DNA of 64,000 nt, from the NCBI GenBank assembly GCA_963575745.1, contig CAUYUJ010000214.1, positions 496,001-560,000 of the forward strand, written 5' to 3'. The position numbers and the translations under genes were made by a program. How positions within the stretch are numbered: position 1 is the stretch's first letter; each line of letters opens with the position of its first letter. Shown here piece by piece: positions 1 through 64,000 of the stretch. The notes below the pieces were generated by a model. The model did not search any database. It saw only the letters and a list, made by a program, of their open reading frames with translations, and was not told the origin of the DNA. The DNA is from Prorocentrum cordatum. Lineage: Eukaryota.

Positions 1-850
1 CAGCAGGAGGAGCAGCAGGAGGAGCAGCAGGAGGCAGCAGGAGGAGGAGGAGGAGGAGGAGGAGGAGGAGGAGGACGGGGAGGGGGAGGAAGGACGATGG
101 ATGGAGGAGGGAGGAGGGAGGGGAGGAGGAGGGAGGAGGAGGGAGGAGGGAGGAGGGAGGAGGGAGGAGGGAGGAGGGCGGAGGGAGGGAGGAGGGAGGG
201 AGGAGGAGGAGGAGGAGGAGGAGGAGGGGAAAAGGGAGGAGGAGGAAAGGATGGAGGAGGAGGAGAAAAGGAGGAGGGGGAGGAGAGGAGGAGGATAAGG
301 AAGAGGTAAGGAGGGAGGGAGAGGGAGGAGGGAGGAGGCGGACGGAGACGGGCAGGTGGTGGGAGGAGGGAGGAGGGATGATGAGGAGGAGAGAGGTGGG
401 AGAAGGAAAGAGGGAGGAGACAGGAGGAGGAGGGAGGGAGGAGGGAGGGAGAAGGGAGGAGGGAGGGAGGAGGGAGGAGGGAGGAGAGAGGAGGGAGGAG
501 GAGCATGAACAGGGAGAGGAGGATGGAGGAGGAGAAGGAGGAGGAGGAGGAGGAGGTGGAGGAGGAGGAGGAGGAGGAGGAGGAGGGGAGGAGGAGGGGG
601 AGGAGGAGGAGGAGGAGGGGAGGAGGAGGAGGAGGAGGAGGAGGAGGAGGAGGAGGAGGAGGAAAGGAGGAGGAGGAGGAGGAGGAGGAGGAGGAGGAGG
701 AGGAGGGGAGGAGGAGGGGGGACGAGGGGGGAGGAGGAGGAGGGGGAGGAGGGGGAAGGAGGAGGGGGAGGCGGACGGGGAGGGGAGGAAGGATGATGGA
801 GGGAGGAGGAAGGATGGAGGAGAGAGGATGGAGGAGGGAGGAGGAGGAGG
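1..850. repeat. (GGA)n / purine-rich degenerate microsatellite
   Basis: Continuous GGA/GGGA repeats; ORFs here are poly-E/G/R artefacts. Confidence 0.95.
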
Positions 851-3720
851 TTTTCCTCCACCCAGCAGAGGTCTGGCCACTGGGGCCTTGCCAGCTCCGT
901 GCAGCTGTCCCAAGAGGGGCCAATGAGCAATAATCCTATCCTCATTCCCGTGCTTGGGGTGCTTGCTCTGCAGAAATCGGCGCAACTTGTGCTGTGCTGC
1001 CTCATTGCGCTTCCACCCTGGGATCCCAAAACTGGGACAAACCTTGCCGAGGCCCAGTGGTTTCGTGGAAGCGTACTGGCAGCACTTCTTGCAGAACAAC
1101 AAGGTGTCACCCATCTCGGCCTCAGGCCGCGGGGTGAGCTCACACCACTCAATATCGTGTGTGTGGGCGAATTCGGTCACACACTGAAAGCTGGGCGGCA
1201 CATCGCTCTGCCTACAGTCCCGCTGGTCCAGGGAACTGTGCGGGGTCACCTTAGACCTCAAACAGAGCTTGCACTGCCAGCGGGAGGGTCCGACCTGGAT
1301 CAAATCGTGGGCGATTTTGCAGGCGGGGACCTTGGGGCACTGTGCCCGTCGGAGGTCCTTCCATTCAACTCGGGGCGCTGGCCCCGAGGCAAGGACACGG
1401 GCAGCAGCTACGGCGAATTTCGAGACCCGCGCAAGCTGGTCTTCGAGATGGGCCAGAGTGGGGCCGTGGATATCGTGCAGCTTGCAGGCCGACTTGGCAG
1501 CCTGGTCGGCCTGGTCATTTGACCAGGCCCTCCATTCAGCGGGAGACGCGGGGCTCTCAGGGACCTCCACATGGGCATTCTGCTTGTGGAGCCCTTTGAA
1601 GGCGGCGTCTTGCCGTGGCAGCCCCCTCCAGAGGCCAGCGAAACGACTTCTGGGGGTCGCGCCTGCCACAACCCCGGCACGGGCAATGGAGAGGACCGCC
1701 GAGCAATCCCCAACGTAGTCACAGGAGCCATCACGAAATCTGGCCCCTCACTAAATCGGCCTCCACGGCCGTCTGGGCCGAGGTGGGCGGGAGGGTCCCT
1801 GGGAGACGGTGGAGCTTGCCCGTGGCTGGGTTCCACTGCACAACCCCGACCCCCCCCCGACGAAGCGACTCGAGCAGCGAAGTCGAGGCCGATCCGTCAC
1901 CAGCCACGGGCTCCCCTGAGACAACACGGAACTGCGACAGACTGACCTCCTCATCCCCTACGAAAGCACGAGTGACAGACGAAGGAGGCGCGAGGTGGAG
2001 GGAGGGACTCTGCGGCAGCAGGTGGCACTCGAGAGTGCCGTCGGCACAGGCGCGGAGGGCGGCGACGGCCTCAGGCCAGGCGTCACCCTGTTCACTTCTG
2101 CCGCTCTCCAGCGCGCCGCAGTCCATGACGCGGTGCAGCGGGGTGTCCTCGACGCCGCATGCCAGGCACAGCGGGCTGACCGCGTAGCCCCGTCGGGCGG
2201 CCAGCGTCCTGGTCATGAACGTGCCGCCGAACACCGAGACGAGGATGTGGCGATGGAGGGGGTCAATGCGCTTGGCGCCTACGACAGTCCTCAACGCCTC
2301 CCACCAGATCGGCGTGTCCGTCAGGCCGAAGAGCGAGGCTGCAGCTGCATCCGCACGCCGTTCAACTTCACGTAGCACGTCGGCCCGGAAGATCAGGCGA
2401 ACCTCCTTGGGCCCTCGAGCGAGGACGGAGACCTCGCCATGCGTGGGCGAGAGGAAAGAGGTTGCATGCATGGCCGTCCAGCCCGCCCACTTCAGCACGC
2501 GCAACATGGCCCCAAAGGGCCCTGCCTCAGCGCGACCCTCGTGGTAGTCGCCGAGGGCCACGTCGAAGGCAGCCTTCAGACAGGGGACTGGGATGACGCG
2601 CCCATTCGCCTGCCTGCGGTCTGTGGTGCGCCACCACTCCTCCGCGTACCTCACAATGCCAGCCGATGCGAGGTCGCCCAGCGGATCCAAGGCGGGAAGC
2701 AGCGCGCCCATGATGTCGCTGCTGACGTACGGGTGCCCGTGCACGCGCTTCGCGCGGGAGCGGAGGTCGCTGATCTCGAGGTCCGTGAAACCCGTAACCT
2801 CGCCACCCCAGTGTGCAGACGGGAGCACCGCAGTGTGCCAGACCCGCTTGCAGCCCGCCACAACGGCGGCCGCCTGCAGCGCCTTGCGCATCCGCGCTCG
2901 GCCCAGGCGTAGCCTCGCCCTCCTCACAGGGCCTGCGCTGTGGACGACGCCAGGGAGCTCGCGTCTGTGGCTGGCGGCGCCGCTGCGACGAGCACCGGGC
3001 ACCCCGCGCAGTTGCGCGCGGCGGCCCGCGCGAAAGTCCACGCCGAGGTACCTTATAGAGCCCGTCCCGCGCCGGCGGCACGCAGCCTTCGGCGGCAGGC
3101 CAAGGCTGCGGAGGGAGTCCTGCGCACAGCTGGAGATGCGGTCCGTGGATCCGAGAACGGTGCCCTTGCCGCTGGCCAGCTCCATGTGCAGGTCCTGCTG
3201 CAGCGCGGCCTTAAGGTCCCTGGCGGCGTCGACGAGGAGCGCGATGGCCTCGCCCTCCGTGCCCGCCACGACCTCCTGCCCGATGTCGCCCACGTGGACG
3301 GAGAGCAGCACCTCGGGGTGGCGCTCCTGCTGGGCCTTCGAGTCCGCGATGAGGTATGCCGCCAAGGCGTACGTCGCAGCAAAGCACCCGGCCACAATGC
3401 CGTTGTCGGGCAGGATGCCCGCGGAGACCATCCCGTCCATGACCGCGTACCTGGTCCACCTGAAAGCGCCGACCACCACCCGCAGGATCGCCGCGGGGAA
3501 GCCCACAGCACGCGCCGTTTGGATCAGCTTGGCGTGCGAGACCTTTTCGAAGGCCTTGGCCAGGTCCCACAGCAGCACGAGGAAGGCCTGGCCCGTGCCG
3601 ACCGCTGCCTCGCCGCGCGCAGCAGCGCGCCATACGCAGTCCGTGACCTTCCTGCCCTCCCTTGTGCTGTGGATGAGGCAAGTGCCAGAGGCCGAGGTTG
3701 AGGGCATGGCAGCGCGACCT
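850..3720 (-). pseudogene. 5'-truncated non-LTR retrotransposon ORF2 fragment (RT C-terminal half, zinc-binding region, RNase H, C-terminal Cys motifs)
   Basis: The 1731..4004(-) ORF contains LLWDLAKAFEKV, GIVAGCFAAT, a degenerate YxDD (SVHVGDIG), YLGVDF, LCLAC..DTPLHRVMDC and the RNase H start VAGDGSA...QTAVEA. After a frameshift near 1740-1760, another minus frame reads YVGDCSAV...NAHV...SNDQADQAAK...WQCKLC...LFCKKC...GLGKVC. This is colinear with ORF2 of the element at 30193-35040. Confidence 0.88.
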
Positions 3721-4143
3721 GGACGATGGAGGAGGAGGGGGAGGAGGAGGAGGAGGAGGAGGAGGAGGAGGAGGAGGAGAACAGATGTGGGGGGACGGAG
3801 GAGGGGGAAAAGGAGGGGGGGAGAGGAGGAGGAGGGGGAAGGAGGAGGAGAAGGAGGAGGAGGAGGAGGAGTAGGACCAGATTCTCCCATATGCATCAGC
3901 GCCTCTGCACAGACACAATCCCTTCCCAAGTCCCCGACTCGTGGGTGCCAATCTGCCTTCCGTTTCACGACAGGAAGCGCCCCCTCGAAAGACCACCACC
4001 TCATGGGCGTTTGCCCCCCAGCTTTGTGAATCTAACGCAAGCGTGAGACCCATTCCCATGGCCGCCGTCGTGCAAGCGGACCGCTGAGAGCCCCCCCCCA
4101 GGGAGGGAGAGACGCACAGCCCGCGGCGGGGAAGAACCCCCCC

Positions 4144-4144
<1 letters not shown>

Positions 4145-4184
<40 letters not shown>

Positions 4185-4880
4185 ACACACCCACACCCAC
4201 ACGCACACGCACACGCACACGCACACGCACACGCACACGCACACGCACACGCACACGCACACGCACACGCACAAGCACACGCACACGCACACGCACACGC
4301 ACACGCACACGCACACGCACACGCACACGCACACGCACACGCACACGCACACGCACACGCACACGCACACGCACACGCACACGCACACGCACACGCACAC
4401 GCACACGCACACGCACACGCACACGCACACGCACACGCACACGCACGCGCACGCACACGCACACGCACACGCACACGCACACGCACACGCACACGCACAC
4501 GCACACGCACACGCACACGCACACGCACACACACACACACACACACACGCATACACATACACACATACACACAACACACACACACACAGCACACACAACA
4601 CACACACACACAGCACACACAAACACACACACACACAACACGCACGCACGCACGCACGCCACGCCACGCCACGCCACGCCACGCCACGCCACGCCACGCC
4701 ACGCCACGACATGACACGACACGACACGACACGACACGACACGACACGGCACCGCACCGCACCGCACCGCACCGCACCGCACCGCACCGCACCGCACCGC
4801 ACCGCACCGCACCGCACCACACCACACCACACCACACCACCACACACACGACCAAACCAGACCAAACCAGACCACACCAC
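4145..4880. repeat. Compound microsatellite (CA)n-(CACACG)n-(GCCAC)n-(GACAC)n-(GCACC)n-(ACACC)n
   Basis: Read directly from the sequence. Confidence 0.95.
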
Positions 4881-5171
4881 CCCACTTCCCTCACCCGCCT
4901 CACCGCCTATTCGTCGCCCGTCTCCCCCTCGCTTCCCCTCCTCCCTTTTTCTCTTCTCCCCCGCCCCCCTTTCGCCCTTCCTCCCTTCATTCCATCCCCC
5001 CTCTCCTCCCTTCCCCCTGCTTCCTTCCTTGTATTCCCGCCATTACCCGTCCCCCCACACTCGTCCGTCGCCCCCCCCCACCCCCCGTCCTCCTAATTAC
5101 CCTCACATCTCCCTTTCTCCCCCCCTTTCACAATCTCTTTCTCGCTCTCGCGCTCTCTCCTTCTCTTTTTT

Positions 5172-5215
<44 letters not shown>

Positions 5216-5379
5216 AGTTTTTCCCAACCATCCTAATGTGTTGGGTCCTCTTTTTGAAGAGACTGACCCCACGTTCACTCCTCCTCCTCCTCCCGCTGCC
5301 CCCTCCTCCCTCCTCCCTCCTTCCATCTTCGCCCCTGCCCTCCGCATGTTTGTGCTTCGGCGCACACAGTGCAACGCTT

Positions 5380-6612
5380 CGTGGCCCGTAGGGAGCTCCA
5401 CCGAAGGCCTCAGCGGCAGGGTCCACATGGCGCCGCCGCTTCATTTCGGTGCCCCCCTCACACGGCTCGTGGCCCAATAGGGAGCTCCACCGAAGGCCCC
5501 GGCGGCAGAGTCCACATGGCGGCGCCGCCCCATGTTGGCGCACCCCTCACACGGCTCGTGGCCCCATGGGGAATTCCACAGAAGGCCCAAGTAGCAGGGT
5601 CCACGTGGCGGCGCCGCCCCATTTGAACGGTTCGTGGCCCCATGGGGAGCTCCACCGCAAGCCCTAGCGGCAGGGTCCACATGGCGGCGCCGCCCCATTT
5701 TGGTGCATCCCTCACACGGTTCGTGGCCCCATAGGGAGCTCCACCGAAGGGCCCAACAGCAGAGTCACCATGGCGGTGCCGGCCCAATTTGGCGCACCAC
5801 TCGCATGGTTCGTGGCCCCATGGGGGGCTCCACGGAAGGCCCAAGTTGCAGGGTCCACGTGGCGGCGCCGCCCCTTTTTGACGGTTCGTGGCCCCATGGG
5901 GGAGAGCTCCACCGAAGGCCCCAGCAGCAGAGTCCACATGGCGCTGCCGCTTCATTTCGGTGCCCCCCTCACACGGTTCGTGGCCCAATAGGGAGTTCCA
6001 CCGAAGGCCCCGGCGGCAGAGTCCACATGGCGGTGCCGCCCCATGTTGGCGCACCCTTCACACGGCTCGTGGCCCCATGGGGAATTCCACAGAAGGCCCA
6101 AGTAGCAGGGTCCACGTGGCGGCGCCGCCCCATTTGAACGGTTCGTGGCCCCATGGGGAGCTCCACCGCAAGCCCTAGCGGCAGGGTCCACATGGCGGCG
6201 CCGCACCATTTTGGTGCACCCCTCACACGGTTCGTGGCCCCATAGGGAGCTCCACCGAAGGCCCAAGCGGCAGTGTCCACATGGCGGCGCCGCCCCATGT
6301 TTGCGCATCTTTCAGACGGTTCGTGGCCCCATGGGGAGCTCCACCGAAGGCCCCAGCAGCAGAGTCCACATGGCGCCGCCGCTTCATTTTGGTGCCCCCT
6401 CACACGGCTCGTGGTCATGGGGAGCTACACCGAAGGCCCCCGCAGCACAGTCCACATGGCGGCGCCGCTTCATTGTGGCGCACCCCTCACACGGCTCGTG
6501 GCCCCAAAGGGAGCTCCACCGAAGGCCCTAGTGGCGGAGTTTGTACGGCGGCGACGCCCCATTTTTGCGCACCCCTCACGCGGGTCGTGGCTCCATAGGG
6601 AGCTCCACCGAA
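5380..6612. repeat. ~78-89 bp GC-rich minisatellite with a 511-bp higher-order repeat
   Basis: Monomer CGTGGCCCCATGGGGAGCTCCACCGAAGGCCC...GTCCACATGGCGGCGCCGCC. The block from ~5422 recurs at ~5933; ORF-track starts 5634 and 6145 are also 511 apart. Confidence 0.9.
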
Positions 6613-6780
6613 AGCGGCGCCACAACACTGGATTCGCAACTGCTCATGGTTGAGTCCTTCGCCAGGATTATCCGTAAGGGCTTCGCCCCATGCCGCCGGC
6701 ACCCTGTCTCGGATAATGGGAGATGCAAAAGCTAAATCATGAGGTCTGGGCGCCGCCGTGAAGCAGTGTCGGCACCAGTT

Positions 6781-7402
6781 TGTTTTTGGGCCCTGACCCT
6801 ACGGATCTGCGTGAGGGGTGCCGCCGAATTTCAGAAATGTGGCAAATCCTACGTGTTTTTGCACCCTGACCCTATGGATCTGCGTGAGAGGTGCCGCCGA
6901 TTTTTAGAAATGTATCAAATCCCTTGTGTTTTTGGACCCTGACCCCGCCAATCTGCGTGAGGGGTGCCAGCAAATTTCAGAAAAGTGGCAAATCCCATGT
7001 GTTTTTGGACCCTGACCCCGCCGATCTGCGTGAGGGGTGCCACTGGATTTCAGAAATGTGGCAAATCCCATGTGTTTTTGGATCCTGACCCTGCCGCTCT
7101 GTTTGAGGGGTGCCACCGAATTTCGGAAATGTATCAAATTCCTTGTGTTTTTGACCCCTGACCCTATGGATCTGCGTGAGAGGTGCCAGCATTTTTTGTA
7201 GAAATGTAGCAAATCCCTCGTGTTTTTGGACCCTGACCCCGCCAATCTGCGTGAGGCCAGCAAATCTTAGACATGTGGCAAATCCCATGTGTTTTTGGAC
7301 CCTGACCCCGCCGATCTGCGTGAGGGGTGCCACCGAATGTCAGAAATGTGGCAAATCCCATGTGTTTTTGGACCCTGACCCCGCCGATCTGCGTGAGGGG
7401 TG
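6781..7402. repeat. 73-bp tandem repeat, about 8-9 copies
   Basis: Unit TGTTTTTGGACCCTGACCCCGCCGATCTGCGTGAGGGGTGCC...CAGAAATGTGGCAAATCCCATG starts at 6781, 6854, 6927 and onward. Confidence 0.92.
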
Positions 7403-7687
7403 TTAATTTTTACCTACCCCAGCAATTCAGAGCACACGCTCAGGGCGTAGTAAAAATGCCCGCTTTGGGCCTCCCCCCCTCGCGCGGTCCATCAACAAGG
7501 AACAGTACGCAGCAAGAAGTCAACAAGGAACAGTAAGCAGCAAGAAGCAGAACTGTAACAGTGGAAACTGGAAGCTGCAACTGGCACAGGAAACTGCGAA
7601 CCTTAGGCCTACAGCCTGGTGGCCCCACAAGGGGGCCGGCGGATTTGCTGCGTGTGTGTGTGTGTGTGTGGGTCTGTGTGTGTTTTT

Positions 7688-7721
<34 letters not shown>

Positions 7722-7770
7722 CATGTGTTGTCTCTCTCTCTCTCTATATCTCTTTATGTTTTGTCCTCTC

Positions 7771-7810
<40 letters not shown>

Positions 7811-7828
7811 CCTCTCTCTCTGTCTCTG

Positions 7829-7861
<33 letters not shown>

Positions 7862-7994
7862 ATATATACACATTTTTTTTTATATATATATATAAATATA
7901 TATCTATATATATATATATCAGAGCGAGGGGGCCCGAACGATCATTCACTGTCCCTGGGTGCGTGGCTGAAGTGGGGATCCACGGCGACGATTC

Positions 7995-8928
7995 TTGTTG
8001 TTGTTTTGTTGTTGTTTTGTTGCGTCGTCCCCCCCCCCCAGGTCCGCGACCCGCCCGCGACCCGCCTGCGGCCCACACGCGACCCACCCCACGACCCACC
8101 CGCGACCACTCCGCGACCCACCCGCGCGACCCACCCGCGACCTGCCCACGAACCACCCCGCGACCCACCCGCGACCACTCCGCGACCCACCCGCGGCCCA
8201 CCCCACGACCCACCCGCGACCCACCCGCGAACCACCCCGTGCCCGCCCCCTCACTCTTATCCGCAATTGGTGCTACGTATATCACTCTCTCTCTCTCTCG
8301 CCATATATATATATATATATATATATTAGGTACACACACATATATATATATATATATATACATATACGGACCACCCCGCAATGGCGGATAAGAGTGAGGC
8401 GGCGGCGGTGACGTGACGTCGGCAGTCTGCGATGCTCTGAAGAAGCCCGCCGCAGGCGCTCACCCTTCACAACTTATAAAACGAGCTCGCCGCAGGCGCC
8501 GACTTTTTAGTTGAAGCAATGTGGGCGGGTCGCGGGGTGGGCCGCGGGTGGGTCGCGGGTGGGTCGCGGGTGGGTCGTGGGCCGGGTCGCGGACCGGGTC
8601 GCGGATGGGTCGCGGGTGGGTCGCGGGCCGGGTCGCGGACCGGGTCGCGGATGGGTCGCGGGTGGGTCGCGGTTGGGTCGCGGGTGGGTCGCGGGCCGGG
8701 TCGCGGACCGGGTCGCGGATGGGTCGCGGGTGGGTCGCGGGCCGGGTCGCGGACCGGGTCGCGGATGGGTCGCGGGTGGGTCGCGGGTGGGTCGCGGTCG
8801 GGTCGTGGGGTGGGTCGCGGGTGGGTCGCGGGTGACCGCGGGCGGGTCGCGGGCCGGGGCGGGGGGGGGACGACGACAAAGAATAGCAAACAAAGAATAA
8901 ACAGCAAACAACAAAAAACAAGTACCAA

Positions 8929-8930
<2 letters not shown>
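7995..8930. mobile_element. Foldback-like structure: two inverted arrays of 11-bp repeats around a central MITE-like insert
   Basis: (CCCACCCGCGA)n at ~8045-8235 is inverted relative to (GGGTCGCGGGT)n at ~8525-8855. The outer flanks (TTG-rich/CGTCGTCCCCC and GGGGGACGACG/CAA-rich) are also complementary. Confidence 0.6.
8249..8399. mobile_element. MITE-like element with ~21-bp TIRs and (TA)n interior
   Basis: CCTCACTCTTATCCGCAATTG ... CAATGGCGGATAAGAGTGAGG, one mismatch. Confidence 0.65.
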
Positions 8931-8975
<45 letters not shown>

Positions 8976-9180
8976 CCACAACCACAACAACCACAACCAC
9001 AACCACAACCACAACCACAATCACAACCACAACCATAACCACAATCACAACAACAACGGTAACAACAGCAACAGCAACAACAACCGCAACAGCAGCAACA
9101 ACAACAACAGCAGCAGCAGCAGCAACAGCAACAGCAACCGCAACAACAACAACAACAACACCAACACCAACAACAACAAG
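8930..9180. repeat. (CAA)n/(CAG)n microsatellite
   Basis: Read directly from the sequence. Confidence 0.95.
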
Positions 9181-9189
9181 CAGTCTAAT

Positions 9190-10330
9190 ATTGTTCGCTC
9201 TTACACGCGTGCGTGTCTCTCAACATGCCTATCCGAAGCCCTCGCTATGCGCCCCCTTCAGCTTCGACTGCACCCCTTTGGGGGTGTATTTTCTTTGCCT
9301 GACATGTGTCATTGGCGCAGCCCCTCAAACAGGAAGACTAAGGAGAAAGGAAGTGCAGCGAGGGGGCTACGAGGAAACGGGGCCACGAAGGGCAGCGAGG
9401 GGGCCACGAAGAGCTGCAACGGAGCCACGAAGGGCAGCGAGGGTGCCACGAAACGACGCAACGGGGCCACGAAGGGCAGCGAGGGGGCCACGAAGGGCTG
9501 CAACAGGGCCACGAAAGGCAGCGAGGGGGGCACGAAGGGCTGCAACGGGGCCACGAAGGGCAGCGAGGGGGCCACGAAGGGCTGCAACGGTGTCACGAAA
9601 GGCAGCGAGGGGGCTACGAAACATTGCAACGGGGCCACGGAGGGCAGCGAGGGGGCCACGAAGGGCTGCAACGGAGCCACGAAGGGCAGCGAGGGGGCCA
9701 CGAAAAATTGCAACGCGGCCACGCAGGGCAGCGAGGGGGCCACGAGGGGCTGCAACGGAGCCACGAAGGGCAGCGAGGGGGCCACGAAGAATTGCAACGG
9801 GGCCACGAAAGGCAGCGAGGGGGCCACGAAGGGTTGCAACGGGGCCACGAAGGGCAGCGAGAGGGCCACGAAGGGCTGCAACGGGGCCGCGAAGGGCAGC
9901 GAGATCCCGATTCTTAAGTAAGTTGTGATGGAGTGAAGGAGTCCTAGGCGTTAGCGCGACTCCTGGGTGCCTGAGTGTCGGGAGCGCGGCGCTTGAGTAA
10001 ATTGCGGGGAATTCCAACGCACGAGCGCAAGTCTTCAGTAATTTGCGAGCAAGTCTCCAGCGAGAGCGCGACAGAGCGCCGAGAAAGCGATTCGGGAATA
10101 AATTGTAAGGACGTCCCAAGCGAGAGCGCGATTCTTGAGTAGGAAGTCTCAGGCTGGAGGGGGGGTCCTGGCTGAATTGTGAGGAGTCTTAGGCCGTTGT
10201 TGTTGTAACCCGGGGGCCAGGGGCGCAGTTCGACCCTTCTGATTTCTCTTGGTTAAAAGAGGGTGCGAGCCCCAGGGGAGCAACTTCAATTGAAAAACAC
10301 AATGGTCACTTTAGGAGGATCAACAATAAT
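9190..10330 (+). repeat. Copy of a ~600-700 bp dispersed repeat (see 14610-16700), expanded by an internal 42-bp tandem array
   Basis: Shares head (CCGAAGCCCTCG..CGCCC.CTTC) and tail (GCGCGGCG..TGA.TAA.TTGCG; GTTGTTGTAACCC..GGCCAGGGGC.CAGTT) motifs with the three copies at 14610-16700. Confidence 0.7.
9378..9903. repeat. 42-bp tandem repeat made of two alternating 21-mers
   Basis: GGGCCACGAAGGGCAGCGAGG alternates with GGGCCACGAAGGGCTGCAACG, about 12 double units. Confidence 0.92.
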
Positions 10331-10386
10331 TATTGTTCGGTAGTGAGAAAACAACAACAGCAGCAGCAACAACAGCATCAGCAACG

Positions 10387-10437
<51 letters not shown>

Positions 10438-10475
10438 GCAACAGCAACACCAACACCAACACCAATAACAACACA

Positions 10476-10513
10476 TCCGTAGCCATGTTGGCTCAAGCCC
10501 GTTCTGGATGAAG
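10476..10513 (+). other. Dinoflagellate spliced-leader relic (21/22 match) plus a second degenerate relic
   Basis: TCCGTAGCCATGTTGGCTCAAG (10476-10497) vs DCCGTAGCCATTTTGGCTCAAG; then CCGTTCTGGATGAAG (10499-10513) matches CCATTTTGGCTCAAG at 11/15. Confidence 0.9.
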
Positions 10514-10600
10514 AACCGCTGCCGCTCGTCTGGCAAAGCTCTGGAACATTGCCGCAAAATTCTTGACCCTTCTCCCGCCAGCCCCAGCCAGGGCGTCACC

Positions 10601-11920
10601 ATGGCGGGCAGCCAAAGCAAGAACGTCGTCGGAGGCGCCTGCTTCAGGCCCACGTCTGCTCTGGTGGTTGCCGCCATCGAGAGCTTATACGCCGACGAGC
10701 TCATACCATTCGGCCGTATCCTCCTGAAGCGCGTGGGCGAGCTTGCGGCCGACATCGCCGCCGAGGACGCCCTGAGCGGCAAGACCACGTACGGCTACGT
10801 CTCCACCGACGTTGGGCACCTCCCCCTCATCGACCCGAAGCATCTGATGCGCGTCTGCAGGCAGTGCCCTCGGCTGCGCGTGGAGTTCGTGGACTCCGGC
10901 GAGTACGTGGCGATGCTCGTGGGGTGCCCGCCCACGTTCGTCGATTCCAGCAGCACCGAGGACCCATACCCCGCCGAGCTCTGGGCCGACCTCGTGGCCT
11001 ACTTCGCCGGGCCCGCCGACGCCCAGCCGCCGCTCCCGGCGGGCCAGTACAACAGCGCCCGGGCGCTCCAGGCGCGCGGCCTGCCGTTCCTCGAGGGCCG
11101 CAGCCTCGGGGAGGTGTGCCACATCCTCGCGCTCGCGATGTCCCAGAGGAAGATCCTGGGCCACTGCAAGGGCCACACCGTCCCCTACGCGCGCTCCGAG
11201 AGCGGGCACAAGGAGTTCTGCGCCTCCGCGGAGCTGCCCGTCGTCACCACGAAGGTGGCCTCCGCCGGGATGCCCTTCGCCTCCTGGGAGCAGGTCCTCC
11301 ACGGCCTCCAGGCGCTGCTCGCCGAGTCGTCCGACAGGGGGGCCTTGGGGATCCCCATGCCGAACGTGAAGCGCCTCTTCCGCTCGAGGCTGGGCCTCGA
11401 GCTCAGCGAGACCGCCCTCGGGCACTCGCGGGTGCAGGACCTGCTGCAGGACGAGCGGCTCCACGGCGTCTGCCAGGTGAGGCGCTGCGGCCCGAACAAC
11501 ATCTGCTACGTCACGGTGCGGCAGCCCGACGACGTCCCTCCGCCGCCCGGCCTCCCAGCGTCGTGCGCTGCGCCGCCGCGTGAGTTGGGGCCGCCCTGTG
11601 CCCAGCCCTCGCCGCTGCGGGCCCACCCCCTGCCGGGGCTGGGGGCGCCGCAGCCGGCGTACATCACGCCCACACTGCTCGAGAGCATCCAGCCCCTGGG
11701 CGCGAAGTGGGCCGGCGGGCCCGGCGGAGTCGTGGACGAGGGGCCGCGCGGCGGGCGGAGCGGGCCCTTCGGCCTGGACCCCGCGTGGGCGAGCAGGCCC
11801 TGCGGGCTGGAGGCCGACCTGACGCCCTGGGACCGCGGCCGCGGCCTCCCGTGCGCGGGGGGCCCGCCGGGCCTGCTCGGCGGCGGCCTCGGCCGCGCGA
11901 GCGCGGCCCACGCGGCGTGA
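10601..11920 (+). CDS. OST-HTH/LOTUS-like domain protein, intronless probable retrogene
   Basis: Uninterrupted ORF (frame open from 10508) with high GC3. Motifs include AIESLYADELIPFGRILLKR, DPYPAELW, SLGEVCHILALAM and IPMPNVKRLFRSRLGLELSETALGHSRVQDLLQD, the last resembling alveolate OST-HTH proteins. The ATG at 10508 lies inside the second SL relic, so 10601 is preferred. Confidence 0.75.
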   Translation: MAGSQSKNVVGGACFRPTSALVVAAIESLYADELIPFGRILLKRVGELAADIAAEDALSGKTTYGYVSTDVGHLPLIDPKHLMRVCRQCPRLRVEFVDSGEYVAMLVGCPPTFVDSSSTEDPYPAELWADLVAYFAGPADAQPPLPAGQYNSARALQARGLPFLEGRSLGEVCHILALAMSQRKILGHCKGHTVPYARSESGHKEFCASAELPVVTTKVASAGMPFASWEQVLHGLQALLAESSDRGALGIPMPNVKRLFRSRLGLELSETALGHSRVQDLLQDERLHGVCQVRRCGPNNICYVTVRQPDDVPPPPGLPASCAAPPRELGPPCAQPSPLRAHPLPGLGAPQPAYITPTLLESIQPLGAKWAGGPGGVVDEGPRGGRSGPFGLDPAWASRPCGLEADLTPWDRGRGLPCAGGPPGLLGGGLGRASAAHAA

Positions 11921-12162
11921 GCGGGCGGCCCGCTGGCTGCGGCCAGCGGCTCCTCGGCGTCCGAGGCGCGGCGGCCGGCGGCGCCCGCCGCACGAGCGGA
12001 CCGTCCGCGGCCGCGGCGCCGGCGAGCCGCGTGGCGCCACCGACCGCGGGGGCCGCGTGCCGCCTCCTGCCGGCCGAGGCCCAGGGCGCCCTGCTTCCGA
12101 GGAGCGGGGGGCGGTCGGCGAGGAGGGGTCCGGGCGCGGGAGGTCGGGGCCTCCGCTGCCTC

Positions 12163-12345
12163 CCCAGAGATCCAACGTATTGAAAAAATCAAGACGGAGG
12201 TTTTTGGCTATTTTCGGCCCTCGGTGGCCTTCGCCGGGCCTCGGGACCGTCAAAAAATGACTCAGGATGAAAAACCGGTCCTGGGGAATGGGTCGGGACT
12301 TCCGGGGACCCCGTATTGAAAAAATCACGACATCGGATCTCTGGG
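12163..12345. mobile_element. 183-bp MITE, family A copy 1
   Basis: TIR CCCAGAGATCC...GGATCTCTGGG; interior homologous to 18484-18666. Confidence 0.75.
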
Positions 12346-12747
12346 TCTCGGCCTTCCCTGGGGGCGGGAGTCGGGGGTGGGCAGAGCCCCCACCCTGACG
12401 CGTCGATGGGTGAATTGTTCGTTTACGGTGCTCGAGAGGGCGCCGCGGCCGTCGTTTTCCATGTTGGCGTCCGGCAGGTTCGGGCCCGAGGTCGTTCTCA
12501 CTAGACCCCGTTTTGCTGAAGGGGGTTCTGTCCATCCCCGAGGGAGTTCCACAGGCGCATCCACCACTGAGGTGCACCGATCTCCCTGAGCCTCGCGAGG
12601 CGGTGCCCCGGGGGCGCCCAGCGGTGTCCACACTCCATGCCCACTGCCTCCCCAGGGGCGCTGGGAAGTCGGCCCCCGCCAGCGGTTGATCCGTTTGCCG
12701 GCCCTGGCTTCGCCATCCGCGTGCAGTGGAGACGATGATGCTCAATG

Positions 12748-12906
12748 TTAAGTCGGGCGTGTCCCTCTGCAGGAGGAATATTCAAGAGTAGCCCCAAACA
12801 TAATCAGGGGACGATTTTTCTGCTATTCTTGACCATCTTGGAATCTGCTCTGAATATTTTTGTTTTTCGTCCAAGATCCGCCTGTAGGAGGACATGCCCG
12901 ACCTAA
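12748..12906. mobile_element. ~160-bp MITE, family B (TTAAGTCGGGC...GCCCGACYTAA)
   Basis: Imperfect ~30-bp TIRs. Other copies at 13645-13804, 52813-52929 and 57422-57583; half copies at ~55554-55583 and ~57810-57852. Confidence 0.75.
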
Positions 12907-13644
12907 GCTTAGTGTGGCCCGGTGGCTGCACCCCCGTGCAGGCGCAGGTTGCGTCTGGGGCAGCCCAGGGGTGGACCTAAACGGTGTTTTGGCGATTTCG
13001 TGGGCCGTTTTCGTTTCGACTTCGTTTTGCGGCAAAGGCGGATGAAAGACAAAACGAGGGAAAACGAAACCAAAACGAAAACGAAGAACACCGTGGAGGT
13101 TCAGCCCTGGGGCAGCCCCGCCCGCAGTGCGCAGCGGCCCCGCGCTCCGCCTGCCACGGGCTCTGGCGGCCGCCGCCGGCGGCTTGGCCGGGGGCTGCTC
13201 GCAGTGGCTCGGATGGAGGGGGGGAGGAGGAGGAGGAGGAGGAGAGGAGGAGGAGGAGGACGGAGGAGGAGGAGGAGGAGGGAGGGAGGAGGAGGGAGGA
13301 GGAGGAGGAGGAGAGACGAGAATGCGGAGGGAGGAGAGGAGGAGGAGGAGGGAGGAGGAGGAGGGGAGGGGAGGAGGTGGAGCAGGAGCAGGAGGAGGAG
13401 AGGAGGAGGAGGAGGAGAGGAGGAGGGAGGAGGAGGAGGAGGAGGAGGAGGAGGAGGAGGAGGAGGAGGAGGAGGAGGTGAAGGTGGGGGCAGGAGTATC
13501 GGTACTCTTCGTTTCGGACCCCCAGCCCGCTGGTGGCGCGGCCGTGTCGGGCGCTTGGCGCTTGGTTGGGTGGGCTTCTTCAAGCGCCGAGCTGGGCACA
13601 AGGCGCCCATGGCGGGCACAGTTCTTCTGCCGGCAGGAGTAGCT

Positions 13645-13804
13645 TTGAGTCGGGCCTGTCCCTCTACAGGGGGAAATTAAAAAATAGTAAAAACAAATAG
13701 TCTGGGTATTATTTTTTGAATATGTTTGGGCATCTTTTGGGAATTTTTTGATTATGATTAATTGTTCGTCCAAACTCCTCCTGTAGGGGACAGGCCCGAC
13801 CTAA
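13645..13804. mobile_element. MITE family B copy
   Basis: TTGAGTCGGGCCTGTCCCTCTACAGG ... CCTGTAGGGGACAGGCCCGACCTAA with an AT-rich interior. Confidence 0.75.
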
Positions 13805-14536
13805 GAGTAGCTGCAAGTCTACCCTCGCACCTCGTCCTGCTGCACGATTTCGTTGCGGTTGCGCCTGGCGTTCGTCTTCGCGCACTCTTGCCCAGTTCCA
13901 GTACAGTATATGGTTCGTGGATGACGCGCATGGCGTCGGCCCAAAACCCAACCTGGCCTCGCTGACACCAAAGTTTTCATACTTCGTGTCCATATGCAAG
14001 CTCATTGATGTGACGACTGCAACAGAATTCTGCATCATAATACAGTGGTCCCCATCACCAGTCCTCATCCGAACACCCGTCCACCACTAGCGACGATTCA
14101 TCGCCTCGGAATATGCTACGTGTTCGTTGTCCCTCTCCATTTCCCGCGTTTCCAAGTTGCCAAGGCGAAGGGGAGTTCAGCAGTGCCGAGCATGGTTGCC
14201 GCGCTCTGCGGCTATTCCGCGAGGTCCTCTGACCCGAGGCACGAACATGAAGTGTCGCATGTACGATTGGGCAGCCACATCGGTTGCTACCCACGCTTTA
14301 CCCTTCCGCCGTTGTGCACAACGTGCCAACTTGCATTAACTTTTAACTTATCTTAGTGCACGTGAGTATCATGACTGATGCACTCTGTGATCGGCTGCCA
14401 GTCTCACACATTGTGTTCCTCCGTTTCGGCTTGTTCTAGTAGCATTGTGGAGTCTCCTTCCAATCAGCTGGGAAGCTGGCAGATTTCATGACCTAGATGT
14501 TGACCGTCAAGGAAGCAACAACACCAACAACGACAA

Positions 14537-14570
<34 letters not shown>

Positions 14571-14609
14571 TACAGCAACAGCAGCAACAGCAGCAACAGC
14601 AACAATCAG

Positions 14610-16194
14610 TTTAAGACTGATCACTCTTATCTGCGCGTGTGCCATTCAATACGTATATCCCAAACCCTCGATACCCGCCCTCTTCGTTTTGGATCGTACC
14701 CCTTCGGGGTACATATATATATATATATATATATACATAGCATGTGTCTTACCTGCAACGTGTATTTCGTGCAGCCCGTAAGGCAGGGGAAGAGAGAACG
14801 GATGGAAGCAAGGGACAAGGGGCAGGCGGGTTGCTGAAGCGTGCGCCTTGCATGAATCGCAAGGAAGCCTTAAGAGATAACGCCATTCTCAAACACATCG
14901 TGTTGAAATCCACAGCGAGAGCGTGATTCCTCAGTGTCGAGGGCGCGGCGTCTGAATAATTTGCGAGGATTTCCCACGCGAGAGCGCGATTCCTGTACAC
15001 ACTGTGAGAAAGTCCTACACGAAAGCAGGATTTGAGAGTACACTGTGGGAAAGTATTCGGCGAGAGTCGCTGTTGTTGTAAACCCGTGGCCAGGGGCACA
15101 GTTTGGTGACACTTCGTTTTCGCTGGTAGAGAACAGGGTGCGAGCCACAGGATAAACACTTTAATTGAACAGCAAAACAATGGTTACTGGACAGGGGGCA
15201 TCAACAATCATTGTTGTTTTGAAATGAGAGTCCAACAACAACACCAACAACACCACCACCACCAACAACATCAACAACAACAACACAAGCAACAACACTA
15301 TCATTTTTAAAGCGTATGCCTTTCTGCTTGTCTTTTATTTTAAGCGTATATCCCAAACCCTCGATACCCGCCCTCTTCGTCTTCGACCGAACCTCTTTTG
15401 GGGTATATATCTGTCTTACCTGCAACGTGTATTTCGTGCAGCCCCTCAGGCAGGGGGAGAGAGGACGGATGGAAGGAAGGGACAAGGGGGAGGGAGGAGG
15501 ATGGAGCACGAAAGAAAGTAGCAGGAGAGGGGCTAGGATCAGAAAGCACGTGGCAGAACCAGACGAGCTAATCTGGCGGATAGACCCCAACGGGCGGGTC
15601 GGGAAAGCGGGCCCGGGCAGCCAGGTCGAGCAGGCAGGTTGCTGAAACGTGCGTCCTGCATGGGTCGGCAGGAAATCCCGAATAGATCCGGTTGGAAATC
15701 CCCAGCGAGAGCGTGATTCCTCAGTGTCGAGGGCGCGGCGTCTGAATAATTTGCGAGGATTCCCCACGCGACAGCGCGATTCCTGTACACACTGTGGGAA
15801 AGTCCCACACGAAAGCGCGATTTGGGGAATCCGTTGTGGAGAAGTGTTCGGCTCGAGCCGCTGTTGTTATCAACCCGAGGCCGAGGGCCCAGTTTTGTGA
15901 CCCCTCGCTTTTACCGAATAGTGCAATGGTTACAGGAAGGGGGATCAACAATAATTTTTCATCAGAAGTGAGAGCTCAACAGCAACAGCAACAATCATGT
16001 TAATATTGTTTGCTCTCACCTGCTCGCGTGCCAGTCAACACGTGTATCCCGAACCCTCGATGCCCGCCCTCTTCGTCTTCGACCGTTTCCGTCTCCCGGT
16101 GAGGGCATTTCTTCCTTACCTGCCACGTACATGTAGCGCAGCCTTTAAAACAGGGGAAGAGAGGACGGATGGGGGAGGGAGGTGTGTGGAGCAC

Positions 16195-16229
<35 letters not shown>

Positions 16230-16700
16230 GGAGAAGCAGGAGGTAGGCTAAGAAAACAACAGCCGTGGCAGAACCAGACGGGTTGATCGGGCGGGTAGAC
16301 CCTACAGTAACGGGAGGGTCGGGAAGGCGGGCCAAGGCGGCCAGGTCGAGCAGGCGGGTTGTTGAAGCGTGCGTTCTGCATGAATCGCGAGGAGAACTCG
16401 AGCGATAGTGCCATCCCCAAATGAATCACGATAAAAGCCATAGCGAGAGCGCGGTTCTTGATAGTCGAAGGCGCGGCGTTTGAATACATTGCGAGGAAGT
16501 CCCACGCGAGAGCGCGATTCTTGTGTACATTCTGATTCCTGCGCGAGAGCGCGATTTGGGAATAACGTGTAAGGAAATATCAAGCGGGAGCCGCTGTTGT
16601 TGTAAACCCAGGGCCAACAACCCAGTTTGGTGACATCCAATTTTTCCTTGTTGCAAAAATGGTGTGAAAGCCTGGGGAGGAACATTTCAATGGAACAAAT
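14610..16700 (+). repeat. Three tandem diverged copies of a ~600-700 bp unit, each preceded by a CAA-rich tract
   Basis: CCCAAACCCTCGATACCCGCCCTCTTCGT at ~14658, ~15352 and ~16048; GAGCGTGATTCCTCAGTGTCGAGGGCGCGGCGTCTGAATAA at ~14920 and ~15710, with a variant at ~16447. Confidence 0.85.
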
Positions 16701-17654
16701 ACAATAGTTACTGGGGAGGTCCTCTTGGGCTGTCTTGGGGCGATCTTGGGCGCCCTTTGGGGCCGTCTAGGAGCGTCGAAAGCCCGAGAAAGTGAGGGCG
16801 GCCACATCTTTCAAACACCTTAGGACAAGTAGTGATGTTGGCACCTCGGGGCCCTCTTGGGAGGCCTCTTGGAGTTCTCCTGGGGCGTCTGAGGGGCCTC
16901 TTCGGCCATCTGTAGGCCAATTTTGGAGCGATCTTTCGACAACTCTGGGCCGTTTTAGACCATGTAGGAGGCGCCCTGGGGGCCTGGCGTTCTGAAAGAA
17001 AAAACAGACGTACAATAATATTCAATTCATTGGGCGCGCGGGGCGTCCAGGGAAATCCGGTAATTTGGGATCTGGGCCCTTCAATATTCAGTCGCCCAGA
17101 AATGAGGACGAATAGTTCCAAGGGGCCTGAGGACACTGCGTCGTTGCATGCACGCATAATTGTTCAAGAGGTTTGCGCCATTCCGCCGACCTCCTTGAGG
17201 ACTCCTCGGGCAGAGACTTTCACGGGGCCGTCCTTGGGCTTTCTTGGGCACGCTGTGGGTCTCGGTGCCGGAGAGTCCCCAGTTGGCATCGCGTTTTTTG
17301 GTGATCTCGCAGCAAGTCTCCTGCTGGGTGAGGCATCCAGGCCTGTTGGGAGAGGCCTGTACGTAGGCGTCTCGCAGCAGGCTGCGCGTGTCAGTCCGAG
17401 TTCGGGCGGACCCCCGTCGCAGAACGGCCATCGAAAGCAGAAGACCCGGAAGACGTCCGAGGTGGAGTTGGGTCTCCAGGGCCCGCTCCTATCATAGTGC
17501 CGGCGCCAAGTGAGGCGCGGCTCTGCGGAAGCTCGGGGCCGAGCTCTCGGACAGCTGCTGTGGGCACCCCTTTCCGCTAGTGAGAGGTCCCCTCTGGGAG
17601 CTCCTCGGGCTGGGCGGCCGTGAAGTCGTGGTGCCGCGGGTGCAAGTTTTCACC

Positions 17655-17814
17655 ACCCACCAAACCACCCCAACCCAACCCGAAGGCTCAGATTTACCCT
17701 CAATTTTCCAGTGGGGGGGGGGGGTCGGGAAACATCGAAAAAACACCTGTGGAACCTTCCCCCCCCCAACCCGAAATTCGGATCCTCGGGTTGGGCCGGG
17801 GTGGTCTGGTGGGT
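17655..17814. mobile_element. ~160-bp MITE, family C
   Basis: ACCCACCAAACCACCCCAACCCAACCCGAAG ... CTCGGGTTGGGCCGGGGTGGTCTGGTGGGT. Copies at 54084-54245 and partially at ~58614-58700. Confidence 0.75.
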
Positions 17815-17885
17815 AGTCAAGTTCTGCCCGGCCGGCGCAAGCCGCTTGCCGAGCGAGCTCGGCGGCGTGGGGCCCCCCTTCCCCT

Positions 17886-18082
17886 GATGGTCCGCTACCG
17901 AAAATTTCCGGTAGCGCTCCGCAGAGATCGGTCGCTACCGAAATACCGAAATGTAGCGCCCCATACCGGTATCAGACCGTTCTGAAATCCGCTATTCCAA
18001 CGCCCTCAAACGAAGATCCGGTCGCTACCGAAATTCGGGGTGCGTCGAAATCGCTACCGAAGATTTCCGGTACCAGACCATC
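17886..18082. mobile_element. MITE-like element with ~31-bp TIRs and internal CGCTACCGAA repeats
   Basis: GATGGTCCGCTACCGAAAATTTCCGGTAGCG ... CGCTACCGAAGATTTCCGGTACCAGACCATC. Confidence 0.65.
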
Positions 18083-18483
18083 TGGGCAGGGCCAGGGCCG
18101 GAGCGGGGGCCAGGGCCGGGGCGGGGGGGAAAGCGTGCCCGGGTGGCGACCCTCCCCGGGGCCGCCCCGAGACGTCCCCCTCCTCCTCCTTCCTCCTCCT
18201 CCTCCTCCTTCCTCCTCCTCCTCCTCCTCCTCCTCCTCCTCCTCCTCCTCCTCCCTCCTCCTCCTCCTCCTCCTCCTCCTCCTCCTCCTCCTCCTCCTCC
18301 TCCTCCCCCTCCTCCCCTCCGCGGGGGCGCGGCCGTCCCCGCGGCGCTCGAGAGGCCCCTGCGAAAGCGTGGCGCCCCTGGCCCGGTGGCCCCGTCGGGC
18401 CCTGTCTCAAAGTCGGGCAGATGCCGGCCGGCCGACACGGGCCCCCTCCCCCTGTCAAGTTTAAAGCAGGGCTAGGATCGGGA

Positions 18484-18666
18484 CCCAGACATGACGCGTC
18501 GTAAAAGATTCAGGACGGAGGTTTTTCATGATTTTCGGCCTCCAGAGGCCCTCGCCGGGCCTCGGGACCGTCAAAAAACGACTCAGGACGAAAAACCGGC
18601 CCCGGGGAAAGGGTCTGGACTTCCAGGGACGCCGTCCTGAAAAAATCAGGACGTCGCATGTCTGGG
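18484..18666. mobile_element. 183-bp MITE, family A copy 2
   Basis: TIR CCCAGACATG...CATGTCTGGG; interior homologous to 12163-12345. Confidence 0.75.
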
Positions 18667-19020
18667 GATAGATCGCTCCAGAGCGTTCCGGAGCGCTCTC
18701 AGAGCGTTCCGGAACGCTCTCAGAGCGGCCGCGGCGCCCAAGACATCCTCCGAACCCGCCGACTCTCAGGGATTTCGAGTTTTCCCGATCCGATTTTGTC
18801 CCGATCTTCGCGTCGTTTTAAAGTTGCAAGCGGCGTCGGAGCGGCAGACGATTCTGGGAGGCCCCACGGGGACGGGGAGAGGGGGGAGGAGCATAGCAAA
18901 GTAGTTATGTCACGCGCCTTCTCAGCCCCAGCAAGCAGCGGTCGGCGTGCGGATTGAGATGTCCAGCCTTGCAGAGTAGAAACGTGTATACACAAATGTG
19001 TTTGTATAACGCTGTATGAA

Positions 19021-19054
<34 letters not shown>

Positions 19055-19838
19055 TATAAATATAAATATAAATATAGATATATGTGTCCCTGCCTCTCTC
19101 CTCAGTCTGTCTATCTTTCGCTTGCTCGCTCGCACAGGGCAGCTGCAACGACTCGGGAGCCCAGATTCAGGACGACTTGCACGGTTCTTTGAGCAAGAGG
19201 AAGGGTGATGAGGAGGAATTGGGGGAGAAGGAAGAGGAGGACAGGAATTGGCAGGGAGGAAGGGAGGATGAGTGGAGGAAAGAAGGAGGAGAAGGAGAGA
19301 TGAGGAGGACGAGGACGAGGAGGAGGAGGTAGGATATGGAAGAATTGGGTGAGGAGGACGACGGCAGATGAGGACGAGTAGTAGTAGGATGAGGGGGATG
19401 AGAGGAAGAGGAGGAGGTGATTTTATAATAGCGAGTAAGAGGAGGCGGAGGACGTGGAAGAGTATTTGGAGGGGGAGCAAGAAGGATGAAGGAGGGAGAG
19501 GGGACAGAAACAACGAAATGAGGATGGTGAGGAGACAGACGAGGTTCCAGGACGAACCTCGTCGGGACACTCTGTGTTTCACCTGAGCTCGATGAGGTTA
19601 ACGGGTCCTTGCTTTCTGCGTGTAAGTTCGATGTCTTCCTTCGCCAAGGGCCACCGCAATTGCGGTGGCGACCGGATCCAAGGAACCTTCGATTTCGTCG
19701 CAGACGTCTTGGGTAATTGGCCGGGGCTTCAAGCAGTTCAGTGGTTGGCTCGCGTTTGAAGGAATCGGTCGCGTCTCCGGGTTTTCGCGTGGTTGCCGGC
19801 AGTGGCCGCCCCGAGGGTGTTCTGGATTCGGGCAGCGG

Positions 19839-19990
19839 AATCTATACATATCCGCTGCTCCCTGGCCAGGCCCATCCTGAACCCAGGAGCTGTGTACACG
19901 CCCTCCTGGCCAAGCCAGGAGGTCGTGGCGTATACACCGCTGCTGAGTTCAGGATGGGCCTGGCCAGGGAGCAGTGGATATGTATAGATT
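19839..19990. repeat. Near-perfect ~150-bp hairpin/palindrome
   Basis: AATCTATACATATCCGCTGCTCCCTGGCCAGGCCCATCCTGAAC... pairs with ...GTTCAGGATGGGCCTGGCCAGGGAGCAGTGGATATGTATAGATT; apical CTCCTGGC-CAA-GCCAGGAG. Confidence 0.9.
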
Positions 19991-22900
19991 TCGTCGCCGT
20001 CTGCCTGCTTCTCCCCTCCTCGTCCCCTTCCGCCGGACAGCACAGCCTGCCCGGAACCAGCGTGGCGGCATATAGGAGCCTGACGCTGAGGGCTCGAGAG
20101 GCGAGCCTCGCCTCGGGCCTGCTGCGGACCAGGGCGACGCAGCGTTTGCACGTCGTTATCATTATTGTCGCATTCCTGAGACGCGCTCACCTATGGATGT
20201 TCGGCCCGTGATTGCCCCGCGCACTTGCTGGCGTTTCTGTGGCTTCGCCATCCAGTGGTCGCCCGCGGCCGCTTTGCGGCCGCCCCGTGCGTTTAGCACG
20301 CGTTTCTGCTCCTCCTGCTCCTCCTGCTCCTCCTCCTCCTCCTCCTCCTCCTCCTCCTCCTTCTCCTCCCCCTCCTCCTCCTCCTCCTCCTCCCCCTCCT
20401 CCTCCTCCGCCTCCTCCGCCTCCTCCTCCTCCTCCTCGCACACACGCACACATGAGCATTGCATTGTACATGTGCACGCACGCACATATGGCACAACATG
20501 TCTTACACCACACAGTTGCCACCTTTGCGCTATTGCGCGACATGGGTTGCGCTTCGTCGGTTGTGCCTGGCATTCTGTTCAGAAGATGAGGAGGCTCTAC
20601 CACCCTCCCGCGCCCAGACTCAACAGCACATCTTTTCGTATGGCCATTTGCCTCACCGCTCATTTTTCGTATAACGTCATACCATCCCGACTGCACTTGT
20701 ATTGACGTCACATGTTTATCCCAACACACAATGTTTTCATTAATCGATTGCAGAAGCACGACGAAATCCACGCGCGCACAGGTCGAAGTCATACCAAACA
20801 CATGTGTTACGAAAGCACTTCCACGAACACGCGTTAAAAGCCATGCAGTTTCCCAATCAGCTGCAAACTTTCTGCCCTCGCGCACTTGATGCAACATCTG
20901 AGAGCGATAAGCAATCCCGCCCACAGCCCGCATTCTGATTTCAGTACGCGGTGAGTCCGCGTTGTTCTAGCATGCGGCCCGGCGCACGAATCCGTTTCGC
21001 ATGATACCATGCGGGCCACGCGCGCGAGCCGAAATCATTCCAACATAATTGGTGTTCGAAGCATTACAACATAGAGCTCTTCAAGCACTGTGGAAGTCGA
21101 TTAATGGAGAGGAAGCATGCTGCCAAATAATTTCCATATGTCTAAAAGATGTGCCAAATATGTTCTGAATATGTTAAAAACATGTTTGAAACATGATTAG
21201 AACATGCTTTATACATTTTAAGCACATCTTTAATTCAATGATAGGATTGTCAGTGTGTCCACTGTCATGGCATCCACAATTCAAGCACGTATGGAAAGGT
21301 ATGTGGTTTACAATTAAGGTGCGACGGGTCTCTCGATGATTTCGCGCGTGCACTCCTTTGGCACCCTCATCGTGGCATTCCAATCGCCGCCAATGCCGAC
21401 ATTAGCGCAGAAACCTTCGCCACTGACACATGGACATCATCATCGGCATCGTCGTCACAAGCATCGGTGCCGTCATTGGCCTTGCCGCCATCACCGTCAC
21501 CACTTTTACCATTATCGCCATTATCATCATCGTTGCCGCGGGTGTCGCGCCATCATGATATCGCGCCTGCTGGGGAACCGCAGTCGTTGCCAAATGGGCT
21601 TTGGCAGACAAGTTACGGGCAGGAGGGTGGGATGCATGCGCGAGCAGTGGAGTTGACAAGTTCAAGACGGCCGAGGGCCATTGCAGAAGACATGTTGCGC
21701 CACGTAGATGAAGCCCCAGTGATTGCCCACCACATTCTTGAATGAAGAAAAATCGGCCCGACCGCTCTCCCGAAGCTGGACCGATCGCCCCCTTGAGATA
21801 TGACAGCTTACATGTCACAGTTTCATCGCTCACTTCCTGTATGAACTCAGACCATCCCAGCCGAGCCGCATCGACGCCCCCGGACATTCTTGTCAAAGAG
21901 TCGATGGCGCATTTATTCTTGCATCTCAAAAGATCAGCCCCTTGCGCAAAGCAGTGCAACTATGCCCGCGCGCGCGTGTCGCAATCATGCCAAACACATT
22001 ATTGCTGCACGTATTGCTACATACAACCTTCAACCCCATGGGATGGCCGCGACAATCCGCGCAAATTTTCTGCCCGCGCGCACTTGGTGACCTCGTTGGG
22101 AAACGATGCGGTTTTCGCTATCTCGCCCAGGCCCCGCGCCCCCATCTCAGCATGCGGCGCGTTCGCGCTGATCCAGCATGCGCCCAGCGCGCGGGCCCAA
22201 GCTTGTCAGAAACAACATATGAAACACATTATCTGGGCGCCCCGCTCGCCCGTCGCCGGGCTGCGCTCGCAGCCGCAGCGCCCGGCGCGCGCCGCTGCCT
22301 GCGCCGCGCCCCGCGGCGCGGGCGCCGCGCCGAGAGGGCGCGGGCGCCTTGGGCGGCCTCGGCGCCGGTCGCAGCGCGACCCAGCAACAAGCGAAGACGG
22401 GCGGGTTTGGGCGGGTCAAACCCCGAGGGCGGGGCGCGCGCCCCGCGCGCTGCATAGGAGACCGCGCGCCTCCGCGGGGCCGCGGCGGGCGCGGGCGCCG
22501 CGCGGAAGGGCGCGGACCCGCCCGCGTCGCCTGCGACGCGCGGCAGAGGCGACGCGGCGCCGTTCGCGCCTGCGTCCGCCGCTGGGCTGCGTGCGCACGG
22601 GTCTCCTGGGCGCCCCGCTCGCCCGTCGCTGGGCTGGGCTCGCAGCCGCAGCGCCGGTCGCCCGCCGCTGCCTGCGCCGCGCCCCGCGGCGCGGGCGCCG
22701 CGCCGAGAAGGCGCGGGCGCCTCGGGCGGCTTCGGCGCAGGTCGCAGCGCGACCCAACTCAGCGACGCGGCCGGCGCCGGGCGCCGCCCGCCCACTGCGC
22801 GTGCGGCGCGCGACGCTCGGGCGCGCGGCCGGCGGTCGCAGCTGTTCGACGCGGCAGAGATGCTGCGCGAGCTGCCCGAGCCGTCGGGCGCGGCGCGGCG

Positions 22901-23279
22901 CGCGGCCGCCGCGCGCGCGCCCCTGGTTCCCGCGGCATCGGGCGCGCGCGCGTGGCCGGCGCGCCGGCGCGGCGCTCGGCCCCGCGGGGCGCGCGCGCGG
23001 CCGCCGCGGCGCAGAACCGTTCAGGCAAAGTGGCGACCTGGCGCAACAGCGAGCGATATCGCGCAAGACGCTTGGCCGATTGGGCGACAGCGCCGAGGGG
23101 CGCGCGGAGCGTAGACCACGCTGAACAGGGCGCGCGCGCGGCCCGATTGCCGCCGCGGGCCCTGCGCTTCGCGGGGCGCGCTCGCGCGCGCGCATAGCGA
23201 TGCCGTGACTGGGCGGCCGGCCGCGCGTTCTCGGCGCGCCTGCAGCGGAAAGCCCGCGCTATCTGAGAGCGGGCGCGTT

Positions 23280-26200
23280 CGGCGCCCGGCTGGCTGAGCA
23301 TCGCCCGCTCTTCGCGGCTGGCAAGGTCCGCCAGGTTCGTTGGCCGGGTCAACGCGTCCAATCCAGGCGTGAATTTTCCGCGGCGCAGAGGTCGCACGCG
23401 CGCGCGGCGGCGCTCTAGCGCGGCCGCGCCTGCCACGCCGCCGCCGCGGACCAGGACTGGCGCGCCAAGTGGTTGTGCTCACGGGCCCTGGCTACGCCTT
23501 TAAGGGGTGTGCACTCGGCAACCGAATTTTCCGAGTAGAATGCACTGCGGCGCCATTGCAGCGCGCGCGCCCACGTAATTAGTCAGCGCCGCGCGCTGCG
23601 CCGGCATTTCCAGGGCCGCGATTTGGCGGTCGTCAATCTGCTGAGACGGCGCAAGACGCGCGCGCCGAGCTCTCGCTGCGCGCCAGCGGGCGGGCGCCTG
23701 AGAAGCTCGACTGGGCCCGCGCGCATGCTTTGCCAGCAAATTCAATCGCCGCCAGCTGCGGCCGGTGGCCGCGGGCTTCCACCAGCACGAGCGCGGGCGG
23801 GCGCTCGTCGTCGCATCTCCAGGGCCGCGCGCGAGCCGTGCCCTCGCCGCCCGGCTTCGCGTGGAAGCCCGACTCCGAAGCCCGCGCCTGCGGGCCGCGA
23901 ATCACAACAGACGGGCCCCATGCCATCTCGCGGTCCTGCATGGCGCTGGGCCTTTGGGGGCGCGTGCCAGCTTCGGGAAACGCTGGTCTGCGTGATCCGC
24001 GAGTCCAAAAGGTGGCGCAGCGCTGGCAGCCGCGGCAGCGCGCGGTCCGCGGCCGCCGGGGACGAGCCGGCGCGCTCCCAGCCGCGCGCGCATGCCAAGC
24101 CGCCGAGCGGCAGCCTGATGTGCTCGGTGGCGACCATGGCGCGATTTTTCAGTCGGCATGTCACACAAGCGAGGGGCGATGCCGTGGCTGGATCGCCACC
24201 CGCCGGAAGGCCGCGTCCACGTCAGCTTTCCAGCATTCGATTGCGATTGAAACCTGCGCGCGCACTCGGAAACGACGCCTCGCGGCGCGCGGGCGACCGC
24301 GCGCGCGGCACCTCCTCGCGAAAAGCCCGCGCTAGCACGCGCAGCTGATCGATGGCGTCGCGGCGCCATTCTCCTCCGTTGCACCGTTAACGCCAGCGCG
24401 GGAATAATCGTCGATGCTTCGCACCTGCGCCGCGCTGCGCCATTCCCGCTAGCGCCGACGCGCACGTCGCGGTCGCCTTCGTGGAGCCACCCGGCTTGCG
24501 TCTCTGCTTTATTGGGAAGCGAGGCGCCATAATCTGATCATGCAGTGCCAGACTGTCGACTGGCGCTGGCTCTACCATCCGCCCACGTTCGGCGTCTGCG
24601 ACCGCGCCAGCATCCAGCTCGGCGGCGCGGGCGTCGTCGCGGAGGCTTGCGATTGGCGCCGCGCTCTGTGCTTCCGCGCGGCCAGCCCTGCCAGTCACCC
24701 GCGGGCTCGCGCTCTTCGCGCGTCGCGCAACGCGGGCGCGCGGCGCGCCCGCGAACGGCGCCCCTTCGCTAAACGGGCGCTCGACGTCGTCGGCCCGACC
24801 GAGCTCGGCCGCAGCGGCGCCGATGCTCGGCTCGCCGACTTCGGAGAGGGCGGCTCTGGCCGCGGCGCCCGCGCCGTCGAGCTGGCGCCCCTGGTCCCCA
24901 GAGCGCCGCGACTCGCGAGACTGCGCCGCAATGGCTGCGATCGCGGCCTCGCTCTCGTTAAGGATTTGCCGCGCGGCACGCCCGGGCCACGCTGCGCGCG
25001 CGCCCGGCGACAGCTTGGCGATTTGGCCCGATTAACGCAGGCGCGGAGCTCGTTGGGGAGGGGCGCGCTATCCGAAAACAGCGCCGTGCGATCTGCTGCG
25101 GCGCAGATGATGAAGTCGAGCTTCGCTGCGCCCTCCCCCTGCGAAGCGGCGCGCCCAGCGGGGCGCGCGCGCGCGCGTGCTCGCAGCCGCTGCCCCTCGG
25201 CGCAGGGCGCCCATTCTGTGAAACGCGGGAGCCGCCAGCTCGCCAAATCAATTGCGCTACTCGCAGCGGACTTGGCAGCCGCGCGCTTGCCGCGCGCCGC
25301 GGGCGCGTCGCGACCTGCCCGCGCGCCTGCCTCGCGCAAATTACACTCGCGGGGGCGCAGCCGGGCCCGACAGACACGCGCGCGGGCGAGGCCCACGGAG
25401 CCTGGCGCAAGCGCGCTCGCGCTCTCGCTCTGGCGCGGCGCGCCCGCCCCGGCATCGCGCTGGCCCGCGCCCGTGGCCGCGCCCCGAGCCCCCCAGGACT
25501 GGCCCCCATATTTGGCGTCGTTCGCTGAGGGCGCCTCGGCCTTCCCCTTGCCCGCGCGGCCAGCCCGGGGACTGCCATTGGAGCTCCGCTTCTGTTGGCG
25601 CCCCCGCAGGTCGGGAATGCCGCGCGGCCCCATGGACCCCTCGCGCCTGGCAGCCAAGCGCGCGAGCAAATGCCGGCGGCGCCCCCGCGGAAAAGGGCGC
25701 CTGATGCGCAAACTGCACGACGGCGTCGTTGCGCGCCGTTGCTGCCGCCAGGCTAAGCTGGCCCGCGAAGGGCGCGGCCAGGGCCCACCTGTCGCGCGCG
25801 GCCGCCCACGCCGCGAGCGAGACGCCTGACGGTTAGGCTGCGCCGCGCGGAATCGCGCGCGAGAGCGGCGCGGGCCACGTTGGCGGGCGTCGACTCCGTC
25901 CTGGCCACCGCGATTCTCGACCGCCCAGTGGGGCAGCCATTTCTTCAGATCGGCATAGGTGATAAATTCTGCAATCCCTTAGGCCCGAGCCGCTTGTGCA
26001 CTTGCGCCAATCGGGCGCGAGCCTCGCGCGGCCGCCACGCGGCCCTCCCCCCGCGCGCGCCTGGCTGTCGAGCCAATCGCTGGGCGCCGGCGATGGCCGG
26101 TAGGTCGGCGGCAGCCTGGCGAGGCGAACCGTCTTCAGGCAGTTGTCGATGTCAACGTGCGCGGCTGGATTGCGCGCCAGCGCATCCACGCGGGCGGTCG

Positions 26201-26420
26201 CGGGATCGGTTGATCCTCGCGCCGCTTTGCCAGCGCCGGGGGCGGCGGACATGGCCGCCGCCTCGGCCCGCGCGGCGCCCGTCGTCGCCTGTTTGACTGC
26301 GCTGTCAAGAAAGGCGACTTCTTCTCCGTTGAGGCCCGCCGCTGCACAGGCACTCGCATGAATGTCGAGCCCTGCCGGGCCCTGCTCGACCTGGCGCGCG
26401 CGACGCAGAGCGCTCAGGGC
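23280..26420 (-). pseudogene. Decayed DIRS-like (YR-retrotransposon-type) gag-like / RT / RNase H relic
   Basis: Minus-strand motifs in the expected order across frameshifts: FITYADLKKWLPHW (~25925-25965), APRFPIKQ (~24504-24527), WKADVDAAFRRV (24197-24232), HIRLPLGG..WERAG (~24067-24122; degenerate PFG..SV..W), QIAALE (23608-23625) and NLADLASR (23314-23337; the RNase H N.AD..SR motif). Confidence 0.72.
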
Positions 26421-26759
26421 GACGACGCGCTCGCTCGACGCCCGCCGCGGTTGAGTTGTCGCGGGGCGTTGCGACCACGTCGCCGATGTAGTCCTCGTCG
26501 CGCTTTGCGCGAGCGTCGACTGCGGGCGAGAAAACTTGCAGCTCCGCCGCGTCGCGGACGAGCTCCGTCGACGCGCGCGGAACGCGCGCGCGCGCGCTCG
26601 CGGACCGGCGCTGACGCGGAACGGGGGAAAAGGGCCCCTCGCTGCGGTGAGAGACGATAGGGGCCTCTTTCGGTCGTTCGCGAATCGCGTTGGAGGCGGC
26701 CCAGCAGCCCAGAGCGATCTCCTTCGATCGTTCGCCCGCGATGCTAGCAAGGACGGGTG

Positions 26760-27141
26760 CGGCGCAGATGTCGAGGCGGACCTCGTTCGGTCGCGCGCTG
26801 GCGATACTCGGCCGGACGCGGCGCATACATCGAAACAGACCTCATTCGGTCGTTCGCGCGCGACCTTGTTCGGATGCGGCGTAGACGTCGAGGTCGGACT
26901 TCGTTCGGTTGTTCGCTCGCGATCCTTGTTCGGCTGTGGCGCGGGCCTTTTTTTTGGCCGTGAAAAAGGTTGCGCGCAACGGCTCGCCTGTTGCAGGTTG
27001 GCTGGCGTGCTGCTCTGAGTGTTCTGGGCTCTTCCTCCGCCTTTTCCCCATTATCCTCCTCCTCCTCTTCCTCCTCCCCCCTCTCCCCCCCCCACCCTCC
27101 TCCTCCTCCTCCTCCTCCTCCTCCTCCTCCTCCTCCTCCTC

Positions 27142-27175
<34 letters not shown>

Positions 27176-27540
27176 TCCTCCCAATGGTGTCCGCCAGCTG
27201 CTGTTCTGCGCGGGTGGGGCCCGATTTGTCCGCCTTGGCCGGTGCCCGCGGTAGGCAGGACTTAAGTGGTGATTCTGGACGTGCTGGCCAATCCCCGGGT
27301 TATTTTTGGCGGGCGCCCGAGATTGTCTCCTCTTCTTATCCTTTTCCTCCTCCTCGTCGCTGCTGGTCGCCTGTTTTGCGTTGGTTCCGTTTGTGCGGGA
27401 CTTGCTTCGGCGCTCCGTTATCAGCAGTTCATGGCTTGCCTGGAAACTAACTATTGACGCGGCGCAGGCGTCGACGCGGACCTCGCTCGGTCGTTCGCGC
27501 GCGATCCTCGTTCGCCCGCGCGACGCGCTGGACTCGGACG
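26760..27540. repeat. Dispersed ~57-bp repeat GTCGAGGCGGACCTCGTTCGGTCGTTCGCGCGCGATCCT, interrupted by a (CCT)n tract
   Basis: Copies at ~26770, ~26830, ~26887 and ~27469. Confidence 0.65.
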
Positions 27541-28553
27541 AGAGGCGTCGCAGAAATAATTAACAATGATTTTCGCAATTATTACCGAAAGAATACTCCC
27601 GGACACGCTCCGACAAATCTCGGGAAATACTTTGGCAATATGTCCGCGGGGCCCGGGGCGTTCCGGACATTCTCCTGAATGTTTGGGACGTGTTTCTGAC
27701 ATACTTTGACATATGTTGGAACAACTTTGCCATTTGTTCTGGGTGTGCAGTCTGGCGACATTTTGGAGATCCTCCCCGGGGGCCAGAGATGCGCTTGGAA
27801 CTCTCCGAGGGCCGGAAATGCTCCGGGAGTTTTGCGGGAATGTTTTGGACATGCATCATGTTTGAAGTTGTTTTGGATAGTTGCAAATGTTTTGCAAATG
27901 CTTCCCGGAAGTGTTTCGCAAATACTCTCCGGGGGGCGGGCCACGTCTGGGATTTCCCCCGGTGGACATACTTTCTGCGGGGATTAGTTTGGGATGTTTC
28001 CGGATATGGTTTTCATGTGTTCTCGGGGCCATGGCCTGTCCCGCCACCAGAGGCCTCGTGGATGTTCGTTGGGATCTCGTCGAGGCCTCTCGGAGGCCTG
28101 AAGGCAGCTTTGAGGCCTTTTGGAAGGCTGGTTTGGGGCATCTTGGGGCCTCGTGGGGGCCTCTTGATGGCGGAAGGCTCCCCCTCTTGGGGCCGTCTGG
28201 GAGCCCTCTTGGGCGCGTCTTGGACTCCTATTGGGCCGTCTGGAGGCCCTCTTGGGCCGTTTTGGGACCCTCTTGGGGGCCGCCTTGGCGCGGTCTTAGG
28301 GGCACCTTTGGACGTCTTGGAGCGTCGGAAGTTCGACACCCCAACAACATTGAAACATCAAGGGGCATTCATGATTTTTGCTCCTCGGGGCTCATATGGG
28401 AAGGATCGTCTGAGGCCTGATGGGACTCAAGCCCTTCTGGCCCAAGCTTCGGCTGTGCCAGATCACCTTGTGCTGTTACCATTTGTGTGCTGGCTTGAGA
28501 GCCTCCGTCAGGAGGTTAAAGCAAGGTCTCAAGATTCCCTTGCAGCCGCAGCC

Positions 28554-29798
28554 ATGGCGCCTGCTCCCAGTACTGTGGCTCCTTGGAGGGGCTCTGCAGC
28601 CGCTCCTGCTGCGGACGACGCCGCCTGGGCCACCTTCTCTGCCAGCGGTAAGACGTGGACATGTGGAAGTTGCGGTTGCAAGCGTAACAAGCGTTCGTGG
28701 TGGTTCTGCAAACATTGTAAGACGTCCCGTGCTTCGTCCGACTCTGGCACGTATGCCCCCCCCCCCTCGTGGGGTGGCAGCTGGCACGCGGGCGGGACTG
28801 GAGGCTACAGCGGTTGGCCAGGCCTTCCGCTACGTGCAGGGCCCCAGTTCGACCCGAACGCAGGAGGTGTCGGCGGCGGCGGTGGCGCAGGCCATGGCTG
28901 GGTTTCGCCTCCGCCCGTCGACCACGGCAACACCTCCATTCCCGAGTTGGAGAAACTGGTGGACCTCCTCACGAAGTGCGGCGACACGATGGGGGCGCGG
29001 AAGCATCAGCTCATTCTTGATCAGAAGCGCCGTGCTGCCACAGCCCCCGCTGTCCCGCTACAGGCTAAGGTCAACAAGGCTTTCCATGACCTTCGTCAGC
29101 TTCGTGATCGCACCGACAAGGCCTGCAACGTCTATGAGAAGATGGAGGCAGAGTTGGTGTTGCAGCGGGGCCGCATCCAGACCCTTACGAACGAGCTCAA
29201 GCAGGCGGAGGAGGCTCACGCGGCCCTGGTGGAGCAGCTGCACAAAGAAGTGGCACCTCCTTCGTCATCAGGCCCGCCTCCAGCTGCCTGTCTGGACATC
29301 GCGGCCATCATCCAGGGCAAGGCTGAGGAGATCCCGATCTCGATCGACTCGCTGTTGGCCCCTCAGAACGACTATGAGATCGCTGGTGACGACCTTGAGG
29401 AGGCGAATCGCAGGGCGCAGGAGCTCAAGCAGTCTCTTCAAGATGCAGTTCGTAAACTATTCGGCGACGCGCTGGACAGGACCCAAGCCTTCCAGGCGGA
29501 CCAGCAGAAGATGCTCGAGCGGCTCGCCTCCAAGCGGAGGCGCAAAGATGGCGACGGAGCAGCGGAGACAGTCACGGGAGGTGGAGATTCTGCTCCTACT
29601 GCCGCTGCCGCCGCCGCGGGCGGCGACAACGTGGCTGCTGCTGGGGCAGCCGCCTCTGCCCCCCAGGCTGAGGTTCCAGGAGACGGCGCTGCTGCCGATC
29701 CCGACCGTGCAGATGTACGAGCCCGTGCTGAACGCCTGTTGTCACATGACCTCCCCCCCGCGGCTGAGGGGCTGCGGGGGGGCACAGCTGCAGCCTGA
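28554..29798 (+). CDS. LINE ORF1: RanBP2-type zinc finger and coiled coil (414 aa)
   Basis: GCC-ATG-G start; WTCGSCGCKRNKRSWWFCKHC; heptad-like helical region LQAKVNKAFHDLRQL...ELKQAEEAHAALVEQL; basic KRRRK near the C-terminus. Confidence 0.8.
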   Translation: MAPAPSTVAPWRGSAAAPAADDAAWATFSASGKTWTCGSCGCKRNKRSWWFCKHCKTSRASSDSGTYAPPPSWGGSWHAGGTGGYSGWPGLPLRAGPQFDPNAGGVGGGGGAGHGWVSPPPVDHGNTSIPELEKLVDLLTKCGDTMGARKHQLILDQKRRAATAPAVPLQAKVNKAFHDLRQLRDRTDKACNVYEKMEAELVLQRGRIQTLTNELKQAEEAHAALVEQLHKEVAPPSSSGPPPAACLDIAAIIQGKAEEIPISIDSLLAPQNDYEIAGDDLEEANRRAQELKQSLQDAVRKLFGDALDRTQAFQADQQKMLERLASKRRRKDGDGAAETVTGGGDSAPTAAAAAAGGDNVAAAGAAASAPQAEVPGDGAAADPDRADVRARAERLLSHDLPPAAEGLRGGTAAA

Positions 29799-30192
29799 AC
29801 ATCATCATCTGAACCGCTCTGATGGACTCGCGCCTGTCTCTGCAGGCCAGCCGTTCAACTTGTCTAACTCTATTCTTTCGGCCTCTCGGCCTCGCCTCCG
29901 TCGTTTCCTCCGCTCCCGCGTTGCGCGTCCTTCAGGCTGCGGCCTGAAGGCTGCTGTTCGCCACGCGTGCTGGAGGACCAAACGAATTTTGTCGGGTGAG
30001 TGTCAGAGGTTCGACTCCCTGCAGGTTGCCCTATCCAAGCCTGCCGATTTTGCTCGGCCTGGCCCAGCTTACCCCGTGTTGGCTGCGCCTGGCTCTCAGT
30101 ACCCGATTGAGGTGGTGCCTGGTCCCAGGATCTCCCAGGCTCCCCTTCCGTGCTCCTCCCTTGCCCCTCCTGGCACCCTGGAGCCTGACGGG

Positions 30193-33100
30193 ATGAGCTC
30201 TGTCGCTTTGTCTGTTCGAACCCTCAACTGCAATAGTTGGGGCACCCTGAAGAAGATGTTACCTCACACGCCTTCGGCGGTCCTGCTGGTGCAGGAACAT
30301 AGATTGGCGGGCAGTGAAGAAGTTGCTGAGGCCTCCTCTTGGTGTGCTCGCAATGGTTGGAAATCGTTGTGGACCCCAGCCGTTCTCACGGAAAACGGCA
30401 CGTCTGGGGGCACTGTTTTGCTTGTGAAAAGTTGGCTAGGCCTTTACCCCCCTTCCTCTGGACACGCTATCGTTCCAGGGCGGGCTACCCATGGGGTCAT
30501 TCAGGTTCCAGGTGGTTCCAGCTACCACATGTTTTCGGTTTACCTGCATGACGGGGAAGGTTTGACCGAGCGCAATCTTGAGCTCTTAAGTTGTGTCGGT
30601 GCCTGTGCTTCCGCGTGCTGCTCCAGTTTTGTTGTGGGCGGCGACTTCAACGTCTCTCCGTGCGAGCTGGAGAGTAGCAAGTTTGTCTCTCAGCTTCAGG
30701 GCCAGCTCGTCAACCCTGGAGGCCATACTCATTTTGGTGAGGGGGCCCCCTCCACCCTGGACTATTTTGTTTGCAGTGGGGGGCTGGGGAAAGCCGTGGA
30801 TTCTTGCTGGATCGATCTGACGACGGGGCTCAGTCCCCATCGTCCCGTGGAGCTCCAGTTCCATCGATCCCCTGCTACTCTCAAGGCCCTCAGTTTCAGG
30901 AAGCCCCCCCCTCTGCCGAGAGACCGTGTTATAGGTCCGATGCTCCCCCCTCCGTGCTGGGATCACGTGATCACGCGAGCTCAGGTCGGTCTTGACGCGG
31001 TCGCAGCCGGCGACGCCGCGGCTGCCCTCAGCCATTTGTCGCCGGCTTACGGCGCTTGGGCCGATAAGGCGGAGGAGGAGTTGGCCCATTTGTTGGGGGC
31101 GGACTTGGTGAAGACAGGATGCAGGAGTAAGGGGCCTCAGCTCGTGTGGCGCAGCTTAGTTGGCCGAGATTCTCAGCCAAGGTATCCTGAGCATCGTGCC
31201 ATCAGCTGGCTGGTGGCTCAGTTTCGCGCGTTTATGGGGCTGCAGCGGGCCGACCAAGGTTGCGGGGGCCAGGCCGCCAGCTTGCACGCCTTGCTTGTCA
31301 GCCCCCCTCCTGTGATTTCACGTCATTCGAGCAAGTATGCCACCTCTTTCAGCCGCGTGAAAGACTTTACTGCTGCTTTGCAGGGCGATCTCCGCCAGGC
31401 CCCTCCTGAGCAAATTGTGAAAGGTGACGAGCTTCTTGGCACCCTTGTCTCTGTCTTGGAAGGGGCCAATGGGGAGTTTCGGGCCCTGGCTCAGTCTGAT
31501 TGGAGAGCCTGGCTCACGGAGGGCCTCGATCAAGGGGCCCGTCGGGTTCATGCGATAGTCCGCGACCCCACCCCTTGGGTCCCCACCACGACCCTTGCCC
31601 GAGATGGGTCTGTTGTGGCCGACCCCCTTTCGCTTCTGTCTGATGAGGGCACCAAGTTTGCCAGGTTCTGGAAAGATGGCGCTGGCAATCCAGCGAGTTG
31701 CACTCTAGTGGAAGCTCTCCCCAGGGCTGATCCTGCTCAGTTGCGGGCCGTTAGTAAGAAATATAAGAAAACCTCGGCTGTCACTTACGACGGTTTTGAT
31801 TGCCGTCACTTTCACCTTCTGTGTGATGCTGGGCTGGTTGCGCTTGGCATGCTCTTTCAGCTGATGGAGTCGGTTGGCCAGCTTCCGCGCCAGATCTCCG
31901 CGGCGTTGATTGCCCTGCTCTCGAAACCCAGCGGCGGCTACAGACCGATAGGGGTGTTCTGCTCCTGGTATAGGGTCTGGGGGCGCCTGAGGCGTCCCCA
32001 AGCCTTATACTGGGAGCAGCAACACCCCCGTCGGTACTGGGCTGCTGGGGCGTTTCGCGGAGCAGCTGATGTGGTCTGGCGCCAATCGTTTCGCTCGGAG
32101 ACGGGGACCTCTAAAGGGGAAGAGAGTGCCAGCGTCTTCTATGATATGCTCAAGTATTATGAAACGATTGATTTAGACGTGCTTGAGCAGCGTTGCCACC
32201 AACACAATTTCCCGATAGTGTTGACTAGGCTTACCCTTTATGCGTGCAGGTGCGGCCGCTTCGTCTCCATCGCCGGCCTCTTGGATGGGCCGCACTTTGT
32301 GCAGAAAGGAGTCATCGCAGGCTGCAGCATGGCCACGACACATATACGCATATATGGTATGTCTTCTTTCGATAAGCTCCCCTCGTTTCCATCTCAAGAC
32401 TTCGACATCTATATAGATGATACTGGAGTGTCTTGCACGGGGTCTCGAAAGCATGTGATTTCTTCCATAGTTGCCGTCTCTCTCGCTCTCCATCATGCTA
32501 TTACTGATGAGAATGAAATGAATTGTCAGCTGGCGCTAGACAAGATATGCACTGTTGCGTCTTCCAAAGGCCTGGCCACCGCGCTGTCTGCTGCTCTTGG
32601 TCAATTAGGAGGCAAGATCACTGCCTCGACTGTGAACCTTGGAGTTGACTACTGTGCTGGCGCCTCGGTCAGGGCCTCTGGGCGTAGCTCGAAGCTCAAG
32701 AGCCGCGTGGCGCTTCTTTGCAGGAAAGCTCGTCGTCTCAAGCGTCAGGCAGGCAACCTTGGTCGCAAAGCCCTCAGAGCGTTCGCCTCGGGCCCCCTCC
32801 CTGGAGGGGCCTATGGGGCGGACATCCTGGGGGTGAGCGACCAGGTCCTCCTGACTATGAGGCGGCAAGCCTTCAAGACGGTGAGGCCTTTTGCTAAAAG
32901 TAGGTCTCTCACGGCTGTCAGCATTTTGTCGGACGACCCTTGCTGGCGAGCTGCGTCGGCCCCCCTTCTGCGCTGGAGCAAGGAGGTCTGGTTGGCCCAA
33001 ACCCGTGAGTTCCCCTGGTCCATTCCTCATCGGGAGCTCCGAGACGGCTTCAGGAGTGTTTTCGCGTTGCCCAGGGTTACCTGGCCAACTGTGAAGGGCC

Positions 33101-35040
33101 CGATGTCTGCTCTTCGCCTTGCCCTCCTTCGCCTTGGTTGGATCATGGAAGACTATGCCACGATTTCCGATGACCGAGGATACCGTTTGCAGCTCGGTTT
33201 GATTCCCCCCAAGCTTTTGGAAACCTTGTGCAAAGAGGCCTACCTTCGTGGGCTCGAGCGTGATCTCGGGGGGAAATGGGGGCTAGAATGCAGGGCGTGC
33301 CTGGACATTCCCAAAGCTGCTTGTGTCAGTAAGAAGTTCACGCCAGCGCAGAGGGGCTGGATTCGAGCATGCTCTTGTGATGCTATTTGGCCTGCGGACA
33401 AGGCCCTGGCATGTGGGTATCAGGTCGACCCGCTCTGCCCTCTCTGCTCTGCTGCGCCCGATTCAGTGTTTCACAGGATTTGGCAGTGCACGGCGACGGA
33501 AGCTCAAGAGTTGCGGACTCAGCTGGTCCCGGCCTCAGTTGTGCTAGACGCCATCGCCGCGTGGACAGCTCAGGCGGAACCTGACCCTCACGTGCGAGCA
33601 CTATATACTAGAGGAGCTTTCGCTCATCCCGCCGATGTTTTGCCGCGTCCTGTCGTGGAGGGAACGAATGCCCTTCAGTTCGTTTGGCATTGTGACGAGC
33701 TTCAAAGCCCTGAAGGTCCCAGGGTCCCAGTGAACGGGGAAATGTGGGGTCATGTCTTCATTGATGGGTCCTGCCAGCGTCGCCCGATCAAAGAACTTTC
33801 AAGAGCTGCCTATGCTGTTTCAATGAACGCCGACGATGGCACTTGCCTTGGAGAAGCGAGAGGCCCTGTCTGGGCTCATCTTCCTCAGACGCCTCAGGCG
33901 GCTGAGTATGCTGCCAGATGCGTCGCCGCTCAGTTCCTGGTGTTGCCGACCACTATTTACTCGGACTGTGCCAATGTCGTGTCTCATAGTATGTTGCCCT
34001 TGCCAGAGAGATACTCGGGCAAGAGGTCGTATTCAGGAATGATTATGTGTGCCAACAACTTTGAGGGCCGTTTTTTGGAAGGCATTGTAAAGGTCAAAGC
34101 TCATTTAGATGTCCATCAGGAGGGCATCTCGGAGAGAGAACGTTTTCTCAGGCGTGGAAATGCTGACGCTGATGCTGGTGCCAAACATGCCCTTCAGCTT
34201 CACCCTTCTGACCCGTCTGAATTAGCCAATGTTGACAAGCTTGTGGAAGCGGCCAGGGGTTATTGCATCCTTGCTGCTAACTTGCTTCCATTATGGCCTA
34301 AGCTCTCTCTTGACGTTCCTTATTTCCCTCCCCCTCCTGCTGAGCATTCAGGCACCTTCAGTAAGGTAGGTCATCGTTGGGAAAACTGGGCTGGTGTCTG
34401 GAGGTGTGCAGTTTGCCTCCGTGGGAGTAGGGGCACGACGCGCCCTTCCCCTGGTCGATGCCCCCAGGAGTCTAAGTTGCATGCCGCGCGGCAGGATGCT
34501 CTAGGGCACAGAACTGTTGCCTTCGACTGCTCAGATAAGTCAGTGTTATTCATATGCCTGAAATGCAAATGCCACTCCACTGGTGGCAGGGTTAGAGGCT
34601 TAGGGGAAGTCTGTAAGAAGCCTTCCCGCGCGGGTCGTCTTGGTTGGGCTGCCTTGTGTAAGGGTATTCATCCACACTACTCCCGGTCGAGTAAAGGTGT
34701 TACAGTTGATGATACCTCTCTTGTGCGCTGCTTTAACTCGCATTTGGTTGCGAATCCTGATTTTTCGGAGGATGGTGACAAGAGCTCCGCCCCCTCTGGC
34801 TCGACAGGTAGTGCTGCCAGCGCTGGAGGGCAGGAGCCTGCCCGCTCCGCAGAGTCTGCTACTGCTTCTGTTGCAGGCGTTCCTGTCTGCAGCGTTGCGC
34901 CCAGCTCTTCCTCGAGTGTTGTGGTCGCCTCGGCCGCTGCCACCAGGGAGTGCTTGAGGCGCATTGCTGCTTCTCTCCGCCGCGAGGCGGATGATATGGG
35001 AACGGGTGGGGCTGTGGAGGCGGGGTCGGGATCGGATTGA
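30193..35040 (+). CDS. LINE ORF2 polyprotein: AP endonuclease, reverse transcriptase, zinc-binding region, RNase H, C-terminal Cys motifs (~1615 aa)
   Basis: APE: TLNCNSW, LLVQEH, FSVYLH, VVGGDFN, TLDYFV, SPHRPV. RT: YRPIG, FYDMLKYYETID, GVIAGCSMA, IYIDD (32407-32421), NLGVD. Zinc-binding: LCPLC..DSVFHRIWQC. RNase H: VFIDGSC, QAAEYAA, IYSDC, KVKAH, GNADADAGAK. C-terminal: WRCAVC, ICLKC. The frame is open from 28420, so the true start is uncertain. Confidence 0.93.
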   Translation: MSSVALSVRTLNCNSWGTLKKMLPHTPSAVLLVQEHRLAGSEEVAEASSWCARNGWKSLWTPAVLTENGTSGGTVLLVKSWLGLYPPSSGHAIVPGRATHGVIQVPGGSSYHMFSVYLHDGEGLTERNLELLSCVGACASACCSSFVVGGDFNVSPCELESSKFVSQLQGQLVNPGGHTHFGEGAPSTLDYFVCSGGLGKAVDSCWIDLTTGLSPHRPVELQFHRSPATLKALSFRKPPPLPRDRVIGPMLPPPCWDHVITRAQVGLDAVAAGDAAAALSHLSPAYGAWADKAEEELAHLLGADLVKTGCRSKGPQLVWRSLVGRDSQPRYPEHRAISWLVAQFRAFMGLQRADQGCGGQAASLHALLVSPPPVISRHSSKYATSFSRVKDFTAALQGDLRQAPPEQIVKGDELLGTLVSVLEGANGEFRALAQSDWRAWLTEGLDQGARRVHAIVRDPTPWVPTTTLARDGSVVADPLSLLSDEGTKFARFWKDGAGNPASCTLVEALPRADPAQLRAVSKKYKKTSAVTYDGFDCRHFHLLCDAGLVALGMLFQLMESVGQLPRQISAALIALLSKPSGGYRPIGVFCSWYRVWGRLRRPQALYWEQQHPRRYWAAGAFRGAADVVWRQSFRSETGTSKGEESASVFYDMLKYYETIDLDVLEQRCHQHNFPIVLTRLTLYACRCGRFVSIAGLLDGPHFVQKGVIAGCSMATTHIRIYGMSSFDKLPSFPSQDFDIYIDDTGVSCTGSRKHVISSIVAVSLALHHAITDENEMNCQLALDKICTVASSKGLATALSAALGQLGGKITASTVNLGVDYCAGASVRASGRSSKLKSRVALLCRKARRLKRQAGNLGRKALRAFASGPLPGGAYGADILGVSDQVLLTMRRQAFKTVRPFAKSRSLTAVSILSDDPCWRAASAPLLRWSKEVWLAQTREFPWSIPHRELRDGFRSVFALPRVTWPTVKGPMSALRLALLRLGWIMEDYATISDDRGYRLQLGLIPPKLLETLCKEAYLRGLERDLGGKWGLECRACLDIPKAACVSKKFTPAQRGWIRACSCDAIWPADKALACGYQVDPLCPLCSAAPDSVFHRIWQCTATEAQELRTQLVPASVVLDAIAAWTAQAEPDPHVRALYTRGAFAHPADVLPRPVVEGTNALQFVWHCDELQSPEGPRVPVNGEMWGHVFIDGSCQRRPIKELSRAAYAVSMNADDGTCLGEARGPVWAHLPQTPQAAEYAARCVAAQFLVLPTTIYSDCANVVSHSMLPLPERYSGKRSYSGMIMCANNFEGRFLEGIVKVKAHLDVHQEGISERERFLRRGNADADAGAKHALQLHPSDPSELANVDKLVEAARGYCILAANLLPLWPKLSLDVPYFPPPPAEHSGTFSKVGHRWENWAGVWRCAVCLRGSRGTTRPSPGRCPQESKLHAARQDALGHRTVAFDCSDKSVLFICLKCKCHSTGGRVRGLGEVCKKPSRAGRLGWAALCKGIHPHYSRSSKGVTVDDTSLVRCFNSHLVANPDFSEDGDKSSAPSGSTGSAASAGGQEPARSAESATASVAGVPVCSVAPSSSSSVVVASAAATRECLRRIAASLRREADDMGTGGAVEAGSGSD

Positions 35041-35721
35041 CTTGCAGCGTTCTAGCCTGCCCTTTTCTTTTGGCAGGCGTGCGCCCGTCTTCTTGTGTGG
35101 TTGCCGTTCCTGCGCAGCCACCCATTCTAATTCAGTTTTCTGTTCTCAATCTTATCCTCGGCCGTGCTTTGCCTCCTCGGCCCTCAGGCTGTTGTGGCAT
35201 AGGTCGCGGCTCCGCGATCTAAGCGGCGACCGCCTGTCCGCTCAGGATGCTCTCCGCGTTGCCGATCTTTTTGCCAGCTGATGGTCCAGCTGGTGTTTGT
35301 TCTTCTCCTGTCATTCGCCACTAATGGCAGGTGTGGTTACTTGTGTGGTGAGCCGTGAGACCAAAGCCGTATTTTTCTTGTGCACTGTCTCTGGCGGGTC
35401 TGCCAGACAGTGAGAGTCCGAGCCGAGGGTCGATCCGTGCGGGGAGGGGGCCATAGTGGGCGCTCCGAAAGGAACTCGCGAAGCCCCCTCCCCATAGCGG
35501 CTCTCGCCGAGGCGAGGTATTTCTCAGAGCTGGCAGGTCCCGCACTGCCAGTTGCTTGCACTATGCGGTGGGCCCGTGGAGGTCAGAAAAAAATACTACG
35601 ACGTCTGCTACTACTACTGGTGCTGCTACTACTTTCACTACTGCTACTACTACTACTCATGCCCCCGGCGCCCAACAGACAATTTTAACGAGAGGAGTCA
35701 GAGGGAGTCAAAATTGCCGAC

Positions 35722-36030
35722 ATTCAAATTTTGAAAGTTTGAAAGTTTGAAAACTTTCAAGGTTTGAAATATTGAAGTTTTTAGGCCGTCCAAGTTTGAA
35801 ATTTTGAAGATTGACATTTGGCAAGTTCGAAATTCATTTATTTCAAATTTTCAAACTTCGCGTTTCTGTCAAACGTTCAAACTTTCAATCTTTCAAACTT
35901 TAAACTTTCAAAGTTTGAAAAGAGCTTCAAACTTTCAAATCGCATCCACTTCAAAATTTGAAAGTTTGACCATTGCAAAGTTTGAAAGTTTGAAAGTTTG
36001 GACCCAGAAGCGTTTAGATGTTCAAAATTT
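35722..36030. repeat. AT-rich array of TTTGAAAG / CTTTCAAA 8-mers in both orientations
   Basis: Read directly from the sequence. Confidence 0.8.
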
Positions 36031-38091
36031 AGGTGTCGTGTGTTTGTGCCCGTGCTCGTCCGGATTCGGGAGGGGGGGAGGCATGTTGAATGTGTCTGTG
36101 TGTGGTGTTGTGCGTGGTGGTGGTGTGCGTGTGTGTGCGGTAAGAACGAGTGACGCCTGAAGGGCCAGCGCGTCGAGACATCCTCAACCTATTGAGATGG
36201 TTCCGCCCGTTTTGCATTAGACATCCTCGCAAGTTTGCGTTCCGATACGACCGGGTCTGCGATGGTCCAGGCTGTTTCGCCTGAGACATCCTGGCAGTCC
36301 CCTCCTTACCTGTCTTCCTCCTCCTCCTCCTCCTTCTCGTCGTCCTCCTCCCTTCCATTCTCCCAGCGCCCCTGGGATCTTGGCGAGTACGTCGAGACTG
36401 CGACTGGTCAGAGGAGGAGGAGGAGGAAGCGGCGGAGTCGGGCGCATTCGTGTCATATACGTTTTCGTTGCTCTCGGGAGACTCCTCGTCGCCACGGCTG
36501 GACGCGCTTCGAAAGTGTCTTGTGATGTGGCGTCGGTGCTTGGCCCGCCCTCACAGATCAAGGCACGCCTGGTCGACGTAATGTTTTTTTTTTGCATTGT
36601 GTCAACCAGTATTTTCAGTCCGCTCTCAAGCGAAAAGCGTTTGCGAACATCGAGCCCTGGTTTTGTGGATTCCGGAGGGGGCAATGGACTAAGAGGAGGG
36701 GGTTGAAGGGGGCCGTCTGTCATATCGCCACATGTCCCGTGTTTTGTAGAGGATGAGGTAAAAGAGGAGGAGGAGGAGGAGGAGGAGGAAGAGGGGGAGG
36801 AGGAGGAGAGGGAGGACGGGCCCGGGGGAGGAGTCTTGTGGATGATGGGGAAGAGAGTTGAGAGGGGGATTGAAAATAAGAAGCAAACCAGGGGGGGCGT
36901 GCCTTTAATATTCGTGTCCTCGAAGGGGGAAACGCTCGCAAAATTTTCAAAAAATGTTTTTGGCATCTTCTGGAGATTGACGCTGGGGACCACATTGATT
37001 TGCCAGAGTTTAGGGTTTTCGTGCCGCGATGCAGAAGAGAGGGTTTTGCCAGGACGTCGCCACTGAAATGCACGCTCGCGCGCGTCACGCCGCAGGCACA
37101 CCACAGGGAAACCTCCAGCACACTGGGCACAAAAGCGCACCGACGCGCATCATCATGTGGAGCCACTTGCGTGATTTGTACGAGACGTCTGCATGTTTTT
37201 GGTGTGTTGGCGGTGCTCGTTTTGCAGGCTAGCGCGGGGGAATTTGTCTCATTCCCTTTAAAGGAAAGACAACTGTTTTCCCCCAAGCCAGCCTGCAAAA
37301 GAAGCCCCGCCAGCACACCAAAAAACATGCAGACGTGTAGCATAAATGACGCATGTGCTTTCGCGTGTTCGTGCGTGTCGCTACGGTTTTGTGGCCTGTG
37401 TGCTCTTGGTGTGCCCGCGGTGTGCGTGCGATGCGGTTTCGGAAAAATCGGTGCCGTAAGATTTTCCATGACTGCTCTCATGAAAACAAAGGAGCTGCAA
37501 TCCAAGAAATCGTTTCCGCTCTGGCCGAGGAGTGGTTTTCGGACACTCCCGGAGGCCGATAAATATGCCATCTTGGATGCCATCTTGTGCTCTAGCACGC
37601 GGCGCTTGGTTTAGGAAAAACATCCATTTCATAAGGAATCTGCGGGTTCACGTTTTTTTTGTTGAACTTCTTGTATGCCTGTATTCCTTACTTAGGCCAT
37701 CCAGTGCCAACTTGGAGACCATCTTGTGCTCGAGCACGCGGCGATGGGTCCAGCAGAAGGCTCAATTCGATAGAGGAATCTGCGGTTTCAGGTTATATGT
37801 TTCGTTTCATAGGGGAATCTGCGGTTCGAAGTTTATATAAGTTTAAATTCTTCATTTTCTTTGCGGCTTGAGGGTGGAGGAGGAGGGGGAGTAGGATCAG
37901 AGCGAGGGGAAGGACTTGGAGGAGGAGAACATCAGGGACGGGGGGCGGGAGGGTGGGATGTGCGCAGGGAGGGGCAAGGGGTTGAACGGGAAGTGGAGGA
38001 ACACAAAAACGTAAACTTGCATTATTACGTTCTTCCGGTGTCCACGCCCCCAGAATTAACTCAGCTGTTTTGGTTCTGACGATTTGTCGGC

Positions 38092-41000
38092 ATGTCCACA
38101 GCAGTGGACGACAGCTTACCCCACGAGTTGCTTCCCAAGCTCGCTCGCCCAGGTTTCGTGCCCAACAGCACCCAGGACGATCACTTACATAAGCTCAGTG
38201 CCATGGTGTGGCATTTTATGGATAATCGCATGCGGCAGTTCCTGAGGAACCACAGTTCCATGCCAATTTCCATCAGCTACCAATCTGATTGCACGCCTTG
38301 TGCCACGCAGGAGACTTTCACAGCGGAGACCGGGGGAAAGAAAATTAGGAGATCGGGCGCCCGCTCGGGCGAGTACCTGTTGCATCGAACTTTTGCCCGG
38401 ACGCCTGATCACGAACAGAGCGTTCTCTTCGGCCCTCCCGATTACTTGGCCGACAAGACGGTCATGACGCACGCAGCGGCTGCGCGGAAATATTTACTGT
38501 ACCCTTTTCAGTTCGGCTGCCAGACGATAAACATCACGCACGTTGTTTTCGACGGTGCTCTTTGGGAGCCGTTGACGTCCGCGCTTTACAGCGACCACGC
38601 CAGTGCCTTCAAGGAGCACGCTCTCAGCAACGGTGCGGACTACGACATCATGAAACTATTCTCGTGGTTTGTGCGCACCCCTTGCGTTTTACACTCATGC
38701 CATAATGGTTTGAAATGGGGGTTGCAACATGAGCTGGGGGACAAAGTCTACATGAAAGACGTTTGGTCTTGCGTCGCCAGTTTGAGACAAACCTTCGGAA
38801 GTTTGCAACCGTACATGAGGACGTGGATAGGTGCGCGTTTAGTCTTACGGGAGCGCGCAGAGGATGACTGGCCATGTTCTCTGTGGAGCGCGATCGGTAT
38901 ACCAGAAAAACTGCGTGAAGAGTTATGCCGGTTGAACCTCCGTTTCTCTGAGGGCAGCCTGCTTGCCTCTGCAGAGCACAAGGATAGCGCGACCATTCAT
39001 GCGGACATTTACGCTGTGCTGCTGCAGGTGTTTCGCGTTTTCGAGTGGTCGGACAGCCGATGGTGCGGGGCTGGCAGGACTTCCAGGCAGATGTTGGGGG
39101 CAATCTTCCTGGGTGTCCAAGATTTTGTAGATTTCGCCATCGCCAGAGGCCACGGCACGTACCACTTGACGTCCTTTGGCAAACTCGACCGTCGCATGAA
39201 GCAGTTTTTCGTCCAGGCTGCTATCGGGTCATACCCCATGGATGCGTGCATGGACGTATTATCCAATAGCTTTCGGCCGTTCCGCCGTGCCCCCTCGGTC
39301 TCAGGTTTGGGGAGCTGGGGTGACTCAAACAAAACCATCGTGAGCGGTGGTTCTTCGGTGTGATGCTGCACTCTGTTGTCGTAGTGTCGGTTTGATTGTA
39401 TTGTATTGCGATGCTTCGCGTGCGCCGCATTGCTTTCCACGCTTTGCGTCGGCGGGCGCTGGAGGATTCGATGACGATCGGGTTCCGCTCGTCCTGACGA
39501 AGCTTCAGCAAGAGATGGATGAGGAGGTCGAAAGTATTTTGGGCATGAGTGTTGACGTGTGGCAAGCTTTCGGAGGAATTACGGGATTGCCTGCCCTTCA
39601 TGTGCGTTCGCTGGTTGTTGACGTGGCTCTCAAGTCTGCGGCGTACATGCGCCATAAGCTGCAGGTCGCCCATGCGCTGCCGTGGTCTGCATTATGTCTG
39701 CCTTTGGAGGAGGCGTGCGAGGAGTTTGCACATATGTCCAGGCCTGACGATGAGCTGAGCCTCAACATATGGAGTTTGATTCGCGTGGGCACCGACCGCC
39801 AAACAGTTCTCGAGGGCATATCGCTGCTGCAAAGACTGAGCTGGTCAACGAACCCGACGGAGCAGGGCCACTCACATGCCGCCCGGATCGTTCGTCACCA
39901 TCGCGTCAGCGCAACGACGATGCAGGTTCGCAGCTGCGTCGGCCAGGCCCGGCCGTTGTTCGCCATCCCAGCCGACGAGAGGAAACTCGGCGCGCTGTTT
40001 GCGAGGCTTCGCCGGTTGGAGGCTATGCAGCCGCAGAAGATCACCGCGAAGGCTGCTTTCGTCGGCGACCTTCTCGATCTCGCCGCTGGCGGCATCATTG
40101 CCGAAAAGCATGACGCCAGTACCAGGGGCAAGCGAACTGTTGCTAAGCACGGGCGGCTTTGGCAGGCCCTTCGCCCAGAGCAGAAACGTGTGTACGAGGG
40201 GAAGGCCGCAGTGCGCAGGGCTGCTAGGATAGAGGAAATTGACGACAACATTGCCCACGTAAGGCAGGAGATCCGCGAGCGGATTCGCACTGCGGACGAC
40301 GAGTCCGCTGCTCGCGACGTGTCTTGCAGGTTCTCGTCTTGCCGTTTGTCTGACAGCGAGAAACGTGCATTTGACGACTTGTGGGGCCACCCCGCGTTCA
40401 CTCTGAACAGGCTGGCGGATATTAAGCAGATCATGAAGCAGCCACTTGGGCCACTGACGGAAATCGAACAGGCAGCCCCGTCAGATGCTGACCGACTGGC
40501 TGTGCCCCAGGCGCCGCCAGTGCCCGCTTGGGTCACGGGTCTGGCGAGGCATCGCGATCACTTGCGACGTTGCCTTGTCCGCGTGCGGGATGGCGAGTGC
40601 ACTCGGCACTTCAAGTTCTTATTCGGCGTGTTGTGGCCGTCGGCATTTGTGGCATTTCTCGACTTGGCTGCAGAGGTTGACCATGGAGCCTTAGCTCCAC
40701 TTGCTCTTCATTGCGGCGGGGGTGACGATTGGGGGCACGCTTTCTGGTTTGCACCAGGGGCCTTCTGCTACACGGATTCATGGGGGGAGGATCTACCACT
40801 ACATCCCGAAATACACGTCATGGAGGACTCTGCCTATTCATCAACCACTCGTTTGGGCAGCGATGCGGATTGGGTGCCCTGGGGTGAGTTCGAGATGAGA
40901 TTCCCAGTTCGCGCGGCCAGGGCCCCCCGCGATTCCAGGGCAGGGGCTCCAGATCGCCCTTCTCGCGGCGTGCTAGCCGATGAGCCTTGGTTGCAAGACA

Positions 41001-41554
41001 TTTTCGGCCCTGTCTCGAACGGAATCGCCATTCATCATGGCCGTCGCGCGGGTGCCACTGAGTTCAGCGAAGATGCGGGCAGCGACTCCGACGACCAGTT
41101 CGAACAGCAAGATGTATGGGAGGCCCTGGCAGAGGCTCGCGCGGCGGTGCTCCATGGCGTGGAGGACGAAACGCATTTCACATATACTATCAGGGGCGGC
41201 GCGTGGACTCGTGAGCACGAGGGCGTTGACTACGACTCTTATCGAGCATATGCGGCCACTACCGAGGGCGAGCAGTTCTTGGTGTTCCACGGCCTGGGCA
41301 CGACAGCGACGTTTTCCATTGATATGTATACTGAGCATGGTTGTGGCGTGCTGCGCCGATACTGGGTTGCCAAAATGAACTTTTTCAAAGCCCTCGCTGA
41401 TCAGAGCGAGGCAGGCGCGGCCCCCTTCAACGCCGAGGCCTTGGGTCGATTCGTCGAACCACCTGAATTCGTAGAGCTGGCGTCTGCCGCTGGTGCGCCG
41501 AGACGCGTGCAGCAGCGAATCGCACGTTTGCGTTTGTTGCGGCCCTACATGTAG
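38092..41554 (+). CDS. Putative DDE (hAT-like, CxxH) transposase with HMG-box-like and AP2-like segments, split by a ~200-bp insert or intron at ~39262-39466
   Basis: ORFs 38092..39363 and 39347..41554. Motifs: SYQSDCTP (38275-38298), HVVFDGA (~38539-38559), PCVLHSCHN (~38680-38706), WSTNPTEQGHS (~39842-39874), KHGRLWQALRPEQKRVYEGKA, and TFSIDMYTEHGCGVLRRYW. Confidence 0.6.
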
Positions 41555-41644
41555 GAGAAAAATCATTGAGCATCCGCATCTCAACTCTGCCGGTTTGCTT
41601 ACACATTGAATGTATGATCCTGCTGGAGTACTGTTCGCTATGTG

Positions 41645-42320
41645 CGCTGGGGCCCTCTTGGGGGGCTTTGGGAGCACTCCTGGAGCCCTCTCGGGGCCCC
41701 CTTGGAACCCTCTGGGGTCTCTTGGAGCCCTTGGGGCTCCAAGAGGGCCCCCAGAGGGCCCCAAGAGGGCCCCGAGACGGGGCTCCTTGGGTGGGCCGTG
41801 CAAGAGCTCATGGAGGCACCAAGAGGGGACCCAAGGAGCCCCCAAGAGGGTACCCGAGGAACCCCCCAAGAGGGCCCAGGGAGCCCCCAAGAGGGCCCCC
41901 AGAGGGCTCCAAGAGGGCTCTAAGAAGGCCCCCAGAGGATTCCAAGAGGGCCCCAAGACGGGGCTCCTTGGGTGGGCCGTGCAAGAGCGCATGGGGGCCC
42001 CAAGAGGGGACCCAAGGAGCCCCCAAGAGGGAACCCAAGGAGCCCCCCAAGATGGCCCAGGGAGCCCCCAAGAGGGCCCCCAGAGGGCTCCAAGAGGGCT
42101 CCAAGAGGGCCCCCAGAGGGCTCCAAGAGCACCCTTAGAGGGCCCAACCACCTGTCACGAAAAAGGGCCTTGTTCGTGACAGGTCGTTGGGCCCTCCTGG
42201 GGGGCTCTTGGAGCCGTCTCGGGGCTTTCCGAGGGACCCAAGAGGCCCCCGCGGCGGCTCCAGAGGGCCCCAAGACGGCCCCAGGCGGCTCCAGAGGGCC
42301 CCAAGACGCCTCCAGAACGT
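41645..42320. repeat. GGGCCCCAAGAGGG-rich degenerate repeat family
   Basis: Short CCAAGAGGG/CCCTCTTGG motifs in both orientations. Similar blocks at ~16710-16980, ~28030-28420, ~46240-47740 and ~55640-55720. Confidence 0.8.
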
Positions 42321-42604
42321 ATATTGGGCAACGCACGTAGCCCGAGGTTCCCGGAGGGGCTTCCAGTGACGCCCGAAATCATGTTCCCGGAGGGGGGTCT
42401 GGGAACATCCTTCCCCCCATGGTCCTTACCCCCCCCCCCCCCATGCATGGCTTAGCGGTGCGTTCGTCCTCCGACCTCTCACCGATTCCATCGGGAGGGA
42501 TGGGTCTGGACGAGGGGGGTGGGCGCGAGGAGGATGAGGGCGATCAGTCCTGTGGATGGTGTCACTTCGGAGTCCCCCTCGGCTCTCCCTGAAAGGCCTT
42601 TAGA

Positions 42605-42926
42605 GCAGCTACGATTTTGAACACGATTTTGCAATACGATTTTTTCTACCCACTTGCCTGAGACATGTCGCCGAAAATATTGTTGGTCAGTATTGTTAGT
42701 GAAATCGTGGTCGATCGGGGTCCAGCTTGTTAAAAAATCGTTCTCCCTTGGCCCGGGTTCCCCGTTCGAAATCGCGCTGGCGGCTCGCGGGCCCTGCATT
42801 CAAAATCGTAGGAGCGGGGATTGGAAATCGTTGCCGAAATCGTAGGGGGGGTTATGCAAAATCGTAGCCCAAATCGTCAGGGCTTGAATTCAAAATCGTC
42901 GGAGCGGGGTGTGGAAATCGTAGGGG
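42605..42926. repeat. Cluster of AAATCG(T) motifs with an inverted ACGATTTT triplet
   Basis: Three ACGATTTT copies at 42612-42645, then about ten AAATCG copies up to 42921. CTACGATTTTGAA pairs with TTCAAAATCGTAG. Confidence 0.7.
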
Positions 42927-43296
42927 CGATTCTGTCGGTGACAATGCCAACGAGTCTGGCTTCACAGCCGGGGGGTCTGGGCCTCAACTGCGCAGCCTGA
43001 TGGCAGAGGGGCCCTGGCCTGCTGTGTCCGGCCTCGCGGCCAAGGGGGTTTGGCTTAAAGTGCGTGGCCGCGCGGCCATGGGGGGTCTGGCATCAAGTGT
43101 CAGGGTTCACAGCCCGGGGTGTTTGGCCTGGAGTGATCAGCCTGGCGGCCCAGGGTGGTTCGCCTCAAATGTCCGGCCTCGCGGCCAGGGTAGATTTGGC
43201 CCCACGTGTCTGGCCATCTCGGTGCGTGCACGTCCGCAGATATCTGCGAGCAGGCCCCCCTGCCACCCCCAATAGTTTCGTACGAAAGGGCCCCTA

Positions 43297-43318
43297 TCCG
43301 TAGCTATTTTGGCTCGCG
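43297..43318 (+). other. Dinoflagellate spliced-leader relic (19/22 match)
   Basis: TCCGTAGCTATTTTGGCTCGCG vs DCCGTAGCCATTTTGGCTCAAG, ending 68 nt upstream of the ATG at 43387. Confidence 0.85.
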
Positions 43319-43386
43319 AGCTGCACCGATCGTTTCCCCTCGCATCTGCCCTGCCGCAGTGCGCCTGCCACCACCTGCGAGGAGCG

Positions 43387-45424
43387 ATGGCGCCCAAGGC
43401 GAAGACCCCGACCAAGGATGGCGCCAAGGCGAAGGCGGCCGCGAAGTCAGCTGAGAAAGCCGCCCAGGCTGCACGGAAGCAGAAAGCTGCGGCCGAGGCG
43501 AACACGCTGCTCGAGAAAGAGAGCCTCGCGCAGCAATCCAGTAAGCGAGGCCGCGCCGACGAGGACCACAGAGCTGCTTGTTTGAAGATCATGAACGACC
43601 ACTTCTCGGTTCTGAGCGACGACGACAAGTACGTGCGCCAGATCGACGGATACACGCTGGAGAAGAGGATCGACGTGGACCGCAAGCGGTGGCTCAACTA
43701 CGAGCTGACCATGGGCAAAAACTATTATGATGCATTGCGGACGCAGTATTCGACTGAGGAGGCCCCCTGGAAGCGCATCAGGGTCCACGACGAGGCCGAC
43801 AGCGACGACGAGGATTTGGAGGAAGCTTTATTCCAAGCTGCCAAGCACGTGGCGGACTACGAGCCGCTAGCCCTCTGGCTCGAACAAGAAAAGCTCCCTA
43901 ACCAAAAGAATGCTGCCGGCCTCATGAAGAGGGTGCTGATGTGGGACCCCAGAGCAGCCGCCGGGAAAAACGAAATCCTCATGAAGATCTTCAGCTGGTG
44001 CCAAAAAGTCAGTTTCGAGGAGCGCTACCCCGCCATTTGGCAGCTCGCCGAGGCTTTTCTTCCACATTGTTCTTGACAAGAGCTACACCATTGCGAAGGC
44101 GGATGGCCTGAGTGTGAAGGGTTGGTGGTCCTGCGTGAAAGAGGCTTCCTCGTTACTCCTGGACGTCGACGCCTTCGACAAGTGCGTCAAGTGCGATAAG
44201 AATTGGAACAATGTGAAAGACGAGTTGGAGAAGGTCAGGGGCAGCGACGTGGCCAAGAGGATCTTCGCCAAGGGTTTGGCGACGATCGACGCTCGCCAGT
44301 TCGGTAATTTCATCGACGAGGCGATGGACCAGCTGGCGGCCAGCGACACCAAGGTGGACAAGGCTGTGTACAAGAAACTCAAGGACGATCTCGAGGGCAA
44401 GTTTAAGCAGAACGCCCAGAGCATGTACGTTGCCCAGAAGCCTCGGCCAGTCAGCGTGTCTTACCGGGCGGTCATGTTCATGGTGCTGGTGAAGAGCTTC
44501 CTCGATGAGTTCCAAGTGAAGTTCTGGGCGCTCGTCTTGGGCGCCGCCGTCAAGCAGAATTTGTTGTCAGCGCTGTTCTGTGAGAGCGACCTCGTCGATG
44601 TGACCGAGCCGGCCAGAGCGCCGCCGATCGACCCAGAACTCATCGCTCCGGCGGTTGCTGCGAGAGCCGAGGCGAAGACTTTCGTCAAGGACCCGGAGAA
44701 GGCAGGCAAGGTCGATATCAAGACAGCCCTGGTGAACAACGACCGCGCCCTCTGCAGGATGCACGAGGGGTGGAAGGTGTACATGAACTTCTGGCTTTCC
44801 CAGTGCGGCTCCGCGGGAGAGGAGCGCATGGTCTCCGAGGTGGTTGGCTTGCTGGCTACCCCGACAGAGGATCGCAAGTTGAAGGCGTGCAAGGACGGCA
44901 TACAGAGGTTGATCAAGTCGAAGCTATATCAGTTCATCGGCACAACCCTGCAGACCGAGATGACCACCGTGGGCGGGTGGATCACATCGATGCACGCGGG
45001 CCGCTGCCCCGCGCTCCCTAAGACGGTCGTGAAGGACAGCTTCTACGAGACAGTCGTGAACCAGCTCCCGAATTTCTACCGCGAGCCGAAGCCCGAGGGC
45101 GGCGGGGAGGTCGTGGGCCGAGATGCCCTTCAGCTCCTCTACGCGGCGACCGAGAGCGTTGGGGGCGATGTGGCGTCAGTCAAGCTGAAGCCTTTCGCCA
45201 CCTACAATTGGCTGCTCACCCAGGACGAGAAAAAGAAGGTGCAGGACTGGACCTCGGCCGCGATCAAGAAGGAGACGGGTAAAGACGTCGTCGCGTCCAA
45301 GGGCGGCGGCGGGGGCGGCGCCGCCGCCGCAGCCAGCTCGAAGGGGGTGCCCGCCAGCTCAAAGAAGAAGCCGACTGACGAGGCCATTTTGCGGGCTTCC
45401 ACCAAGGCTCTGTTCAAGAACTGA
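43387..45424 (+). CDS. Intronless hypothetical protein (~678 aa, MAPKAK...) with a single +1 frameshift; probable retrogene
   Basis: ORFs 43387-44076 and ..45424 have strong GC3 bias. Deleting one T from TTTT at 44055-44058 gives a continuous ...AEAFFHIVLDKSYTIAKADGLSVKGWW... Both termini are Lys/Ala-rich; no domain recognised. Confidence 0.75.
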
Positions 45425-46239
45425 TTCTGTTAGGGCGTTGCGGCCCCCTGCCCCCTCCCCGCCTCCTCTGCCGCCCCGTCTTGTCCCTTCCTACTCCTTG
45501 CCCTCCGCCCTGTGCCGGTGCGATCCCCTGCTCCTCTGCACTCCTCTTCCCTCCCCTCTCGACTGGCGCCTCGGACCGATGCTGTTGGGCAGCTCGATGG
45601 CACAAGGGTCAGCTCGGACCGATGCTGTAGGGCAGTTCGGGCCGATGCTGAGGGCGCCCTCGAACTTGTGCGTTCTCTAGGGCAGCGCCGCTGGCACAAG
45701 GTCAGGCGCTGCGCGCGTGAGCCGACGTGGGGAGTCGGCCAGAGCTTCGTTGCGTTAAATCTTCGTCGTCGTTGGAAACATACCCGGCATCCCTCCTCCA
45801 AGCACCCGCGCGCCTCTGCCTTGGGAGCCTCTGGCATTCGTCGTCGTTGCAAGCGATTGCGTTGCCGTCTCGGCCTTGCTACTCTTAAGGGTCGCCGTCT
45901 CTGGTGCATGTTCCGGCGATCCCTTTGGGGGCAGCTTTTCCATCCCAGCTCTGGAACTCTCAGGCGTGCGGGGGCGCTGCCAGCGTGCAGACGCTGTTCT
46001 AGTTGTCGGGGACACGCCGGAGGTTTGTTCCTGTTCAGTCCCTAGTTCGGGTGTCACAGGCGGGCCATTCGTGTACGTTTCTTCCCCATGTTACCTTTTC
46101 TGCTTCTGCCAGGTCGTGTGAGAACAGGTGTAAGAAGCAGGGGGTGAATTGAGGGGGAGCGGAGAAAGGGGAACGGAGCCTCACTCCCCTCCCGGTTGTG
46201 CTTGTCACGACGGTCAGTTTTTGACCGACGGTCGTTTTG

Positions 46240-47740
46240 GAGGGGCCCTCCCAGGCCGTCTTGGGAAGGGGGTCCAAAAGGCCCCGAGAGACCCAAAGGG
46301 GCCCTCTGGGGGCGTTCCTGGGGCCCCGTCAGTGCCCCCCAGGGCCTTCAATGCGGTCTCGTAGTGCTTCCAGTGGGCTCCAAAAGGTTGCAAGAGGGAG
46401 TCTAAGTTTTTGAGTACACTAAAGAACTTGAGGGTAAGATTGAGGCCCTATTGGGTTCCTCTTGGGGCCGTCTTGGAGCCCCATGTGGGCCCTTTTCGGG
46501 CGATCTTGGAGGAGCTTAGGAGGTCCCCGAGAAACCCACAGTGGCCTCCAGAGGCCCAAAAGGGCACTGTCGGGGCTTCCCCGGGCCCCCCTCAGCGCCC
46601 CCAGGGGCCTTCCAGTCGGTCTCGGAAGATTTCCTATGGGCTCCAACACGGCTCCAAGAGGGTATCAAAGATTCTCAATAAATTTGAAGACTTGAAGCTA
46701 ATATTGAGCCCTTTGTGGGGGCCTCGCGGGGCTGTCTAAGAGCATCTATGTGGCCTCCTGGGCTTTCTTGGAGGGCTTAGAAGGACCTCACGAGACCCAA
46801 AGAGGCCCTCTTGGGGTTTTCCTGCCCCCCCCTTCAGCGCCCCCCATGGCCCTCCAGTGCAGTCTCGGAAGGCTTCCAGTGGGCTCCAAGAAGGCTCCAA
46901 GAGGGCGCCAAAATTTGCAACTCCATGTACGAGTTGGAAGGTAATCATGAGGCCCGCTTGGGGGCCTCTGGGGGCATTCTTGGAGCCCCTATGGGCCCTC
47001 CCAGGCCGTCTTGGAGGGGTCAAAGAGGGTCCCCAGAGACCCAAAGGGGCCTCTTGGGGCTTTCCTGGGGCCCCCTCCGCGCCCCCCCAGGGGCCGCCAG
47101 TGCAGTCTCGGAAGGCTTCCAGTGGGTTCCAAAAAGGCTCCAAGAGGGTTTCAAAGTTCTTCGATCTAGTTTAGAACTTCAAGGTGATATTGAGGGCTTC
47201 TTGCGGGCCTCTTGGGGACCTCTTGGAGCCCCTATGGGCCCTCCCAGGCCGTCTTGTAGCTTCACTTGTTCTGGTCTCCTCTGGAGCCAGGTTGCCCGGG
47301 CAATACTCGTCACAGGTGCCCCCCAGAGTATGTAGCATGGTGCATGTACCCTTTCTGGCAGGAAGCAGGGCAGGAGGATTGCAGCCACCGTCGCATAGCA
47401 GCGTCACAACAACAGAGCCCGACAGGGCTCCAAGAGGGCGCTGAGAAGGCCTTAGATGGGGCCCCCAAGACGACTCCCAATATGTGAAACGGCCCCTGCT
47501 GTTCTCCGAGGCCCTCTTGGGACCGTCATAGGGCTCCCTTGGAGCTTCCTGGGGCCTCCCAACACGGCGTGGGAGAGCCCCAGGGGGCCCAAGAGGGTAC
47601 CAAGTGGATCCACGACGGCTTCAGCATTGTTTAATCGATGTTAGGGCTTTGAGGCCCTCCTGGGGCAAGGTTGGGCCCCCCATGGAGCTCACCTGGGCTC
47701 TCTTGAAGCTTCCTTTGTGCTCTCTGGATCTGTATGGGTG
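46240..47740. repeat. Diverged ~240-bp tandem units of the GGCC/CCAAGAGGG family
   Basis: Recurring GTCTCGGAAGGCTTCCAGTGGGCTCCAAGAAGGCTCCAAGAGGG variants at ~46356, ~46618, ~46862 and ~47105. Confidence 0.75.
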
Positions 47741-49667
47741 GCCTCGGCGAAGCCCCGCGAGGGGCCCTCCGACGCCGTCATCAGGACCGCCTGGGGCTCG
47801 CCACAGTAGGTTTGCTTGCGCGTTGGCGCGGTCGGCGTCGAAGCTTGGTGTGTCAAGCGTTACGTACGCATGTCTCGAAATCTGGTTTGCTTGCATTACA
47901 ATGTCGTCCTACACGTTTCACTGCAACAAGTGCCAGCACTGTTTGGGGAATGTGTTTGGTGCGTTTGCCATGCGCGCGCGACCAATGGTGCGCCGCACTT
48001 CCATGGAACCGCGTCGCGATTGTGATGCGCAGACGCATCTCACGAAGAAGCCGACGCATGAGCGCGGCGCACAAATCACAGAACCATGTATTCGCATCAC
48101 GACTGTGAAGCACGAGCCCCCTTATTTTGGAAATCGCGAAACGATGCAGTTTGGTGCAGACGGGTGCAATCCCCGAGGGCTGGCGGAATCTCGGCGGAAG
48201 CTGGCGGTCGGAACAAGTTGGGCCAAGGACGTCCTTGCGGCAGCCTAAACGGCTGCGTTTTTTGATTTCCCTGGGAGGGGGATCCAAAGATCCGTCCTTC
48301 TTGGGGTGCCAGCAGCTGGAAGGCATTTCTGCCCGGGGAAGGCGTGCAGAAGCAAATGGGCGGACAAATCGCCCCCCCTCCCCTCCCCGATAGAGGACAG
48401 CACGTGGCCCTCTGCGGGCCCGACTTACTTTGAGTTTCCAGCCAAGGGCCCTTCGTGCATTTTGGCAACGGCCCTCTGGCTGCGGGGGGAAAAGGGGATG
48501 GCAGCGGGATTGGGAACGTTGGAAAATTGAGCTAATTTATTTTTGTGCGGGGAGGGGCCGCGGTCCAGCGCGGTCGGCAGCGCAGAAGGGCGGCGCGTTT
48601 TTTGCAAGAGTGGCAGCCAGATTCGCACCGAAAGGTCCAGAGAAGATGCGAGGTGGGGCACGAGGAGGAATATAATTAATATGAGGTGCCTGAGAGAGGA
48701 AACGGGGGAGGAGGGGCACGAGGACGAGGGCAGAGAATTAAGAGGAGGAGGGCGGGGAGCAAAAGGAGGGGGAGCATGACGAACACAAGGGGGAGGAAGA
48801 GGCACGAGGCGACAAGGAGAGCCGCCTAAAACCGCTGCCCGATGGGATAGAGTGCAGCTTGATGTGGCGGACGGCTCGGGCTCCCTCGCATCGCGGCGGC
48901 GGAGGGCATTGGTGACCCGAGTTGTTTCTCCTGTCCCGCCCCCCCCCCATCGTCCCTCCCTTCCCTCCATGTCTCCTCCCATTCGCTTTCTCTGCCCCTT
49001 TTCCCGCGTCTTCCTTGCACTTCCTTCGCTCTCATTCATTCCGTCGCCCTCCTCTCACCTGATGGGGGGCGGGGGCGGGGGGTGGGCAAGGGATACCTGT
49101 AACGTGTCCCTCTGCAGACGCGAAGCGTGTGCAGGCTGTCCCCCATTGTCGGGTCGCTCCTGGCCGGCGATCGCCCCCCTCTTCGTCGTCACCCGTATTG
49201 TCCGCGCTCTTTCCCTATAGTCCGGATCTGCAAACTAAACACCCGTAGAAGTCCAGCCGTGCATCCAAAAGCCACGTAGGACGCATTGCAGGCCCAGCCA
49301 CGCGGGCAGGTTCGATTTGATGAGTTGCTGCTCATTTTAATTCTCATGCGCGCTATGGGAGTGTCAGGCTACGTTCTAATCAGCTGTTTGGTGTATTGGC
49401 CCCCAAAGTTATATGAAACGCCCGTTTTTTGGATTGGCACGCCGGGTGGTTATCTGAACTCTATGGGCCCCCAGTGGCGGCCAGTGTCGCTCCCCCCCCG
49501 CTCACTCCACCAACTACTGCCGCGCCTCCTCCTCCAGAGTTTACTATGTAATCCTATTCCCCCCGTCGTTTTGATCTCTGTGCCAATTGACTTTTGATGA
49601 AAAGTACAATTGTTTGAAAAAAGTGAGCTCGAAATCGTCGCGACTTCTGTTGGGGCGCCGCTTCCAT

Positions 49668-49668
49668 G

Positions 49669-49705
<37 letters not shown>

Positions 49706-49706
49706 T

Positions 49707-49737
<31 letters not shown>

Positions 49738-49771
49738 GCTACTACTATTACGACGACGACGACGACGACTA

Positions 49772-49835
<64 letters not shown>

Positions 49836-50219
49836 GACTAAAACTACAACCACCACCACTACTTCTACTACTACTACTACTACGACGACTACTACTACTA
49901 ACACTCCTACTACTACGACTACCACGGCTGCACCTACGACTACTATCGTTAAACAAAACCACGCTTGCAATTATTGTATGACGATTATTACTGCTACTAC
50001 TTCCACCGAGGGTACCACGACTACTCCTATTACTACGACTACTACTACGACGACTACTATTACCATGGCTACTACTGTGACTACTACTTTCACGACCTCT
50101 ACCATTACCATCACACTTTTACTATACGTCTTATTTCTGCTACGACCACTGGTACTGGTTCGACGACTACAACTACGATTCCGCTTACTACTACTACTAC
50201 TACTACTACTACGACTACG

Positions 50220-50253
<34 letters not shown>

Positions 50254-50940
50254 GGACACCTACTACGACTATTACTATTCTACGTATCCCCACTGGATGT
50301 GAGACTCGTATCATCACTAATCTTTTTGCCACCACGAACATTATCAAAGCTACTTCCACGACCATGCGTGCGACTACTACGGCGACTACGACTGCTACAC
50401 GTCTTACTACTACTACTACTACTACTACTACGGCTGCTGCTGCTGCTGCTACTACTACTACTACTAGTAGTAGTAGTAGTACTACTACTACTACTACTTT
50501 TACCCCTACTACTGGTAATACTGCTACCTCTTGTTCCTTCTGCCACAACTCGAAAGATTACTACGGCGACAGCGGCTACTACGACTAGTACTACTAGCAC
50601 TGATATTGCGACCGCCACTACTACCATTACTACTGGTACTACGACTACCATTACCATCACCACCACCACGACCACTACCACCACACCACCCCGACCACCA
50701 TTACTGTAACTATTACTACTTCCCACTGCTACTACTACTACTGTTATTACTGATACCACCATTTCTTTCAGTGCTAGTACCACTATAACTACTGCTAGCA
50801 GTATTATTACTACTACGACTACTACTCTTACTTCTTCTGGGAATTATTACGATCGCTACTACGATACCATTTACGTCTACTAATAATTTTACTTCTGCTA
50901 CCACTACTGCTACTGCTACTGCTACTGCTACTGCTACTAT

Positions 50941-51001
<61 letters not shown>

Positions 51002-51030
51002 GCTACTAACACCACTACTACTGATACTTC
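49668..51030. repeat. (CTA)n degenerate microsatellite, ~1.35 kb
   Basis: Read directly; poly-T/Y/L ORFs are artefacts. Confidence 0.95.
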
Positions 51031-52021
51031 TACGTATGTTCCTAGTGGAAGGAAGACGAATACAATTATTCAGTCTACTACTGAGTACTTCCATCGTCAA
51101 GCCGCGGATGGCACCTAACGCTGTTCCTTCTTTCTGTTAAGAGAAGGCTATGTTCGTGGGATGGAGCAGTACCGTGGGATGGACCATCCCCCAGGGCTCC
51201 CGACGCACATCCATTCCTCTTTCGGGAGTGGAATAAAGAACGCACAGGAGAAGGATTGGAGCATGCAAGCGGACTCAGGCATAGTTTTGGAAGTGAAGCC
51301 TGCTAATTCCTTGGGCGTGCTTTCAGTGCTCAGAAAAAGTCGTTCTGGCAGCAGTCCAGTCCTCTCAGCGCTCACACAGGCAAAGCTCACAGAGTTCCAG
51401 ACGAAAGCCCAGCAATCGTGAGACAGTCGTGGGATTCAGTAGCTAACGGAGCCCAAGCGTTTTTTGTTGGGCTCGCGCGGTGCTGAAGGCATCGTTCGGC
51501 GAGAACCGCCCCTGGAGTCAATTCACAGCGGTGCGGTGCTAGCGATAGGCCCGAGGGGTTTCTTGAACAATTTCCAGACGATATGCGCTGGGGAATGGAG
51601 GAATTGGCAGGGGCCCTCCATGGCCCTTCTCCTCCTCCTCCTCGGATGGCGCTCCGCGTGGGATGCCCCGGAACAAAAAACCCGCAGTGACCCCGCGGAA
51701 AGGGCCCTGAGTGGCTCCCAAACTGCCCCCGCGTGCGCGACACGTGCACGTTTGCCCTCCCCCCCCCTTTCCCGTCCCGTTTGCTTCCGCCCCGTTTTCC
51801 TTTGCCATCGTTCGGGCTTGTGTATGCTTTTCCCCGAGGACAAAAAGACCTGCTCGGAAGGCGCGAGGGCATCTTTGAAGTCCCGCCGCCTTCTGGGAAG
51901 GCCTTTTCCTTCTCACTCCCCCCCCCTGCTCGCCGCCAACGGTTTACCGAGGACGCGCCGCCTTGGCACACGTGCCGTCTCGTCGGCGCCTCGTGGTCCC
52001 CCCCCCCCCCTGCGTTTGTCC

Positions 52022-52249
52022 AGGCCTCCTGGATGGGGTCGGAGTAGACGACGTCGGAGGATCGCGCCGCATCGCCGATGCATCGGCGGTGCGGCTCGAT
52101 GTGGAGCCCGACTTTCGCCACGCCGACGGCGCCAATGCACCGCCGACGTCGTCGGCGCATCGCCAATGCATCGCCGATCCATCGCCGATGCATCGGCGAT
52201 GCGGCGCGATCCTTCGACCCCATCTGCTCCGACCCCGTCTGGGAGGCCT
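52022..52249. mobile_element. Foldback/MITE with ~65-bp TIRs
   Basis: The inner 30 bp GGATCGCGCCGCATCGCCGATGCATCGGCG are perfectly inverted at the right end; the outer arm AGGCCTCC..GGGGTCGGAG pairs imperfectly. Confidence 0.75.
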
Positions 52250-52526
52250 CCAGCCTGGGTGTCCCGAGGTCCTGCCGCGCTGGCCCCCGTGACCGCTCGT
52301 GTGGCACCCCTTGGGCGCCCCGTGCGTGCACACCACACAGCCGCCACCGCATAGCCTGCAGCGCACGGCTGGCAGCGCACGGCTCACGCCGCATGGCGCA
52401 CACCGCACGGCATGCACCAACACAGCGCTTGCATCGCATGGTCTACAGCGCTCAGCTTTCACGACGTGGCGCATGATGCTGGAGGCAACGTCGCTTGCAT
52501 AACGTAGCGCCCCCCATCCACAATTA

Positions 52527-52675
52527 GGGGGTCCACATGCGAACCCTACCCCCACCCCCCACGATTTCTGAGGGGAGGGTGGGGTTCACTTCGCTCGGGA
52601 GCTCCCGAACGAAGTGAACCCCACCCTCCCCCTCATAAGTCGTGGGGGGTAGGGTAGGGTTCGCATGTGGCCCCC
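52527..52675. mobile_element. Loop-less 149-bp palindrome flanked by direct repeats
   Basis: Centre GGGAG|CTCCC at 52601/52602 with nearly perfect arms. ATCCACAAT occurs at 52516-52524 and 52676-52684. Confidence 0.8.
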
Positions 52676-54083
52676 ATCCACAATGCAATAACTCATTAGT
52701 TGGGGCCCTGGTTTGGGATCAAGAGTCCCTGTTCTCGCGGCGGCCGTTCGGGACAGAAGCCCCCGGGCTCGGTGGCAACCCCCGTGGGGCCCAGGACCCG
52801 AGTCCACCAGGACTCAGTGGGGCCTGTCCCTCTACAGGAGGACCATCCAACACTGGTATTGAAAGATAGTCTGGGGGCTATTTGTTTGAATCTGTTTTAT
52901 TCGCCTGTAGGGTGACCTGCCCGGCCTAACGCCAGGATGCCCTTCCTCCACGCCGAGGAGTTTCCCTCTTCCCCAGTTTCGTAGGCCAAGTTCGCATCGC
53001 GTCGACCCCGGCGTTGGTTCCTGACACCTCGGGGATCGTTCGAGCTTGAACGATCGGCCGTTCCATCAACGCTGGATCGTTCAACAACGGGCCGATTCTG
53101 GGCCACGGGCGGTGTTCAACCTTCAACGCACGCGCTGGGGTCTCCGCCGGTGGACACCACGCGAACCTGCCGTGGAGTTCTTTCTCGGGGGGTGATCGTG
53201 GGATGCCGATGTGTCGGAGGAGTCTCGAGGTGTTGGTGTGCGTGGTCTTTGACGTTTTGGGGCGGTTTGGCAGTCCCAGGGCCTCTGGAAGCATTCCCAA
53301 GTTGTATCGAAGCGACTGCCCGGGCTCCGGGCACAGCTTCCTCTGTGGGGCCAAGGGGATGGCGAGAGCGCGCCCTCCCCAGAGACACGTCCCGAACACG
53401 ACGCAAACATCTCCGACCCTGACCCCCAGAGCTCCCCGGCCTCAGGCCAAGAGAGCACCACAGACGCCCCCAAAGACGCCCCCCACAAATCATTCGCAGA
53501 CGCAGAAGGCACGTTCCGAACACGTGAAACACCTCTTTCCCTTAGTCCTCAACGTCGTGCTCAAATCGTCCGATAATGCTGAGGCACTCCCCGGACATGC
53601 TGAAAACCCCACGTCCTCGGCCCTGAAGGGCCGGGGAGCGCAGCGCCCCTCGGGGTGGTTGTGGTGGTGGTGGTGGTGGTGGTGGTGGTGGTGGTGGTGG
53701 TGGTGGTGGTGGTGGTGGTGGCGGTGGTGGTGGTGGTGGTGTCGTTCGCTCCCGCGCCGCTCGCGGTCGGGAACGCCGTGCACGCGGCGTCGCTCCGCCG
53801 GCGCGACACGCCGTCCGCGTCGCGGCCCCGAGGTGTCACGGTCCCGAGCTTTTCCCCGCCGTCCACCAGCCGCCATCCGCGGGGAGACGCGCCATCCGCT
53901 CGCCAGGGCGCCGTCCACGTCGCGGCCCCGAGGCGTCACCGTCCCGAGCTTTCCCCCGCCAGCCGCCATCCGCGGGGAAACGCGCCATCCGCTCGCCAGG
54001 TCACAGCCCGTCGCCGTCTGCCGCCGCCCGCGGTGCGTTGTCCCAAAAGCTCCCCCCGCCTCTTCGATGGAGGAGGATCACCG

Positions 54084-54245
54084 CCCACCAAACCACCCCA
54101 ACCCAACCCGAAGGCCTGACTTTGCCCTCCATCTCCAGTGGGGGGGGGGGGGGCATCGGGGAACATCTGAAAACACACGGAGCCCGTACCTCCCCCCAGC
54201 CCGAAATTCGGGTCCAATTCGGGGTCTTCGGGTTGGGCTGGGGTG
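54084..54245. mobile_element. MITE family C copy
   Basis: CACCCCAACCCAACCCGAAG ... CTTCGGGTTGGGCTGGGGTG (19/20); interior homologous to 17655-17814. Confidence 0.75.
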
Positions 54246-54269
54246 TCGGAGGAGGAGGGGCGCCGCCAG

Positions 54270-54331
54270 GGCCTGGCGGACGTGCTGCGCTTCGACTACC
54301 TGCCCTTCGGCAACGCCTTCTTCTCGACGAG
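54270..54331 (+). CDS. Possible short exon of a GILT-like thiol reductase
   Basis: CAG acceptor followed by GLADVLRFDYLPFGNAFFST in high-GC3 codons, resembling the GILT '..DIV.L.LVPFGNA' motif. No CxxC or CQHG exons found. Confidence 0.35.
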
Positions 54332-54984
54332 GGAGCGGGCGGCGCTTCCGCGCTGCATTGCGCCTCGTCCTCCGCCTCCCGCGGTCCGTCGCTCGTTTGC
54401 CACGCAGGCATCCGCGTACGTCGCTCTTCCCTGGAGGGGCAGGCGTTGCATCTCGACACGTCGCTTGAGCCAAACTCAGCCACGCGCAGAGGGGGGGTCG
54501 GGGGGAGGGCTTCTTCGAAGCACCCCTGCTTCTCAGAAGGCGCGGGCCTTATCTGTGGATGTCAGGCCGGCGCCTTCTGCGAAGCAGCCTCCTTCTTAGA
54601 AGCCCTCCCCCCTCCCTCCACCCCCTTATTCGCGCCGCCAACAAACGACGGTCCGTGACAGTCAACAATCCGTAGGAGCGTGGTCGGACGAAGCCTGGGA
54701 GCATGGTCAGACGAGGCCAGGACGAGGACAACATGGAGCGAGGAGAAATCGAGAATCTCAGATCCGGCGGTTCTGGGGTTACGTCGAGAACCTTTGAGAT
54801 GCGGCGGCTCTGGAGGCTGCGTCGGGCGCCGCGGCTCTCTCAGAGCGTTCCGGCACACTCGGAGAGCTTCCCTCGGAACGCTCTGTAATTAACGGGTTTC
54901 TCCTCGTCCAAAATAGCGACGTCCTGCGTGGACAGTTCTTGCCGCGCCCCGTGGCCCCAGCAAGGATTGCCTTCTCGAGGGAAG

Positions 54985-55168
54985 CAAACAATGACATAAA
55001 CATAAAAAACTCGGAGGTCCGCATGGATTTCTCGGTTCGGCGCTCGACCCCCCCAGCGGCGCCTCAGGCGCCGCCCTTGGCGCGCTCCGCGCGCCAGGGA
55101 GGGGGGTCCGTCGACGATCCGAGAATTCCGCGCGGGCCTCCGAGTTGTTATGTTTATGCCATTGTTTG
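54985..55168. mobile_element. MITE family D (CATAAAC...CCGCGCGGA...GTTTATG)
   Basis: ~55-bp imperfect TIRs and a central TGGCGCG-CTC-CGCGCGCCA hairpin. Copies at 63012-63165 and starting at ~63952. Confidence 0.75.
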
Positions 55169-57421
55169 TTCCCTTATTCTCGGCGCCCAGCGTGAGGAGG
55201 AAAGGAGGAGGAGGAGGAGGAGGAGAAGGAGGCGGAGGAGAAATGGGAGGAGGGGGCGGAGGAGGAGGAGGGGGCGGAGGAGGACGAGGAGGCGGAGGAG
55301 GAGCAGGAGGAGGAGGAGGAGGAGGAAACGGAGGTGGAGGAGGAGGAGGGAGGAGGAGGAGGAGGAGGAGGAGGAGGAGGAGGAGGAGAAGGCGGGGGAG
55401 GAGGAGGACGGCCCAGTGGCCCCACTGGACGACTCGCCGGGGGGCCGAGGGCCCCCCGTGGGTGCTCTGCGCATACGCGGCGCCCCTCCCCTTCGGGTAG
55501 ATCGAGGAGCTGCCAGGTACGACTTCGCGCCCCTCGTCCTCCGCGCCCTGTCCCTGAGTCGGGCACTTCCCTCTACAGGAGGATGAGGAGGAGGAGGAGG
55601 AGGAGGAGGAGGAGGAGGAGGAGGAGGAGGAGGCAAATCGCCTCTTGGGGCCCTCGTGGGACGCGCTTGGGGCGCTCTTGGCGCCCTCTTGGGGCCCTCA
55701 TGGCGCCCGGAAGACTCCAACGAGGTCCAGACTTAGCCCGGGGACGATGTTTCTGTCGGCTGTGCTTGACTCCTTGTCGATGGTGTGGGGATCCTGCTCT
55801 TCTCGCTTCCGTCCAACATCCGACTGCAGGAGGGCATGCCCGACCGAGCCCTATCGTACCGCGAGCGGCGCGCCAGCCGGCCAGGCTGCGCCGTGCGCGC
55901 CGCGCCCTGGCGGCCACGCGCCCGCGCCCGCGCGCGCGCGCCCCCGCGGCCGGGATGTGGGGCTGCGCCACGCCCGGCCCCGCCGACGCGCCGCGGCTGC
56001 GAGGCGCCAGTCTAGCTGACCCAAAAGCTTGGCATCGCTCGGACGCGTGCATTTTTCCTTCGGCGAGGACCATCGAGGAGCGTCCTTGATCATTTGGCCA
56101 AAAAAACCACGCACGAGATCGAAAAATGCACAGGGAATGGACGTCCGAGCGATGGCCAGTAAAGGGGCTCCAGCGAGAAGGGGGTGGCGCGACAGAGTTC
56201 CAGGCTTGCAGCAGACTTGGGGCGTGCAATATACACTCTGGCGCGCGAGTGCTCTGCTGGTTCCTCGCGTGCAATGCTCTCGTTGCAAGGCAATGCAAGG
56301 AATATCTCTGGCGCCATTTACTTGCAATACAATTGCCCCAAATATTTTGCACCGCCCTCTTTCAGCTGAGCCCCCTTTTGGGTCGGCAAAAGCCAGCCTC
56401 GTCGACGTCACCGCCCGCGGCGCCGCCGCCCCGCCGCTGGCGCCGTCGCCGCCGTCGTCGTCGCCCGCGTCGCCGTTCTTCGCTCCGCACGCCCTGCGAC
56501 GCCGGCGGCGGCGGCAGCGACTCGCAAAGGCGAGGCTCACGACGGCGGCGGCGGCGCCGGCTGATGGCAGTGACGGGGACGGCGATGGCGGTGGCGGCGG
56601 CAGCCTTGAGATCCGACGTCTCACATCAAGTTGAGCCATCGTGAAGGATGACGGCTGGAACCCTAGGCGCCCCATCTCTCCGCGCCATGTTCGAGCCAGG
56701 TCGACCCGGGAGGGTCCTGGGGTCCGAATTGGGGTGGGGGCGCCTGGCTCGAGAGAGTGGAGGCGCAGGGATCTCAGGGCCAGCGGCAAGGCGTTGGTGA
56801 CGGCGGCGGCGAAGGTCGGGGCAATACTCAGGAAAGGAAAAAACACACACACAGACAGAATGCACCGTCGATCCCCCAGAAAAAATGGGAAACTGCGAGA
56901 ACTGGTGGGGGGAAGACGAACACCCACACAAATATGGGAAACTATTGGGAATCCTGGCATTTGTGTATGTCTTGATCTGTGTGTCCCTGGGCCCCTCGAA
57001 ATACGGCCGCGAGCGCGGACGACCTCGGCCGCGAGCGCGATCGCAAACATCGATCAATGGGGCGTGGATTAGCGCCGGGCCGAACTCGCGGATCTCCGCC
57101 GCCGAACGAGGCGGCACTGGCCGCACTTTGGGGAGGGCACCTCCCCCGATCCATGGATTTCTCGCGACCGCGCGCCCAATCCATGGATCGCGTATCCATG
57201 TTTGCGCGCCGCCGATTCCGGGCAATACAGTCGGGGCGCTGAAGAAAGAACCCTTCTTTCGTTGGAGAGGGGCTCGGTGCTCCTTAACTGTTCACACTCT
57301 GCCTCATGGTTTTCCTGATGTCTTCCATTGGAAAGCGAAGTTTATTGTATGGCACAAATGGGCCTCGTTTCTTTGATCGGCCTGTTTTGCACCACCACAT
57401 TGGGTTTTCTTAGGTAAACGC

Positions 57422-57583
57422 TTAAGTCGGGCCTGTCCCTCTTCAGGGGGAATCTTCAAAAATAATCAAACAATCGTATGAGGACGATTTGTTTTCATAT
57501 CTTTGGGCCATTATGGTGTATTTTTGGGTATATTAAAAAATCTTCGTCCAAGATCCCCCTGTAGGGGGACGGGCCCGACTTGA
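57422..57583. mobile_element. MITE family B copy
   Basis: TTAAGTCGGGCCTGTCCCTCTTCAGGGGGAATCTT ... AAGATCCCCCTGTAGGGGGACGGGCCCGACTTGA. Confidence 0.78.
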
Positions 57584-58699
57584 GTCAACGCCCTGGCTGT
57601 ACGGCCGCGAGCGTGGACGTCATACTTGTCAGGCAGCGGCAGTGTTCTCAGCAGGCATGCTTCACGATGGCACTTTGGCATGACGGTGTCCGCTCCTGGA
57701 GTGTCTCACGGTTTTAGTGGCAATGCGATTTCGTTCGCAGTGCCAGTTGATGAGTGACATGCGCAAAGTTTTGGCCATGTTGGTGCATTATTGGGGTATC
57801 TTTTTAATTTTCCGTCCAAGACCCCCCTGCACGGGGACAGTCCCGACTTAAGCCAACGCCCTGGCTGTACGGCCGCGAGCGCAGACGATCTCGGCGGCGG
57901 GCGGCCGCGGCGCGCGGCGGCGGCGGGCGAGCGCCTTCGCGCCGCCCGCGGCGGCAGGCCGCCCGGGCGCCGCCGCGCGGCCGGCGCCGCGGGCCCCGCG
58001 CGCGCGCCGGGCGGCGCGGCGGCCCGCGGGGAGCGGCCGCGGCGCCTGCGCCTCCCGCCGCCGCCGCCTCCTCGTTCCTCTCCTCCTCCTCCTCATCTGT
58101 CTCTCTCCTCCTCCTCCTCCTCCTCCTCCTCCTCCTCCTACATCTCCTCTTTCCCCCTTCCTCCTCTCCTCCTCCTCCTCCTCCTCCCCTCCTCCTCCTC
58201 GTTCCTCCTCGTTCCCCTCTTTCCTCCTCCTCCTCCTTCTCCTCCTCCTCTTCCTCTTTCCTCCTCTTTCCTCCACTCCTCCTCGTTCCTCCTCCTCCTC
58301 GTTCCTCCTCCTCCTCCTCTTTCCTCCACTCCTCTTCCTCCTCTTCCTCCTCCTCCTCCTCCTCGTTCCGCTCCTCCTCCTCCTCCTCCTCCTCCTCCTC
58401 CTGCGGCGACGCCGCCGCGCGCCGCCGCCGCTGTGGCCGGTGGCCGCCGAGGTTCGCGGGGCGAGGCTCGAGGCAACAGGTTCTCGAGGGTCGAGGAGAA
58501 GGGGTGGGTCGGCGTGCGAGGTTCGAGGCCCGAGGGTCGTGGCCGCAGCGCTTCTGCGGCCGCAGCGCTGCCGCGGCCACGGCGCTTCCGCCGCCCTCCG
58601 TGGGGGGCCACCGCCCACCAAACCACCTCACCCCAACCCGAAGGCCCCGATGTGCCCTCCATTTCCAGTGTGGGTGGGGTCGAGGAGCACAGGACAACA

Positions 58700-58775
58700 T
58701 ATACACACGCACCCACGCACCCAGACACACAGACACACAGACACACAGACACACACCCACGCACCCACGCACCCA

Positions 58776-58834
<59 letters not shown>

Positions 58835-59995
58835 GCGCGCGCGCGCGCACGCGCACACGCACACGCACACGCACACGCACACGCACACGCACACGCACAC
58901 GCACACGCACACGCACACGCACACGCACACGCACACGCACACGCACACGCACACGCACACGCACACGCACACGCACACGCACACGCACACGCACACGCAC
59001 ACGCACACGCACACGCACACGCACACGCACACGCACACGCACACGCACACGCACACGCACACGCACACGCACACGCACACGCACACGCACACACGCACAC
59101 GCACACGCACACGCATGCATGCAACGCACGCATGCGATGTGCGAACGCACGCATGCATGTGCGAACGCACGCACAGATACACACAAACACGCACACACAT
59201 ACACATACATACACACACGCACACGCACACGCACACGCACACGCACACGCACACGCACACGCACACGCACACGCACACGCACACGCACACGCACACGCAC
59301 ACGCACACGCACACGCACGCGCACGCGCACACGCACGCGCACGCGCACGCGCACGCGCACGCGCACGCGCACGCGCACGCGCACGCGCACACGCACACGC
59401 ACACGCACACGCACACGCACACGCACACGCACACGCACACGCACACGCACACGCACACGCACACGCACACGCACACGCACACGCACACGCACACGCACAC
59501 GCACACGCACACGCACACGCACACGCACACGCACACGCACACGCACACGCACACGCACACGCACACGCACACGCACACGCACACGCACACGCACACGCGC
59601 ACGCACACGCACACGCGCACGCGCACGCGCACGCGCACGCGCACGCGCACGCGCACGCGCACGCGCACGCGCACGCGCACGCACACGCACACGCACACGC
59701 ACACGCACACGCACACGCACACGCACACGCACACGCACACGCACGCGCACGCGCACGCGCACGCGCACGCGCACGCGCACGCGCACGCGCACACGCACAC
59801 GCACACGCACACGCACACGCACACGCACACGCACACGCACACGCACACGCACACGCACACGCACACGCACACGCACACGCACACGCACACGCACACGCAC
59901 ACACGCACGCGCACACGCGCACACGCACACACGCACACACGCACACACGCACACACGCACACACACGGACACACGCGCACACACACGCACATACA
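58700..59995. repeat. (CACACG)n/(CACGCG)n microsatellite, ~1.3 kb
   Basis: Read directly from the sequence. Confidence 0.95.
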
Positions 59996-60094
59996 CATGA
60001 AGCCCGTGCCCTCCCCCCCCCGGGGTCGAGTTAGGGTGGTCTGGCAGGTAGTCAGGAGGGGGGGCGACGCCGCCGCACGACGCCGCCGCGGGAG

Positions 60095-60415
60095 CCGTCG
60101 AGGTTCGCGGGGCGAGGCTCGCGGCCAAAGGTTCGCGAGGGTCGAGTAGAGCGGGTGGTTCGAGGCTCGAGGTTCGAGGGCCGAGGCTCGAGGGGGGCGA
60201 GGCTCGCGGGGCGAGAATTGCGGCCAAAGGTTATCCAGGGTCGAGGAGAGCGGGTGGTTCAAGGCTCCTCGAGGCTCGAGGGTCGAGGCTCGAGGGGCGA
60301 GGCTCGCGGGGCGAGGCTCGCGGCCAAAGGCTCGCGGTTGTCGATGAGAGCGGGTGGTTCGAGGCTCGAGGCTCGAGGGGCGAGGCTCGGGGCTCCAGAC
60401 TCGAGGGTCGAGGTT
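60095..60415. repeat. GAGGCTC/GAGGGTC 7-mer degenerate array
   Basis: Read directly; a related stretch lies at ~58450-58540. Confidence 0.75.
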
Positions 60416-63011
60416 TTGGCGTCCTCGGGCCTCTCCCTGGGCCGCCCGGGGAGCCCTGGCGCCCAGTGCTCGATCCGCCCCGGACTTCTGGCGAGAGCGC
60501 ACCCCAGGAGAAGTCGCGGGGTCGCTGCCGCTGCCGACGCCGTCGTAGCCTGCGCCGTGGCCGCTGTCGTCCTCGTTGTCTCCGTCGTCGCTTCGGCCAC
60601 CCTCGCAGTCGCCGCGCAGCGGCGTCGTCGTCGCTGTCGCCGGTGGAGGATCGTGGATCGGGCTCCGAGCATCGAAGCGTCTGGACGCCCTTTGCCCGTC
60701 GCCAGCCTCCCGAGACTTCAGGAGGTCGTCGCTGTCGCCGTCGTCGCAGTCGCTGTCGTTGTAACCGCCGCCGTGGTCGTCCTGTTCGCCCTCTTCGTCG
60801 CCATCCTCGCCCATCCATCCCTCATCCTGCTCCTTCCGCCCCTCCCTCTTCATCCTCCTCCTTCTTTCCCCCTTCTCCTTCTCCTCCTCCTCCTCCTCCT
60901 CCTGCTCCTCCTGCCTTGATCCGGCTCCGGCTCCAGCTCCTTCTCCTCCGCGTCCTCCTCCTCCCCCTCCCCTCTCATTCCTCCTCCTCCTCCTCCTCCT
61001 CCTCCTCCTCGTCCTCCTCCTCCGTCCTCGTCCACCTCTTCAACCTCCTCAACCTCCTCCTCCTCCTGCTCTGATCCGGCTCCGGCTCCAGCTCCTTCTC
61101 CTCTGCCTCCCCCTCTCCACTCCCTCCCCTGGCGCCTCCCTCTCAGCCACCTGCTTTACTCGCTGGAGGCTGGGGGTGGAGGGGCAGGATGAGGAAGAGC
61201 AAAAGGAGGAGGAGGAGGAGGAGGACGAGGAGGAGGAGGAGGAGGAGGATGGGATGAGCAGGAGGAACAGGAGGAGGAGGAGGAAGAGGAGGAGGAACAG
61301 GAGGATCAGCAGAAGAAGCAGGAGGATGGGAGGAGCGGGCACAGGAAACAGAAGCACGAGCAGGAGGAGGAGTGCACAGGTGAGAGGGGGCGTGGGAGCC
61401 TTGCCAGGCGGGCTGGTCGCAAGGCCTGCCGCGAGCTGCTGGCATCCCGCATGCACCAGCAACTCGGCCGAGGCTGCTCACAGGCAGCCCCAGGACTGTG
61501 TGCTTCCCGGGTCGCCCGCCAGGGCGCGAGCAGCATCGCGCGGCGTGCTGCGCGGTTCGGTCCGGGCCGGGGTGCTGCACTTCTCCCTAGAGGTGCGTTC
61601 GAGCGCGACGGCTACCGCGCCTCACGCGGTTCGAAGCTCGGGCGGGTGGTACGTAGTTGGGGGTGGCCTAAACTGAGCGGTGAAGACAGCGGCCCCCAGT
61701 GGGGCCCTTTATAGACCCTTTTGGGCCCCCGCTGGCTCGAAAAGGAGCCCTGATGTGCTCATTTTTTAGGGCCCCGTCTTCACCCACCACGTGGGTCACC
61801 CTCCTTATTACCACACGCCCGAGTGGAGGTGCGTTCGAGCGCGAAGGATGCCGCGCCTCGCGCGGTTCGAAGCGCGAGGTCAGGCAACTGGCACTCTGGA
61901 GCGGCCTGGGATTGCCAGCACCGCCTCCTGCGGAGCGTCCTGGGGCGCTGCGTTCCGCAGTAATGGAGTATTGAGACCTCCCTGGACCTGATGCGATGGT
62001 CTGCTGAGGGCAGCTGGGGGTGCCTCTGTGCTGTCTGTTTGCAGCCCTGTACGGGAGTGCTAAATTGTGTGCGGTTGCAAGTTTTCGCAGGTGTGTGTTG
62101 TCAGAGATGTGACAAGCTAAGGTTGTCCAAGCTTGCCTCATCGGGGTGCGATGCCGACAAATATACGTAAGCCAGAGCAAGATAAGCCAGAGCCCGCTTC
62201 TTGGGGTCCACGCTGTCAAACATGTACAACGGCATGCTCACGTTTGTGGGAAGAACCCTCTGCATTGCTAATCGACCGCGCCTCTTGGGCAGACTAGCAT
62301 CCGTGCCATCTCTCGTGATTATCCTTCTCCTCCTCCTCCTTCTCTTCCTCCTCCTGCTCCTACTCCTACTCGCAAGGCTCGGCCTCTGGGACATCGTTGT
62401 GCATAGCAGGCCGTCTCTTCTTTCGAGGGTGTGCGAGGAGTGCAGAAAGCGCGGGGGCCCGAACATGTGGATCTGTTGGTGGGACAGGCGGGAGCGAGCG
62501 AGAGGCAGGCGGCGAGGTGAGCAGCCGGGGGGGGGGGGGGGCAGGCGACGGGCGGGAAGACGGCAAGGCGGACCTGCAGGGAGGCAGGTGGGAAGAGGAA
62601 AGGGGGTGAGCAGGCAGGAAGGGAATGGTCGAATGCAATGAGGGGCTTGAGCAAGGCGCACTTACACGTTGTTCATTTCTAAGTATTCGAAATTTCTTTG
62701 ATTGTTTGGGGGGGCATGATCCTTTCATTTCTAATTGTTCTATCCTGGGCCTCTTCTTGGCCATTGGGGGTTCCAGGAACAAGTGCAAACGAGCACAATT
62801 AAACAATTAGCACAATTAGAAATGAACGACGTGTGCTATTCAAAAGGGGTTCGGTCGTTCTTGAGGCTTGCATGCGCCATAAACCCTTCCTCTTGCGGTA
62901 TCTATAATTTCTCGTTCCGTATGCGTTATTCCCTGGAAGAAAGGGGCTTTGTTTCTTATTTATCGTTCCGTAGGTCAGGCTGATGCTTGAAATCAAGAAA
63001 ATTGCCGTACA

Positions 63012-63165
63012 CATAAACTTTTAGCGTTCCGCGCGGAGTTCTTGGATCCGCGCTGGGCCTCTCCCCCGGCGGCGCCTCCGGCGTCGCCCCTGGCGCGCTC
63101 CGCGCGCCAGGGTGGGGGGTCCAGCGCAGATCCAAGAAATCCGCGCGGAGCACCATAAGTTTATG
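63012..63165. mobile_element. MITE family D copy
   Basis: CATAAACTT..TTCCGCGCGGAGTTCTTGGATCCGCGCTGG ... CCAGCGCAGATCCAAGAAATCCGCGCGGAGCACCATAAGTTTATG. Confidence 0.78.
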
Positions 63166-64000
63166 CTTATGGCGTTTCCTTTTCTCCTTCGGGAGCAGGC
63201 GGCAGGAATGCCAGGAAGGATGTGGGATGTGGGAGGGAGGGGAGGCCCTGAGGGGGGGAGCCAGGAGGAGGAGGAGGAGGAGGAGGAGGAGGAGGAGGAG
63301 GAGGAGGAGGAGGAGATTGAGGATGAGAGTGGCAGAAGCAAGGGGGAGGAGGGGGGAGTTGGGATGGTAGAGCACAGCCAGGTGGGAATGCGAAGGATGG
63401 GGATGACGGCGCGTCGGAGAGCAGTTGACGACAGGGCGGGAAGCGTCGTTTCCTCGACCTCTCCCCTCCTCCCTCGTTGTGTCCTCGACCTCCCTTTCCC
63501 TCTCCCTCCCCCGCTCCCCTTCAGTCTCCCCCTGCTCTGTCCCGTTGCTCCTTCCCTCCTCCTTCTCTCCCACTCCTCTCTCCACTTCCACCTCCTCCTC
63601 CTCCTCCTTCTCCTCCTCCGCTTACCCCTCGCTTGGTCCTCGCCTCCCTCTCCCTCGCTCCCCCTTCCACCTCCCCAGGGCGGGCGGGGGTCGGGGGGAG
63701 GAGCACCACTCCGGCACGCGCGGGGGCGGGCACGCGCGGCGAGGGAGGACGCGGGGGGCGCAGGCGAGTCGATCGGCGGGAGCTGGAGTCAGAGGAGGAA
63801 AAGGCACCCATTCCGCTACCTTGCGCCCGTTTGCCCCTTCTTCGGGCCTCCTGGGAGGAGGCCCTCGTCGCCACCGTTGGGTTCGCTCGACATCCTGGCC
63901 CGAACGCACCCCGCGAGAGCTCCGGGGAGCAGCGGCATCGGTACCTCGTGGCATAACAACTCGGAGATCCGCGCGGATTTCTCGGATCGACGCTGGGCAT

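Follow-up and report, generated by a model that had tools for sequence, protein, structure and literature searches.

What kind of enzyme is encoded between positions 38,092 and 41,554 of the window, the whole stretch of 64,000 nucleotides of Prorocentrum cordatum DNA that was analysed, and is its gene part of a mobile element or a retained gene? The original prediction was a mobile hAT-related transposase with its own DNA-bending and DNA-binding modules. From the results below we conclude, with a probability of about 0.72, that an intact gene of two exons lies at the locus, and that it codes for a DDE recombinase of 1085 aa which is structurally of the Hermes/hAT type. The positions of its features are given in Table 1.

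Table 1. Features of the locus and its downstream flank (residues are those of the joined protein)
Feature	Positions	Strand	Extent and basis
Exon 1	38092..39260	+	M1 to first two bases of L390 codon; ORF and RNA-library contigs
Hermes-like catalytic region	38164..39967	+	residues 25-557, interrupted by the 205-nt stretch
D66 codon, first catalytic Asp (predicted)	38287..38289	+	strand 1 (E59-80 of model); 75/75 in A1
D154 codon, second catalytic Asp (predicted)	38551..38553	+	right after strand 147-153; 75/75 in A1
C198-V-L-H201, C/DxxH motif	38683..38694	+	right after strand 191-197; conservation in A1
R323-W324, 'SRW' motif	39058..39063	+	insertion domain; conservation in A1
Intron-like stretch	39261..39465	+	205 nt; in DNA contig, skipped by contigs of RNA-library runs X2 and X3
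Exon 2	39466..41554	+	last base of L390 codon to stop; ORFs, RNA-library contigs, predicted structure
E522-Q-G-H525, catalytic Glu (predicted) and invariant His	39860..39871	+	helix 519-534; each 75/75 in A1
HMG-box-like three-helix module	40046..40312	+	residues 584-672; model and profile matches
Beta-rich domain	40526..40900	+	residues 744-868; six strands (model)
C-terminal module (segment originally called AP2-like)	41177..41404	+	residues 961-1036; model
Very high-copy G+C-rich repeat	41623..42426		begins 69 nt past stop; sequence and read depth

Gene structure and the 205-nt stretch

Two plus-strand open reading frames, which do not share a frame, make up the region: 38092-39363 (423 aa) and 39347-41554 (735 aa). 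When 205 nt (39261-39465) were taken out, a joined coding sequence of 3258 nt was obtained, which comprises 1085 codons plus a stop and holds no internal stop. This agrees with the protein of about 1085 aa that had been proposed, and with the length of P0001, the only close relative in the databases (1085 aa, 96% identity). Read-through of the stretch shifts the frame and leads to a stop at 39361-39363. The contigs of the RNA-library runs X2 and X3 cover the gene from 38108 and 38101, respectively, up to 39260, and then resume at 39466. Several studies contributed RNA-library contigs that show the spliced form, all of these contigs coming from a sister organism (about 2% different) or a metatranscriptome. 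A DNA contig of run X1 (record 3) spans 39083-39867 without a break, the 205-nt stretch included. Exon 1 codes for strands 1-5 of the RNase H-like core and for the larger part of the helical insertion domain; exon 2 starts with the end of this domain, the E522 helix and the HMG-like box, and its remainder codes for the beta-rich domain, a linker that is acidic and modelled with low confidence, and the C-terminal module.

An alternative is that the 205 nt represent an insertion rather than an intron, absent from the DNA of the sister organism, and that the window copy is dead with a broken frame. The ends of the stretch are AT..GG, or TC..GA or CC..AT within a 2-nt ambiguity (AT is repeated at both borders), and none of the GT..AG, GC..AG and GA..AG borders looked for at these ends was found. 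This fits an insertion, as do the frame shift upon read-through and the source of the joined form. For the sister organism, raw DNA reads (X24) gave a depth of only 0-0.18 on the gene. Furthermore, the window copy and its 98%-identical counterpart in the sister organism differ by 39 amino acids and 65-69 nucleotides, and 19 of 32 listed differences change the protein; by a rough hand estimate dN/dS is about 0.6, and constraint is therefore relaxed. On the other hand, the reading frame of both exons is otherwise uninterrupted for 1085 codons, and none of the conserved residues is lost. The stretch is also contained in a second DNA contig of run X1 (record 4, 39083-39406), which is about 90% alike, and is therefore older than one insertion. 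It has no other copy within the window and no TSD of more than 2 nt, and its predicted RNA fold is not unusual (z 0.04). Two reports describe non-canonical introns with short repeated borders in dinoflagellates (PMC5032977, PMC7789003). Taking both sides together, we regard a dead copy as improbable; the gene would be broken if the 205 nt were retained in the organism of the window.

Relatives, catalytic residues and fold

HMMER scanning of 1.84 billion representative sequences gave 2828 proteins at E<=1e-3, 1420 at <=1e-10 and 432 at <=1e-30, corresponding to a family of at least 2828 clusters at 50% identity. Among the 150 matches listed, most are about 1065-1140 aa in length and are aligned from about residue 10 to about 1083 at 24-30% identity. 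Alignment A1 was made from P0001 and 74 of these 150 matches, the other 76, which were shorter, longer or partial, being omitted. By word-index homologue search, the single protein retrieved P0001 only, and the A1 profile retrieved three proteins carrying neither names nor Pfam labels. Ten family proteins were found in clusters without names, originating from Logan, JGI/IMG, ENA and EukProt. A second copy was not detected within the window by tblastn, nor were relatives among viral contigs with profile A4 (0 matches). In the full-text literature, a body of sources that stops short of Repbase and the subscription journals, we found no account of a hAT-like transposase from dinoflagellates that carries an HMG box. 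The family to which the gene belongs is very large and old, has a conserved full-length architecture and is present in dinoflagellate-type sequence.

The motifs on which the original prediction was based were all found in the plus-strand translation where it had placed them: SYQSDCTP at residues 62-69, HVVFDGA at 150-156, PCVLHSCHN at 197-205 and WSTNPTEQGHS at 516-526, with the PQKITAKAAF...YEGKA stretch beginning near 40030 and FTYTIRGGAW at 41177. Conservation of D, D, CxxH and E in homologues, which had been proposed as a check, was then evident in A1. The two aspartates, H201 and the glutamate are invariant (75/75), and C198 is C in 72 and D in 3 of the 75 sequences. In the insertion domain, R323 is kept in all 75, and position 324 is W in 67 and F in 8; G341 and D393 are also kept in 75/75. 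Judged from the sequences, such conservation among 75 full-length relatives of only 20-30% identity is far above chance.

The AlphaFold2 model built with the A1 alignment reached a pLDDT of 89.4 and a pTM of 0.78, the model from the single sequence being unusable (pLDDT 36). For the N-terminal 557 residues or so, the prediction is an RNase H-like core, whose strands lie at 59-119, 147-153 and 191-197, together with a large all-helical insertion at about 199-515 between strand 5 and the Glu helix, and a helix at 519-534. A DDE RNase H-like core split by a large alpha-helical insertion, as looked for in hAT enzymes, is thus present in the prediction. In the model, D66, D154 and E522 are at the canonical places of the RNase H fold, in strand 1, just past strand 4 and in the post-insertion helix; from these secondary-structure positions they would be co-located.

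Comparison of the model with Hermes, also suggested at the outset, placed Hermes at the top. Only two PDB matches were obtained by Foldseek at E<=1e-3, both of them Hermes, and the top 10 rows were all Hermes; it was the best match also in VIA-align and in the Foldseek-independent wide search. The structural alignment reaches Hermes residue 609, with a sequence identity of about 10%. BFVD yielded one match at E<=1e-3, a Pandoravirus protein annotated as 'HAT family C-terminal dimerization region' (E 6.2e-5), and the language-model leads (score 0.76-0.78) were the hAT-linked Pfam families FAM200-ZBED5 RNase-like (0.78) and DUF659. These findings support the claim of a hAT-kind RNase H-fold DDE enzyme with a large insertion: the fold is predicted, and D/D/(C/D)xxH/E is near-invariant.

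The protein is like Hermes and other hAT enzymes in its DDE core, the all-helical insertion between strand 5 and the Glu helix, the C/DxxH after strand 5 and the R-W motif within the insertion. Unlike them, it has no N-terminal BED-type zinc finger or other site-specific DNA-binding domain, only 58 residues with two helices preceding strand 1, and no zinc-finger family of Pfam was matched by the window protein or 42 members. The hAT dimerisation signature (Pfam Dimer_Tnp_hAT) was not detected in 42/42 members at E<=0.1, although the structural alignment extends to Hermes residue 609 and the BFVD match carries the annotation of this region. More generally, Pfam and NCBIfam gave 0 families for the two ORFs, and no family match for the catalytic part of the window protein and the 42 members. 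Further differences are about 530 extra C-terminal residues, consisting of an HMG-like box and two domains without assigned fold, and the absence of a visible 8-bp TSD or TIR at the window locus. Could the enzyme then lie outside hAT, either in another C/DxxH DDE superfamily without a solved structure (e.g. Kolobok) or in a superfamily of its own? We consider this unlikely. Every structure search clearly ranked Hermes above the P element, RAG1/Transib, Tn5 and ISCth4, and BFVD, an independent library, gave a hAT-annotated protein as its sole significant match. The insertion is hAT-like in size and place, and so is the 'SRW' motif, which resembles the RW motif of hAT transposases, W324 being the putative counterpart of the Hermes tryptophan. 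We conclude that the protein is a new architectural variant of the hAT-like DDE transposases, its mobility being putative.

C-terminal domains and a possible mechanism

Downstream of the catalytic region, the AlphaFold2 model contains three helices at residues 584-600, 607-623 and 627-672, where an HMG box had been predicted. When the A1 profile was compared with PDB sequences, 27 of the 36 matches at E<=10 were HMG-box proteins, the best (5zdz_N, E 9.7e-4) being the HMGB1 chain of RAG complexes. Pfam HMG_box was matched by 7 of 42 members at E<=0.1 and by 5 of 41 at E<=0.01, always at residues about 595-671 and profile positions 18-66, with scores of 17-22.5 bits, all below the curated cut-off of 25.4. 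P0001 itself gave no Pfam HMG_box match, and a fold search with residues 557-675 (VIA-align wide search) yielded only generic helical hairpins apart from Hermes, which are uninformative as to an HMG fold; the coverage of this search ended at residue 675. The sequence evidence, consistent but sub-threshold, weakly suggests an HMG box. As to the HMG box of the original prediction, therefore, the three helices, the PDB match and the single place in the family agree with it, and the Pfam scores fall short of it.

The beta-rich domain keeps W745, R753 and P781 at >=90%. The C-terminal module keeps F961, G967, G968, G976, D980 and W1023 at the same level, and in the model its elements are arranged as strand (961-967), helix (969-975), strand (979-986), helix (989-997), strand (1003-1007) and helix (1008-1036). 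The AP2/ERF topology is a three-stranded sheet followed by one helix. The order in the model differs from it, and AP2 was found neither in Pfam (42 members, E<=0.1) nor among the 36 PDB sequence matches of the A1 profile (E<=10); an assignment of this segment to AP2 is therefore unsupported. Atlas search with residues 740-1085 gave no usable match.

RAG1/Transib are hairpin-forming DDE enzymes with an insertion domain and require an HMG-box protein to bend DNA; HMGB1 is needed in trans by RAG and by some transposases. The present family shares with this system its best PDB sequence match. In the mechanism that we propose, two-metal DDE catalysis would nick the DNA, and a hairpin would probably be formed on the flanking DNA with the aid of the insertion-domain tryptophan, by analogy with hAT and RAG-type enzymes. 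The HMG-box-like module would bend DNA in cis, as the counterpart of HMGB1 acting in trans for RAG, and about 400 further conserved C-terminal residues may serve for end recognition or multimerisation. A wider proposal, tentative and with the odds somewhat against it, is that these proteins constitute an undescribed Hermes-like clade of superfamily level, widespread in dinoflagellates and catalytically intact in thousands of lineages, in which an HMG-type bending module and two conserved C-terminal domains replace the BED finger. If so, the protein would be a single-chain counterpart of RAG1 plus HMGB1, and might act on the histone-poor dinoflagellate chromosome, either in the form of a major, so far unrecognised group of DNA transposons or as a nuclease recruited to rearrange the genome. 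Such a natural HMG fusion could reveal the coupling between DNA bending and the formation of hairpins. 'Dark' gene families abound in the huge and poorly annotated genomes of dinoflagellates; a family of at least 2828 clusters without a Pfam or NCBIfam model would gain a name and a testable activity, and with it a sizeable part of the dark fraction.

Ends, copies and mobility

TIRs and TSDs were searched for within 2 kb on each side of the one copy, using exact seeds, a TSD-plus-TIR scan (TSD lengths 2-10) and a blastn-short comparison of the two flanks. At the locus, no candidate exceeded chance, in line with the original finding of no confident TIRs. The search for an exact 8-bp TSD with a TIR gave 0 candidates; in one further candidate the TSD contains mismatches and the TIR is poor (10/14). 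The best TIR pair, 38073/42883 with a 3-bp TSD, was rejected; it rests on an 11-mer within a tandem repeat, and about one such pair is expected by chance as estimated from the flank sizes. Inverted similarity between the two flanks was not beyond chance, and no inverted repeat spanning the ORF was found in the metagenomic loci L003, L004 and L005 within flanks of 148-554 nt.

In DNA run X1, the depth was 3.5-21 on the gene and 6-9 in flanking unique sequence. The gene is thus near its unique flanks in depth, indicating a lineage without recent multiplication. The G+C-rich repeat downstream of the stop has periods of 11 nt and 181 nt and internal inverted arms, and reached a depth of 1300-6340 in X1. 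Among the raw DNA reads X24, the depth was 3-12 at 37402-38004 and 100-870 on the downstream repeat, compared with about 0.1 on the gene. The repeats of the two flanks do not resemble each other and are in part of low complexity. We treat the downstream repeat solely as the context of the gene. As neither TIR nor TSD was found and the depth was near that of the flanks, the window copy resembles in part a single-copy gene without shared termini, which had been named beforehand as speaking against the original prediction, whereas the other outcomes so named, lack of the predicted fold or of residue conservation, did not occur; a mobile transposon mobilising the local MITEs finds no support at this locus.

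Among the metagenomic relatives, seven have an upstream flank, and in three of these seven a relict dinoflagellate spliced leader is present; the three loci are intronless. The relics lie 45-64 nt upstream of the ATG and match the leader at 20/21 (L004), 16/21 (L003) and 16/21 (L006), each match being equalled in 0 of 500 shuffles. These relics, which resemble those of dinoflagellate retrogenes, indicate that family copies spread, at least partly, through RNA as spliced-leader-tagged retrocopies. Unlike such retrogenes, the window copy has the intron-like stretch and no leader relic (its best match, 12/21, was reached by 160/500 shuffles). DNA transposase genes can thus multiply through RNA, which affects the reading of transposase copy numbers. 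Between the diverged copies L001 and L002, dN/dS was 0.175 over 257 codons. In-frame stops were present in two of nine metagenomic loci (L001 and L008), indicating that family copies decay.

Two views of the gene were considered. In one, it is an autonomous cut-and-paste transposon whose TIRs are short, diverged or further out and which mobilises non-autonomous relatives. Invariance of the catalytic residues in 75 very diverged members and conservation of the architecture are expected if transposition is selected, and the family is huge. Both flanks are far more abundant in the X24 DNA reads than the gene, as would fit MITEs sharing its ends, and mobile elements are abundant nearby, among them a LINE at 28420-35040. 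However, the flanks show no significant inverted similarity and their repeats differ from each other, the only candidate with a 3-bp TSD is at chance level, the loci L003-L005 lack an ORF-spanning inverted repeat, the gene has the depth of its surroundings, and three of the seven relatives are retrocopies, which are unable to carry TIRs. We consider this view doubtful.

In the other view, the gene belongs to a domesticated hAT-derived family of nucleases and DNA-binding proteins of dinoflagellates, which spreads by retroposition and duplication and has a cellular function on DNA. The strong purifying selection between diverged copies, the low copy number without TIR or TSD here, the spliced form in RNA libraries and the conserved 1085-aa architecture with about 500 non-transposase residues are all in its favour. 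The leader relics and intronless genomic copies also fit it, but retrocopies are common for all dinoflagellate genes and are therefore non-discriminating. Genes with a hAT-type core and without transposon ends are known in the ZBED family, to which the FAM200-ZBED5 lead points, and in DAYSLEEPER and Kat1. Those have BED fingers and form small families, whereas the present family includes thousands of diverged lineages with invariant catalytic residues. Domesticated transposases often lose such residues, and a family of thousands of 50%-identity clusters fits mobile elements better than it does a cellular function; the in-frame stops and the relaxed constraint in the closest pair likewise argue against domestication. 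We lean to a transposase-derived gene without recognisable ends here, at not far short of even odds, in preference to an autonomous TIR transposon.

Relict spliced leaders were also found elsewhere in the window, where two other genes carry one: the relic at 10477 has 1 mismatch and that at 43298 has 3. By chance, 0 would be expected.

The window protein and its family

The window protein is predicted to be a catalytically intact Hermes-like DDE enzyme carrying an HMG-like box and belonging to a very large unnamed dinoflagellate family. It is encoded by two adjoining forward-strand ORFs in different frames, 38092-39363 (423 aa) and 39347-41554 (735 aa), in which each amino acid string quoted in the original prediction was found in place. 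The only close relative in an index of 5.8 billion proteins was P0001, a protein of 1085 aa with 96% identity, which reads MDACMDVL directly followed by FDDDRVPLV and there skips 205 nt of the window.

Public runs were then compared over window positions 37000-43000. In X1, a DNA run with 79% of the sampled words, contig record 3 (39083-39867) was continuous through 39261-39465, and a second contig about 90% alike (record 4) also contained the 205-nt stretch. The 3181-nt contig of X2, declared as an RNA-Seq metatranscriptome, covered 38108-39260 and then resumed at 39466. The same jump was observed in a 3254-nt contig (from 38101) of X3, a sister-organism run guessed to be RNA; raw DNA reads of this organism were too thin over 39261-39465 to show its DNA state. 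Joining of 38092-39260 to 39466-41554 gave 3258 nt, or 1085 codons plus stop with no internal stop, and the joined protein differed from P0001 at 39 amino acids.

The stretch 39261-39465 ends in AT..GG, or in TC..GA or CC..AT given a 2-nt ambiguity, and is non-canonical as an intron. In dinoflagellates, introns with short repeated borders and splice sites of non-canonical type have been described (PMC5032977, PMC7789003). No second copy of the stretch was detected within the window, and its predicted RNA folding was no better than that of shuffles. We treat the stretch as an intron, and the gene is real and intact; that the window copy is instead broken we consider improbable. The gene is likely expressed in its own organism, the spliced form having come only from contigs of another organism's RNA libraries.

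When P0001 was compared by a full HMMER scan against 1.84 billion cluster representatives, 2828 proteins were detected at E<=1e-3, of which 1420 reached <=1e-10 and 432 reached <=1e-30. Among the 150 matches listed, most were about 1065-1140 aa long with 24-30% identity, and were aligned from residue ~10 to ~1083 of P0001. Therefore, the whole architecture, not a single domain, is old and conserved. For the alignment A1, P0001 was combined with 74 of the 150, and the other 76 (fragments or of deviating length) were excluded. No family member was named in the sources queried, and the window protein gave no match in Pfam or NCBIfam. Conservation of D, D, CxxH, and E, the check originally suggested, was observed in A1 (see table).

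Between L001 and L002, two diverged copies from metagenome contigs, dS was 0.556 and dN 0.097 over 257 codons (ratio 0.175). The window copy differed from its counterpart of 98% identity at 65-69 nucleotides and 39 amino acids; of 32 differences listed, 13 were silent and 19 not, with a ratio of about 0.6 as a rough hand estimate. The protein is under long-term constraint, with relaxed constraint in the latter pair, a pattern that fits a transposase lineage and is still compatible with a host gene.

Predicted fold and domains

Prediction by AlphaFold2 gave a pLDDT of 36 without alignment, and a pLDDT of 89.4 and pTM of 0.78 with A1. In this model, the elements within residues 59-534 follow the canonical order of a transposase core of the RNase H-like kind.

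Features of the window protein in the AlphaFold2 model and residue conservation among the 75 sequences of A1
Residues	Feature	Basis	Kept in A1
59-80, 83-103, 109-119	strands; D66 on the first	AlphaFold2 model	
66	D66	A1	75/75
147-153	helix, then this strand; D154 directly after	AlphaFold2 model	
154	D154	A1	75/75
191-197	helix, then this strand; C198xxH201 directly after	AlphaFold2 model	
198	C198	A1	72/75; D in remaining 3
201	H201	A1	75/75
323	R323	A1	75/75
324	W324	A1	67/75; F in 8
519-534	~300 residues all helices, then this helix bearing E522	AlphaFold2 model	
522	E522	A1	75/75
525	H525	A1	75/75
744-868	six-stranded domain	AlphaFold2 model	
after 744-868	acidic linker, low confidence	AlphaFold2 model	
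961-1036	strand-helix-strand-helix-strand-long helix module	AlphaFold2 model	
after 961-1036	helices to C-terminal end	AlphaFold2 model	

The hAT-type RNase H fold originally proposed agreed with the Foldseek search of PDB, in which Hermes was the best match: both matches at E<=1e-3 and all top 10 rows (probability 1.00, ~590 columns) were Hermes, followed by P element, RAG1, ISCth4, and Transib. At 10% identity and a TM of 0.4, the resemblance to Hermes is that of a superfold in common. In the Foldseek search of BFVD, the single match at E<=1e-3 was a Pandoravirus protein annotated with the hAT C-terminal dimerisation region (E 6.2e-5). The enzyme would work like a hAT transposase, with an active-site geometry that we infer. 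It shares with the hAT superfamily the core with insertion and both motifs, but it has no BED finger, no signature of the dimerisation region was detected in its sequence, and neither TIR nor TSD was found at the locus. For these reasons it was not filed as a plain hAT member, and we regard it as a new architectural variant, possibly forming a clade of its own. Within the open-access full-text literature searched, no description of such an enzyme was found; a term search of a broad DDE survey found mention of neither dinoflagellates nor HMG.

When the A1 profile was compared with all PDB sequences, 36 matches were obtained at E<=10, consisting of 27 HMG-box proteins (HMGB1, SSRP1, NHP6A, SOX2, TOX, UBF, and Maelstrom), eight apolipoprotein A-I, and one Not5. 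The best was the HMGB1 chain of RAG complexes (E 9.7e-4; profile positions ~590-660). At E<=0.1, Pfam HMG_box was matched by 7 of 42 members and HMG_box_2 by 3 of 42; at E<=0.01, HMG_box was matched by 5 of 41. All HMG_box matches fell at residues ~595-671, on profile helices 2-3, where the model contains three helices. Every Pfam score stayed under the curated cut-off. The segment is probably a diverged HMG-type box.

The AP2-like domain proposed near the C-terminus fared less well. AP2 consists of three strands and a helix, an order unlike that modelled for residues 961-1036, and no AP2 family or structure appeared in any sequence search (Pfam, PDB sequences). Residues 740-1085 retrieved nothing from the language-model atlas. 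Identity of this module with AP2 is unsupported, although not disproved, and we regard it as very unlikely.

Flanks, mobility, and copying through RNA

The gene had been proposed to be a transposon and a mobiliser of local MITEs, a claim that the locus did not bear out. Comparison of 36000-38091 with 41555-44000 by exact seeds, TSD plus TIR search, and blastn-short detected no TIR or TSD above chance; the best pair, an 11-mer at 38076/42870, lies inside a tandem repeat, and about one such match is expected by chance by our own estimate. Depth in the DNA run was 3.5-21 on the gene versus 6-9 in flanking unique sequence. In the DNA reads of each organism, the sequences on the two sides greatly exceeded the gene in abundance; they are unlike each other and partly of low complexity. 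Mobility of the gene is unproven.

Downstream, a G+C-rich repeat at 41623-42426 is built of an 11-nt unit (GGGCCCCAAGA-like) with a higher-order period of 181 nt, and contains inverted arms. Its depth in DNA contigs was 1300-6340 versus ~10 nearby, and it was also very abundant, with many rearranged joints, among raw DNA reads from the sister organism. A palindrome-like element at 37091-37430, 660 nt upstream of the gene, has 110-nt arms 75% complementary (inner pair 85%) and may be one of the MITE candidates; its ends showed no similarity to the gene flanks. A direct repeat of ~90 nt (37566-37654/37705-37794; 79% identity) contains a GGAATCTGCGG motif and lies in a region 30-100x more abundant than the gene in sister-organism DNA reads.

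Nine relatives, L001-L009, were recovered from metagenome contigs by search with a five-member sub-alignment. All are genomic, with no intron-sized gap within the matched range; seven have an uninterrupted reading frame across the match, and one in-frame stop each is present in L001 and L008. No inverted repeat across the ORF was detected in the three relatives with both flanks (148-554 nt only). The 21-nt dinoflagellate spliced leader was found as a relic 45-64 nt before the ATG in three of the seven relatives with upstream flank: L004 (20/21), L003 (16/21), and L006 (16/21), each score reached by 0 of 500 shuffles. The relic was weak in L005 and L008, and none was detected in L001, L007, or the window copy. 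The relics upstream of L003, L004, and L006 therefore indicate that the family genes were, at least partly, copied through RNA.

Short-unit arrays were also observed in 3' flanks of relatives, at 3780-4125 of L004 (GGGACCAAAAG-like), and at 4220-4305 of L005 and the end of L009 (GGACCGCAGAA-like). They loosely resemble the array after the window gene, and may represent either a shared family feature or satellite DNA of a kind common in dinoflagellates. One gene and its flank occur in separate samples: contigs of two different metagenomes, L005 947-4293 and L009 1-3347, share 99.25% identity across 3347 nt, with the 3' flank included.

The window itself is dinoflagellate-type DNA, with spliced-leader relics at 10477-10497 (one mismatch) and 43298-43318 (three mismatches); none is expected by chance. 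The former (+) lies 11 nt before ORF 10508-11920 (+), with OST-HTH-associated and LOTUS-like matches, likely a retrogene. The latter (+) directly precedes consecutive ORFs 43309-44076 and 44114-45424 (+), in different frames and with no Pfam match, which may represent a frameshifted or intron-containing retrocopy. Just upstream of the window gene, a 2206-aa ORF at 28420-35040 (+), with matches to Exo_endo_phos (E 2.5e-5) and RVT_1 (E 1.2e-3, under the cut-off), is a LINE-like retrotransposon that may have supplied the reverse transcriptase making retrocopies. A 757-aa ORF at 1731-4004 (-), with a weak reverse-transcriptase match (E 5.4e-3, under the cut-off), may be a further retroelement remnant.
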